Part shown: positions 1-36,904 of the stretch, piece by piece | How the letters are laid out: each line of letters opens with the position of its first letter | Position numbering within the stretch: the stretch's first letter is position 1 | DNA from: Candidatus Micrarchaeota archaeon | Lineage (GTDB): Archaea > Micrarchaeota > Micrarchaeia > Micrarchaeales > Micrarchaeaceae | Length of the DNA: 36,904 nt | Direction: 5' to 3' | NCBI GenBank assembly: GCA_964390895.1 | Contig: CAYMJD010000001.1 | Coordinates: forward strand, 1-36,904 | Program-made: the position numbers and the translations under genes | Notes under the pieces: model-generated | The model's input: the letters and a program-made list of their open reading frames with translations, nothing else | Databases searched by the model: none | Told to the model about the DNA's origin: nothing

Positions 1-600
1 GTAGTTGTCTCCGGGGGAGGCTGTCAGCGCAAGTCGGGGCACACCCGCTTCTATAGCTGCCCTTGCAACAGCATTGTGGGGATGATCGCCGACGCTGTAA
101 TGGCTCTCGTCAGATATCACAAGCGAGAACTCGTGAAGCGACAGTCTGTGTGCCTCTATGTCCCGCGATATGGAGTGCGACGTTCCCACTATTATAGAGG
201 GATTGGCAGAATATATCCTGCATCTGTCAGATGGATCTGTCAGGTCACCTACCACAACAGCTATCTTATCCTCTGGAATGCTCATGTGGTGGATGAATCT
301 TTCTGCCTGCTGCAGAGCAAGCGGTCCCGTGTGCGTTAAGAACATAATTTTACCTTCATTGAGCTTATAGCCTGCGACTATCTCGGCTATGTAGGTCTTG
401 CCGGAGTTTGTCGGAAGCACCACAAGCGTTGATACCGGCTCGCCATCTCCTGTGCGTTTAAGTGCAGACAGCGCAACCTTTTTCTGGTATTCTCTCGGGA
501 TAAGGCTGTCATCTTTTAGATTCTCCCCATGAAATTCGACGGGTGACCCTTTTGATGATGGTTTTTCAGCTCCAAACAACTCCAACTGTTTCGAATACAC
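1..600 (-). CDS. DExH-box superfamily 2 helicase, Hef/FANCM-like N-terminal part (partial, runs off the window edge)
   Basis: I translated the minus strand by hand; this ORF is not in the supplied track because it has no stop in the window. The product reads VYSKQLELFGAEKPSS...LIPREYQKKVALSALK...VLPTNSGKTYIAE (Walker A/motif I) ...FLTHTGPLALQQAE...VISDESHYSV (DExH motif II) ...LTASPG (motif III). An in-frame stop lies upstream at 628-630 and the first plausible start is GTG at 600. Confidence 0.75.
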   Translation of the reverse strand, partial: MYSKQLELFGAEKPSSKGSPVEFHGENLKDDSLIPREYQKKVALSALKRTGDGEPVSTLVVLPTNSGKTYIAEIVAGYKLNEGKIMFLTHTGPLALQQAERFIHHMSIPEDKIAVVVGDLTDPSDRCRIYSANPSIIVGTSHSISRDIEAHRLSLHEFSLVISDESHYSVGDHPHNAVARAAIEAGVPRLALTASPGDNY

Positions 601-739
601 CGCTTTTCCCCTGACTATGCTACAAGGTTAATCTTGTAATGCAAATTCTTATAAGCCTAAACAGGCGAGTCATATCGATTTACTGGCATCACGTTAAGGC
701 CCTAAATACACCGTAAATAACGGTAATCCCATCCCTGGC

Positions 740-1333
740 CTATCTCGTTAGTTTCAACCTTGCATGGCTTTCATTGTTCAGGCTCGCAGCCCACTCCACA
801 GCCTGTTTGTTCTCTTTCTTTTGATCCTCCAATCCCGCCTGTCCTTCTTGCTCCTTGGCTTTCTTTTTGATTGCCCCTACATGTCGACCATACATTGCCC
901 CTATCATTGCCAGCCTGAATGGAGTCGTCACGCTTCCGTCGCTCTGGTCTATTGCATTGATTATTGTCTGGATATACCTCCTTTCTGCCGATAACGCCTT
1001 TATCCGCGCCCTTATCCCAAGCCTTTCCATAACTCCCTTGGTCCTGGTTCTCGCAATCTCGGCTTCCTCCCTTCTTATGTCTAGCTCCTCGGCCCTCTTT
1101 CTGAACCTGACCGCGCTTTTTTGCATCGCCCGTACATTCTCCGGATGCATTCCCAAAACGTTTTGAATGCCCCGTCTGGAAGCTGCGGCAAGCGGCGGCC
1201 TTAAAATATCCTGCCACCTGTTTACTCCCTGTTCGGACCTGACAGCTTGGTCATAATGCGCCGCAACACCGAGAGTGTTCGAATCATGGCTTTTGCTTAA
1301 AGCATTTGACATTCTATGCTTTGTTGCTTCCAT
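740..1333 (-). CDS. hypothetical protein (Arg/Lys/Glu-rich, probably helical)
   Basis: A 197-aa ORF fills the gap between flanking genes, with no recognisable family motif. The overlapping ORFs 764..994, 771..1217 and 855..1166 look like low-complexity shadows. Confidence 0.45.
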   Translation of the reverse strand: MEATKHRMSNALSKSHDSNTLGVAAHYDQAVRSEQGVNRWQDILRPPLAAASRRGIQNVLGMHPENVRAMQKSAVRFRKRAEELDIRREEAEIARTRTKGVMERLGIRARIKALSAERRYIQTIINAIDQSDGSVTTPFRLAMIGAMYGRHVGAIKKKAKEQEGQAGLEDQKKENKQAVEWAASLNNESHARLKLTR

Positions 1334-1550
1334 ACAGGCACCATAATATTATATGGTTTCAAATACATATACTTTTCTGTGCGGATTATGGCAGAGTTCA
1401 GGTCATTTAAAGGCATTGCAAACAATCTTGCAGACCGTAATAAAAGCGAACTTTCCCACCGACTCACAGAAATCTATAATAATCCAAGCATCCATTTTAT
1501 AAGCAGGTGTTAAATGAGCCCTAGCGATCCTGCCGGTCGCTAGACGAATT

Positions 1551-2228
1551 TTGGTGCTTTTTATACGACTTGAAGAAACGATAGTGTTCATAGACGCCGG
1601 TTATCTGAGCAAGATAGCAGAGGCCGTCTGTGCGAAGAGGAAACCAGATTACGATGTGAACCAGTTCGCGCACACGCTCGCGAGGAACGAGAAGCTCTGG
1701 TGCAAGAGCGTCTATTACTATGACGCTCCCCCTTTTCAGGATCCGAGACCCAACAAGATCCAGAAGGAGAGGAAGGCAGGCTACGACAGGTTCAAGAACT
1801 CGCTGCGCAACGCCAAGGGGTTTGTGATAAGGGAGGGCCGACTCCAGAAGATAGGGAAAAAGTACACGCAGAAAGGGGTTGATACCCTTCTAACCATGGA
1901 TCTGCTCGAGGCTCCGTTCCAGCAGAGGGTAAAGAAAATCATACTCATAGCCGCAGATACCGACTTTGTACCTATACTCAAGAAGATAAAGGAAAGAGGA
2001 GTATATGTCATACTCTATTATTACACAGACAGAGTGCGTCATTCAAGGTTCTCGATGTCGAACCACATAATGACCGCTGCAAGCAGGTGCACCCAAATAA
2101 GAAAGGAATACTTCGATAGAAGCAGGTTGACGAGAAAAGCGGACCGGCCCAAACCCCATCCACGAACGCAAGCGCGAAGGCAGAAAACAGTCCCATCAAA
2201 ACACGTGAAGCGCCCACCATCTCATTAG
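1551..2228 (+). CDS. NYN-domain (LabA/DUF88-like, PIN-like fold) protein
   Basis: IVFIDAGYL near the N-terminus and KIILIAADTDFVPILKKIKERGVYV match the NYN/LabA acidic motifs. The start is uncertain: there is no ATG, and TTG 1551, GVG 1554 or GTG 1584 are possible. The basic C-terminal tail overlaps the convergent AAA gene by 33 nt. Confidence 0.7.
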   Translation: MVLFIRLEETIVFIDAGYLSKIAEAVCAKRKPDYDVNQFAHTLARNEKLWCKSVYYYDAPPFQDPRPNKIQKERKAGYDRFKNSLRNAKGFVIREGRLQKIGKKYTQKGVDTLLTMDLLEAPFQQRVKKIILIAADTDFVPILKKIKERGVYVILYYYTDRVRHSRFSMSNHIMTAASRCTQIRKEYFDRSRLTRKADRPKPHPRTQARRQKTVPSKHVKRPPSH

Positions 2229-3707
2229 CTTCTTGATTCTTATCCTCGTGGAGCTGGTGTTCTTCTTTATATCCTTTACCATTGTCTTGTAGAGAATCTT
2301 TTCTTGCGGGTCGAGCTTTCCTTCCTTGACTATCTCCTGCTTCTTTCCGTCGACAATCTGCGTCTCTGTCTTGCTTATCACGTCCTTCTTTACCATCGAG
2401 TACCATTCATCCAAAGAGCTGCCGCTTATGTCCTTGTCCTTCAGTATCGCCATCATGTCGTTCATGTTGAGCTTTCTCTCTTGCTTGTGCTCGTGCTCGT
2501 GCAGCAAAGGCCTCATTGCTGCCTTGTCGCATATCCTTTCTATGTCTGCAGGGCTGTAGCCCACTGTCGCCCTCGCAAGCCTGCCACAGTCTATGCTGCT
2601 CTTTGGCTTGTTCTTCGTATACAGGTCGAAAAGCCCTACTCTGTCCTTGTATTTGGGCGGGCTTATGTAGACAGCGTCGCCGAACCTTCCGCTCCTCTTC
2701 AGTGCGGGGTCTATGTCCCAAGGCTGGTTGGTGGCCCCCATGACGAATATTCCTTCAGGGTTCGCTTCCACGCCGTTCATCTCTACAAGGAACTGGTTGA
2801 CCGCAAGCCTCAATGCAGAGCTCTCCCCTCCTTCATGGCCTCCCCCTCTCTTGACTCCCAATGCGTCAAGCTCGTCGAAGAATATTATGCACGGGGTGTT
2901 CTGCCTCGCCTGCTCGAATATCGCGTGGAGGTTCTTCTCAGTGTTGCCCGTGTACATGTCAATGATCTGGTTTATCCTTGCTATTATCACGTTCGCTCCT
3001 GACTCTCCGCCTATGGCATTGACTATGTGCGTCTTACCTGTACCCGGAGGACCGTATAGCAAAAGCCCAACACCCAGCTTCTTGCCGTATTTCTTGAAGA
3101 GTTCGGGCTCCTGCATGGCCAGTACAACATTCTCTTTGAGGAATTTCTTCACCTTCTCAAGCCCTATCACCCTGTCAAACTTTATGTTCGACTTGTAGAA
3201 CGCAATCTTTTTTATCTGGCCCTCCTCTATGACTGTCTCGTCCTTCTTCTGGGCCGGCTTCATCATCTGCAGCTCAGCCTGCGCCGCCGCACCAGTATTC
3301 CCGGCATCCATGTGCAGCAGCGAATCTATATGCTCGAGCCTGTTCTTCGCCTCGTTGTAGTTCGGGTCAATCGCCGATGAGCGTTCGTACCAAAACCTTG
3401 CCCCTAGCAGGTCATTGTTCTGTTCAGAAATGTCACCCATGAGGAGCGGCGCATCAGGGCTCTTCGGCTCCAGCTCCATGACCTTCTGGAGGTCCTTCTT
3501 CGCCTCGTCGAAGTTCTTAAGCAGTGTCTGGTTGAGCGCCCTGTTGAAGTAGGCGCTGGCGTAAGCGTCGTCGATCTTGATCGCTTCGCCATATTCCACA
3601 ACAGCCTCCTGAAACTTGCTCTCATCGAAGAGACTGTTGGCTCTGGTCCAGTGCTCCTTTGCCTTCGGGTCTATCTCCCTTTTTGCAGGGGCAGCCTCCT
3701 CTCCCAT
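2196..3707 (-). CDS. AAA+ ATPase (classical AAA clade) with N-terminal TPR repeats
   Basis: Walker A is LLLYGPPGTGKTH and Walker B is CIIFFDELDAL. A second region of homology reads ATNQPWDIDPALKRSGRFGD. The N-terminus has TPR-like repeats (AVVEYGEAIKIDDAYASAYFNRALN..., ARFWYERSSAIDPNYNEAKNRLE). Confidence 0.85.
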   Translation of the reverse strand: MGEEAAPAKREIDPKAKEHWTRANSLFDESKFQEAVVEYGEAIKIDDAYASAYFNRALNQTLLKNFDEAKKDLQKVMELEPKSPDAPLLMGDISEQNNDLLGARFWYERSSAIDPNYNEAKNRLEHIDSLLHMDAGNTGAAAQAELQMMKPAQKKDETVIEEGQIKKIAFYKSNIKFDRVIGLEKVKKFLKENVVLAMQEPELFKKYGKKLGVGLLLYGPPGTGKTHIVNAIGGESGANVIIARINQIIDMYTGNTEKNLHAIFEQARQNTPCIIFFDELDALGVKRGGGHEGGESSALRLAVNQFLVEMNGVEANPEGIFVMGATNQPWDIDPALKRSGRFGDAVYISPPKYKDRVGLFDLYTKNKPKSSIDCGRLARATVGYSPADIERICDKAAMRPLLHEHEHKQERKLNMNDMMAILKDKDISGSSLDEWYSMVKKDVISKTETQIVDGKKQEIVKEGKLDPQEKILYKTMVKDIKKNTSSTRIRIKKLMRWWALHVF

Positions 3708-3848
3708 AACACGACCTCAAGATACAATCTGTATTTCAGATATGGATATTAATAAATATAAGCTTAATACCTCTTTTATGCTGACAGTTTTTTGCGGCAC
3801 AGAACGCTTAAATGGGTTATCATAGTATAAAGCTTATCAAGGGTTTTC

Positions 3849-5291
3849 ATGTCCAAAGAAGATGATAAATTCTCGGATCTGCTCTCGAGGCTCCCGTACA
3901 CGTACGACAAAACAGCAGACGCAGAACGCATAAAATCAGATTATGAGAAATTCTCCGGCAAGCTTGTGTCTGTTGCGGGCAGGATCGTTGCCGTGAGGAA
4001 CTCGGGCAAGCTGGTGTTCATTGATCTGCTGGACAGCACGGGCAAGATTCAGTGCTGCTTCAATTACAACATTATCGGCGAAAAAACGCTCTCGGAAGTG
4101 AAAACGCTCAACTCCGGCGACATAATAGGGGCAAGCGGTAAGGTATTCAAGACCAAGCCCGGCGAAATCAGCGTCAATGCTGAAGAGTTCACGCTGCTCT
4201 CCAAGGCGATGCTGATGCTACCTGACAAGTGGAAGGGCCTCCAGGACATAGAGACAAGATACAGAAAAAGGTATCTTGATCTGATAGTCAACAAGGAAGC
4301 AAGGGAGATATTCGTCAAGAGGGCCAGGATCACAAAAGCGATCCGTGATTACATGGACGGCAACGGCTTTCTCGAGTTCGAAACCCCTGTAATACAGCCG
4401 CTTTATGGGGGTGCGGATGCAGAGCCCTTCAAGACGTTCGTCAACACATTGAATGAAACAGACTACCTAAGGATAGCGAACGAGCTTTATCTCAAGAGGC
4501 TGATAATAGGGGGCTTCGAGAGGGTCTATGAGATATACAAGGCGTTCAGGAACGAGGACATAGACAGCACCCACAGTCCGGAATTCACCATGATGGAGGC
4601 CTATCAGGCATATACAGACTATGAAGGCATGATGAGGTTCACAGAGAATCTCCTCAACCACATAGCGAAGAGCGTCTTCAAAAGTGATGCAATAGGGTAT
4701 CAAGGCGAGAAGCTTGATTTCAAGGGGCCTTTCAAGCGCGTCAACTACATAGACGGAATAAATAGCGAACTCGATGCAGATGTGCTCTCGTTGTCTGATG
4801 AACAGCTCTTCAAATTGGCGGAAAAGCAGGGCATAAGGTTTGAGAAGGGGAAGAGGTTCAGGGCGCACGCCTACGACAAGCTCTTCAGCCTTTTCGTACA
4901 ACCGAAACTGCAGCAGCCAACGTTTGCGATCGACTTCCCTGCGGAGACCTCGCCATTGACAAGGGCGAAAAGGGGCAACCCGGAGCTTGTCGAGCGGTTC
5001 GAGCTGTATATTGCAGGCATGGAGCTGGCGAACGCCTATTCAGAGCTGAACAACCCCATTATTCAGAGAAAAAATTTCGAGGCAGAAGGAGAAAAGGCAA
5101 AACAGGGGGACAAGACAGCCGAGCCCCCTGACATGGAGTTCATAGAGGCGATGGAGCACGGCATGCCGCCGACAGGGGGCATAGGCATAGGCATTGACAG
5201 GCTGATAATGATCCTCACGAACCAGACATCGATAAAAGAGGTTATCGCCTTCCCGATGGAGAAAAGAAAGGGTCAAAATCCCAAACCATAG
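3849..5291 (+). CDS. lysS: lysyl-tRNA synthetase, class II
   Basis: The N-terminal OB-fold region is followed by class II motifs: FLEFETPVIQPLYGGADAEPF, YLRIANELYLKRLIIGGFERVYEIYKAFRNEDIDSTHSPEFTMMEAYQAY, ELANAYSELNNP and GMPPTGGIGIGIDRLIMILTNQTSIKEVIAFP. Confidence 0.92.
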   Translation: MSKEDDKFSDLLSRLPYTYDKTADAERIKSDYEKFSGKLVSVAGRIVAVRNSGKLVFIDLLDSTGKIQCCFNYNIIGEKTLSEVKTLNSGDIIGASGKVFKTKPGEISVNAEEFTLLSKAMLMLPDKWKGLQDIETRYRKRYLDLIVNKEAREIFVKRARITKAIRDYMDGNGFLEFETPVIQPLYGGADAEPFKTFVNTLNETDYLRIANELYLKRLIIGGFERVYEIYKAFRNEDIDSTHSPEFTMMEAYQAYTDYEGMMRFTENLLNHIAKSVFKSDAIGYQGEKLDFKGPFKRVNYIDGINSELDADVLSLSDEQLFKLAEKQGIRFEKGKRFRAHAYDKLFSLFVQPKLQQPTFAIDFPAETSPLTRAKRGNPELVERFELYIAGMELANAYSELNNPIIQRKNFEAEGEKAKQGDKTAEPPDMEFIEAMEHGMPPTGGIGIGIDRLIMILTNQTSIKEVIAFPMEKRKGQNPKP

Positions 5292-5325
5292 ATTACATTA
5301 CTTCTTGCTTTGCATAAACAGAGGT

Positions 5326-6099
5326 TTATACTTCTGTGTCTAAACGTGCTCTCCTTAGAAGCTCTTGTGGCTCTAATATGCGTTCGTCTTCTATGCAGAA
5401 AGTCGCAATCCTTTTGACTTCTGGAATCGCAAAAGGTGAAGCTATGGAGAATCCCGCAGCCATCATCATAGGTATATCAGAGCCTTGGTCCCCCATAACC
5501 ACGCAATTGCCTACCCTTATCTTACGTTTTGCAAGCATGTTGTGTACCGCCTCTAACTTCTCCCTTCCGTTCTTTATAACTAAGTTCACGCCTTTCAATC
5601 TGCCCCCCTCATCAAAGAGATCAACATTTGAAACTGCATCGTAAAATCCGAAAATTCTTTTTGCGGCTTCAGCTATGGTGGATCCATTTGTACTTGCCAA
5701 AAATATGTACTTGGGGGAGTTATAAAATGCACGGATTATCTCGGATGTCGCTTTAATCCTGTGCCCATAGATATAATGATAAGCGAACCTGCCCATCTCT
5801 TCATGTGTGCCAATCCCATTCCCTATCAGTTTATCATAGAATAGCTTAAGGCCTTGCGAGCTGTCCTTCTCGCTTCCAAGGCTTTCTCTTACTAACTTCT
5901 TTACTTCAAAATAGCCGGTTATGCCATTGTACGCCCGCCTTAGGTAGAGTGTTTTTAGCGCATTCACTATGTATGGTATTCCTATACCGTGCTCCGCAAC
6001 GTTATTTTTCCATGCAGTTCTATCGCCGTCACTAACCAAAGCATCGGCAGTTGCTATGGCTTTTCTTATGCCCTCTTGATTCTTCAATTCAAATCCCAT
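5326..6099 (-). CDS. HAD-superfamily hydrolase (SerB-like/HAD-IB-like)
   Basis: A DxDxT-like motif I (SDGDRT) lies near the N-terminus and a motif III-like GDQGSDIPMMMAAGFSIASP near the C-terminus. The gene looks more AT-rich than its neighbours (by eye, not computed). Confidence 0.6.
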   Translation of the reverse strand: MGFELKNQEGIRKAIATADALVSDGDRTAWKNNVAEHGIGIPYIVNALKTLYLRRAYNGITGYFEVKKLVRESLGSEKDSSQGLKLFYDKLIGNGIGTHEEMGRFAYHYIYGHRIKATSEIIRAFYNSPKYIFLASTNGSTIAEAAKRIFGFYDAVSNVDLFDEGGRLKGVNLVIKNGREKLEAVHNMLAKRKIRVGNCVVMGDQGSDIPMMMAAGFSIASPFAIPEVKRIATFCIEDERILEPQELLRRARLDTEV

Positions 6100-6150
6100 A
6101 CGTTCACTACTAATAGATATAGTTACCTAAATATTTATAACTTTATAAGT

Positions 6151-6474
6151 AGTATAGTTGATTGCTGTGTCCAATAAATAGTCAAATTCGACACAACCAA
6201 CTGAAATTTGTCCCGCCGTCTATTCAAAACGTGATAAATCTGTTCAGTATATTTGTTTTTATCACAATTTCATTGTAGACATTCTTTCTTTTCCTTGAGA
6301 AAACGTATTCTCCAAATCTGGTTAACCAAACGATGGTTTATATCTTTCCAATTCCTATGGTCGTTCATGTTTGTCGCCAAAACAAACATGCCCTAGGGGT
6401 TTTATAAACCCTTAGGGAATAGGGAATTATTGGACACAGCACCGTATTGTAGTATAAATAGTGCCAACTATACT
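6151..6474. repeat. nested inverted-repeat element (MITE-like or structured-RNA-like), about 324 nt, AT-rich, without a long ORF
   Basis: - Inner inverted repeat: perfect 14 bp, gctgtgtccaataa (6164-6177) with ttattggacacagc (6427-6440).
- Outer inverted repeat: perfect 10 bp, agtatagttg (6151-6160) with caactatact (6465-6474).
- Inside: two adjacent hairpins, one with a 9-bp stem (6366-6374/6382-6390) and one with a 12-bp stem (6391-6402/6406-6417). Confidence 0.7.
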
Positions 6475-6738
6475 TGCTCCTGAAAAAAAGCCAAAAAGAA
6501 TGCATGTATTTAATGCAATACTCGACACATCCCCAATGAGGCCTAAATATCGCATGCCTTCCCGGCTCGCCCTGTTCCGCCTTGTATCCATGCTATTGAA
6601 AAATCAGTAAACCCTTTTGCTGTTTAATCAATTATTATCAATTATTATCTGATAATTAACAGCACACAATTCGTTAAATACGATGACGCGGCAGAATATG
6701 TTATAAGGCGCTTGAAAGATGAGGGCTTGACGTGAATA

Positions 6739-6823
6739 TGCAGGAGGAGAGATTTGAACTCTCGAACCCCTAAGGGAGCGGGCCCTGAACCCGTCGCATT
6801 TGACCAGGCTTTGCTACCCCTGC
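6739..6823 (-). tRNA. tRNA-Leu (anticodon CAG), class II tRNA with long variable arm, no intron, CCA not encoded
   Basis: I folded it by hand. The minus-strand sequence is GCAGGGGTAGCAAAGCCTGGTCAAATGCGACGGGTTCAGGGCCCGCTCCCTTAGGGGTTCGAGAGTTCAAATCTCTCCTCCTGCA.
- Acceptor stem: 7 bp, GCAGGGG/CTCCTGC.
- D stem: 3 bp, with GG in the loop.
- Anticodon loop: TTCAGGG, giving anticodon CAG.
- Variable arm: CCC-TTA-GGG.
- T arm: GAGAG-TTCAAAT-CTCTC.
- Discriminator base: A. Confidence 0.9.
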
Positions 6824-6887
6824 GCAGTAATAATAAATATAGTAGCATTAAATAGCCTTTTCATTCATTTCATTCATTTAGGATTGC

Positions 6888-8222
6888 ATGCTGAAAGACA
6901 AGAACACAATAAGCGTGAGGCTCGCAACAGCTGTAGGGGTAGGCGCCATAATAGGCGCAGGCATATTCGTGCTCAGCGGCACCGCCATAGCCATCGCGGG
7001 CGCCAATGCGCTCTATGCATTCCTCTTTGTGGGCATACTCTCAATAATAGTGGCGCTTGAGCTGGGCGAGCTGGCGTCCATAATGCCCAATGAAAAAGGT
7101 GGCGTATATTCATACGCGTACAACGCCTTCGGAAGCGAGCTCGGCTTCATAACTGGCATACTCCTGTATTTCAGCTTCTCTACTGCCATATCCGTCATAT
7201 CTCTGGGATTCGGCTCCTACCTAGCCACAATGCTCGGGCTTTCCTCCATCTTCTCGATACTGTTTGCGATACTTCTGATATTCGTGCTCTCCATCGTCAA
7301 CATAATAGGCATCAAGAAAGCGGCAGAGACAGACTTCGGGCTGGTGGTAATAAAGCTCGTAGTCCTCTCAGCATTCATAGTAGCGGCGCTCTTCTTCGCC
7401 TCAAACAGCGGTGTCCTGGCCCTCTCTAACTTCAGCGTTTCTCCATCCCAGGGCACAGTGGCCGCGCTCTTCGCCGCCAGCATCGTCGTGTTTTTCGCGT
7501 ATTCGGGAAAGCAATCCGTGGCTACGCTTACCCCCAAGATAAAGGGCAAAGGTAAAGGGGCGGCAAAGGCGATACTCTTCGCCGTCATAATCAGCATAGT
7601 ATTCTACGTGGCAATAGTCGCGGTGCTGCTCGCTGCAGTCCCTGCCTCGAAATTCACGATTAATGCAGACCCATTGGCGTTCGCCTTAAGGTACATACAT
7701 GCACCGTATTCGCTGCTCTTGCTTGTGAGTATAGGTGCGCTCGTCGCGACCGCATCAGCAACCTTGGCGACCATACTGAGCGCCTCCAGGTCGCTTTATC
7801 AGATAAGCGCGGACAAGCTGCTCCCCCGCGTTCTGAGGAAATACAACAGCAAAAGCGACGTCGCCATAAACGGAGTAATCATATCCGCAGTGATCGGGGT
7901 GGTGATGCTCTTCTCGGGCAACATATACCTAATAGCGGCGATAAGCAACTTCGGGCTCCTCTTCTCGTATCTTATAGCGAGCTTCGCTGTCATACATTTC
8001 AGAAGGATAAAGAGGGTGCCTGACGGGGCGGCAGGCTTCAAGATGCCCCTCTACCCCTATCTTCCGATAGTGGCGATAGTGCTGCTCATAGTGTTCATAA
8101 TGTTCATGCCCAACGAGTCGCTGATGATAGGGATAATAATGATGATACTGCTCCTTGTGGCGTATTACTTCCTGAGGGAGTTCAGGGAGAAGCGCGTCGT
8201 CAAGGTAGCGCTCTTCAAGTGA
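6888..8222 (+). CDS. APC-superfamily amino acid/polyamine permease
   Basis: A 444-aa polytopic membrane protein with about 12 hydrophobic segments. The N-terminal signature GVGAIIGAGIFVLSGTAIAIAGANALYAFLFVGILSIIVALELGELASIMPNEKGGVYSYAYNAFG is typical of APC transporters. Confidence 0.85.
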   Translation: MLKDKNTISVRLATAVGVGAIIGAGIFVLSGTAIAIAGANALYAFLFVGILSIIVALELGELASIMPNEKGGVYSYAYNAFGSELGFITGILLYFSFSTAISVISLGFGSYLATMLGLSSIFSILFAILLIFVLSIVNIIGIKKAAETDFGLVVIKLVVLSAFIVAALFFASNSGVLALSNFSVSPSQGTVAALFAASIVVFFAYSGKQSVATLTPKIKGKGKGAAKAILFAVIISIVFYVAIVAVLLAAVPASKFTINADPLAFALRYIHAPYSLLLLVSIGALVATASATLATILSASRSLYQISADKLLPRVLRKYNSKSDVAINGVIISAVIGVVMLFSGNIYLIAAISNFGLLFSYLIASFAVIHFRRIKRVPDGAAGFKMPLYPYLPIVAIVLLIVFIMFMPNESLMIGIIMMILLLVAYYFLREFREKRVVKVALFK

Positions 8223-9409
8223 ATCGCATGCTTATAGGTATAATAGGCGCCCCAAACAAGGGGAAAAGCACCCTCTTTTCCGCGCTGACGAGCACAGAAG
8301 TGCCAATAGCGGACTATCCTTTCACTACCATAGACCCGAACAAGGGCGTATGCTATGCCACGAAAGAATGCGCAGAGAAGAAGCTCAACACGAAATGCAA
8401 TGCAAGAAACTCCCTGTGCACCAACGGCATCAGGATGCTTCCTACCAACATAATAGACGTTGCAGGGCTGGTCGAGGGCGCCCACTCGGGCAAAGGTATG
8501 GGGAACCAGTTCCTGAACGACCTGTCGGCCGCCGACGCATTTATGCTAGTTGTCGATGCAAGCGGCAGTACAGACAAGCTTGGGAACAGGGCAGAGGGCA
8601 GCGACCCGGTCGAAGACATCCGGATGGTCATCCGAGAGCTCAACCAGTGGCTGTTCGGCATAATAAAGAGGCACATGCCGACAGTATCGAAGAGCAGGGA
8701 CCCATTGGAAGCATTGGGGGGCGTGCTTAGCAGCATAAGGGCGGGCAAGGATGACATAGCCTACTGTATGGAAGAGTGCTCCATCCCCGGCGCAGCAACC
8801 GGCTGGAGCGACAGCGAGATGCTCGCATTCGCGGAATCCTTATTAAAAAAAGTGAAGCCGATCGTGATAATCGCGAACAAGGCTGACGCACCAAACGCCA
8901 AGCAGAACACCGAAAGGCTTGTGCAGGCGTTTCCCGGCATGCGCGTGTTCGAGTGCTCTGCAGCGATAGAGCTCGCCCTCTCAAGGGCAAGATCCGGCAA
9001 GCTGATAGATTACATGCCGGGAAGTACGGACCTAAAAATAACAGACGGCAGCATAAGCAGCGAGAAAAGGAAGGCCCTGGAATACATGGAAAAATACATA
9101 GGCAGCCACAGTGTCGGGACAGGGATACAGGCGGCGCTGAACTCCATAGTCTTCGACGTGCTGGACAACATAGTCGTTTACCCTGTAGAAGATGAGCACA
9201 AGTATACAGACCACTTTGGAAATGTGCTTCCAGATGCAGTGCTCCTCAAGAGAGGTTCCAGAGCATACGACCTTGCGGCGAAGATACACACAGAATTGGC
9301 ATCGAAGATGATCTACGCGATCGACGCGGTAAGAAAGATGCGGCTTGGCAAAGAGCACGTATTGAACGACAACGACGTCATAAGGATCGTGAGTGCAGCG
9401 AAGCTATGA
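8219..9409 (+). CDS. Obg-like GTPase with C-terminal TGS domain (archaeal MJ1332/PH0525-type, YchF/DRG-related)
   Basis: G1 is GAPNKGKST, followed by YPFTTIDPN (G2 region), DVAGLV (G3) and NKAD (G4). The C-terminal TGS-like segment reads VVYPVED...LLKRGSRAYDLAAKIHTELASKMIYA...VLNDNDVIRIV. The start is GTG 8219, overlapping the permease stop, or ATG 8228. Confidence 0.85.
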   Translation: MNRMLIGIIGAPNKGKSTLFSALTSTEVPIADYPFTTIDPNKGVCYATKECAEKKLNTKCNARNSLCTNGIRMLPTNIIDVAGLVEGAHSGKGMGNQFLNDLSAADAFMLVVDASGSTDKLGNRAEGSDPVEDIRMVIRELNQWLFGIIKRHMPTVSKSRDPLEALGGVLSSIRAGKDDIAYCMEECSIPGAATGWSDSEMLAFAESLLKKVKPIVIIANKADAPNAKQNTERLVQAFPGMRVFECSAAIELALSRARSGKLIDYMPGSTDLKITDGSISSEKRKALEYMEKYIGSHSVGTGIQAALNSIVFDVLDNIVVYPVEDEHKYTDHFGNVLPDAVLLKRGSRAYDLAAKIHTELASKMIYAIDAVRKMRLGKEHVLNDNDVIRIVSAAKL

Positions 9410-9439
9410 ATTTGCTTGCACTGATAAGCCACCAAAAGG

Positions 9440-9988
9440 TCAGTGCTTCCTTGCCGCCGCAAGCATTGCGAATGCAGGGGTAAGGACAAGCAGTATCGGC
9501 ACAGGTATCGCGATTAGATATACCAAGGAATAGATGCTGCCTATCTGCGACAGTACGTTGCTTTGGCCCACGTTCAGTATCAGGAATACTATGAATATTG
9601 TTATCCCATAAATGACCGCAGCGTAGCCTCCGTTGATCAGCCCTTCCTTAAGAGGGTTGCCGTCCTTGCCCGTGCTGTTGCCTAACCGCTCGCCCATCCA
9701 TATGGACACGAGGAACGGAAATATCAGAAGGCCTGGAAGGTAGACCAGGTAACTGGCCACCTTGGTTAGCGTGGCAGAGACGTCAGCCAGCCCCTGCGCC
9801 GAAAGGAGCGGCGCTGCCGCCAATTGTATTACGACAGCAAATATCAAGAACCCTATCCAGAAGACTAGCGGCCCCTTGATGCTTGCCCTGCCTGTGCTGT
9901 CCCGGACAGCCTCCCTCCTCTCGGCCCTCTCTGTATTTGAATAAACTGTTGCCAAACGATCTACCGAACCCTCAAGGGACATTTTCAA
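9440..9988 (-). CDS. hypothetical integral membrane protein (about 4 TM segments)
   Basis: A 182-aa ORF with four long hydrophobic stretches (LVFWIGFLIFAVVIQLAAAPLL, SYLVYLPGLLIFPFLVSIW, AAVIYGITIFIVFLILNV, LVYLIAIPVPILLVLTPAFAMLAA). No family motif recognised. Confidence 0.55.
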   Translation of the reverse strand: MKMSLEGSVDRLATVYSNTERAERREAVRDSTGRASIKGPLVFWIGFLIFAVVIQLAAAPLLSAQGLADVSATLTKVASYLVYLPGLLIFPFLVSIWMGERLGNSTGKDGNPLKEGLINGGYAAVIYGITIFIVFLILNVGQSNVLSQIGSIYSLVYLIAIPVPILLVLTPAFAMLAAARKH

Positions 9989-10035
9989 CGGAAAATCTAT
10001 ATACCTTCTTTTTTATTATAGTATCGAGTGAATAG

Positions 10036-10191
10036 ATGGGAACACTGTATTCGCCGCAATCCCAGGCAGGGGTCATGAGCTTCTACGATGCTCCATCGAA
10101 AGGCCCGAAGATAAACCCCAAAGTAATTGTAATAGCCGTGCTGGTTTTTGCGATAGTTATAATCATAGCTGATAAGTTCATCACCCTATGA
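10036..10191 (+). CDS. secG: preprotein translocase subunit Sec61-beta / archaeal SecG
   Basis: A 51-aa ORF, too short for the supplied track: MGTLYSPQSQAGVMSFYDAPSKGPKINPKVIVIAVLVFAIVIIIADKFITL. It shows the conserved archaeal Sec61-beta pattern AG(L/V)xx(Y/F)(Y/F)D/E...(I/K)xxPKxV followed by a single C-terminal TM anchor. Confidence 0.75.
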   Translation: MGTLYSPQSQAGVMSFYDAPSKGPKINPKVIVIAVLVFAIVIIIADKFITL

Positions 10192-10199
10192 TCATCAAT

Positions 10200-11039
10200 T
10201 CAGGCGCTCTTGAACACGTCCCTTCTTACTTCCAGGACCGTGCCGCTCTCGGCAAGCAGGTATAATACCGTGCGCATCGCGTCCTCTTCCGCATTGAGCG
10301 CCTTAGATACGTCGCTCACATGCATGCCTCTTCTCTCTATGAGCTTCAGTATCGCTGCCGTGTTCTCGACCACAAAGCGCTTCAGTGCCACGTAAAACTT
10401 CTTGTTGAAGGCCCTTGTGCCCACCACAAGCCCCTGGCGTATGCTCTCCTCAAGCAGCGAAGAGAGCTGCGATGCCTCTGACTCGTTCTGGCAGACCACG
10501 TAACCTTTGGACTCTAGCTCTTCAGCGTACTTGTTGTGCTCCTTGAGCTTTACCTCCCAAAGCTTCTGCGGGGCCGTGTGTTCAATAAGCTTCGCGTTGA
10601 GGTCGCGCTTCCCGAAAAGGAACGCGTCGTATACGTTCTTCGGTATGCTTACCCTATCGTCCTTGTCGCCTTCCTTCCTAAAAAGCTTGACAGCCTTCTT
10701 CTTAAGGAGCGCCTTGAGTACTGACGTCTCGCCATGGTCCAGCAGCTTTCTGACGTTCTCCTTCGTCCTGTCGGCGTAGCGTAGCGTGTCGAGCTTTTTC
10801 AACACAGAGATCTCGTCAGCGGTCAGTTCCATTCCCTGTTTCCGCGGAGCAGCCGCAGCCGCCTCAATTTTAGAGCCGGTTATGGCGTTCACTATGTCGC
10901 TCTTCTTCGCGAAAAGGAAGTACTTGTCAGAGTACTTGAAGAAGTCCACCTCCTCGCCATCCGTTATGTCCAATGCTTCCACGACCTCGAAAGGGATGTT
11001 GACGGAGAGCTTGTTGCCCTTCTTGTACACTTTGGACAT
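10200..11039 (-). CDS. hypothetical protein, possible DNA-binding (AbrB/SpoVT-like N-terminus, winged-helix-like C-terminus)
   Basis: I shortened the track ORF 10200..11231 to the internal ATG at 11039 (MSKVYKKGNKLSVNIPFEVVEALDITDGEEVDFF...). The 64-aa extension overlaps the argS start and looks non-coding. The functional call is weak. Confidence 0.5.
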   Translation of the reverse strand: MSKVYKKGNKLSVNIPFEVVEALDITDGEEVDFFKYSDKYFLFAKKSDIVNAITGSKIEAAAAAPRKQGMELTADEISVLKKLDTLRYADRTKENVRKLLDHGETSVLKALLKKKAVKLFRKEGDKDDRVSIPKNVYDAFLFGKRDLNAKLIEHTAPQKLWEVKLKEHNKYAEELESKGYVVCQNESEASQLSSLLEESIRQGLVVGTRAFNKKFYVALKRFVVENTAAILKLIERRGMHVSDVSKALNAEEDAMRTVLYLLAESGTVLEVRRDVFKSA

Positions 11040-11153
11040 GAGACCACCACATTTTTTAATTGTTTTAGGGTATTTATGAAATAGAAAGCTTAAAAGGTTT
11101 TTCAACAGTGCCCTTAAAGCGATGTTAGAAGCATTGTCAAGAGGTAACAGAGC

Positions 11154-13028
11154 ATGCAGGACAACTACCAAAAGACCATCGACGAAATCGAAGCTTCGGT
11201 AAAGGAAGCAATGCAAGCCAACGGCTTCCACGAGATAAGCCTCGAAAACGAGTTCACCATGTCGGAATTGGCAGCCAGGGGGGACATATCGACGGGCGTA
11301 TCCTTTAAGGTAGGGAAGCTCGAGGAGAGGAGCCCGAAGGAGATCGCCGGACTGCTCGCAGGCAGCATAAAAAGGCCGGAATGCGTAGAGTCAGTAAGTG
11401 CAGAGAACGGCTTCATAAACTTCAGGCTTGACAGAGGGCGCTTCTGGGACGGGAGCGTGGCCGAGCTCATCGGCTTGCGCAACAGAACGAAATCCGATAT
11501 CGGAAAAGGCAAGCGCGCCATAATAGAGTACCCGAGCGTCAACCCCAACAAGCCGTGGCACATCGGCCATGTCAGAAACGCGCTCATAGGGGACACGATC
11601 TCCAACCTCTACGAAAGCTGCGGCTACTCTGTAGAGAGGGAGAACCTCATAAACGACATGGGGCTGCAAGTTGCCGAGACTGTGTGGGGCTGCATCCACA
11701 TAAAGGAATCGCCCAACAAGAAATACGACCACTGGCTAGGCGAACTTTACGTCAAGGTCAACAAACTTATGGAGGGGCGCGACCTCAAGGAAGAGCTCTC
11801 GCAGATGCTCTCGCTGATAGAGCAGGACGGCACATACGAGTCAAAGATAGAGAGAAAAATGGCAGAGAAATGCGTGGCAGCGCAATACGAGACAGCCTTC
11901 AACTACAGGATATACCAAGATTTGCTGGTCTGGGAGAGCGACATAGTGAGGGCGAGGCTGCTCGAAAAGGCGCTAAAGCTGCTGGAGGACAAAAAGGCCA
12001 TAACCAGGGAAAAGGAAGGCAAATACGCTGGCTGCACGATAATAAACTTCACAAACGTCACTGCGCTTCCTGAGAATTTCAAGGGCCTTAAGGAGACGGT
12101 CAAGGTCCTCATAAGGGCCAACGGAACAGCCACGTACGCTGCCAAGGACATCGCCTTCCACATGTGGAAGTTCGGGATGATAGAAGATCCGTTCACGTAC
12201 TCGCAGTTCATAGAGAAGCAGCCCAACGGCAGGGCGCTCTCCACGACTTCTGCCCAAGGCAGGAGATTGGCGCACGGGGAATTTATGCGCGCGATCAACG
12301 TCATAGACGCAAGCCAGTCATACGAGCAAGAAGTAGTGAAATTGGCGTTCCTTTTGCTGGGAAGGGAGGACATAGCGGGCAACATAAGGCATCTTGCGTA
12401 CAATGTCGTGGAACTCGAGAGCGGCTCCTTTTCAGGAAGAAAGGGCACATGGGTGGGATACAGCGCAGACGACCTGTTCGAGGAAGCGAAAGGCAAGGCG
12501 CAGAAGCTCATAACAGAGAGGCTGAAGCTCGACGAATCTGAAAAGGCGAAGGTGGCGGAGAGCGTCGCATTGGCTTCCATAAAGTTCGAGTTCCTGAGGA
12601 TATCGCCAGAGAGGAAGATAGTGTTCTCTTGGGAGAGGGCGCTGAACTTCGAGGGGATATCGGGGCCGTACTGCCAGTACATGCACGCGAGGGCATCGCG
12701 CATAACCGAGAGCGCATCTGCACAGGGCAGGCTGCCCTCCGGTACGCACCCCTCTTCCGTTACCGACGAGGAATTCAGGCTCGTCAAGCAGCTCTCAAGG
12801 CACGCCCACATAACAGAGAAGGCCTGCAGGGAGGAGCGCACGAATGTTATCACTGACTATTGCGGGGAGCTCGCCTCTGCGTTCAGCAGCTTCTACGAAA
12901 AGGTCCCCGTGCTGAAAGCGGCATCCAAAGAAGACATTGAATCAAGGGTTGGGCTGGTCAGCGCATTCAAGGACACCCTGCAGTCTATGCTGGCCCTGCT
13001 AGGCATAGACGCGCCAGAGAAAATGTGA
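11154..13028 (+). CDS. argS: arginyl-tRNA synthetase
   Basis: The class I HIGH motif sits in PNKPWHIGHVRNALIGD. Length (624 aa) and the C-terminal anticodon-binding (DALR-like) region ending in ...M are typical of ArgRS. Confidence 0.9.
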   Translation: MQDNYQKTIDEIEASVKEAMQANGFHEISLENEFTMSELAARGDISTGVSFKVGKLEERSPKEIAGLLAGSIKRPECVESVSAENGFINFRLDRGRFWDGSVAELIGLRNRTKSDIGKGKRAIIEYPSVNPNKPWHIGHVRNALIGDTISNLYESCGYSVERENLINDMGLQVAETVWGCIHIKESPNKKYDHWLGELYVKVNKLMEGRDLKEELSQMLSLIEQDGTYESKIERKMAEKCVAAQYETAFNYRIYQDLLVWESDIVRARLLEKALKLLEDKKAITREKEGKYAGCTIINFTNVTALPENFKGLKETVKVLIRANGTATYAAKDIAFHMWKFGMIEDPFTYSQFIEKQPNGRALSTTSAQGRRLAHGEFMRAINVIDASQSYEQEVVKLAFLLLGREDIAGNIRHLAYNVVELESGSFSGRKGTWVGYSADDLFEEAKGKAQKLITERLKLDESEKAKVAESVALASIKFEFLRISPERKIVFSWERALNFEGISGPYCQYMHARASRITESASAQGRLPSGTHPSSVTDEEFRLVKQLSRHAHITEKACREERTNVITDYCGELASAFSSFYEKVPVLKAASKEDIESRVGLVSAFKDTLQSMLALLGIDAPEKM

Positions 13029-13032
13029 TTGA

Positions 13033-13413
13033 TTGAAGAGATACGTCAAGGGAGCGAGGAGCGAAAGGGAACTGCTTGCGATGCTGCAAAGCAGGGGATA
13101 CTCTGTCATGAGGGCAGCCGGAAGCGGCGTGAGCTCTGTCGCCCCTGACATAATAGCGATAAAAGACGGAAAAGGGCTCGCGTTCGAGTGCAAGGCCTGG
13201 CAGTCTAACCTCTCCATAGAAAAGGAGAAGGTATCCATGCTTAAGGGTTGGAGGGACAATACACGCATGCAGACTATGATCGCATGGAGGGTGAACGGGA
13301 AAGGCTGGCTCTTCATAAGCCTCGACGAGCTTTCAGAGACAGGCAAGAACTTCACGGTGACCATGAAGCGGGCGGGCCAGATAGGCAGGAAAATAGAGCA
13401 CATCCTTTATTGA
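13033..13413 (+). CDS. hjc: Holliday junction resolvase Hjc
   Basis: KGARSERELLAMLQSRGYSVMRAAGSG...PDIIAIKDGKGLAFECKAW matches the archaeal Hjc nuclease motif (E...D...E-x-K). An apparent TTG start lies 4 nt after the argS stop. Confidence 0.85.
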   Translation: MKRYVKGARSERELLAMLQSRGYSVMRAAGSGVSSVAPDIIAIKDGKGLAFECKAWQSNLSIEKEKVSMLKGWRDNTRMQTMIAWRVNGKGWLFISLDELSETGKNFTVTMKRAGQIGRKIEHILY

Positions 13414-13499
13414 ACGCGCGTCAAAATAAGCATAAATAATATCTTGTCTATAACTACTTTCGAAGTAGATTGTCACGAGTTATGCTAAAAGAGGATTAT

Positions 13500-14063
13500 A
13501 TGGCTGAAAAAACACTCGTATTGGTGAAACCCGACGGGGTGCAGAGGGCAATAATAGGAAGAATAATCACAACATTCGAAGATGCCGGGATGAAAGTTGT
13601 TGCGCTTAAGATGGTGCATCCCGCAAAAGAGCTGGTAAGCAGGCATTACGCCGCTGACAACGAATGGATGGAAAGCGTCGGGAGGAAGACGATAGCCTCT
13701 TTCAAGGCCAAGGGGGCCGAAATGGGCGAGAGCCCCCTGCAGATAGGCGAGCGCATCCGCGGATGGCTCCTAGAGTATCTGACCGAGGCGCCTGTGGTAG
13801 CGATGGTTGTGGAGGGCAATGAGGCGATATCGATGGTAAGGAAGTTTGCAGGTGCGACCTCACCCGCAAGCGCTGACCCTTCCACCATACGCGGCAGGTA
13901 TTCCACTGATTCTTACCAGAACGCAGATCCCAAGGGCAGGCCGGTAAGGAACATAATCCACGCTTCAGAGGACAAGAAGAGCGCCGACCGCGAAATAGCC
14001 ATATGGTTCAAGCATAATGAGATAATGGATTACAAGCGCGCAGACGAAGCCTCGCTGGGCTGA
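13500..14063 (+). CDS. ndk: nucleoside diphosphate kinase (variant with internal insertion)
   Basis: TLVLVKPDGVQRAIIGRIITTFEDAGMKVVALKM, PVVAMVVEGNEAISMVRKFAGATSP, PSTIRGRY and NIIHASED (catalytic His) match NDK. I chose ATG 13500 because of the upstream AGAGGA; the track ORF starts at TTG 13470. Confidence 0.85.
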   Translation: MAEKTLVLVKPDGVQRAIIGRIITTFEDAGMKVVALKMVHPAKELVSRHYAADNEWMESVGRKTIASFKAKGAEMGESPLQIGERIRGWLLEYLTEAPVVAMVVEGNEAISMVRKFAGATSPASADPSTIRGRYSTDSYQNADPKGRPVRNIIHASEDKKSADREIAIWFKHNEIMDYKRADEASLG

Positions 14064-14075
14064 AGCATATCTGAT

Positions 14076-14369
14076 TCAGTTGGTGTACCTGAGCTCGTCG
14101 CTCATCATGTCGGGGTTCCACAAGGGGTCCCAGACAAGGTCTATATCCACCTTTCCTATTCCCTCTATCGCCTCGAGCCTAAGCTGCACGTCCGCAAGTA
14201 TTATGCTTGTGACAGGGCACATCGGAGAAGTCATTGTTATGGTTATCTTGACGTCCTTGTCGCTGCTTACACCTATCCCATAAATAAGCCCTATGTCGAC
14301 TATGTTCGCGTCGAGCTCTGGGTCCTTGCACTGCATCAGCGCAGCCACGACGTCTTTGACAGCCACCAT
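14076..14369 (-). CDS. DUF59/MIP18-family Fe-S cluster assembly protein (SufT/PaaD-like)
   Basis: A 97-aa protein with DPELDANIVDIGLIY...ITMTSPMCPV (conserved Cys), the typical DUF59 signature. Confidence 0.8.
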   Translation of the reverse strand: MVAVKDVVAALMQCKDPELDANIVDIGLIYGIGVSSDKDVKITITMTSPMCPVTSIILADVQLRLEAIEGIGKVDIDLVWDPLWNPDMMSDELRYTN

Positions 14370-14517
14370 GATACCAGCTTTCTTTTAAACGATTTAAATG
14401 TTGTTGCTGATATCCTGTAAGCAGCTAAAAGTTGGGCAATCATTGCCGCAAGACAAAAACGCTTAAAGAAGCACTTTCCAATAATATATGGCAATCAAAG
14501 CCAATGCTTCGTAAATT

Positions 14518-16275
14518 GTGTTGAAAATGATACGCCAACCCATCATATGCGTAATGGGGCATGTCGACCACGGAAAGACGGCCATACTCGACAGGATAAG
14601 AAATACCACGATAGCCTCGAAGGAAGCCGGAGGCATAACCCAGCACATAGGCGCGAGCGAGGTTCCTATAGACATCATCGAAAAGATATGCGGCCCCATG
14701 CTCAAGGCGACGAATTCGAAGATGGTCATTCCCGGACTTCTTTTCATAGACACTCCTGGGCACGAGGCGTTCACCAACCTTAGGAGGAGGGGGGGCAGCG
14801 CGGCAGACATGGCGATACTGGTTGTCGATGTTTCGAAGGGCTTCGAACCGCAGACGATAGAGGCTGTTGAGATCCTGAAGGAATACAAGACCCCCTTCGT
14901 TGTGGCGGCGAACAAGGCGGACCTCATAACAGGGTGGCATGACGAGCATACCAACAGCATCGCGGAATCGCTCAAGAAACAGAGTGATTACGTTGTCAAT
15001 GAGCTCAATAACAGGCTGTTTGGCATAATAGGGAAAATGAGCGAGCTCGGATTCTCCAGCGACGATTTCAGGAGCGTGAAGGACTTCCAGAGGGAGATAG
15101 CGATAATACCAATAAGCGCGAAGACTGGCGAAGGGATAGCGGAGCTGCTGATGCTCGTTTCAGGGCTCTCGCAGAAATACCTGGAGATGCGGCTCAACAT
15201 AGAGGTTAAAGGGCCTGGAAAGGGGAGCATACTGGAGAAGCGCGAGTTGAAGGGGCTGGGCACGACCATAGACGTCATCCTCTATGAAGGGTCGCTGCGC
15301 ATAAACGACACCATAGCCTTCGCGACAGCATCCTCGATAGCCACGGCGAAGATAAAGGCACTCCTGAAGCCCAAGCCCCTGCACGAGATAAGGGAATCTT
15401 CGAGCAAGTTCTTTTATGTGGATTCGGTCAGCGCTGCGTGCGGCGTCAAGATAAGCGGCAACGGGCTCGAGGATGCGCTTCCCGGATCGCCATTGATACA
15501 GGTGACAGATTCAGACTACGCCAACGAGATAAAGGCAGAGATGAGCGACGTGTTCGGAGTAGACAAGACAGGGATAGTGCTGAAGGCAGACTCGATAGGG
15601 AGCATAGAGGCCCTCTCTAAGCTGTTGAAGGCCAGTAGCTTCTGCATAAGCAAGAAGGGGCTTGGTGCTGTTACAAAGCGCGACGTGCTCGAAGCCTTCT
15701 CAATGAAGGCGGTGGATCCAGAGGGCAGCGTCATACTCGCATTCAATGTCCCTGTAGAAAGCGACGCAGGCGAGACAGCCCTTGCGTGCGGCATAAAAAT
15801 AATGAAGGGCAACATAATCTATAGGCTCATAGACGATTACAGGGAATTTCTAGAAAGCATGCACAGGTCCACCAAGGAGAGCCTGGAGAAGGAGCTAGAA
15901 TTCCCAGGCGCAATCGAGATATTGCCCAACTCGTGCTTCAGGGTTTCGCATCCCGCGATCTTCGGCGTTTCCGTAGAAGCAGGCAGGATAAAGCCTGGAT
16001 CTGTATTGATGAACGGGGAAGGCGCGGTCATAGGAAAAATAAAAGGCATACAGAACGACAAACACGCCGTCGAAGTGGCTAAGAAGGGAGAAAACGTAGC
16101 GATTTCAATGGAAGGGGTCACGTTCGGTAGGCAGATAAGGGAGAAACAGCTCCTTTATACGAGGGTGAGGGACAGCGACGAGAAGGCCCTTGTGGGGTGC
16201 GGGCTGCTCGACAACGAGGAGCTGGCCCTCCTGAGCAAGCTCATTGAAATAAAGGCGAAGGGGAGGCAGCAGTAG
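14518..16275 (+). CDS. infB: translation initiation factor aIF5B (IF-2 homologue)
   Basis: IRQPIICVMGHVDHGKTAILDRIR (G1), DTPGHEAF (G3) and NKAD (G4) are followed by beta-barrel domains, and the 585-aa length is typical of aIF5B. The start is GTG 14518 or ATG 14527. No intein. Confidence 0.92.
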   Translation: MLKMIRQPIICVMGHVDHGKTAILDRIRNTTIASKEAGGITQHIGASEVPIDIIEKICGPMLKATNSKMVIPGLLFIDTPGHEAFTNLRRRGGSAADMAILVVDVSKGFEPQTIEAVEILKEYKTPFVVAANKADLITGWHDEHTNSIAESLKKQSDYVVNELNNRLFGIIGKMSELGFSSDDFRSVKDFQREIAIIPISAKTGEGIAELLMLVSGLSQKYLEMRLNIEVKGPGKGSILEKRELKGLGTTIDVILYEGSLRINDTIAFATASSIATAKIKALLKPKPLHEIRESSSKFFYVDSVSAACGVKISGNGLEDALPGSPLIQVTDSDYANEIKAEMSDVFGVDKTGIVLKADSIGSIEALSKLLKASSFCISKKGLGAVTKRDVLEAFSMKAVDPEGSVILAFNVPVESDAGETALACGIKIMKGNIIYRLIDDYREFLESMHRSTKESLEKELEFPGAIEILPNSCFRVSHPAIFGVSVEAGRIKPGSVLMNGEGAVIGKIKGIQNDKHAVEVAKKGENVAISMEGVTFGRQIREKQLLYTRVRDSDEKALVGCGLLDNEELALLSKLIEIKAKGRQQ

Positions 16276-16292
16276 TGCGGCGCAAGGCTGTG

Positions 16293-16877
16293 CTATTCTA
16301 ATACTGTTATCTGGTTATCCTCGCGTTCCTCTCTAAGCACCGAAAACAGGAGGTTGTTCTCAAAACGGTCCTTGTGGAATACGTCCTGCCTTAAAACACC
16401 CTCTCTCTTGAAACCAAGTTTCTCCAGCAGTGCGCTCGAGCCTGTATTGAATAGGAACGTGATTGCATATACCCTATTCATGCCCAATTTCTGGAAAGCG
16501 AATTCGACAAGCAGCCCGACCGCCCCGAAAGCATAACCCTTTTTCTGATAATCCCTCCCAATCCAGTAACCTATCTCGCATCTCCTGTTTTTGTAGTTGA
16601 CGCTATTTAATCCGCAAGCGCCGGCAAGTTCATCTGTATCCTTTAGGCATATGCCGAAAGTGAATCCGGTTTTGTCGGCACACGCGATTTCTGCACGGCT
16701 TATGAAGTCTACGGCATCCTCTCTTGTGTACGGGTTCGGGAAGCTACCCCATTCAGATATGTTGTACGCAATGTCGTAATCATTGGCCAGCTTGGCAATC
16801 CTCTCTGCATCAGTTAGAAGGAGGCTGCGCAGATATACCCTTGCCATCCCTGATTTTACGATCATCGAAGCACTCAA
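16293..16877 (-). CDS. GNAT-family N-acetyltransferase (RimJ/RimL-like)
   Basis: LRSLLLTDAERIAKLAND...EIGYWIGRDYQKKGYAFGAVGLLVEFAF..LGMNRVYA...N..S.ALLEKLGFKREGVLR is the typical Acetyltransf_3/RimJ pattern. A 4-nt ATGA-type overlap links it to the upstream DUF655 gene. Confidence 0.8.
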   Translation of the reverse strand: MSASMIVKSGMARVYLRSLLLTDAERIAKLANDYDIAYNISEWGSFPNPYTREDAVDFISRAEIACADKTGFTFGICLKDTDELAGACGLNSVNYKNRRCEIGYWIGRDYQKKGYAFGAVGLLVEFAFQKLGMNRVYAITFLFNTGSSALLEKLGFKREGVLRQDVFHKDRFENNLLFSVLREEREDNQITVLE

Positions 16878-17473
16878 TACCTCTGCGGCCTCTCGAAATA
16901 AGGCTTCACGAACAGGTAGAAGCGCTCGGATCCCTGCAGCTCTATGACGACCCGCTCCGCGATCAGCTTCTCAGGATCCTGCATCAGGGCGACGCGCTTC
17001 GCTATGTCTGCGAAGCTCTCGAAGCGCTTGGTTGACCTCTCCTTTAGTATCGTGGTCAGGTGCTTCTTGCCTACCCCTGGAAGCAGCTCGAGCGAGTGCT
17101 CCCTTATGTTGAGCGCCCCTGCGTCGTTGAATACGTCCACGAAGCGCTTCTCGTTCGTTTTTATTATGTTGTATATCACGTTGTTTAGCTCGTTCTTCGA
17201 GGTCTGCGTCAGCGCCGCGTAGCTTATCCTGAACTTTATAAGCGAAACCTTGTCGCGCTCCCCGCTCCCTATGTAGACCCGTTCGCCCACGGAAAGCGAG
17301 CTCCCTGGTTTGGTGGTGGCTTCCAAGAGCGTGAACCACCTTTCTCCTATAAGCTGCGCTATCGGCTCCGACCTTGTCGAAGAGGACTTGCCGCTGAACA
17401 TAAAGTCAAGAACGTATGCGTATTCCTCCTTTTTCTCTTCCTGCATATACCCCACCCCCAAATGAAAAATCAA
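16874..17473 (-). CDS. DUF655/COG1491 OB-fold plus helix-hairpin-helix nucleic-acid-binding protein
   Basis: EEYAYVLDFM...IAQLIGERWFTLLEA...GERVYIG...FVDVFNDAGALNIREHSLELLPGVGKKHLTTILKER matches the archaeal DUF655 family. It sits immediately downstream of rpoF, as in many archaea. Confidence 0.75.
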   Translation of the reverse strand: MIFHLGVGYMQEEKKEEYAYVLDFMFSGKSSSTRSEPIAQLIGERWFTLLEATTKPGSSLSVGERVYIGSGERDKVSLIKFRISYAALTQTSKNELNNVIYNIIKTNEKRFVDVFNDAGALNIREHSLELLPGVGKKHLTTILKERSTKRFESFADIAKRVALMQDPEKLIAERVVIELQGSERFYLFVKPYFERPQRY

Positions 17474-17811
17474 GCGGCCTCCTTTATCGCCGTGAGCATC
17501 TTCTGCAGCTCGTCCGCGGAAAACCCTTTCCTCTCTGATGCAAGGACCTGCTTTAGGAGAGGCTCGCCCTTCGGCCTTATGTCTATGAGCTTCGTTATGG
17601 TGTCGCTCTTCAGGAGCTTGAGCTCATCCAGCCTCTTCCTAAGCTTCTCATACTGCTGGTCCGTAAGCTTGAACTTCTCGGCATGCTCCAAAGCGATCTG
17701 CTGCTCGTATATCGGTTCTTTCTTCTTCCTCCTGCCCTCGAGTATCTTCCATGTCACATGCAATGGGACGCTGCCGTTGTCTTTCGACTCTTTTCCTATC
17801 ATTTGTATCAC
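17470..17811 (-). CDS. rpoF: DNA-directed RNA polymerase subunit Rpo4 (RpoF, Rpb4 homologue)
   Basis: The 113-aa size, helical HRDC-like C-terminus (LKSDTITKLIDIRPKGEPLLKQVLASERKGFSADELQKMLTAI) and conserved rpoF-DUF655 synteny support the call. Confidence 0.65.
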   Translation of the reverse strand: MIQMIGKESKDNGSVPLHVTWKILEGRRKKKEPIYEQQIALEHAEKFKLTDQQYEKLRKRLDELKLLKSDTITKLIDIRPKGEPLLKQVLASERKGFSADELQKMLTAIKEAA

Positions 17812-17889
17812 TGGGTTAACCTTTGAGTATTTAATAGTTGCATATTATATTACTCTAACAAGGCATAAAAACGTTTTTAGGGTTTTTGT

Positions 17890-18798
17890 ATGGATCCAAA
17901 GGTTGCCTACGAGAGCACCCTCAAAGAAGTGAAGAAGCACATAGCTGGCAAGGGGGACATAATAGAGCTCATGTTCATAGCGATCGTCGCAAACGGGCAT
18001 GTCCTCTTAGAGGGGGTTCCGGGGGTTGCGAAGACAACTATGGCGAAGACGCTGGCCGACGTCATAAACGCCACCTTCAGAAGGATACAGGGAATGCCAG
18101 ACCTTGACATAAGGGATATAATAGGCTACACATACGTAGATGACGCCAACAGCATCGTGCTCAAGAAAGGGCCTATATTCACCAACATACTGCTAATAGA
18201 CGAGTTGAACAGGGCACCTCCGAAGACCACCACCGCGCTCCTCGAGGCGCTGGAGGAGCGCCAGGTAACGATCTCGAACCAGACGCTGCAGCTGGAGAGG
18301 CCGTTCATAGCGATGGCGACGCAGAACCCATTGAACATAGAGGGCACCACCTCTCTCCCCAAAGTTCTCGCTGACAGGTTTCTGATGCGCCTTGCAGTCA
18401 CATATCCAGAAGAGCAGGATGAGGAGGACATACTGAGGCTGAAGGAGCGCGAAGAAACAGTTGTAACGAACAAGGTGCTCGAGACAAAGGACATACTCGA
18501 CATACAGTCACAGCTCAACACAGTCAACCTAAGTGATGATGTCGCAGATTACATAACAAGGCTGGTCAGGGCTACGAGGACGGACATACACGTAGTCATG
18601 GGAGGGAGCCCGAGGGCCGACATAAGCTTCATGAGGTGTGGGAAGGCGAAGGCCTTGATAGAAGGCAGAAAGGAGGTCAGCATAGACGACATAAAGTTCC
18701 TCGCGAAGCCGATACTGAGCCACAGGATAGTGGTCAGGTCCACCGGGGGCATAGGCGTCAACGGAGTGATCGATGGGCTGGTCGCGACCTTGCGCTAG
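17890..18798 (+). CDS. MoxR-family AAA+ ATPase
   Basis: HVLLEGVPGVAKTTMAKTLA (Walker A), ILLIDELNRAPPKTTTALLEALEERQVT (Walker B/sensor), FIAMATQNP and GGSPRADISFMRCGKA are the canonical MoxR/AAA_3 pattern. The stop lies 10 nt before the first pilin-like gene. Confidence 0.9.
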   Translation: MDPKVAYESTLKEVKKHIAGKGDIIELMFIAIVANGHVLLEGVPGVAKTTMAKTLADVINATFRRIQGMPDLDIRDIIGYTYVDDANSIVLKKGPIFTNILLIDELNRAPPKTTTALLEALEERQVTISNQTLQLERPFIAMATQNPLNIEGTTSLPKVLADRFLMRLAVTYPEEQDEEDILRLKEREETVVTNKVLETKDILDIQSQLNTVNLSDDVADYITRLVRATRTDIHVVMGGSPRADISFMRCGKAKALIEGRKEVSIDDIKFLAKPILSHRIVVRSTGGIGVNGVIDGLVATLR

Positions 18799-18808
18799 CG
18801 GTGTAACA

Positions 18809-19282
18809 ATGCACAACCACAAAGCACAAAGCGCGGTCGAGTACCTAACTACGTACGGCTGGGCGATAATGATAATCGCAATCGTGCTCTCTGTAATATT
18901 CTACTTCGGGGTTTTCAGCCCGGGGAGATTCATCAACACGCAGTGCATATTCCCCGCGGACTTCTCCTGCCTGAACAGCTTCATGTCCACGAACGGCGTA
19001 ATAGTTATCAACATACAGCAATCCACACCATACACGATAAACATAAAAGCATACGGATGCAACACAAACCCGGTGTACACTACAATGACGACCCCCGCGA
19101 ACCAGATATCGGTCTTGATAGGGTCCAAGACAACTCTCTCGATACAGTGCTACAACGGCACGAACGCGTTCTCGGGGAGCGTCGGCACGCTCTTCAACGG
19201 GTACATAATACTAAATTACACGGACGTGCCTACCGGCTTCAACAAGGGGGTATTCGGCACGGTAGTTGAGAAGATCAGCTGA
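18809..19282 (+). CDS. type IV pilin-like protein with class III signal peptide (candidate major pilin)
   Basis: The N-terminus MHNHKA|QSAVEYLTTYGWAIMIIAIVLSVIFYF has a short basic leader, Q at +1, the (Q)S-x-x-E-Y-L motif of the archaeal class III signal peptide family and a hydrophobic helix. The product is small (157 aa) with a Ser/Thr/Asn-rich beta-type body. I chose the ATG at 18809, preceded by GGTG, over the track start 18773, which overlaps moxR. Confidence 0.8.
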   Translation: MHNHKAQSAVEYLTTYGWAIMIIAIVLSVIFYFGVFSPGRFINTQCIFPADFSCLNSFMSTNGVIVINIQQSTPYTINIKAYGCNTNPVYTTMTTPANQISVLIGSKTTLSIQCYNGTNAFSGSVGTLFNGYIILNYTDVPTGFNKGVFGTVVEKIS

Positions 19283-19294
19283 CGCGCTTTCCTC

Positions 19295-19338
19295 AAGAAG
19301 CTTCTTATTTATTCGTTTCTTTTTTATACTATAAAATA
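19295..19338 (+). terminator. palindrome plus T-tracts (candidate intra-operon terminator/attenuator) followed directly by a TATA-like box for the downstream adhesin gene
   Basis: aagaagcttctt (a perfect 12-bp palindrome, 19295-19306) is followed by atttattcgtttctttttt, which contains T-runs typical of archaeal termination signals. Then comes tatactataaaata (19325-19338), about 20 nt upstream of ATG 19354. Confidence 0.4.
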
Positions 19339-19353
19339 CAGGGCTGGTATCGG

Positions 19354-22092
19354 ATGGGCATACGCAAGAGGAAATCGCAGATATCCCTCGAATTCATGAT
19401 AGTGTACTCGTTCGTGCTTATAATATTCATAGTGGTCTTTGCGCTGATAACCCTGCAGGGGTCGTCCTCGATGGCTGCAGAGAGCTCTACCTCGCTGCAG
19501 CTGACTACCCAAAACATAGCTAGCGCAATCGACCGTGCACTGGCATCGGGCAACGGCTTCAACATCACAATGCCGCTCGCCGGGAGCCTCCTAAACGCGC
19601 CGTACAACCTCTATATATCCTCTACTGGCGTTGTCTTCGCGAACATGAGCATAGGGACGCAGAGCGTCAATGCGAGGGCGTTCAGCAGCGCGCGCAGCCT
19701 TAACATAAATGGGAGCCTTCTCCCATCAAGCACAAACACAATAAAGGTTTACAAGGTCTCTACAAACATAGGCACATTCTCTGTAGCGAATTATTACGGC
19801 ACCGTATACATAGATACCCCAGCGCCAAGCACGGTCAATATAACGAATTCAATGCAGGATAGCGTCTTTAATGTAAAATTCGGGAACTTCAATGGGCAGA
19901 CAAGCTACATCAATGTGGGTACAAATGGCCTTCCTATAGGCAACAGCATAAGGAGCGTATTCGCATGGGTCAACTGGAAAGGCGGCACAACCCAGCCCGC
20001 GATTTTTTACTATGGCACAAGGGCGAGTACGTATCAGGACGCAGGCTTATACATAAGCTCTGCTGGAAACGTAGCTTTTGACGGTTACACAACATATCCG
20101 GCAAGCAACCTTCCATTAACAACAAACAGCTGGCATTTTGTTGGATATACTTACAGCGGTGGCAGCAACGTGGTTGTCTACCAAGACAGCAACACGCCAC
20201 AAACATTAGCTTTGTCATCCGCATTGAATACAATACTGCCAGCCAGCGATGCAGCTGACATAGGAAAGCAGAGCAATGGGTTCACAGGGCAGCAGTTCCC
20301 AGGCTCGATTGCCAACATACAGGTATACAACAGCGTGCTCACATCAACACAGGTAAGCGCATTGTATGCGGCTGGCTATGGCGGCACGCCATTCTCAAAA
20401 AGCAATCTTGTAGCTTGGTGGCCGTTGAACTACAGCACAATAGATTATTCAGGCAGTTTGAATACAGGAAACGCAAAAAACGTCACATATACAGCAACAA
20501 CAACAGTAAAGCTACACAACACATTTATGGATGGTTCAAATGGCGCGGGCGCAAAGGTCGGCTTCATATCTAATGCAGCAAAGGTAAACAACACAAGGGT
20601 CGCGCTTGCCATAGCCGCGGACTCGAATGGCAATGCAACAGTCGTCATAAACTCCACATTTAACTCCACAAAGCAGAAGCTGTTTGTCAACGCGCTGAAC
20701 ATAAACAAGACGCTTGCTAGTAATGTTATCTCGTGGCTGCCCCTTGATGCGGGTTACGGCAACACAATATACGACCTCTCAGGGAACTACAACAACGGCA
20801 CATTCCAGAGCACAAGCAACTGGTTTTCTATGCCATCAAACGCCACAAATATTAGGACAGCGAGCTTCTCGAACAACGCGCAGATATCCGCCACGGTCCC
20901 AAGAATAAGCACAGCCGCAAACTCGATAAACACGGTAACATTCTGGATGAATTCAACATCGGCAAACGGAATCGCGCCGTTCGGCTTCCACAACTACAAC
21001 CTTTTCATAGGGTCAAACTGCCTGGGGTTCAACACCACAGGCAACGGAATATACGGCTTCAATTCTGTCGGGCTGCCGAACAGATGGCAGTTCATAGCAG
21101 CGGAGTTCTTTAATGGCGCTTATACAGCCAACTCCCTCATATATCTCAACGGAACACAGAAGACGCTCTCGCAGTGCACAGGCACAGCCTCGACCGGCAC
21201 AGCATCGACAGATGTTTATGTTTCTGGGTGGGGCAACAGCGCAAAGTACTACTTTACAGGCAACATAGCAAACCTTCAGATATACAACGCATCGTTGACC
21301 GCAGCACAGGTGCTTCAGCTCTACCGGCAGGGGATAAGCGGAGTGCCGCTCTACAACGCGAGCCTTGTATTGTGGCTGCCGCTTGACGGCAACACAATCG
21401 ATTACAGCAGCTCGCATGTGGCAAGCGCATCCTCAAATGTGCTATTCAAGAATTATAAGTACAACAGATTCAATTCAACAACAAGCGTGGCGAATTTCAC
21501 TGGGACAAACGCAATATATGCGGCCAAGGTCGCGTTCAACAGCCTTGCGTACAATTTCTCGGTCAACCAATGGTTCATGCTCAAGGTACAGGCCACCAAC
21601 GGAGTGATTAATGGTGGACAGAGTCCTGTCGTGGACATATACAACGGAATAACGAACAACGGGATAGGGGGAAGCCAGAACTTTGACTTCGGAGGGGGCT
21701 GGGCCGGAGGAACAAACAAAAACTTCGCATGGGGCGCATACTGGCCGACCAGCCTCCAGTTCTGCAGTACACCCTCAGGTACAATACAGACCGGTGTCTG
21801 GTATGACGCGCTTGTCGCAGTAAAAGGCTATACCAATGTGACAGTGTACATAAACGGGGTAAACCAGAAGAACTGCATACTGGCAGCTTCTCTATCAACG
21901 GTCGCGTCATACGGCACTAATCTCATGGTTGGTGTGGGGGTCAACCCAACAAACACAATACAGTATGGGGGCGTGTATGTTGCGGATGTGGAGGTATACA
22001 AAAGCACCCTCACCCAGGCGGAAGCTGCGCAGCTCTACCAACAGGGGCTGCCGTCGCACGACATTGTCAATGTATCATTGTGGTCCACATGA
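19354..22092 (+). CDS. giant pilin-like surface protein: class III signal peptide plus three LamG/concanavalin-like (Laminin_G_3-type) modules
   Basis: The N-terminus is MGIRKRKS|QISLEFMIVYSFVLIIFIVVFAL (QxSxE motif plus a TM helix). There are three modules, each ending in a G-x-IAN(I/L)Q(V/I)YN-x-x-LT-x-x-Q...LY motif followed by the linker (L/V)(V/L)xW(W/L)PL(N/D)G.. DYSG, which is characteristic of Laminin_G_3 domains. I counted about 23 N-x-S/T sequons by hand, and the protein has almost no Cys or charged residues. Confidence 0.85.
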   Translation: MGIRKRKSQISLEFMIVYSFVLIIFIVVFALITLQGSSSMAAESSTSLQLTTQNIASAIDRALASGNGFNITMPLAGSLLNAPYNLYISSTGVVFANMSIGTQSVNARAFSSARSLNINGSLLPSSTNTIKVYKVSTNIGTFSVANYYGTVYIDTPAPSTVNITNSMQDSVFNVKFGNFNGQTSYINVGTNGLPIGNSIRSVFAWVNWKGGTTQPAIFYYGTRASTYQDAGLYISSAGNVAFDGYTTYPASNLPLTTNSWHFVGYTYSGGSNVVVYQDSNTPQTLALSSALNTILPASDAADIGKQSNGFTGQQFPGSIANIQVYNSVLTSTQVSALYAAGYGGTPFSKSNLVAWWPLNYSTIDYSGSLNTGNAKNVTYTATTTVKLHNTFMDGSNGAGAKVGFISNAAKVNNTRVALAIAADSNGNATVVINSTFNSTKQKLFVNALNINKTLASNVISWLPLDAGYGNTIYDLSGNYNNGTFQSTSNWFSMPSNATNIRTASFSNNAQISATVPRISTAANSINTVTFWMNSTSANGIAPFGFHNYNLFIGSNCLGFNTTGNGIYGFNSVGLPNRWQFIAAEFFNGAYTANSLIYLNGTQKTLSQCTGTASTGTASTDVYVSGWGNSAKYYFTGNIANLQIYNASLTAAQVLQLYRQGISGVPLYNASLVLWLPLDGNTIDYSSSHVASASSNVLFKNYKYNRFNSTTSVANFTGTNAIYAAKVAFNSLAYNFSVNQWFMLKVQATNGVINGGQSPVVDIYNGITNNGIGGSQNFDFGGGWAGGTNKNFAWGAYWPTSLQFCSTPSGTIQTGVWYDALVAVKGYTNVTVYINGVNQKNCILAASLSTVASYGTNLMVGVGVNPTNTIQYGGVYVADVEVYKSTLTQAEAAQLYQQGLPSHDIVNVSLWST
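20911..21253 (+). repeat. copy A of a 343-nt LamG-core cassette duplicated between the two adhesin genes
   Basis: Manual alignment with 22928..23270 gave about 30 mismatches, no indels and a constant offset of 2017 nt. Perfect runs of 26-35 nt occur, e.g. acattctggatgaattcaacatcggcaaacggaat. Confidence 0.9.
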
Positions 22093-22628
22093 GGCTCTTT
22101 AAAATCCAGTTCTGGAGCTTTGACATCATCTTCGCGATAGTCATCTTCGCTATTGCGCTGACGATATTGGCATTCACGTGGTACAACGTGGGCACGCAGC
22201 TCTCTCTGGGATATGGCGCGGGCGCCACGCTTATGCAATTGCAGACCCAGTCTGTCTCGATGTCGCTGCTCTCACAGGGATCTCCGGCCAACTGGGAAAG
22301 CATAATCAACATCACGAACACGTCAACATGGAGCGGCGCCGGAATAGGCATAGGATCGATAAACAACACAATGATCTCGTCAAAGAAGCTTTATGCATTC
22401 ATTGCTATGTCGAACTACAGCTACCAGTCGACAAAGCAGCCACTGGGCGTTTCCTACGACTACTTCATAAGGATATTCAACAACAACATGAACATAACAA
22501 TAGGGAAAAACCCATCGCAATACGGTGCGCTGACGATCGATGTGGCAACGAAAAGCGCATACATAAACGGGCAGCCCGTGACAGTGAAAACTATCTTGTG
22601 GTCCAACACAACATTTGGTGTTAGCTGA
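22089..22628 (+). CDS. minor pilin-like protein (class III signal peptide)
   Basis: The N-terminus is MRLFKI|QFWSFDIIFAIVIFAIALTILAF and the body is Asn/Ser/Thr-rich. The ATG at 22089 forms an ATGA overlap with the upstream stop (the track start 22080 is also possible). Confidence 0.7.
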   Translation: MRLFKIQFWSFDIIFAIVIFAIALTILAFTWYNVGTQLSLGYGAGATLMQLQTQSVSMSLLSQGSPANWESIINITNTSTWSGAGIGIGSINNTMISSKKLYAFIAMSNYSYQSTKQPLGVSYDYFIRIFNNNMNITIGKNPSQYGALTIDVATKSAYINGQPVTVKTILWSNTTFGVS

Positions 22629-24385
22629 TGAGGAACTACAAAGGATTCATATTCTCTATCGACGCAACGATTGCGCTGATCGTTGCGGCCATAGCCGTAT
22701 CGATACTTCTATACATGAACTTCTCAGCTCCAAAGGGGCTCTTCTCGTCGACCAACGAAGCGGAGAGCCTGCTCCAGAACCTTCTCACGATAAAACTCAA
22801 GGATGCGCTTGCCAATGGGTTCATACCGCAGAAGTATCTGACACCATATATAGCGCAAGCAAATGGAACGCTTCTGGCGAAATTTTCTGGGACAGGCCAG
22901 GTGACAGCGAACGTGCTGCTGGTTACAACAGCCGCAAACTCGATAAACACAGTGACATTCTGGATGAATTCAACATCGGCAAACGGAATTGTTCCGTTCG
23001 GCTTCCACAACTACGACCTTTTCATAGGGTCGAACTGCCTGGGGTTCAACACCACGAGCAACGGAATCTATGGCTTCAATTCCGTTGGTCTGTCAAACAA
23101 GTGGCAGTTCATAGCAGCGGAGTTCTTTAATGGAGCATACACAGGCAACTCCCTCATATATCTCAACGGAACGCAGAAGACGCTCTCGCAGTGCACAGGA
23201 ACAGCATCGACCGGCACAGCATCGACAGATGTTTACATATCAGGATGGGGCAACAGCGCAAAGTACTACTTCAACGGAACCATAACAAATCTGCAGATCT
23301 ACAACATATCACTTTCGGCTCAGCAGATAACACAGCTCTACCAACAGGGGATAGGCGGCGCACCCATAACAACGCAAAACCTTGTGGCATGGTATCCCCT
23401 TAATGGCAACCCGGGGGATTATTCTGGACACAAGTACACGGGAACACAAACAAACCTGAACTACATAAAAGCGAATTTTATACCATTCAAATCATACAAC
23501 ATATCGCTGAATAGCTCTCTGCTGGAAACGATGGCCTCGCTTTACACCAACAATCAGGGAGCTTACGCATCGCTGATGCTCAATTACGTTGAGAATTCCT
23601 CTACAGTGGGCATACTTGTAAACAGCACGTTCGCCCCTGCAGTGAGCACCTCAGGCTTCAACGGGGCTAACTCTTATGTTTATGCGCCTGTGGGCTCTTG
23701 GCTTGGCACAAACCACAGCCTCACAGCCGCAGCATGGTTCTACAGCCCGTCAGGGGGAGGCCCAGTCTTCGGTGTTACGAGCAGCCCCCCAGGCGCAGGC
23801 TGGAACTCCCCGTTCATAAGTGTAGATTCAAACGCGCTAATCTATGGATGGATAAACGGCTCTACCAAGCTCACCTACCAGGGGAAATTCAACACATGGT
23901 ATTTCGTAGCTGTATCGTACAACAAGACTGCAAAGGTCGTCACACTCTTTGTCAATGGCCAGCAGTCATCTAACACGATCGGCAAATACGTTACATTGGG
24001 GGCTTTCGATTACTTCACCACATACATAACAGGAACAAAGCCCGCAAACGTGCCCAGCTATTTTAATGGGAATATAGCAAACCTTCAGATATACAACACA
24101 TCGCTCACAGCGCAGCAAATATCGCTGCTCTACCAGAGGGGAATTGGCGGAATTCCGATATACAATTCAACGCTCTCCGGATGGTGGCCCCTGGATGGCA
24201 ATGCAAACGATTATTCCGGAAACAACAACGACGGCATACCCAACAATATGGTTTACGGTGCCTCTACCTACATACCTTCAGCTCTGGGCGCAAGCTATGA
24301 GGTAAGCAAGGCAACAGCGCCAATGGCGATAAACATAAATGGCAACGTTCTTTTAAGGAACGTGAGCGTGATCACATGGCGATAG
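22628..24385 (+). CDS. large pilin-like surface protein: class III signal peptide plus two LamG/concanavalin-like modules
   Basis: The N-terminus is MRNYKG|FIFSIDATIALIVAAIAVSILLYM. Two modules carry the terminal motifs GTITNLQIYNISLSAQQITQLYQQG and GNIANLQIYNTSLTAQQISLLYQRG, plus WYPLNGNPGDYSG and WWPLDGNANDYSGNNNDG linkers. The first module is a near-copy of a module in 19354..22092. Confidence 0.85.
   Translation: MRNYKGFIFSIDATIALIVAAIAVSILLYMNFSAPKGLFSSTNEAESLLQNLLTIKLKDALANGFIPQKYLTPYIAQANGTLLAKFSGTGQVTANVLLVTTAANSINTVTFWMNSTSANGIVPFGFHNYDLFIGSNCLGFNTTSNGIYGFNSVGLSNKWQFIAAEFFNGAYTGNSLIYLNGTQKTLSQCTGTASTGTASTDVYISGWGNSAKYYFNGTITNLQIYNISLSAQQITQLYQQGIGGAPITTQNLVAWYPLNGNPGDYSGHKYTGTQTNLNYIKANFIPFKSYNISLNSSLLETMASLYTNNQGAYASLMLNYVENSSTVGILVNSTFAPAVSTSGFNGANSYVYAPVGSWLGTNHSLTAAAWFYSPSGGGPVFGVTSSPPGAGWNSPFISVDSNALIYGWINGSTKLTYQGKFNTWYFVAVSYNKTAKVVTLFVNGQQSSNTIGKYVTLGAFDYFTTYITGTKPANVPSYFNGNIANLQIYNTSLTAQQISLLYQRGIGGIPIYNSTLSGWWPLDGNANDYSGNNNDGIPNNMVYGASTYIPSALGASYEVSKATAPMAININGNVLLRNVSVITWR
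22928..23270 (+). repeat. copy B of the 343-nt LamG-core cassette
   Basis: See copy A. Weaker similarity continues for about 90 nt further, to about 23360 in this copy and about 21345 in copy A. Confidence 0.9.
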
Positions 24386-25923
24386 TGAAAAACAGGAGAG
24401 GGCTTCTGCTCTCTTTGCTGACGATAGTGCTTTTCATACTTATGCTGGGGGAGCTTTTCACTTACGCAGTAATAGATATAAACTTTTCGCAAATATCGCA
24501 GCAATCAGCAGTGCTCATGGGAGCTGGGAGCTTTGCGCAAACAGTCAACACCGGAATGCAGGGCTTTCTGCAGGCCTCTTTGGACAAAGCAGTGGCGCTC
24601 TATTCGGCAAGCGGCTGCCTGGGAAACTTCACAGCAACAATCAAGGGGATGATCAGCACCGGGAATGTGGGGCCATCATGCACAACACCAACAAACAGCC
24701 TCAGTAGCGCGACACTTTCAAAGTATGTGGGCGCGCTGCAGAACCAGGCTGTGCAGCAGCAGGTCGCTCTCACAATTGCAAACCCCGTCTTGAATGTCTA
24801 TCAATCTACCCCAGCAAGCGTTGCCGCCTCATACAGCGCTTTTGTGACAATAAACTCCGCAGCAGGGACATTCAGCTACCCCCTCAATGTCAAGGCAACA
24901 GCGCAGACCTCCCTCAACATGCTGTCAGTTCCGATAACGCTCACAAACTCGCAGGCTTCTGCACTCCCAGCCAATACCCAGATAACCGTCAGCTTCAACT
25001 CGCAGGCTTATCGCCCATACGAGAAGGCCAACCTAGGGAACATACGCTTCTATTACAATTCAACGGCGCTTTACAGCTGGTGCGAGGCGAACTGCGCAAC
25101 CACCGCAACAAGCAACTCGATTTTCTGGGTCAAGATTCCTGTATCGATAGGCGCCGGCAACAGCCTGGCAATAAACATGTACATGCTGCCAAAGGGCGTT
25201 GATTTCGACAAGGTTTTTGCAGGGGAGGCGCCCCAACTCAGCCCAACATACGCCCAATACGACAACGGCGCAAACGTGTTCGTTGTTTATAATAACGGCC
25301 TGTCGGCCTTTGCAATCAGCCAGACAGGAACTGGAGGCTCCGGCCCCTCTGCAACAGCAAGCGCGCCGTCCCCATACACGTACGCGATAACAGGTTCAGT
25401 AGCCGGTGGGGTTGGTGGCGCAAACACATGGACCATAAACGGCGAGACGGCAACAGCGCTTCCGACCTCATATATAGCGCAGATGCTTGTGCAGACAACA
25501 GGTTCCTCTCCGTTGACTGACATGCTTACAAACTTCCAGGGGGTCTCGGGCCAATTCTACGTGTTCAGGTTTGACATGCGCAGCGCGGACTTTGACCTGA
25601 TCGGCAAGTATCCATCTGGAAGTTCCATCACACTGCCCGTCGCAACCAGCTCTTCCACATCAAGCACAGGAACATGGTACCAGATGACAGCCGTTGACAA
25701 TGCCGATAGCCTCTCACTCTACAAATCCACATCGTTCAGCCTATCAAGCTTCGGCACGCAGGAGGTTGCGCCAACCACTGGGGCAGGCTTTACTGGGGGG
25801 GGCATCGGCGTTACCACAGACGGCGCCGCGTCCACAGGCTACTGGACGATTATACTTGTCAGAGTCTACCCGCCAAGCAACACCATGCCGACTGCAGCAT
25901 TCGGCTCTCCCAGCGTGACATAA
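24376..25923 (+). CDS. pilin-like surface protein with DUF2341-like and beta-sandwich C-terminal region
   Basis: The N-terminus is MAIVKNRRG|LLLSLLTIVLFILMLGELF. The central segment PITLTNSQASALPANTQITVSFNSQAY..ANLGNIRFYYNSTALYSWCEAN....IFWVKIPVSIGAGNSLAINMYMLPKG resembles the DUF2341 signature (D-x-R-F..., WVK-(V/I)-P, i-Y-M-Y-y-G). A 10-nt overlap links it to the upstream gene. Confidence 0.7.
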   Translation: MAIVKNRRGLLLSLLTIVLFILMLGELFTYAVIDINFSQISQQSAVLMGAGSFAQTVNTGMQGFLQASLDKAVALYSASGCLGNFTATIKGMISTGNVGPSCTTPTNSLSSATLSKYVGALQNQAVQQQVALTIANPVLNVYQSTPASVAASYSAFVTINSAAGTFSYPLNVKATAQTSLNMLSVPITLTNSQASALPANTQITVSFNSQAYRPYEKANLGNIRFYYNSTALYSWCEANCATTATSNSIFWVKIPVSIGAGNSLAINMYMLPKGVDFDKVFAGEAPQLSPTYAQYDNGANVFVVYNNGLSAFAISQTGTGGSGPSATASAPSPYTYAITGSVAGGVGGANTWTINGETATALPTSYIAQMLVQTTGSSPLTDMLTNFQGVSGQFYVFRFDMRSADFDLIGKYPSGSSITLPVATSSSTSSTGTWYQMTAVDNADSLSLYKSTSFSLSSFGTQEVAPTTGAGFTGGGIGVTTDGAASTGYWTIILVRVYPPSNTMPTAAFGSPSVT

Positions 25924-25930
25924 TAAGATA

Positions 25931-26920
25931 TCAGAGGGCACCTATGTTCGCGAAGAGCGCGCCTATCACGCTCCCTACCACAACATAGATCAGCAGCCCC
26001 ACGATTATGAAGACAGGCACATACCTCAATCCCTTTACTATGGAGCCGTTCGACATAGCAGACATTATCAGGCTTGAGAACCCTGTTATGATTATTATCG
26101 CGATGATCGAGAAGTTGCCATATTGGCTAACGGTTATCTGCGGCGCTCTGGGCTTGAGAAAAGATAGGCCACTGCTTGGAATGCTCCCCAGGTTCTGCAC
26201 TGATATCTGAGACCACACCTTCGTTGTTATGGTTATCATCTGGCTCGTAAGGCCGTATAGGACAGGGGCGGCTATGATCCCTGCGAACACTATGAATATG
26301 CTGTACATGAGCATCTGGCCCGCTATCTCCTTCTGTGCCATGTGCTGCGCCCTGAGGTCCTTGGAAAGCTGGTTAAGGAGGTCTGCTATTGCCCCGCCAT
26401 ACCTTATGGACTCGGTTATCATGCGCACCGAATGCTGGAGCTGTATGGACCTGTATTTCCTTCCGAGCTCGTTGAGGGCCAGCTCCATCGTCTCTCCGCT
26501 GAAGAGCTTCCTGGCGAGCTCCTTCATGTCCTCACTTAGGGGAGCGAACTCCGGCTTCGCTGCCAGCAGCAGCGACCTGTCAAGCGATATGCCGCTCCTC
26601 AGGTTCGCGGCGGTGAGCATAAAATAGTCAGGCAATATCTCCTCCACCCTCGTTTTCCTCCTGTCTATCCTGTATTCCAGTATGAGGTATATGATTGCGG
26701 CGAACAGGACCCATCCGGTTACTCCCAGGCCGCCGGCGAGCAGTATCTGGACGTGCATGGCGAGCGAGAGGAGCGACGCCACCGCTACGAATATGACTGC
26801 GCCGGGCACCACCATCAATTCCACGAGCTTGTTGATGCTCCATTTAACTCCGGCGAGCGCCATCTCCCCCGAGAGCCTCAACGCGAGATTCCTTGAGACA
26901 AACCTTTCGAAGTTGACCAT
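25931..26920 (-). CDS. type IV filament membrane platform protein, T2SSF domain (TadC/FlaJ-half-like)
   Basis: The 329-aa protein has N-terminal TM segments. Its cytoplasmic T2SSF-like helical domain reads LPDYFMLTAANLRSGISLDRSLLLAAKPEFAPLSEDMKELARKLFSGETMELALNELGRKYRSIQLQHSVRMITESIRYGGAIADLLNQLSKDLR. C-terminal TM segments follow. Confidence 0.8.
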   Translation of the reverse strand: MVNFERFVSRNLALRLSGEMALAGVKWSINKLVELMVVPGAVIFVAVASLLSLAMHVQILLAGGLGVTGWVLFAAIIYLILEYRIDRRKTRVEEILPDYFMLTAANLRSGISLDRSLLLAAKPEFAPLSEDMKELARKLFSGETMELALNELGRKYRSIQLQHSVRMITESIRYGGAIADLLNQLSKDLRAQHMAQKEIAGQMLMYSIFIVFAGIIAAPVLYGLTSQMITITTKVWSQISVQNLGSIPSSGLSFLKPRAPQITVSQYGNFSIIAIIIITGFSSLIMSAMSNGSIVKGLRYVPVFIIVGLLIYVVVGSVIGALFANIGAL

Positions 26921-26924
26921 GGCA

Positions 26925-27977
26925 TCACATCGTGAAAACAGGCCTCGCCGACCTTATGAGCTGCAGGAACACTATCTGCAAGAAGAGTATCCCGACGAGC
27001 ACGGCGTCGAGTATTATCGGAGTTACAGCGAATATGGAGACAAACGTAGTGAGTATCGTTATGACGGCTATCCCCATGCTTGGGAAGATTATGCCGAAGA
27101 GCATGTAGAACATGGCGATCGCGTTGAACCTCTGGCCATACCTCCTCATCTCTATCATGCGCTCCTGCGACAGCTCGTCTATTATGCTCTGCAGCGCAGA
27201 GACTATGTCTGCGCCGGTCTTTATGCTCACGCTCGCCTGGAGCATCAGCCTCTTGAACGAGGCGCTCTTCGATGTCTCCAGTACGTCATCTATCGCATCG
27301 CCAAGCGAGCTCCCCAGTTGCACCTTCTGCACTATCTTCGCGAACTCCTTGCTCGCCTCGCCGTAGCCTGTGCTGACCATGGTTACTGCGTTGAACAAGG
27401 GCATGCCCGACCTCAGTGATATTATCATGTCCCGCGCGGCGAACATTATGTCCCTGTCAATCAGCTTGACTGCGTGCAGCCCCTTCTGCTTGGGGAAATT
27501 GAGGAAGTTGTGCAGCCCGACATAGAATACGCCTATGCCTACGGCGAAGCCGAGTATTATGCTTTCTGGCAGCTCCATCCCGATGCGCATGAACACGATT
27601 ATAAGAGAAAAGCCTACGACGATCGCCAGCGTTATCGAGGCAATCACCATGCGCTTCACGAAGTCATAGAGGCTCTGCCTTATCCCCTGCTCGCGCAGCG
27701 CCACATCGAGCCCCTTCTGCTTTGCGCCCAAGCTCTCTATGTAGAGCCTGAAGCGGGTCGGCCTCTTCGGGGTTCGTTCTGTTATCTGCTGCGCGGTCTT
27801 CTCCTCCACCTGCGATAGAAGGGGTTTCTGCTGGGTTCCATGCTGCGCATCGCCCCCCTTTTGCTGCTGAGCCTCCGCCTTTTCCCCCTTCTTGAAGAAC
27901 GAGAACCTGTTCGGCTTGGGCTCGAGCTCTATGGTTTTGCCGTCGACCTCTATTGTCCTCTTCTTTTTGTTGAACAC
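26925..27977 (-). CDS. type IV filament membrane platform protein, T2SSF domain (TadB/FlaJ-half-like)
   Basis: The 350-aa protein has TM segments flanking a T2SSF-like domain. That domain reads IMFAARDMIISLRSGMPLFNAVTMVSTGYGEASKEFAKIVQKVQLGSSLGDAIDDVLETSKSASFKRLMLQASVSIKTGADIVSALQSIIDEL. It lies 4 nt upstream of the second platform gene. Confidence 0.8.
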   Translation of the reverse strand: MFNKKKRTIEVDGKTIELEPKPNRFSFFKKGEKAEAQQQKGGDAQHGTQQKPLLSQVEEKTAQQITERTPKRPTRFRLYIESLGAKQKGLDVALREQGIRQSLYDFVKRMVIASITLAIVVGFSLIIVFMRIGMELPESIILGFAVGIGVFYVGLHNFLNFPKQKGLHAVKLIDRDIMFAARDMIISLRSGMPLFNAVTMVSTGYGEASKEFAKIVQKVQLGSSLGDAIDDVLETSKSASFKRLMLQASVSIKTGADIVSALQSIIDELSQERMIEMRRYGQRFNAIAMFYMLFGIIFPSMGIAVITILTTFVSIFAVTPIILDAVLVGILFLQIVFLQLIRSARPVFTM

Positions 27978-27989
27978 TACAATCCCTGC

Positions 27990-28652
27990 TCACATACGGA
28001 GTGCTGCAGCCGCCTCGTCGAGCCTGCTGTTCCTGAGCTCCCAGAGCGCGCTTGCCGGGTCAGGCATCTTGAGCCTTCCCTTTGCATAAAGCTTCCTCTC
28101 TTTCGCTACCATCGCCTTCAATCCGTCAACCTCCTTTTTGATTATGCCGATGTGCTCGTCGTCGAATGCGTTGCTCCCTGCGCCTGTTATTATCTTCTCA
28201 AGCTCGCCTATCTGGTCAGATACTGTGAGGTTGGGTAGCACGAGCTGCTCCTTGCGCTGCTTCTGCGTTTCCCCTCCGAGCTCAAGCTTGGGCATCTTGA
28301 TATGCCCGACGATCTTTGCAAGCTCGTCCCTCGCGCTCTTCGCCTCCTTCTCTATGTACGGCAGCGCGACGCCCATCTTTTTCTGGGCGGTCTGCACGGC
28401 CTGCACGACCTGCTGCTCCCCGGCGAGTGCGCTCTTTTTCGAAGCAGAAGCCTTTTTCGCCTCGAAAGCCGTTATTAGCCTAACGAGCTCCTGGTAGCTG
28501 CGCACCTCTTGTATTTCTTCCTTGGGATCCATCGTCTGACCTATGCCTATCGTGGTGAGCTGGCGCTCGGAGGCCTCAAGCTCAAGCTTCCCTACCTGTT
28601 CGGCGAGCTCTTCATAAGACGGGTTTTGGTCGCCGACCAGCTCATCTGACAT
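27990..28652 (-). CDS. hypothetical coiled-coil protein encoded between the secretion ATPase and the platform genes
   Basis: The 220-aa product is highly charged (E/K/Q/A-rich) with heptad-like sequence and no TM segment or signal peptide. It is tightly packed in the operon, with 20-nt and 12-nt spacers. Confidence 0.6.
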   Translation of the reverse strand: MSDELVGDQNPSYEELAEQVGKLELEASERQLTTIGIGQTMDPKEEIQEVRSYQELVRLITAFEAKKASASKKSALAGEQQVVQAVQTAQKKMGVALPYIEKEAKSARDELAKIVGHIKMPKLELGGETQKQRKEQLVLPNLTVSDQIGELEKIITGAGSNAFDDEHIGIIKKEVDGLKAMVAKERKLYAKGRLKMPDPASALWELRNSRLDEAAAALRM

Positions 28653-28672
28653 ACCTTAAAACCTCTATAAAC

Positions 28673-30181
28673 CTATTTAAACATGTCTGGCGAGAACTTC
28701 TCGTCGCCTTTTACTATGTCCAACACCCTCTTCCTGTCTTTGTAATAATTGGCCACGACGCTGCCAGCGTCGTTGACGGATATTACGTCGTTGTCCGCCA
28801 TCCACGACAGGATCCTGGCCTTGGTCGCAGCGTCGTCCTCTATCTCGTTCTTGGTCAGCCCCCCATAGAGCGTTATTGTTTCTGACAGGTGTATCAAATC
28901 ACCAACCTGGTTGAACCTGTCGGTGCGTATGTCCCAGCGGTAGTTGACGTTCGTGTCGCCGCTCTTCATTATCTCTGCGAACTCGAGTGTCCTCCTTATG
29001 CCCCTCGTCCTGTGCCTGAACTGCACGAGCACGGCGCCGAGCGCGTTGAGGAGAACCTTCGGCATGCCGATGGGTGGGTTGGACATCCTTATTATCGTGT
29101 CGTAGGCGTTGTCAGCGTGCACGGTGCCATAAACAGCATGCCCCGTATGTATGGCCTCGAACATCGTCTCGGCGTCTTTCTGCGTCCTTATCTCCCCTAT
29201 GAGAACTATGTCCGGCCTCTGCCTCAATGCGTTTATCATAAGATCGTAAAGCGTCACCTCTCCCTTGCCCTCCGGGTTCGGCATCCTTGTGAGCATCGGC
29301 ACCCACTGGAAGAAATCAGGCAGCGAAAGCTCCCTCGTTTCCTCTACAGAGATTATCCTCCTCGATGGGTTGAAGAATATGCTCATCGCGTTGAGGAAGC
29401 TGGTCTTCCCGCTTGCGGTGCCCCCTGATATGAGGAGGCTTATCTCGTTCTCTATGCACGTCCACGTCAGCCCTGCCATGAACGGGTCTATCGTGTGGTT
29501 CTTTATCAATGCAGGCATTGTCCAGGGGTTCTTGGCGAACTTCCTGATTGTTATCGTGTTGCCCTTCTGCGACACAGGGAACAGCGTGGCATTGACCCTC
29601 GAGCCGTCGAGCAGCTCGGCGTCCATGAGCGGCACCAGGTTGTTTATCTCACGGCCGACGCCCCTGCCTATCTGCTCCGCTTTGTTGTAAACCTCATCTT
29701 CTGTTGCAGGCTTTATGTTCGTCTTGCACCACGAGAAGTCCCTGTGGAAGACCCATATGTACTCGTTGGAGCTGTTTACCGCAATCTCTTCCAAAGCGTC
29801 GTCGGCAAGCAGCGCCTCCAGGTCTCCCAGCCCGAGCATCATGTTCATTATGTAGGAAATGAGCAGCTTCTTCGCCTCTGCATCTATGCCAGGAAGGTAC
29901 TTGTTGATGAGCATGCTGCTTGCCTCTATGTACTTGTTCTTCATCTCGTCCAGATAGCCAGGGTCGTTTATCCTGTTTGGGTCCATAGGCACTATCGATA
30001 TCAGGTCCCCCCTGAACGACATAAGGAGCAATCTTGTCGCCTGGCTTATCCCCCTGAAAGTCACTTCGTAAAGCGGCGCGAACTCGTCCGTACGCGTGTA
30101 TATGCGCACGTTGACCTCTGTCCCGCGCGCGTTCAGCTTGTAGGTTCCCAATATCCTCGCGTTGTCTTCCCTGTCTTCCAT
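28673..30181 (-). CDS. type II/IV secretion system ATPase (FlaI/TadA/EpdL/VirB11 family)
   Basis: Walker A is LLISGGTASGKTSFLNAM, the Asp box is IISVEETRELSL, Walker B is RPDIVLIGEIR and the His box is TGHAVYGTVHA. The N-terminal domain is FlaI-like. Confidence 0.92.
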   Translation of the reverse strand: MEDREDNARILGTYKLNARGTEVNVRIYTRTDEFAPLYEVTFRGISQATRLLLMSFRGDLISIVPMDPNRINDPGYLDEMKNKYIEASSMLINKYLPGIDAEAKKLLISYIMNMMLGLGDLEALLADDALEEIAVNSSNEYIWVFHRDFSWCKTNIKPATEDEVYNKAEQIGRGVGREINNLVPLMDAELLDGSRVNATLFPVSQKGNTITIRKFAKNPWTMPALIKNHTIDPFMAGLTWTCIENEISLLISGGTASGKTSFLNAMSIFFNPSRRIISVEETRELSLPDFFQWVPMLTRMPNPEGKGEVTLYDLMINALRQRPDIVLIGEIRTQKDAETMFEAIHTGHAVYGTVHADNAYDTIIRMSNPPIGMPKVLLNALGAVLVQFRHRTRGIRRTLEFAEIMKSGDTNVNYRWDIRTDRFNQVGDLIHLSETITLYGGLTKNEIEDDAATKARILSWMADNDVISVNDAGSVVANYYKDRKRVLDIVKGDEKFSPDMFK

Positions 30182-31507
30182 TCAATCAACCTTTTTCCCG
30201 CTGTCCTTCCCCCATAGTTTTCTCTTCCTGGGCTTTTCCTGCCCTTTCTTGACGCCTGTGGCAACCTTACCAATCTTCCTCGTTCCGGTATCTATGCCGC
30301 TCTCCATGTCAACTATGTCTCCCTCTATCGCCCCGGCCTTCTTGGACACGTCGGATATCCTCTTCACGCGCTCCCTGAGCGTCTGCTCCCCCACGTTTAT
30401 GGCCGAAAGATCCTGCTTGAGCTTGCGTATCTGCTCCCTGTCGGCCTGTATCCTCTTCTCTATCTCGGCAGAGCTGCTCTGTATCTCGTAGATCACGTCA
30501 TAGAACTTCGAAGAGTCGCCGAAGGCGTTCTTGAGGTTCGTTATGCCTTCAAGCACTATTGACGAGCTTTGGCCCAGCATCCGCGCACCGTCGGCCATCT
30601 CCTGGTGGCCCTTGGCGTAGGCGTCGTTGAATCTCTTAAGGCTGTCATTGAGCGCTTTCTTCTCCTTCTCCTGCTCCCTCCTGAAACCGTCCACCTCGGC
30701 CAGCACCGCCTTCGCCTCCTTTATCCGCTCCTTTAGGAGCTCTGACGCGCTCCTTATCTCCCTTGTATAGTCGCCTAGCTGCGCAGCGGCGTCGCCCCTC
30801 TGCTTCTCCATGTCCGCGCGTATACGCTTTACCTGTGCATCAAGCTCCGAACGCACCTCGTCGAAGCGCTTGTCCTTGTTTGAACGCATTGTTTCCGAAA
30901 GGGTTTCAAGTTTCTTCGATTCCTCGAATACCTGCTCTACGCGCTTCACAGCGTCGTCCATGCTTCCCGCAAGGCTTCCCGATTCTATGGTGCTTAGCTT
31001 AGCAAGCATCTCCGTGGCCTTCTTGTTGAGCGACTCATAGTCCCTCTCGAGCCCGTCCCTCATGGAGAAAACCGAGCTCTGCTGCTTCTGCACCTGCGCA
31101 TAGATGTTGTTCAATTCGTTGAGCCTGCTCCTTATCTCGGGCATCTTCTCCGAATAGAGCTTGTTCACGTCGCTTCCGCTGGCCTTCAGCGTGTCGAGCT
31201 TGGTGGAGACATCCTGGAGCTTTATGAGGTTCGTCTCAAGCTCGCTGTCGAGCGCCTCCTGCTGTATCTTCAGCCGCGCTTCGGCGCTCTTCGCCTCTCC
31301 GGGAGCGACCTCGCTGGACGACACGTACATCCTTCCCAGCTCGTACGTGATCTTGACGAGACCTCCCTTCTCGAGTATCTTCGACCATTCCTCCACTATG
31401 GTGGGAGGGGTCTTCAAATCCAGAGCTATCGCATTGAGCTCCAGCCTGCCCTTCTCGCTGAGCAGCTCAAGCAACGAATCGATCGTGGTTCTCTGCTCAT
31501 CCGCCAT
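30182..31507 (-). CDS. hypothetical protein: N-terminal winged-helix-like domain plus about 350-aa coiled coil, first gene of the ATPase operon
   Basis: The N-terminus is MADEQRTTIDSLLELLSEKGRLELNAIALDLKTPPTIVEEWSKILEKGGLVKITYELGRMYV (wHTH-like). A long E/K/L/S-rich heptad sequence follows, then a basic tail (KKGQEKPRKRKLWGK). The stop abuts the ATPase start codon. I chose the start at 31507; the track start 31579 adds a Cys/basic-rich 24-aa extension. Confidence 0.65.
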   Translation of the reverse strand: MADEQRTTIDSLLELLSEKGRLELNAIALDLKTPPTIVEEWSKILEKGGLVKITYELGRMYVSSSEVAPGEAKSAEARLKIQQEALDSELETNLIKLQDVSTKLDTLKASGSDVNKLYSEKMPEIRSRLNELNNIYAQVQKQQSSVFSMRDGLERDYESLNKKATEMLAKLSTIESGSLAGSMDDAVKRVEQVFEESKKLETLSETMRSNKDKRFDEVRSELDAQVKRIRADMEKQRGDAAAQLGDYTREIRSASELLKERIKEAKAVLAEVDGFRREQEKEKKALNDSLKRFNDAYAKGHQEMADGARMLGQSSSIVLEGITNLKNAFGDSSKFYDVIYEIQSSSAEIEKRIQADREQIRKLKQDLSAINVGEQTLRERVKRISDVSKKAGAIEGDIVDMESGIDTGTRKIGKVATGVKKGQEKPRKRKLWGKDSGKKVD

Positions 31508-31678
31508 GAATACACACTTTATACATAACCTAACAACTTTTTTAGCCCTTTGTATTGCCCGCATAGAGGAAAATTGCAAGGATTAATGGTGGCGCATCTG
31601 CCTCCCCCAGATGGCTCCCGAAAGGCATCCAAATAACAGAGGGTATCCTTTGTAGCATAGCCTTAAATAAGTTTTGTG

Positions 31679-31692
31679 GTTTAATATTAAAC
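31679..31692. promoter_or_regulatory. perfect 14-bp palindrome gtttaatattaaac in the padR promoter; candidate combined TATA box and PadR operator
   Basis: The palindrome lies 18-27 nt upstream of the padR start candidates. It is embedded in a larger dyad, ggtttaa (31678-31684) ... ttaaacc (31703-31709), with a second TTTAAT copy at 31696-31701. Confidence 0.45.
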
Positions 31693-31709
31693 TAGTTTAA
31701 TCTTAAACC

Positions 31710-32075
31710 GTGAGCGTGATGGAAAAGACAAGCGCGGAGATGAAGGACTTCATAACCAAGGAGGTGCGCCACGCTGTGCTGAAGGTGGTGCTCCTGAAAA
31801 GGATACAGCGCAAAAAGAGCTATTCCTACCAGCTCTTCAAGGACATATGCGAGCACCACAGGTTCTCGGGCCCAGACAAGGCAGACATGAAGAACGACGT
31901 ATACAACACCATAAGCTCGCTCGAGAATTCTGGATACATAAAGGCGAGCGTGGAGACAGAAGCGAACAGGGTGAAGAAGTATTACAGGATAACAAAAAAA
32001 GGGGAAAGGGCGCTCCTCGAAACGCAGAAGATATTCAAGAATGCTGTAAAGGAGATATCAAGGCAGCTCTCCTGA
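31710..32075 (+). CDS. PadR-family transcriptional regulator
   Basis: SYSYQLFKDI....DVYNTISSLENSGYIKASVETEANRVKKYYRITKKGERALLE is the characteristic PadR winged-helix pattern. The start is GTG 31710 or ATG 31719. Confidence 0.8.
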   Translation: MSVMEKTSAEMKDFITKEVRHAVLKVVLLKRIQRKKSYSYQLFKDICEHHRFSGPDKADMKNDVYNTISSLENSGYIKASVETEANRVKKYYRITKKGERALLETQKIFKNAVKEISRQLS

Positions 32076-33076
32076 TGCGGTTTTTCATGGGCAACATAAT
32101 AGAGATAAAAAACCTTGTCAAGAGGTTTGGCAACCTCACCGCAGTGGACAACATAAGCCTAAACATAGGGGGAGGCAAGATATACGGCCTCCTGGGGCCG
32201 AACGGCGCGGGCAAGACAACCACCATAAGCCTTGTCCTCGGGATAGAGAGGCCCACGAGCGGCCGCATATTCGTGGATGGCATGGACAACATGGTCCACA
32301 GGTCGAAGATTAAGCAGATCATAGGCTTCATGACCCAGGAGACGATTGTCGATGCAGACCTTACCGCTTACGAAAATCTTGAGATTGCCGGAAGACTGTA
32401 TCACATCTACGGGGAGGAGCTAGAGGGGGCGATAAGGAATGCGTTGGACGAGGCAGAGCTCACAGAATTCGCGTACAAGAAAGCTGGCTCGTTCTCAGGA
32501 GGTATGAAAAGGCGGCTCTATCTGGTAAAGTCGATGATACAGAGGCCGAAGATACTCATACTCGACGAGCCGACAACAGGGCTCGACGTGCATAACAGAG
32601 TCCAGATGTGGGAGCACATAAAGGAGCTCAACAAGCGCGGGATTACCATAATACTGACGACGCAGTACCTAGAGGAGGCGGACCAGCTCTGCAACGAGAT
32701 ATCCGTAATTGACCACGGGAAGATAATAGCTACAGGAACTCCATCAGAGCTCAAGAAGGCGGTATCGAAGGGCCAGATCCTCGAGATAATAACCACCAAG
32801 GAGACATGCGAGAGGGTCTCAAGGCTTCTAAAGTCGAAGTTCTCGCTTGCGGCAACCGCAAAGGACGACAAGGTCGAGGCGTTCATAGAGAAGGAACCGT
32901 TCCAGACGTTCTCGAGGATAATGGACGTGCTTGTCAGGGAGAAGCTGCCGATAATATCCATAAGCATGCACCTTCCGACAATGGACGACGTCTTCATAAA
33001 GCTGACGGGCTCATCGCTGAGGGACAAGGTCGGGGAGCAGAAGTCCGGGCGCGACAGGGTTTTCCTGAATAGGTGA
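32075..33076 (+). CDS. ABC transporter ATP-binding protein (ABC-2/DrrA-type)
   Basis: Walker A is GLLGPNGAGKTTT, the Q-loop is MTQE, the signature is FSGGMKRRL, Walker B is ILILDEPTTGLD and the H-loop is TTQY. The track ORF 31847..33076 carries a spurious N-terminal extension across padR. I chose ATG 32075 (TGATG overlap with the padR stop); ATG 32087 is an alternative. Confidence 0.9.
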   Translation: MRFFMGNIIEIKNLVKRFGNLTAVDNISLNIGGGKIYGLLGPNGAGKTTTISLVLGIERPTSGRIFVDGMDNMVHRSKIKQIIGFMTQETIVDADLTAYENLEIAGRLYHIYGEELEGAIRNALDEAELTEFAYKKAGSFSGGMKRRLYLVKSMIQRPKILILDEPTTGLDVHNRVQMWEHIKELNKRGITIILTTQYLEEADQLCNEISVIDHGKIIATGTPSELKKAVSKGQILEIITTKETCERVSRLLKSKFSLAATAKDDKVEAFIEKEPFQTFSRIMDVLVREKLPIISISMHLPTMDDVFIKLTGSSLRDKVGEQKSGRDRVFLNR

Positions 33077-33080
33077 GCGC

Positions 33081-34199
33081 ATGGGCAACCTCGGGGATAC
33101 AGCAACGCTATACAAGCGCGAAATGCTCATATTCAAGAGCCATCTGAGGACCAACATAATCCGCTCCATAATATTCCCATTGATAATAATAGGGGTCTTC
33201 GGGAACCTGGGCGCGAGCGCCTTCGGGATAAAGGTCGCTGTCGTGAACTACGCAGGCAATCCTTCCTCCCTCTCGTTCATAAACTCCCTGCAATCCAACC
33301 AATTGGCTTACATAGAAACGATAACGGGCCAGAGCGAGGCGCTGAAGCTCCTCTCCGACGGCAAGGTCACTGCTGTCGTCGTCATACTTCCCTCGTTCCC
33401 CGAGCAGAGCAACGGCAACCCCCCCGTGAAAATCTATTATTCCAACCTCGACGTGGCGTCGAGCGGCGCAGTGGTGCCCTTTCTGCAGAGCAAGGCGGAG
33501 AGCTTCGGCAGCGCAGCCTCAACCGCGCAGAAGAGCGCGCAGCAGCCGCAGGGCAGCGTCTCAATAAGCCCGCTGTACGGCACCACAAGCAACTACAAGG
33601 TGTTCATTATGGGGGGCATATTCGCGATGGTGGCGGGCTTCGGCACCATATTCGGGAGCGGCATGTCGATAATCACAGACAAACAGCTGGGCAACATGAA
33701 GTCCTTCCTCATAAGCCCGATAAACAACATATCCATAGTGATGAGCAAGATACTCGCGGGATTCACGCAGACGCTCCTCTACGTAATCCTCGCCCTCATG
33801 ATAGGCCTGCTTTTCGGGGCATCTGTAGCGATGGGCCCTGTAGGCATACTCTGGATAATAGTGCTCGGAGGAATGATAGGGCTAGGATTCGCCGGCATAA
33901 CGGTAATACTCGCCTCCAGAATAGAGAAGGTGGAGGTGTACACGATACTGGCCCAGGTGCTGGTCCTTCCCATGTGGTTCCTTTCTGGAGCGTTCTTCCC
34001 CACGACCGGCTTGCCGAGTTTCCTGCAACCGTTCGTGGCCGCAAACCCTATGACGTATGCAACGAACGGCATAAGGGATGTCATGATGATAGGCTATTTC
34101 CCTGCCACGCACATACTCCTGGACATGGGGGTATTGGGTGCGTTTGTTGTCGTGGGCATTGCGCTGAGCCTGGTGTTCTTCAAGAGTTACGTTGATTAA
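33081..34199 (+). CDS. ABC-2 type transporter permease
   Basis: The 372-aa protein has an N-terminal TM segment, a large extracytoplasmic loop and a C-terminal cluster of 5 TM segments, the typical ABC2_membrane topology. An AGGTGA Shine-Dalgarno motif lies 5 nt upstream. Confidence 0.8.
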   Translation: MGNLGDTATLYKREMLIFKSHLRTNIIRSIIFPLIIIGVFGNLGASAFGIKVAVVNYAGNPSSLSFINSLQSNQLAYIETITGQSEALKLLSDGKVTAVVVILPSFPEQSNGNPPVKIYYSNLDVASSGAVVPFLQSKAESFGSAASTAQKSAQQPQGSVSISPLYGTTSNYKVFIMGGIFAMVAGFGTIFGSGMSIITDKQLGNMKSFLISPINNISIVMSKILAGFTQTLLYVILALMIGLLFGASVAMGPVGILWIIVLGGMIGLGFAGITVILASRIEKVEVYTILAQVLVLPMWFLSGAFFPTTGLPSFLQPFVAANPMTYATNGIRDVMMIGYFPATHILLDMGVLGAFVVVGIALSLVFFKSYVD

Positions 34200-34208
34200 G
34201 GTGAATAT

Positions 34209-35828
34209 ATGCAAAACAGACTTGTGAAAACAGGGATTCTCTTTGCGGTCGTGATGCTAGCGATCGCCGCCATGCCGGCGATCCACGCGCAGACCACCAC
34301 AGCAAGCGTCGACGGCGCGCTCTCCATAACAGACCTAAAGGTATCGCCAAACCCGGTGATCGCCGGGGACAACATAACAGTGAGCTTCAGGCTCTTCAAT
34401 TCCTATTCGCAATCGCTGACCAACGTCAACCTTGCATTGACATCTGGCAGCAGAATCTTCAACGTCTCCCCCGCGAACAGCTACCTCATCAACTCAGTAG
34501 GCACAGGCCTTTATGGCGGCATAGGATATGACGTTCTTGTCTACTCGTTCCACATACCTTCCGACTTTCAATCCGGGCTTTACACGATCGATGTGACAGC
34601 TAACTACCAGACGTCTGCGCAAGGCTCTTCAACTGCACTTTTCGGCGAGTCTGTAATGCCGATAAACCTATACATATACGGCAAGCCGCGGATAAGCTTC
34701 AACATAGTGCCGGAGCAGCCCCTCTCTCCAGGGAGCTCTGTCACGATCGCGATCAACGCGGTCAACACAGGCACAGACAACGCGACAAACGTGACTGCAA
34801 GGATACTGGATTCCGGCAGCTTCTCTGTAGCAGGGCAGAACCAGTTCAACTTCGGCAAGATAGCAGCGGGCTCGTCCAGCCAGGTTACCACCGGTCTGCA
34901 CGTAGCAAGCAGCGTAAGCTACGGCACAAGCAACCTCACCATATTCACGAGCTACCAGGGCAGCACAGGGCGCTACAGCGAGGCGGCAAACGTGCCCATA
35001 AGCATGGCGTTGGGCTCGCCCAACATAGTGGTCAGCGTATCCGGAGCTGCCCCGCAGCAGCTCTATTCAGGAACGAACCAGACGCTCAGCCTCCTTGTGC
35101 AGAACACCGGCGACGGCATAGCAAGGAACGTGACAGTTGCGGCGAACGGGACTGACATGCTCTCAATAGGCAGTTCAACAAGCAGCTTCTTCATAGGCGC
35201 CCTTGATCCAGGGCAGTCTGCCACAGAAAGCTTACTCATAAACGCGAACACGAGCACTGGAAGCAGCGCGTATATTCCGCTGCGCATATCATACTCTGCA
35301 GCGAACAACCAGAACGCGACTTCTGTAACGCAGAAGCTCGGCATAAATGTAGCTCCCGGCGCCGTGTTCTCTGTCAGGTCCGCCAATTCGTTGCTGAGCC
35401 CGGGGAGCGCATACTCGCCGATAACCTTGAGCATAGAGAACATAGGCAACGAGGCGGCGAAGGAGATAACGTTCTCATTGCAGACCATATACCCACTGAG
35501 CCCTGTCTCAGGCAGCGCATACATAGGGTACCTTGCGCCGAACAGCACCGCAAACGCGACGTTCTATGTCAGCGTAGACAGCAACGGCAAGGACGGCTCG
35601 TATCCCCTAACAATATACGGGCAGTGGAAGCAGCCGAACGCGGCCATCAGCCAGCTCTTCACAGGGTCGAACAACTACTTCGCAGACGTCTCTGCGCCGA
35701 AAGGCTCTGGCCAGGCAGGTCCCTACGCAGCAGCGGCTGCTTCTGTCATAGCGATAATTGCAGCGCTGTTGATAAGGAAAAGGGCAAAGGCTAAAAGGCT
35801 GCAGGTAAGAGTAAAGAGCAAGGGTTGA
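34209..35828 (+). CDS. secreted, C-terminally membrane-anchored surface protein with repeated CARDB/COG1361 (S-layer-domain-like) beta-sandwich modules
   Basis: The signal peptide is MQNRLVKTGILFAVVMLAIAAMPAIHA|Q. Four or five repeats of about 100 aa have the pattern ...PNPV/PG..vTi.i.v.NtG...A.NV.... The C-terminal TM helix AAAAASVIAIIAALLI is followed by the basic tail RKRAKAKRLQVRVKSKG. An AGGTGA Shine-Dalgarno motif lies upstream. Confidence 0.75.
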   Translation: MQNRLVKTGILFAVVMLAIAAMPAIHAQTTTASVDGALSITDLKVSPNPVIAGDNITVSFRLFNSYSQSLTNVNLALTSGSRIFNVSPANSYLINSVGTGLYGGIGYDVLVYSFHIPSDFQSGLYTIDVTANYQTSAQGSSTALFGESVMPINLYIYGKPRISFNIVPEQPLSPGSSVTIAINAVNTGTDNATNVTARILDSGSFSVAGQNQFNFGKIAAGSSSQVTTGLHVASSVSYGTSNLTIFTSYQGSTGRYSEAANVPISMALGSPNIVVSVSGAAPQQLYSGTNQTLSLLVQNTGDGIARNVTVAANGTDMLSIGSSTSSFFIGALDPGQSATESLLINANTSTGSSAYIPLRISYSAANNQNATSVTQKLGINVAPGAVFSVRSANSLLSPGSAYSPITLSIENIGNEAAKEITFSLQTIYPLSPVSGSAYIGYLAPNSTANATFYVSVDSNGKDGSYPLTIYGQWKQPNAAISQLFTGSNNYFADVSAPKGSGQAGPYAAAAASVIAIIAALLIRKRAKAKRLQVRVKSKG

Positions 35829-35832
35829 TGGT

Positions 35833-36708
35833 TTGGGAATCAAAGACTTGGGGTTCTCAGGTACAGTGGACAAGCTCATGCAGAAGTACGGCATACCCCA
35901 GTGGCTCAAGCCCTACATATACAGCTATATAAAGCGGAACCCGGTAAATGCTATAAAGCGCGCGACTAGCTTCATAGACATACGGAGGAAAAAGGGAGAA
36001 ATAACAAAGGACTACGTGAAGCTGCCGAACGGCATGACATTCAAGATGGAGTTCATAAGCCACATACTCAACCTCTTCTATTATGGGGAAACGAGGCTTG
36101 AGAGCATCTACGCCGCATGGTCGAAGGAGCAGCTCCTCGCAAGCCCGGAATACAGGAAGAGGTTCGCAGAGCTCTCTGCACTGTCGAAAAGGCATTCCAG
36201 GGCGATAAGGAACCTAATGGAGGGGCTGGGCATAAAAATAGAGCCTGTCAAGAAGAGCGTGTCAGACGTATTCGACCACTTTGAGTCTGTGAAGGGCCAG
36301 GACGACAGGCTCATAATCTCAGGCATAGTGCTCAAGTACGCTTACTCGTTCCCGTTCGGCTTCGTGTTCTACAGGGCTTTCTACCCAGTGTCGAGCGAGT
36401 TCATGAGATCGTTCGGAAAGGCGTTCACAGCCAACACAGAGCTTTCAAACTGGCTAACTGAAGAGGCGAAAAGCATATGCATCCGCTCCGCAGACAGGGC
36501 GCACGTGCTTTCAATAATTACAGAGACGCTCCGCATGACATCCTCGTCCATAGACGCGGAGCTGCCCGTCGCCAAAAAGTCCGGCATAGCGGATGAGATG
36601 CTGCTGCTCCGCGACGTCTCCATCGCATATCCATTGGAAGAGCTGGGGAAGCTCGGATTCGACATTGATGTCGAGAAGGAGGTATCGAGGATAAGCAAGG
36701 GCAGGTAA
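35833..36708 (+). CDS. hypothetical protein (predominantly helical), last gene of the PadR-ABC operon
   Basis: A 291-aa ORF immediately follows the CARDB gene (4-nt spacer). It has no signal peptide or TM segment and no family motif I can name. The start is uncertain: TTG 35833 or ATG 35878. Confidence 0.5.
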   Translation: MGIKDLGFSGTVDKLMQKYGIPQWLKPYIYSYIKRNPVNAIKRATSFIDIRRKKGEITKDYVKLPNGMTFKMEFISHILNLFYYGETRLESIYAAWSKEQLLASPEYRKRFAELSALSKRHSRAIRNLMEGLGIKIEPVKKSVSDVFDHFESVKGQDDRLIISGIVLKYAYSFPFGFVFYRAFYPVSSEFMRSFGKAFTANTELSNWLTEEAKSICIRSADRAHVLSIITETLRMTSSSIDAELPVAKKSGIADEMLLLRDVSIAYPLEELGKLGFDIDVEKEVSRISKGR

Positions 36709-36904
36709 ACCTTCTCATGGTCCGGAAGCAGGGAATAGGCCGCCGTAAGGGCACACAAGCAGAAGCAATATATATCTTCTAAGCGAAGATGGATAAAAGA
36801 GATGGCGGGGCAATGGTTGTTGTAGCAAAGAAAACCAGGGAAGTCTGCGATTCCGTAGGAACACTATCGAACGAGGAGGTAATGGAACGCGCATCCAGTG
36901 TCAT

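Follow-up and report, generated by a model that had tools for sequence, protein, structure and literature searches.

The gene set that defines clade 1 of the archaeal type IV pili (T4P) comprises an ATPase, two TadC genes, about five minor pilins, and large adhesins with DUF2341 (PMC4858521). Many clade 2 loci likewise have two TadC genes (PMC4858521), so this feature is not exclusive to clade 1. MoxR/GvpN and coiled-coil proteins have been reported near other archaeal T4P loci (PMC4858521). In the Micrarchaeota, Golyshina et al. described MIA14_0170-0177 of Ca. Mancarchaeum acidiphilum Mia14 as a T4P locus in 2017, assigned it to the Methanococci/Methanothermobacteria/Thermococci group with LamG-like proteins linked to it, and noted that its key components are common to many Micrarchaea (PMC5498576).

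We analyzed a 36,904-nucleotide stretch of DNA (the window) that contains a filament locus comprising a MoxR AAA_3 ATPase, five prepilin-like proteins (three with LamG/DUF2341 modules), a T2SSE ATPase, two single-T2SSF platform genes, and two helical proteins without TM segments. All eleven genes were found by ORF listing and by Pfam and NCBIfam profile searches (Table 1), in agreement with the initial annotation, which had read MoxR and five prepilin-like genes on the plus strand and a five-gene core on the minus strand. The pilin operon contains overlapping start and stop codons, and the stops of p515 and platform protein 2 are convergent and 7 nt apart. The flanks of the locus are archaeal housekeeping genes, and its relatives are from Micrarchaeota, which are tiny DPANN archaea living attached to other archaea. 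The suspicion that the host was perhaps a DPANN archaeon was thus correct; the ATPase is 57-75% identical to its relatives in 73 Micrarchaeota-type loci, except for 52% in a locus that is cut off (L072).

Table 1. Genes and repeats of the filament locus, with coordinates in the window.
Feature	Coordinates	Strand	Evidence
MoxR-type AAA+ ATPase, 302 aa	17890-18798	+	AAA_3 6e-47, AAA_lid_2 (Pfam)
p169, small pilin-like protein, 157 aa, candidate major pilin	18809-19282 (alternative start 18773)	+	putative site HKA/QSAVEYL; one N-terminal hydrophobic segment
p912, giant modular pilin-like protein, three LamG-type lectin modules	19354-22092	+	Laminin_G_3 4e-24, 3 stretches; putative site RKS/QISLEF
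LamG-module repeat (~300 nt), copy 1 in p912	20911-21210	+	92% nucleotide identity to copy 2
p182, small pilin-like protein, minor pilin candidate	22089-22628 (alternative start 22080)	+	putative site FKI/QFWSFD
p585, modular pilin-like protein, two LamG modules	22628-24385	+	Laminin_G_3 9e-25, 2 stretches; putative site YKG/FIFSID
LamG-module repeat (~300 nt), copy 2 in p585	22928-23227	+	92% nucleotide identity to copy 1
p515, pilin-like protein, weak DUF2341 module	24376-25923	+	putative site RRG/LLLSLL
Platform protein 2, TadB/TadC- or EpdJ/K-like, 329 aa	25931-26920	-	single T2SSF domain 9e-15
Platform protein 1, 350 aa	26925-27977	-	single T2SSF domain 9e-17
cc220, conserved cytoplasmic helical protein	27990-28652	-	always between ATPase and platform genes
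Secretion/assembly ATPase, FlaI/TadA/GspE2 superfamily, 502 aa	28673-30181	-	T2SSE 2.6e-33 (Pfam)
cc465, cytoplasmic wHTH + long coiled-coil, first gene of core operon	30182-31504	-	AF2 model, weak wHTH matches

The five-gene core (wHTH-coiled-coil gene, ATPase, 220-aa protein, T2SSF, T2SSF) was found with its order and strand unchanged in 63 of the 73 Micrarchaeota loci, and the pilin operon converges on it in 39 of the 46 loci that extend far enough. Nine of the same genes occur in the same order in Mia14: the coiled-coil gene, the ATPase (63% identity), an approximately 230-aa protein, two T2SSF genes, and convergent LamG, LamG, 179-aa, and LamG genes. The p912 ortholog among them, MIA14_0177, is 893 aa long with LamG in 3 stretches. 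Mia14 differs from the window in having no adjacent MoxR or p169, with HSP20 instead, and in having LamG in the protein at the p515 position, where the window has a weak DUF2341 match. The locus very probably encodes an adhesive type IV pilus typical of the Micrarchaeota lineage, orthologous to MIA14_0170-0177 and of Epd-like clade 1 design; gene content, domains, N-terminal motif conservation, synteny across loci, and orthology with the published locus were directly established. Its design is Epd-like (clade 1) insofar as the assignment made for the Mia14 ortholog is carried over (PMC5498576), and the initial annotation, which also called it Epd-like, agrees with that assignment. The same annotation took the system to be undescribed, which does not hold, given the 2017 publication of the Mia14 locus (PMC5498576) and the definition of the clade (PMC4858521). 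Because the same locus has been described in Ca. Mancarchaeum, the present one is real but mostly ordinary.

The translated ATPase contains the Walker A motif GGTASGKT, the Walker B motif DIVLIGE, and the His box HTGH. FlaI was its best NCBIfam model, and some sources label its relatives "flagellar protein FlaI," as would be expected of a divergent archaellum serving motility. However, the FlaI score (NF058587) was 242.7 bits, well under the cut-off of 550, and PDB matches to FlaI (180 bits) were no closer than those to afGspE (200 bits), with CpaF at 158 bits. FlaH/KaiC, FlaF/G, and archaellin domains were not found in the window (29 selected ORFs, 169 aa or more), nor were these or FlaC/D/E/X found in Mia14, with FlaC/D/E/X likewise missing from the scanned window ORFs; the called genes of three related loci (L074, L106, and L107) had no archaellum Pfam domains, and Mia14 is without archaellum genes (PMC5498576). 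The platform is also split over two genes, and the pilins are giant lectin fusions. An archaellum, which had already been dismissed in the initial annotation, is effectively refuted.

The polytopic T2SSF platform of type IV filaments is represented by a pair of neighboring genes whose products each have a single T2SSF domain and several TM-like segments, and the split resembles EpdJ/EpdK and TadB/TadC, as first proposed. Platform protein 2 has five TM-like segments, and 67 of 73 loci encode it, at 43-59% identity; platform protein 1, which begins with a cytoplasmic extension of about 100 aa rich in K and Q, is encoded in 68 of 73. The bacterial Tad/Flp pilus (TadA, TadB, TadC) has in common with the window a FlaI/TadA-superfamily ATPase and a platform made of two single-T2SSF proteins; it is adhesive, as is proposed for the window. 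In contrast to Tad/Flp, the host is archaeal, the ATPase scored 164.7 bits with TadA (TIGR03819, cut-off 373), and the locus lacks a Flp-type pilin, secretin, TadZ, and TadG; Flp and secretin domains were not present among the Pfam-scanned window ORFs.

The Epd pili of Methanococcus maripaludis (EpdA-E, EpdJ/K/L, EppA; Makarova, Koonin and Albers 2016, PMC4858521) have two TadC-like genes, one ATPase, and about five minor pilins with class III signals; the window likewise has two T2SSF platform genes and one ATPase, with five proteins whose N-termini are prepilin-like. In Epd and clade 1, large DUF2341/lectin proteins are proposed as tip adhesins and the major pilin is often stand-alone; the window resembles them in its large LamG pilin-like proteins, together with p515 and its weak DUF2341 match, and in the often stand-alone p169 family. 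Differences are also apparent. EppA (a 9-TM peptidase) and the FleN/MinD ATPase, which clade 1 loci often encode, were not found in the window (29 selected ORFs, 169 aa or more) or in the Mia14 locus. Unlike in Epd, the putative adhesin modules of the window follow prepilin-like signals within the same protein and are for the most part LamG, and the core includes two cytoplasmic proteins specific to the lineage. The major pilin of Methanococcus has about 70 aa, and the candidate for this role in the window about 145 aa. Peptidase_A24, the prepilin peptidase domain, was likewise not found in the window (29 selected ORFs, 169 aa or more); in Mia14 the prepilin peptidase, MIA14_0570, is encoded elsewhere in the genome (PMC5498576).

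Each of the five plus-strand products downstream of MoxR has one N-terminal hydrophobic segment, and the N-termini are conserved across Micrarchaeota far above chance in all five families, upholding the initial reading of a basic leader followed by a hydrophobic helix. A class III signal consists of a short basic leader, a small residue at -1, and about 20 hydrophobic residues, often with an acidic residue near +5. Across the five families, position -2 is almost always K or R. Position +1 is always Q in the p169, p912, and p182 families; Q at this position is a trait of EppA substrates, and in this these three families resemble Epd. E occurs at +5 in p169 and p912, and D at +6 in p182 and p585, while the -1 residue is frequently other than G/A (often S, L, M, or I). 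A FlaFind-type core pattern fit the p515 family alone (24 of 26 members) and no member of the p182 and p585 families. This limited fit, the variable -1 residue, and the missing peptidase, EppA, and FleN/MinD genes count against the pilus interpretation. Cleavage of the five putative prepilins after the K/R-x motif is predicted.

The best conserved of the small pilin-like proteins is p182 (43 of 73 loci, 37-59% identity), whose motif QFWS(F/I)D is kept without exception in 32 distinct relatives and whose ATG overlaps the p912 stop as ATGA. Relatives of p169 have in common K-x/QSAMEYLxTYGWA, with Q+1 and E+5 invariant. Members of this family vary in position and are often stand-alone, lying after T2SSF in three loci (L045, L046, L050) and after MoxR in three others (L076, L082, L086). 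Either p169 or its stand-alone paralogs are likely the major subunit; as p169 is missing from most related loci, naming it the major pilin is a guess.

Those three loci with a p169-like pilin after MoxR bear on whether MoxR is a true component, that is, an AAA+ ATPase with a chaperone-like part in pilin maturation or insertion, co-transcribed with p169 and the pilin operon in a MoxR-assisted T4P variant. In the window, MoxR is on the same strand as p169 and its stop lies 10 nt before the p169 start, and thaumarchaeal T4P loci have been linked to MoxR/GvpN plus vWA proteins (PMC4858521). However, MoxR matches were found in 31 metagenome loci, about 26 of them orthologs at 61-70% identity; in none of the 31 was MoxR linked to the pilin operon, and p912, p182, p585, and p515 were beside none of the orthologs. 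A divergent DUF655 neighbor was retained in 17 of the about 26 ortholog loci, whereas the genes downstream of MoxR differed. The MoxR-pilin operon linkage was also missing in L001 and Mia14, where the gene after the p912 homolog resembles A-type ATPase subunit E (read by eye) and HSP20, respectively. The Pfam scan found no vWA/DUF58 partner gene near MoxR in the window. A role for MoxR in the filament system, as originally assumed, is quite unlikely, and MoxR is probably an adjacent gene outside the pilus machine. The single filament machine of 13.7 kb proposed at first therefore stands as a filament locus, but its extent was overstated by about 0.9 kb because MoxR is no conserved component. 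A comparison of related neighborhoods had been suggested for MoxR and the putative coiled-coil genes; the latter are conserved beside the ATPase, but the MoxR linkage is not.

The pilin candidates are of N/S/T-rich extracellular composition with many sequons; p912 carries 23 N-X-S/T sequons in addition to its single N-terminal TM-like segment, and p585 has 17 sequons. The N-terminal motif of the p912 family, [KR][SA]/QIALEF, is kept in 8 distinct relatives, that of the p585 family, K[GA]/F(I/V)FT(L/V/M)DA, in 11, and that of the p515 family is [KR]G/(I/V/L)LLTL with G at -1 in 26 of 26. The description of these large proteins as LamG-fused pilins fits p912 and p585, which match Laminin_G_3; in p515, DUF2341 scored 16.9 bits, under the cut-off of 23.4, while its closest homolog (L064) scored 39.5 bits, above it, and other proteins at the p515 position have LamG in 3 stretches. 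Laminin_G_3, like DUF2341, is a concanavalin-A-like lectin domain. The two LamG-module repeats have an orthologous pair in L001 that is 98% identical. The LamG module appears to have been homogenized between two pilin genes, which is seemingly unreported.

PilC of Streptococcus sanguinis is reportedly a modular type IV pilin with a lectin module. As in PilC-type modular pilins, a putative class III signal with its pilin-like helix precedes, in the window proteins, a concanavalin-A/LamG-like module that would be displayed on the filament; the likeness is one of architecture, and the window proteins differ in being archaeal, in their far greater size, in having as many as three LamG modules, and in being encoded by three such genes per operon. 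TafC of the Tat-fimbriae matched over the LamG-like stretch in NCBIfam at 52 and 32 bits, against a cut-off of 410. Haloarcula hispanica TafC has only the LamG-like domain in common with the window, as Tafi depend on Tat and do not belong to the type IV filaments (PMC11821415).

The ATPase/platform/pilin core is common to T2SS and competence pseudopili. The locus might on this ground encode a pseudopilus-type device, like T2SS, Com, or Ups, for secretion or for exchange of DNA or macromolecules between symbiont and host rather than mainly an adhesin, and DNA exchange through T4P has been speculated upon, with extensive lateral transfer with the host reported (PMC5498576). This is very unlikely, however, given that three of the five pilins carry LamG/DUF2341 lectin-type modules, typical of adhesins, that nuclease, DNA-binding surface protein, and secreted cargo genes were not found linked to the locus, and that the locus has no retraction ATPase paralog.

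The two remaining core proteins, cc465 and cc220, are each present in 69 of 73 loci, are K/E-rich, and have no TM segment. The longest cc465 ORF reaches 31579, with the conserved start MADEQRTT at 31504. Its AF2 model (mean pLDDT 73) has an H-H-H-E-E N-domain, in which T6, I8, D9, G19, W40, and L44 are invariant, followed by helices at 68-417. Matches of the N-domain to wHTH proteins were weak and consistent (MarR in 14 of 31 members; also DeoR and TrmB; LrpA E=0.023), and the rest matched generic coiled coils only. For cc220, Pfam and PDB searches gave no match; the family forms 201 clusters at 50% identity, its most distant members hold the same gene position, and its C-terminal motif LVLPxLSxxDQIxELExI is conserved. 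The cc220 AF2 model is predicted helical with low confidence (pLDDT 49.6). Of the two coiled-coil proteins initially proposed, cc465 is borne out by its long helices after the wHTH-like domain, and for cc220 a coiled coil is not established. Neither family is named as a T4P component in PMC5498576 or PMC4858521, including the Mia14 coiled-coil gene MIA14_0169 and 233-aa gene 0171 in the former. Both appear to be conserved core components, seemingly unreported. A further, tentative and on balance doubtful proposal is that they are unrecognized obligatory motor subunits found only in Micrarchaeota, a FlaX-like scaffold or DNA-tethered regulator, and that together with the unusual prepilin site (Q+1, permissive -1) and the gene-converted LamG modules they mark a distinct host-capture DPANN T4P sub-type.

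For the adhesive pilus that we favor, we infer filament formation, glycan or host binding, the choice of major pilin, and the roles of cc465 and cc220 as follows. The five prepilin-like proteins would be inserted into the membrane by the N-terminal hydrophobic helix and trimmed after the K/R-x motif by a prepilin peptidase from elsewhere in the genome. A hexameric T2SSE ATPase could dock on a heterodimeric platform of the two single-domain T2SSF proteins and polymerize the pilins, with p169 or stand-alone paralogs as likely major subunit and p182 as a minor pilin priming or capping assembly. The heavily glycosylatable LamG/DUF2341 pilins p912, p585, and p515 would be presented by the filament and serve as lectin-like adhesins that recognize the host archaeon's surface, so that the pilus may mediate host attachment. 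cc465 and cc220 may be a cytoplasmic scaffold or regulator partnering the ATPase/platform module, and MoxR would be a mere neighbor. Thin pilus-like filaments have been observed on a cultured Micrarchaeote (PMC11329633).

As discovery these data add little; both the type of locus and the link to LamG were published in 2016-2017. Micrarchaeota and other DPANN archaea need physical contact with a host, and among candidates for the contact apparatus this locus is the most conserved. Two cultivated systems, Mia14 and A_DKE, are at hand, with the LamG pilins as targets for host-glycan binding, p182 and p169 for the filament, and cc465 and cc220 for the motor.

A mechanical ORF list reproduced the gene map that the initial annotation had drawn for the type IV pilus locus, and its domain calls were upheld by Pfam and NCBIfam. 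MoxR and five pilin-like genes (p169 to p515) lie on the plus strand; on the minus strand lies the core, comprising a wHTH-coiled-coil protein (cc465), a T2SSE ATPase, a 220-aa, predicted helical protein (cc220), and two T2SSF platform proteins. The pilin operon is tightly packed, with the stop codon of p912 overlapped by the ATG of p182 as ATGA, and the ends of the two convergent operons are 7 nt apart. Walker A, Walker B, and His-box motifs were readable in the translated ATPase. The first ~100 residues of the 350-aa platform protein form a K/Q/E-rich cytoplasmic extension before the first membrane segment, at which the ATPase or cc220 may dock; the 329-aa paralogue lacks such an extension.

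Features of the pilus locus and of other parts of the window (↓, putative cleavage site)
Feature	Position	Strand	Domain or match	Family N-terminus
MoxR, 302 aa	17890-18798	+	AAA_3, 6e-47	
p169	18773/18809-19282	+	pilin-like gene (ORF list)	K-x↓QSAMEYLxTYGWA
p912, 912 aa	19354-22092	+	Laminin_G_3, three stretches	[KR][SA]↓QIALEF
LamG module in p912	20911-21210			
p182	22080/22089-22628	+	pilin-like gene (ORF list)	[KR][A/G/M/L]↓QFWSFD, core invariant in 32 distinct sequences
p585, 585 aa	22628-24385	+	Laminin_G_3, two stretches	K[GA]↓F(I/V)FT(L/V/M)DA
LamG module in p585	22928-23227			
p515, 515 aa	24376-25923	+	sub-threshold DUF2341, 16.9 bits vs cut-off 23.4	[KR]G↓(I/V/L)LLTL
Platform protein, 329 aa	25931-26920	-	one T2SSF domain	
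Platform protein, 350 aa	26925-27977	-	one T2SSF domain	
cc220	27990-28652	-	no Pfam or PDB relative	
ATPase, 502 aa	28673-30181	-	T2SSE, 2.6e-33	
cc465	30182-31504, longest ORF to 31579	-	wHTH-like N-domain and long helices	
ABC-2 pair and CARDB/NPCBM_assoc protein	31847-35828			
tRNA-Leu(CAG)	6739-6823			
DUF655-MoxR intergenic region, 416 bp	17474-17889		no Rfam match	
156-aa ORF	17462-17932		low-complexity, looks spurious	
ORF	740-1333	-	no significant Pfam match	
ORF	9440-9988	-	no significant Pfam match	
ORF	10200-11231	-	no significant Pfam match	
ORF	35833-36708	+	no significant Pfam match	

The flanks consist of archaeal housekeeping genes (aIF5B, DUF655, ArgRS, AspRS, and NDK), and an ABC-2 transporter and a CARDB protein are also near the locus. 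Of the thousands of relatives of the ATPase, the best 120 share 61-78% identity with it along their full length, save for one 96%-identical fragment, and those that are named belong to Micrarchaeota, among them Ca. Mancarchaeum acidiphilum and ARMAN-1. Among species-representative genomes, a scan located 73 related loci; nearly all carry a Micrarchaeota label, and one is from the complete Ca. Micrarchaeum sp. A_DKE genome. Because the named ATPase relatives and nearly all of these loci are Micrarchaeota, the DPANN host that had been raised as a conditional is the actual one. Some ATPase relatives (L016, L018, and P0023) occur in bins assigned to Methanothrix, Acidiferrales bacterium, or Baltobacteraceae bacterium; as their gene order is of the Micrarchaeota type, these are probably mis-binned contigs.

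Elsewhere in the window, the ABC-2 transporter pair and CARDB/NPCBM_assoc surface protein adjoin the locus at its wHTH-coiled-coil end. This arrangement recurs in the closest relatives, L001, L003, and L004 (52-73% identity), and is possibly a co-inherited surface module. The tRNA scan found a single tRNA, outside the locus, and an Rfam search of the window gave no match. Among the four ORFs with no significant Pfam match, one of 343 aa gave just weak MazE/AbrB-like and winged-helix hints.

When the window proteins were compared to the 73 loci by tblastn, cc465 and cc220 were each present in 69 and the T2SSF genes in 68 and 67, with nearly all core-gene misses at contig ends. The five core genes had unchanged order and strand in 63 of the 73. 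In 39 of the 46 loci whose sequence extends 6.5 kb or more past the second T2SSF gene, a p182 homologue and LamG pilin genes converged on the core. Relatives of p169, by comparison, were found in just 8 of the 73, at varying positions. Major pilin genes of archaeal type IV pili are stand-alone by habit (PMC4858521), a pattern that the scattered occurrence of p169 matches.

The same nine genes, in identical order, were also found on the chromosome of Ca. Mancarchaeum acidiphilum (Mia14). There, the core comprises a 444-aa coiled-coil gene, a 558-aa ATPase, a 233-aa gene, and T2SSF genes of 340 and 328 aa, and the convergent genes are LamG (598 aa), LamG (614 aa), a 179-aa gene, and LamG (893 aa). 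Golyshina et al. (2017, PMC5498576) assigned MIA14_0170-0177 to a type IV pilus system of the "Methanococci/Methanothermobacteria/Thermococci group" and noted that key components are common to many Micrarchaea. In the definition of Makarova et al. (2016, PMC4858521), the clade of Methanococcus Epd pili has an ATPase, a pair of TadC genes, some five minor pilins, and two large DUF2341 proteins, for which a role as tip adhesins was proposed; many clade 2 loci likewise contain a pair of TadC genes. The closest homologue of p515, in L064, had a significant DUF2341 match (39.5 bits), and other proteins at this position carried LamG in three stretches; the p515 family thus fits the Epd-clade picture of DUF2341 adhesins. 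On this basis, the claim of an Epd-like system that is not an archaellum is supported, with the clade label taken from those papers, whereas the claim that the system was undescribed is not. The ATPase scored below the cut-offs of the FlaI, TadA, and BasE equivalog models and was about equally distant from the afGspE, FlaI, and CpaF structures; that the locus encodes an archaellum is scarcely credible.

MoxR had been counted as part of the system, and MoxR/GvpN-vWA pairs and a coiled-coil protein do occur near other archaeal type IV pilus loci (PMC4858521). In our metagenome scan, 31 loci matched MoxR, about 26 of them with orthologues (61-70% identity). The divergent DUF655 neighbour was kept in 17 of these, as in the window, but the downstream genes varied: a p169-like pilin followed MoxR in three (L076, L082, and L086; in L082 with a gene resembling seryl-tRNA synthetase after it), a four-gene membrane cluster in about eight, and unrelated genes in others. 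None of the MoxR-matching loci contained p912, p182, p585, or p515, and the window encodes no vWA/DUF58 partner. The gene after the p912 homologue resembles A-type ATPase subunit E in L001 (read by eye) and is HSP20 in Mia14, so that linkage of moxR to the locus was missing there too. MoxR is therefore a mere neighbour and not a conserved component; a true chaperone role in the pilus is unlikely, and a lineage-restricted MoxR-p169 pairing is possible.

The four-gene cluster, conserved in many Micrarchaeota (L079, L081, L088, L089, L092, L093, L097, and L104), begins with a ~125-aa signal-peptide protein having a weak TrbC/VirB2 pilin match (E=0.058 in L097), followed by proteins of ~607, 243, and 400 aa, none with a significant Pfam match. 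It seems that the position after MoxR is occupied by alternative sets of surface or membrane genes.

In each of the five pilin-like proteins, the N-terminus carries the only hydrophobic segment, and the composition is N/S/T-rich and K/E-poor, as is typical of exported proteins; p912 and p585 contain 23 and 17 N-glycosylation sequons, respectively. All five belong to families whose N-termini are conserved across Micrarchaeota. At the putative cleavage sites, position -2 is K/R with hardly any exception, three families have an invariant Q at +1, and four of the five have an acidic residue at +5 or +6. Conservation of this degree far exceeds chance and accords with type IV pilin signals. As limits on this reading, the -1 residue was often neither G nor A (A, G, S, L, M, or I), and only the p515 family matched a FlaFind-type core pattern (24/26). 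Sites with a permissive -1 position and an invariant Q at +1 depart from what is usual for FlaK/PibD-type substrates; they hint at a peptidase of EppA-like or relaxed specificity. Pfam scans of 29 selected window ORFs of 169 aa or more, unannotated ones included, found no prepilin peptidase.

The p912 and p585 genes have a LamG module of ~300 nt in common, its two copies being 92% identical in nucleotide sequence. In L001, the closest relative, the modules of the orthologous pair (15274-15573 and 18059-18358) are 98% identical to each other, yet the module differs between the window and L001, as judged from translations. Being alike within each genome and different between genomes, the pairs suggest repeated within-genome homogenisation of adhesin modules, presumably by gene conversion. 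An NCBIfam match raised TafC as an identity; it was rejected, as the similarity is only LamG-level and the TafC fimbria is Tat-dependent.

The best-supported reading, to which we give high confidence, is that of an adhesive type IV pilus, with LamG/DUF2341 lectin modules presented on its filament for contact with the host. A pseudopilus for secretion or DNA exchange, rather than an adhesin, is quite improbable. Pilus-like thin filaments have been observed on a cultured Micrarchaeote, with no genes assigned to them (PMC11329633).

The cytoplasmic core proteins cc465 and cc220 are not among the type IV pilus components given in PMC5498576 or PMC4858521. The conserved N-terminal domain of cc465 (~60 aa; invariant T6, I8, D9, G19, W40, and L44) was modelled by AF2 at moderate confidence, from a 6-sequence alignment, as helix-helix-helix-strand-strand. 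Weak wHTH matches recurred in the family (MarR in 14, DeoR in 12, and TrmB in 10 of 31 members), and LrpA was also weakly matched. The remaining ~350 residues form long helices that match generic coiled coils only; Foldseek and PDB profile searches returned SMC/Rad50 arms, myosin, and coronavirus spike heptad-repeat (HR1) regions, with no FlaX, HP0958, or other specific relative. For cc220, which has a conserved C-terminal motif, there was no Pfam match and no PDB relative by profile search, and the AF2 model from 2 sequences was unreliable (pLDDT 49.6). A word-index homologue search was insensitive (2 matches for cc220, 6 for cc465); exhaustive phmmer gave 201 cc220 clusters at 50% identity, all labelled "hypothetical". 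Even the most distant cc220 members have the T2SSE gene on one side and the two T2SSF genes on the other, and lie behind a coiled-coil gene of ~410 aa. Both proteins may act as scaffolds or regulators. That they strictly co-occur with the ATPase/platform module appears to be the one new, if modest, detail.

The locus is real, well conserved, and was correctly annotated at the outset. This kind of locus is already published; what is added is p912/p585 as a tidy example of LamG-module homogenisation, and the two cytoplasmic proteins.

Follow-up and report, generated by a model that had tools for sequence, protein, structure and literature searches.

LamG modules on pilin-like proteins of a Micrarchaeota type IV pilus locus: candidate tip adhesins

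Why should two large proteins of a minute, symbiotic DPANN archaeon, p912 and p585, carry LamG modules behind a pilin-type N-terminus? The joining of a pilin start to a lectin domain is known in bacteria and little studied in archaea. In this study, we followed up an original prediction of filament-borne adhesins, made for a 36,904-nucleotide stretch of DNA from a Candidatus Micrarchaeota archaeon (hereafter the window). Modular lectin pilins of bacteria are already on record, and so is a connection of LamG proteins with pilus loci in this phylum; new here, within the literature searched, are the conservation of the class III signals, the cassette of four families and the shuffling of modules. 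On balance, we favor reading p912, p585 and their neighbors p182 and p515 as four minor pilin-like subunits of an Epd-like "system 1" pilus, with LamG modules as tip adhesins.

The gene cassette and its pilus machinery

The window holds five pilin-like genes followed by pilus machinery genes (arrows mark predicted cleavage sites):

18809 to 19282, + strand: p169, small pilin-like protein; mechanical ORF start at 18773, likely start MHNHKA↓QSAVEYLTTYGWAI
19354 to 22092, + strand: p912 (family A), modular pilin-like protein, 912 aa, its ORF present as earlier described
22089 to 22628, + strand: p182 (family B), small minor-pilin-like protein, MRLFKI↓QFWSFD
22628 to 24385, + strand: p585 (family C), modular pilin-like protein, 585 aa, its ORF likewise as described earlier, MRNYKG↓FIFSIDA
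24376 to 25923, + strand: p515 (family D), pilin-like protein, NRRG↓LLLSLLTIVL, a short form without LamG
25931 to 26920, - strand: TadC/FlaJ-like platform protein 1 (Pfam T2SSF, E 9e-15), position conserved
26925 to 27977, - strand: TadC/FlaJ-like platform protein 2 (Pfam T2SSF, E 9e-17), position conserved
27990 to 28652, - strand: highly charged protein of 220 aa, conserved in the cassette
28673 to 30181, - strand: secretion ATPase of FlaI/TadA/VirB11 type (Pfam T2SSE, E 2.6e-33)
30182 to 31579, - strand: Lys/Glu-rich protein of 465 aa, directly downstream of the ATPase, without confident family

The order A-B-C-D, followed on the opposite strand by TadC, TadC, the charged protein and the ATPase, was kept in loci L001 and L003 and in 22 of 30 loci from GTDB Micrarchaeota species, the 22 being those that reach far enough (about 25 loci in all). 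Within it, the four pilin-like genes overlap by 1–10 nt, which suggests translational coupling, and family B always lies between families A and C. The 220-aa charged protein had no match in family-profile searches; by tblastn, its gene separates TadC from the ATPase in 11 loci. Judging by its composition, the 465-aa protein is probably a coiled-coil, and a gene of approximately 400–430 aa occupies its position in L001 and L003. By gene arrangement, as distinct from ATPase phylogeny, the cassette matches archaeal type IV pilus "system 1".

The small pilin had been expected to form a set with four larger pilin-like proteins, as bacterial major and minor pilins do. Four such genes are indeed conserved together, but p182 is barely larger than p169 (179 vs 157 aa), and the p169-family gene lies away from the cassette in most other genomes, leaving the small pilin outside the conserved set. 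We regard p169 as a candidate shaft (major) pilin. Its family comprises 64 homologues of 150–165 aa in Micrarchaeota, none of them with a Pfam domain.

We propose that each subunit would be made with a class III signal and enter the membrane through the hydrophobic helix at its N-terminus, and that a FlaK/EppA-type prepilin peptidase encoded elsewhere would cut after the [KR][G/A/S] site. The four helices could then come together on the TadC-like platform to form a priming complex, beneath which the ATPase would extend a shaft of the small pilin (here p169, usually encoded elsewhere). As such a shaft would grow below the priming complex, the latter would end at the pilus tip. Here, the LamG arrays (three modules in p912, two in p585), presumably too bulky for the shaft, would be displayed outward. 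The best candidate for the top-most subunit would be p515, in which the start of the mature protein lacks acidic residues.

An unlikely alternative is a bindosome-like or pseudopilus assembly. The adjacent ATPase and platform would still process and assemble the class III proteins, but the product would be a short structure close to the cell, with LamG proteins held at the surface to capture substrate or matrix rather than carried on a long-pilus tip. In Sulfolobales, non-pilus surface proteins also have class III signals (PMC4858521). Such signals serve non-filament surface assemblies (the bindosome) in Sulfolobus, so such a signal is not proof of filament location. Our ATPase does match the bindosome model BasE (129 bits, E 1.9e-37), the candidate shaft pilin is outside the conserved cassette, and what is conserved is a group of four different large proteins, not one abundant small subunit. 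The same ATPase, however, scores far better against the NCBIfam models for FlaI (243 bits, below that model's cut-off) and TadA (165 bits), and a well-conserved small pilin family with Gln at +1 and Glu at +5 exists in these genomes. Moreover, Methanococcus maripaludis system 1, which forms pili, shows just this layout: two platform genes, numerous minor pilins and a major pilin encoded on its own (PMC4858521). These points argue for the pilus.

LamG modules and their exchange between genes

The two modular proteins divide as follows:

19354 to 19548, + strand: p912 residues 1–65, class III signal (RKS↓QISLEF) and long N-terminal helix
19549 to 19833, + strand: p912 residues 66–160, beta-rich head of the pilin module
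19849 to 20388, + strand: p912 LamG module 1, residues 166–345 (Pfam and AlphaFold2)
20470 to 20739, + strand: p912 middle beta domain without Pfam name, residues 373–462 (AlphaFold2 strands)
20791 to 21348, + strand: p912 LamG module 2, residues ~480–665, core near-identical to p585 module 1
20920 to 21250, + strand: recently converted or duplicated LamG core, partner copy at 22937–23267
21421 to 22068, + strand: p912 LamG module 3, residues ~690–905, then the conserved C-terminal tail ending in VNVSLWST
22865 to 23362, + strand: p585 LamG module 1, residues ~80–245
23660 to 24157, + strand: p585 LamG module 2, residues 345–510 (Pfam)
24260 to 24382, + strand: p585 conserved C-terminal tail (SYEVSKATAPMAININGNVLLRNVSVITWR)

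The predicted three and two Laminin_G_3 modules were borne out by Pfam (PF13385, cut-off 27.6 bits), which scored 85.8 bits over three stretches of p912 and 88 bits over two stretches of p585 (E ~1e-24). The best stretches were residues 180–335 in p912 module 1, with the full profile covered, and residues 345–499 in p585 module 2, corresponding to profile positions 1–151 of 151. Structure prediction, proposed earlier as a check, gave beta-sandwich modules in the AlphaFold2 model of p912, which is of moderate confidence only (pLDDT 64.9), with values of ~80–90 in the strands of module 1 and low values in module 2; the middle beta domain is kept in homologues (consensus of alignment A1). Foldseek searches of the PDB returned the Bacteroides carbohydrate-binding protein 4dqa as top match (E 2.6e-10), as well as neurexin LNS domains, laminin LG domains and pentraxins (target-normalised TM-score 0.63–0.76). 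Taken together, Pfam, the AlphaFold2 model and Foldseek confirm the modules as LamG beta-sandwich folds.

The repeated C-terminal motif G-x-I-(A/T)-N-(I/L)-Q-(I/V)-Y-N..L-(T/S)..Q..LY occurs exactly, as described before, at residues 317 and 636 of p912 and 217 and 481 of p585, with a third, degenerate copy at p912 residue 874; this motif corresponds to the canonical last strand and helix of Laminin_G_3. The linker W-W/Y-P-L-N/D-G-N..DYSG fared less uniformly, its strict pattern being found in p585 (residues 255 and 519) but not in p912, which has a looser form (WWPLNYSTIDYSG, WLPLDAGYGNTIYDLSG and LWLPLDGNTIDYSS). Both proteins are low in Cys (4 residues in p912, 2 in p585), consistent with the near-absence reported earlier. 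The hand count of about 23 sequons in p912 proved exact, and p585 has 17, a density 5–10 times that of the window's cytoplasmic proteins. Yet shuffled residues gave 20.9 ± 3.8 sequons for p912 (P = 0.32) and 12.1 ± 3.0 for p585 (P = 0.07), so that this density, earlier read as a sign of heavy N-glycosylation, is explained by the Asn/Ser/Thr-rich composition.

Across orthologues, the modules vary. All 25 family C sequences scanned (p585 and 24 orthologues) carry Laminin_G_3, and 16 additionally carry a PQQ_2 beta-propeller; the C-terminal tail has the consensus AYQVSKASxPLxIxxNGxxxxYNVSVVxWR. In family D, Laminin_G_3 was found in 16 and DUF2341 in 4 of 21 sequences (p515 and 20 orthologues). 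Pfam found no LamG module in p515 itself, which gave a single weak DUF2341 match (E 0.0087); LamG is carried by three of the four pilin-like families in most relatives, versus two here. The tip modules of orthologues would be LamG, beta-propeller or DUF2341.

At the DNA level, a LamG core tract of ~330 nt is shared by p912 and p585 with ~91% identity and a sharp 5′ edge, its codon differences being 16 synonymous versus 6 non-synonymous. Between species, the pilin modules are 40–59% identical, and the LamG modules find their best matches in non-orthologous carriers. LamG modules recombine between the p912 and p585 genes.

What might such modules bind? LamG domains also bind proteins or serve as structural or enzymatic accessory modules, hence the fold does not imply sugar binding. 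It is distinctly unlikely, in our view, that the arrays are filament-borne non-lectins that bind proteins (of the host surface or S-layer), act as spacers or shields or, in a variant, help the pilus to cross the symbiont's own S-layer. Many neurexin, laminin and pentraxin domains, which are among the best structural matches, do bind proteins, and a survey covering archaeal pilus systems suggests that accessory proteins resembling adhesins may prepare the cell wall for the passing filament (bioRxiv 10.64898/2026.04.22.720090). On the other hand, the top match is to a carbohydrate-binding protein, Pfam adds weak matches to the sialidase N-terminal lectin domain, and the ConA-like precedents in pilins and fimbriae bind glycans or have been put forward as adhesins (PMC9934059; TafC in PMC11821415). 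The rapid shuffling of modules also fits variable external ligands better than a structural role. We therefore favor adhesive tip modules, for which glycans or glycoproteins of a host cell or biofilm matrix would be the most likely ligands, and which might contribute to host attachment.

Class III signals at the N-termini

The N-terminal module of p912 has 246 relatives (representatives of 50%-identity clusters), in which it is always N-terminal, and their lengths cluster near 900 and 1100 aa. The p912 helix spans residues 4–65 (AlphaFold2), and residues 1–176 were modeled as a 61-residue N-terminal helix followed by a beta-rich head with 8 strands (pLDDT 79.7); this head is 31–48% identical across 20 homologues. 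Foldseek against the PDB returned no significant match of the module to a solved pilin (best E 0.2), and PDB sequence searches likewise returned nothing.

A short basic leader followed by ~20 hydrophobic residues begins all five operon proteins and, within the window, these alone. That p912 and p585 have pilin-type N-termini agrees with the conservation of the motif. In 144 relatives of p912 the pattern is [KR][AGS]↓QIALEF (−2 K/R in 91%, −1 A/G/S in 82%, +1 Q and +5 E in 100%), after leaders of ~3–30 residues and ahead of ~20 hydrophobic residues. A family-specific [KR][G/A]↓ site is likewise conserved in families B, C and D and in the p169 family: [KR][AG(M/L)]↓QFWS(F/L)D in all 29 p182 orthologues (identity 44–59%); Gly at −1 in 27 of 28 family C orthologues, with invariant F+3 and D+6; and KG↓(I/V/L)(L/M)(L/F)TL in all 22 family D orthologues. 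In the p169 family, the register was set by the QSAxEY motif carried by 51 of the 64 homologues, of which 48 have K/R at −2 and 33 have A at −1. EppA-processed M. maripaludis pilins similarly have a short leader ending in Gly, with Gln at +1 and Glu at +5 (PMC3875500).

These patterns support genuine, family-conserved class III (prepilin-type) signals as opposed to generic membrane anchors. It is very improbable that the proteins are ordinary type II signal-anchored surface proteins with uncleaved helices beside a pilus operon, even though the Pfam Class_IIIsignal model matched none of the five N-termini at E 10 and Ser (p912) and Ile (p182) at −1 are atypical and less favorable than Gly or Ala, given that [KR][G/A/S] with invariant Q+1/E+5, or FxFTxD, is kept across more than 140 divergent relatives, that the order with pilus machinery is conserved in every long-enough locus (about two dozen), and that overlapping start and stop codons indicate one operon. 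A prepilin peptidase gene is absent from the window, as the anchor reading would have it, and from the ~600 kb of related loci searched; any cleavage in the source organism would need a peptidase encoded elsewhere.

Comparison with known systems

The comparison suggested with minor-pilin tip complexes of bacteria holds well, the nearest case being PilA/B/C of Streptococcus sanguinis, where PilC is a lectin-module pilin that binds glycans within the tip complex (PMC9934059). Both sets combine class III signals, short pilin moieties and grafted beta-sandwich modules (in PilC, Ig-like and ConA-superfamily lectin modules), both encode several bulky modular pilins together with one small non-modular minor pilin, and in both a predicted tip complex would prime assembly and display adhesive modules. 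PilC, in contrast, is a bacterial protein of 52.8 kDa with a single lectin module and an N-methylation-type signal (IPR012902), whereas the archaeal proteins have Q+1/E+5 or FxFTxD signals and up to three or four tandem LamG modules (880–1150 aa), in three of four minor-pilin families. Sequence similarity between the archaeal proteins and PilC was not detectable, and the survey in which modular pilins were catalogued was restricted to bacteria.

Among archaea, clade 1 or system 1 loci, reported also from DPANN, are defined by a pair of platform genes together with numerous minor pilins and large proteins of adhesin-like character (PMC4858521; bioRxiv 10.64898/2026.04.22.720090). The M. maripaludis Epd pili share with our cassette two TadC-like platform genes, one ATPase and short-leader pilins with +1 Gln and +5 Glu, the major pilin usually being elsewhere; multiple minor pilins are essential for piliation there (PMC4858521; PMC3875500). 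Epd-type loci also encode large adhesin-like DUF2341 proteins, and a carbohydrate-binding domain is present in a class III signal protein there. Unlike these, the Micrarchaeon cassette lacks EppA peptidase and FleN/MinD genes and has its adhesive LamG arrays on the pilin-like proteins, DUF2341 being present in just 4 of the 21 family D sequences scanned. Within the same phylum, 'Ca. Mancarchaeum acidiphilum' Mia14 shares this ATPase/TadC/TadC arrangement (MIA14_0170-0176), and its genome encodes a single A24 prepilin peptidase at a separate site (Supplementary Table 2). Its LamG proteins are expanded (arCOG07813, 18 copies), are described as 'linked to type IV pili loci' and were proposed to take part in host interaction (PMC5498576). 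That paper, by contrast, does not count the LamG genes among pilins or pilus components, and they are missing from its Supplementary Table 2.

A part in the episymbiosis of Saccharibacteria has been suggested for lectin-like minor pilins: TM7x, likewise an ultrasmall obligate episymbiont, uses type IV pili to aid host binding, and its minor pilins PilX1 and PilX2 have lectin-like C-terminal domains (PMC11623550). Those are bacterial proteins of L-type/PLL-type lectin-like folds with genetic evidence for host binding, while the archaeal proteins are known from genes only. TafC, the tip subunit of haloarchaeal Tat-fimbriae, is a proposed adhesin with a laminin-G-like domain on an archaeal filament, but it relies on a Tat signal and donor-strand exchange, without class III signal or type IV machinery (PMC11821415). 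The LamG C-terminal motif gave weak partial matches to the TafC model NF052521 (NCBIfam; 52 and 32 bits), far below its cut-off of 410, and we rejected p912 and p585 as TafC family members.

Finally, the proposed arrangement resembles that of PilY1/PilC tip adhesins and GspK/PilK in bacterial type IV filaments, where a complex of minor pilins keeps a large adhesive protein at the tip (PMC13533445). Whereas the archaeal adhesive proteins are pilin-like themselves, PilY1 lacks a class III signal and does not belong to the pilins. The top subunit GspK/PilK lacks Glu5, much as p515 lacks an acidic residue near its mature N-terminus. In families A and C, the short conserved C-terminal tails bring to mind the strand that PilK receives from the PilY1 C-terminus; that they might act by similar beta-strand addition is pure speculation from this analogy.

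Gene cluster and its relation to type IV pilus systems

Between 18.8 and 31.6 kb the window carries a two-armed gene cluster, in which five plus-strand genes for pilin-like proteins stand against converging minus-strand genes for a secretion machinery.

Features of the cluster (arrow, predicted cleavage site)
likely start 18809, plus strand: p169 (family E), MHNHKA↓QSAVEYL
19354-22092, plus strand: p912 (family A), RKS↓QISLEF
22089-22628, plus strand: p182 (family B), FKI↓QFWSFD
22628-24385, plus strand: p585 (family C), YKG↓FIFSID
24376-25923, plus strand: p515 (family D), RRG↓LLLSL
minus strand: two T2SSF (TadC/FlaJ-like) genes
27990-28652, minus strand: 220-aa charged protein
minus strand: T2SSE secretion ATPase
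30182-31579, minus strand: 465-aa Lys/Glu-rich protein

The genes of p912, p182, p585 and p515 overlap successively by 1-10 nt, and by Pfam a type IV filament ATPase (T2SSE) and two platform genes (T2SSF) adjoin the pilin-like genes. Other content of the window is archaeal, including aIF5B, an Rpb4-like RNA polymerase subunit, arginyl- and aspartyl/lysyl-type tRNA synthetases and a Sec61beta-like ORF. The last of these, a 51-aa ORF at 10036-10191 with a hydrophobic C-terminal tail (…FYDAPSKGPKINPKVIVIAVLVFAIVIIIA), resembles archaeal Sec61beta as judged by eye. The sole tRNA of the window is a tRNA-Leu(CAG) on the minus strand (6739-6823).

Homologues of p912 and p585 were found almost only in Micrarchaeota metagenome bins. 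Searching with the family-A N-terminal profile (trimmed alignment A4) recovered 30 species-representative loci. The gene order A, B, C, D, followed on the opposite strand by TadC, TadC, the charged protein and the ATPase, is present in the related loci L001 and L003 and in 22 of the 30, the 22 being those loci that extend far enough. The two proteins on either side of the ATPase, of 220 and 465 aa, are Lys/Glu-rich, look cytoplasmic and belong to no recognisable family; the larger is probably a coiled-coil. Both keep their position in related loci as well, and they are candidates for an accessory role in the pilus motor. The p169 family is well conserved as well; its gene usually lies away from the cassette and seldom adjoins it elsewhere, and we therefore do not count this small pilin among the conserved members. 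Such separation matches Methanococcus maripaludis, in which the major pilin gene stands alone. Just upstream of p169, a MoxR-type AAA ATPase gene (17890-18798) ends within the mechanical p169 ORF; no such gene was found ahead of the cassette in any other locus examined. Beyond the minus-strand arm lie an ABC-2 transporter pair (ATPase 31847-33076, permease 33081-34199) and, downstream to 35828, a 539-aa CARDB/NPCBM-associated protein, which is likely another glycosylated surface protein given its 12 sequons and C-terminal hydrophobic anchor.

In its organisation the cluster fits archaeal clade 1, or TFF system 1, a type described as having a pair of platform genes, numerous minor pilins and large adhesin-like proteins (DUF2341), and reported from DPANN archaea (PMC4858521; bioRxiv 10.64898/2026.04.22.720090). 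A platform split into two genes beside one ATPase is a trait of system 1 (Epd-like), while EppA, the dedicated prepilin peptidase that is another such trait, is absent from the window and the related loci. The ATPase itself gave partial NCBIfam matches to FlaI (243 bits) and TadA (165 bits). The ATPase/TadC/TadC block is shared with the cultured Micrarchaeon Mia14, where it was assigned to the clade 1 / system 1 group (PMC5498576). As the probable explanation overall, we favour a system-1 pilus in which the four cassette proteins would form a priming and tip complex. The same genes could also build a short, bindosome-like surface assembly, a reading to which we give a distinctly smaller chance.

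Lectin-type modules

The original prediction described p912 and p585 as carrying three and two Laminin_G_3 (LamG) modules, and Pfam bears this out, with three stretches in p912 (85.8 bits) and two in p585 (88 bits) against a PF13385 cut-off of 27.6. There were weaker matches to two relatives of this family, pentraxin and the sialidase N-terminal lectin. The repeated C-terminal motif by which the modules had been recognised occurs exactly twice in p912 and twice in p585, with a degenerate third copy in p912; the linker motif was found in its strict form in p585 and only in looser versions in p912. We take both motifs to be standard features of the Laminin_G_3 repeat, the former its last strand plus helix and the latter the strand that follows. 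Cysteine is indeed scarce (4 residues in p912, 2 in p585).

The full-length AlphaFold2 model of p912 was built from an alignment of 14 homologues and has a mean pLDDT of 64.9, with the N-terminal half mostly at 70-90.

Segments of the p912 model
residues 4-65: helix
residues 69-153: beta domain
residues 166-340: first LamG sandwich
residues 373-462: unnamed beta domain
to residue 908: two further LamG-like sandwiches

Against the PDB, Foldseek ranked a Bacteroides carbohydrate-binding protein (4dqa) first (E 2.6e-10), together with neurexin LNS arrays, laminin LG domains and pentraxins at target-normalised TM-scores of 0.63-0.76; the probability of the LamG, LNS and pentraxin matches was 1.0. 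Because of these matches, the beta-sandwich/jelly-roll fold expected at the outset stands in the p912 model. Structure models cover p912 only (full length and N-terminal module), and for p585 the fold is supported by Pfam and by 45% identity to p912 over 457 aligned positions.

Dense N-glycosylation had been expected from about 23 sequons in p912. The count is exact, but it does not exceed that of shuffled residues (20.9 +/- 3.8; P=0.32), and the 17 sequons of p585 are a marginal excess over 12.1 +/- 3.0 on the same shuffling (P=0.07). The density of 2.5-3.3 per 100 residues in p912 and p585, compared with 0.2-0.6 in cytoplasmic proteins, thus follows from an Asn/Ser/Thr-rich, charge-poor composition and is not an extra signal. 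We accordingly reject sequon enrichment beyond composition for p912 and regard it as marginal for p585.

We put glycan binding by the LamG modules at slightly under an even chance. A variant in which the LamG proteins are filament-borne and do not bind sugars appears unlikely to us.

A LamG tip subunit is already known from archaea in TafC of the unrelated Tat-fimbriae (PMC11821415). Membership of the TafC family (NF052521) was rejected, both on score (52 and 32 bits against a cut-off of 410, covering the LamG C-terminal region only) and because the N-termini are class III-like rather than of the Tat (twin-arginine) type.

N-terminal signals and pilin modules

At the extreme N-terminus of all five plus-strand proteins, a short basic leader precedes a stretch of about 20 hydrophobic residues, and a scan of all reading frames found no further window protein with such an N-terminus. 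The Pfam Class_IIIsignal model (DUF361) matched none of the five, at E-values up to 10, so their membership among class III signal proteins is based on motif conservation and not on that model.

This conservation is most extensive in family A. Among 1.84 billion cluster representatives its N-terminal module has 246 relatives, 174 of them at E<=1e-10, and it sits invariably at the extreme N-terminus of carriers that are mostly ~900 or ~1100 aa long; such N-terminal modules offer a specific marker for these cassettes. The 144 relatives with an intact start have K/R at -2 in 91%, and at -1 A/G/S in 82% or L in 16%; their mature ends follow the pattern Q-I-A-L-E-F, in which Gln at +1 and Glu at +5 occur in all 144. 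The same Q+1/E+5 site is the signature of EppA-processed pilins of M. maripaludis, whose leaders of 5-13 residues end in Gly (PMC3875500). The pair is present in p912 (QISLE) and in p169 (QSAVE), and is likewise invariant in the 51 motif-bearing relatives of the latter; it is missing from p585 (FIFSID) and p182 (QFWSFD), both with Asp at +6, and from p515, which has no acidic residue there.

The other families keep sites of their own that are just as sharp. Family B has [KR][A/G]↓QFWSFD (29 orthologues; Ala/Gly at -1 in 27/29), family C KG↓F(I/V)FT(L/V)DA (Gly at -1 in 27/28) and family D KG↓ILLTL (22/22). The family E site is [KR]A↓QSAxEYL, and the motif that registers it, QSAxEY, occurs in 51 of 64 homologues, of which 48 have K/R at -2 and 33 have A at -1. 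Across families B, C, D and E, K/R at -2 and G/A at -1 are found in at least 90%. Within the window, the -1 residue is Ser in p912 and Ile in p182; the latter is an outlier and may mean impaired or altered processing of this copy.

No prepilin peptidase was detected by Pfam among the larger ORFs of the window, and a GxGD plus multi-TM filter applied to the window and 32 related loci returned TadC homologues only; the genome of the related Mia14 contains a single A24 prepilin peptidase gene, away from the pilus block (PMC5498576). Judged by sequence conservation, the predicted cleavage sites argue against generic membrane anchors, which do not keep such positions, and plain signal-anchored surface proteins are for us a very improbable account, even with the peptidase missing locally. 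We are confident, short of certainty, that these are class III signal proteins on which the adjacent machinery acts.

Structurally, residues 1-176 of p912 were predicted (pLDDT 79.7) as a 61-residue helix (residues 5-65) bearing an eight-stranded head. Foldseek found no significant PDB neighbour for this module (best E 0.2, weak Ig-like matches), nor did searching the PDB by sequence yield anything, whether p169 or the family-A N-terminal profile was the query. The modelled lollipop shape is consistent with a pilin, while falling short of proof. In profile-profile comparison the pilin modules of families A, B and E could be aligned only over the signal and first helix (probability 6-26%), with no detectable homology between their heads. 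Similarity confined to the signal and helix segment is usual between pilin families.

Module exchange and a putative tip complex

An N-terminal pilin module fused to one or more recognisable functional domains that are not particular to pili defines the modular type IV pilin (sensu Raynaud et al. 2021), and p912 and p585 have this architecture. The fused domains vary between species. LamG is present in all 25 family C proteins scanned (the window's and 24 orthologues), 16 of which have, in addition, a PQQ_2-type beta-propeller that separates the N-terminal helix from the LamG module (e.g. L001:13836-16001; family-C alignment A5); p585 is a short form without the propeller. Of 21 family D proteins scanned, 16 have LamG and 4 have DUF2341 (E as low as 6.5e-10), and p515 is a short form without LamG and with a weak DUF2341 match (E 0.0087; 16.9 bits, cut-off 23.4). 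Outside the cassette, the metagenomic Micrarchaeota proteins P0042-P0046, of ~325 aa, combine a p169-type N-terminus (KAQSAMEYLMTYGWAIL) with a single LamG.

Compared with loci L003-L033, individual modules do not follow their carriers. The second module of p585 is best matched by module 1 of family-A proteins from other species (42-46% identity, 124-135 bits), and module 3 of p912 by family-C proteins; since the best matches are to non-orthologous carriers, sequence comparison indicates that LamG modules have been shuffled among the pilin-like genes. Within the window, a tract of ~330 nt in module 2 of p912 (20920-21250) is ~91% identical to one in module 1 of p585 (22937-23267), with a sharp 5' boundary and 16 synonymous versus 6 non-synonymous codon differences, which suggests a recent gene conversion or duplication involving these neighbours. 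The pilin 'handles' are 40-59% identical between species, and conserved handles bearing recombining binding modules would be typical of receptor-recognition proteins.

In the system-1 explanation that we favour, p912, p182, p585 and p515 would be minor pilins of the type IV pilus. A peptidase encoded elsewhere would cleave all four, and their helices would assemble on the split platform as a priming complex, which growth of the shaft from the small pilin would then carry to the pilus tip. There the LamG arrays, too bulky for the shaft, would be exposed for adhesion, most plausibly to glycans or glycoproteins of a host or of a biofilm matrix. The closest characterised analogue in working principle is Streptococcus sanguinis PilC with PilA and PilB (PMC9934059). 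By analogy with GspK/PilK and S. sanguinis PilA (PMC9934059), all of which lack Glu5, p515 may be the top subunit, having no acidic residue near its mature N-terminus. Both large families also end in conserved tails, AYQVSKASxPLxIxxNGxxxxYNVSVVxWR in family C (window 24260-24382) and LPxxxxN(V/I)S(L/F)G in family A (window 22045-22089), each with a conserved N-x-S sequon. These tails might dock onto a neighbouring subunit and, more speculatively, could do so by beta-strand addition like the C-terminus of PilY1 (PMC13533445).

Taken one step further, the four genes could be the archaeal counterpart of the bacterial minor-pilin priming/tip complexes (HIJK / PilABC). Three of the four subunits would carry interchangeable receptor-binding modules (LamG, beta-propeller, DUF2341) swapped between carrier genes by recombination, and the family A and C tails would lock the complex by beta-strand addition, as PilY1 does with PilK. 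The pilus tip would then determine host range in Micrarchaeota and evolve fast, being the means by which these DPANN episymbionts locate their Thermoplasmatales hosts and keep hold of them. We offer this joint reading tentatively and think it rather doubtful as a whole.

Parts of this picture are already known, namely bacterial modular pilins, an archaeal LamG tip subunit (TafC) and the association of LamG with pilus loci in Mia14. The survey that found modular pilins to be widespread was based on the bacterial signature IPR012902 and covers bacteria only (PMC8179133). In Mia14, 18 LamG-like proteins were noted, 'some linked to type IV pili loci', and the table of pilus components omits the LamG genes (PMC5498576). 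In our full-text literature search on LamG with class III signals, pilins or DPANN, no paper was found that calls these proteins pilins. The proteins are not surprising in principle. They offer a clean instance, from archaea, of modular pilins whose lectin-type modules are shuffled. What had been a vague remark on LamG near pilus genes becomes a defined object, a set of four pilin-like genes kept across Micrarchaeota, for which cleavage sites are predicted, modules are delimited and exchange of modules has left its signs. The set provides concrete candidates for host attachment in DPANN archaea. Should these proteins be located at pilus tips and recognise glycans of the host, the phylum Micrarchaeota would have in them its first candidate molecules for host recognition, and they would be an archaeal example of the modular-pilin strategy, documented to date only in bacteria.

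A few cassettes carry unexpected taxonomic labels. Locus L009 (DATLRT010000029.1) has a full Micrarchaeota-type cassette in a bin labelled 'Candidatus Acidiferrales bacterium', and three other cassette-bearing loci are labelled Marsarchaeota; both labels are probably binning or labelling errors.
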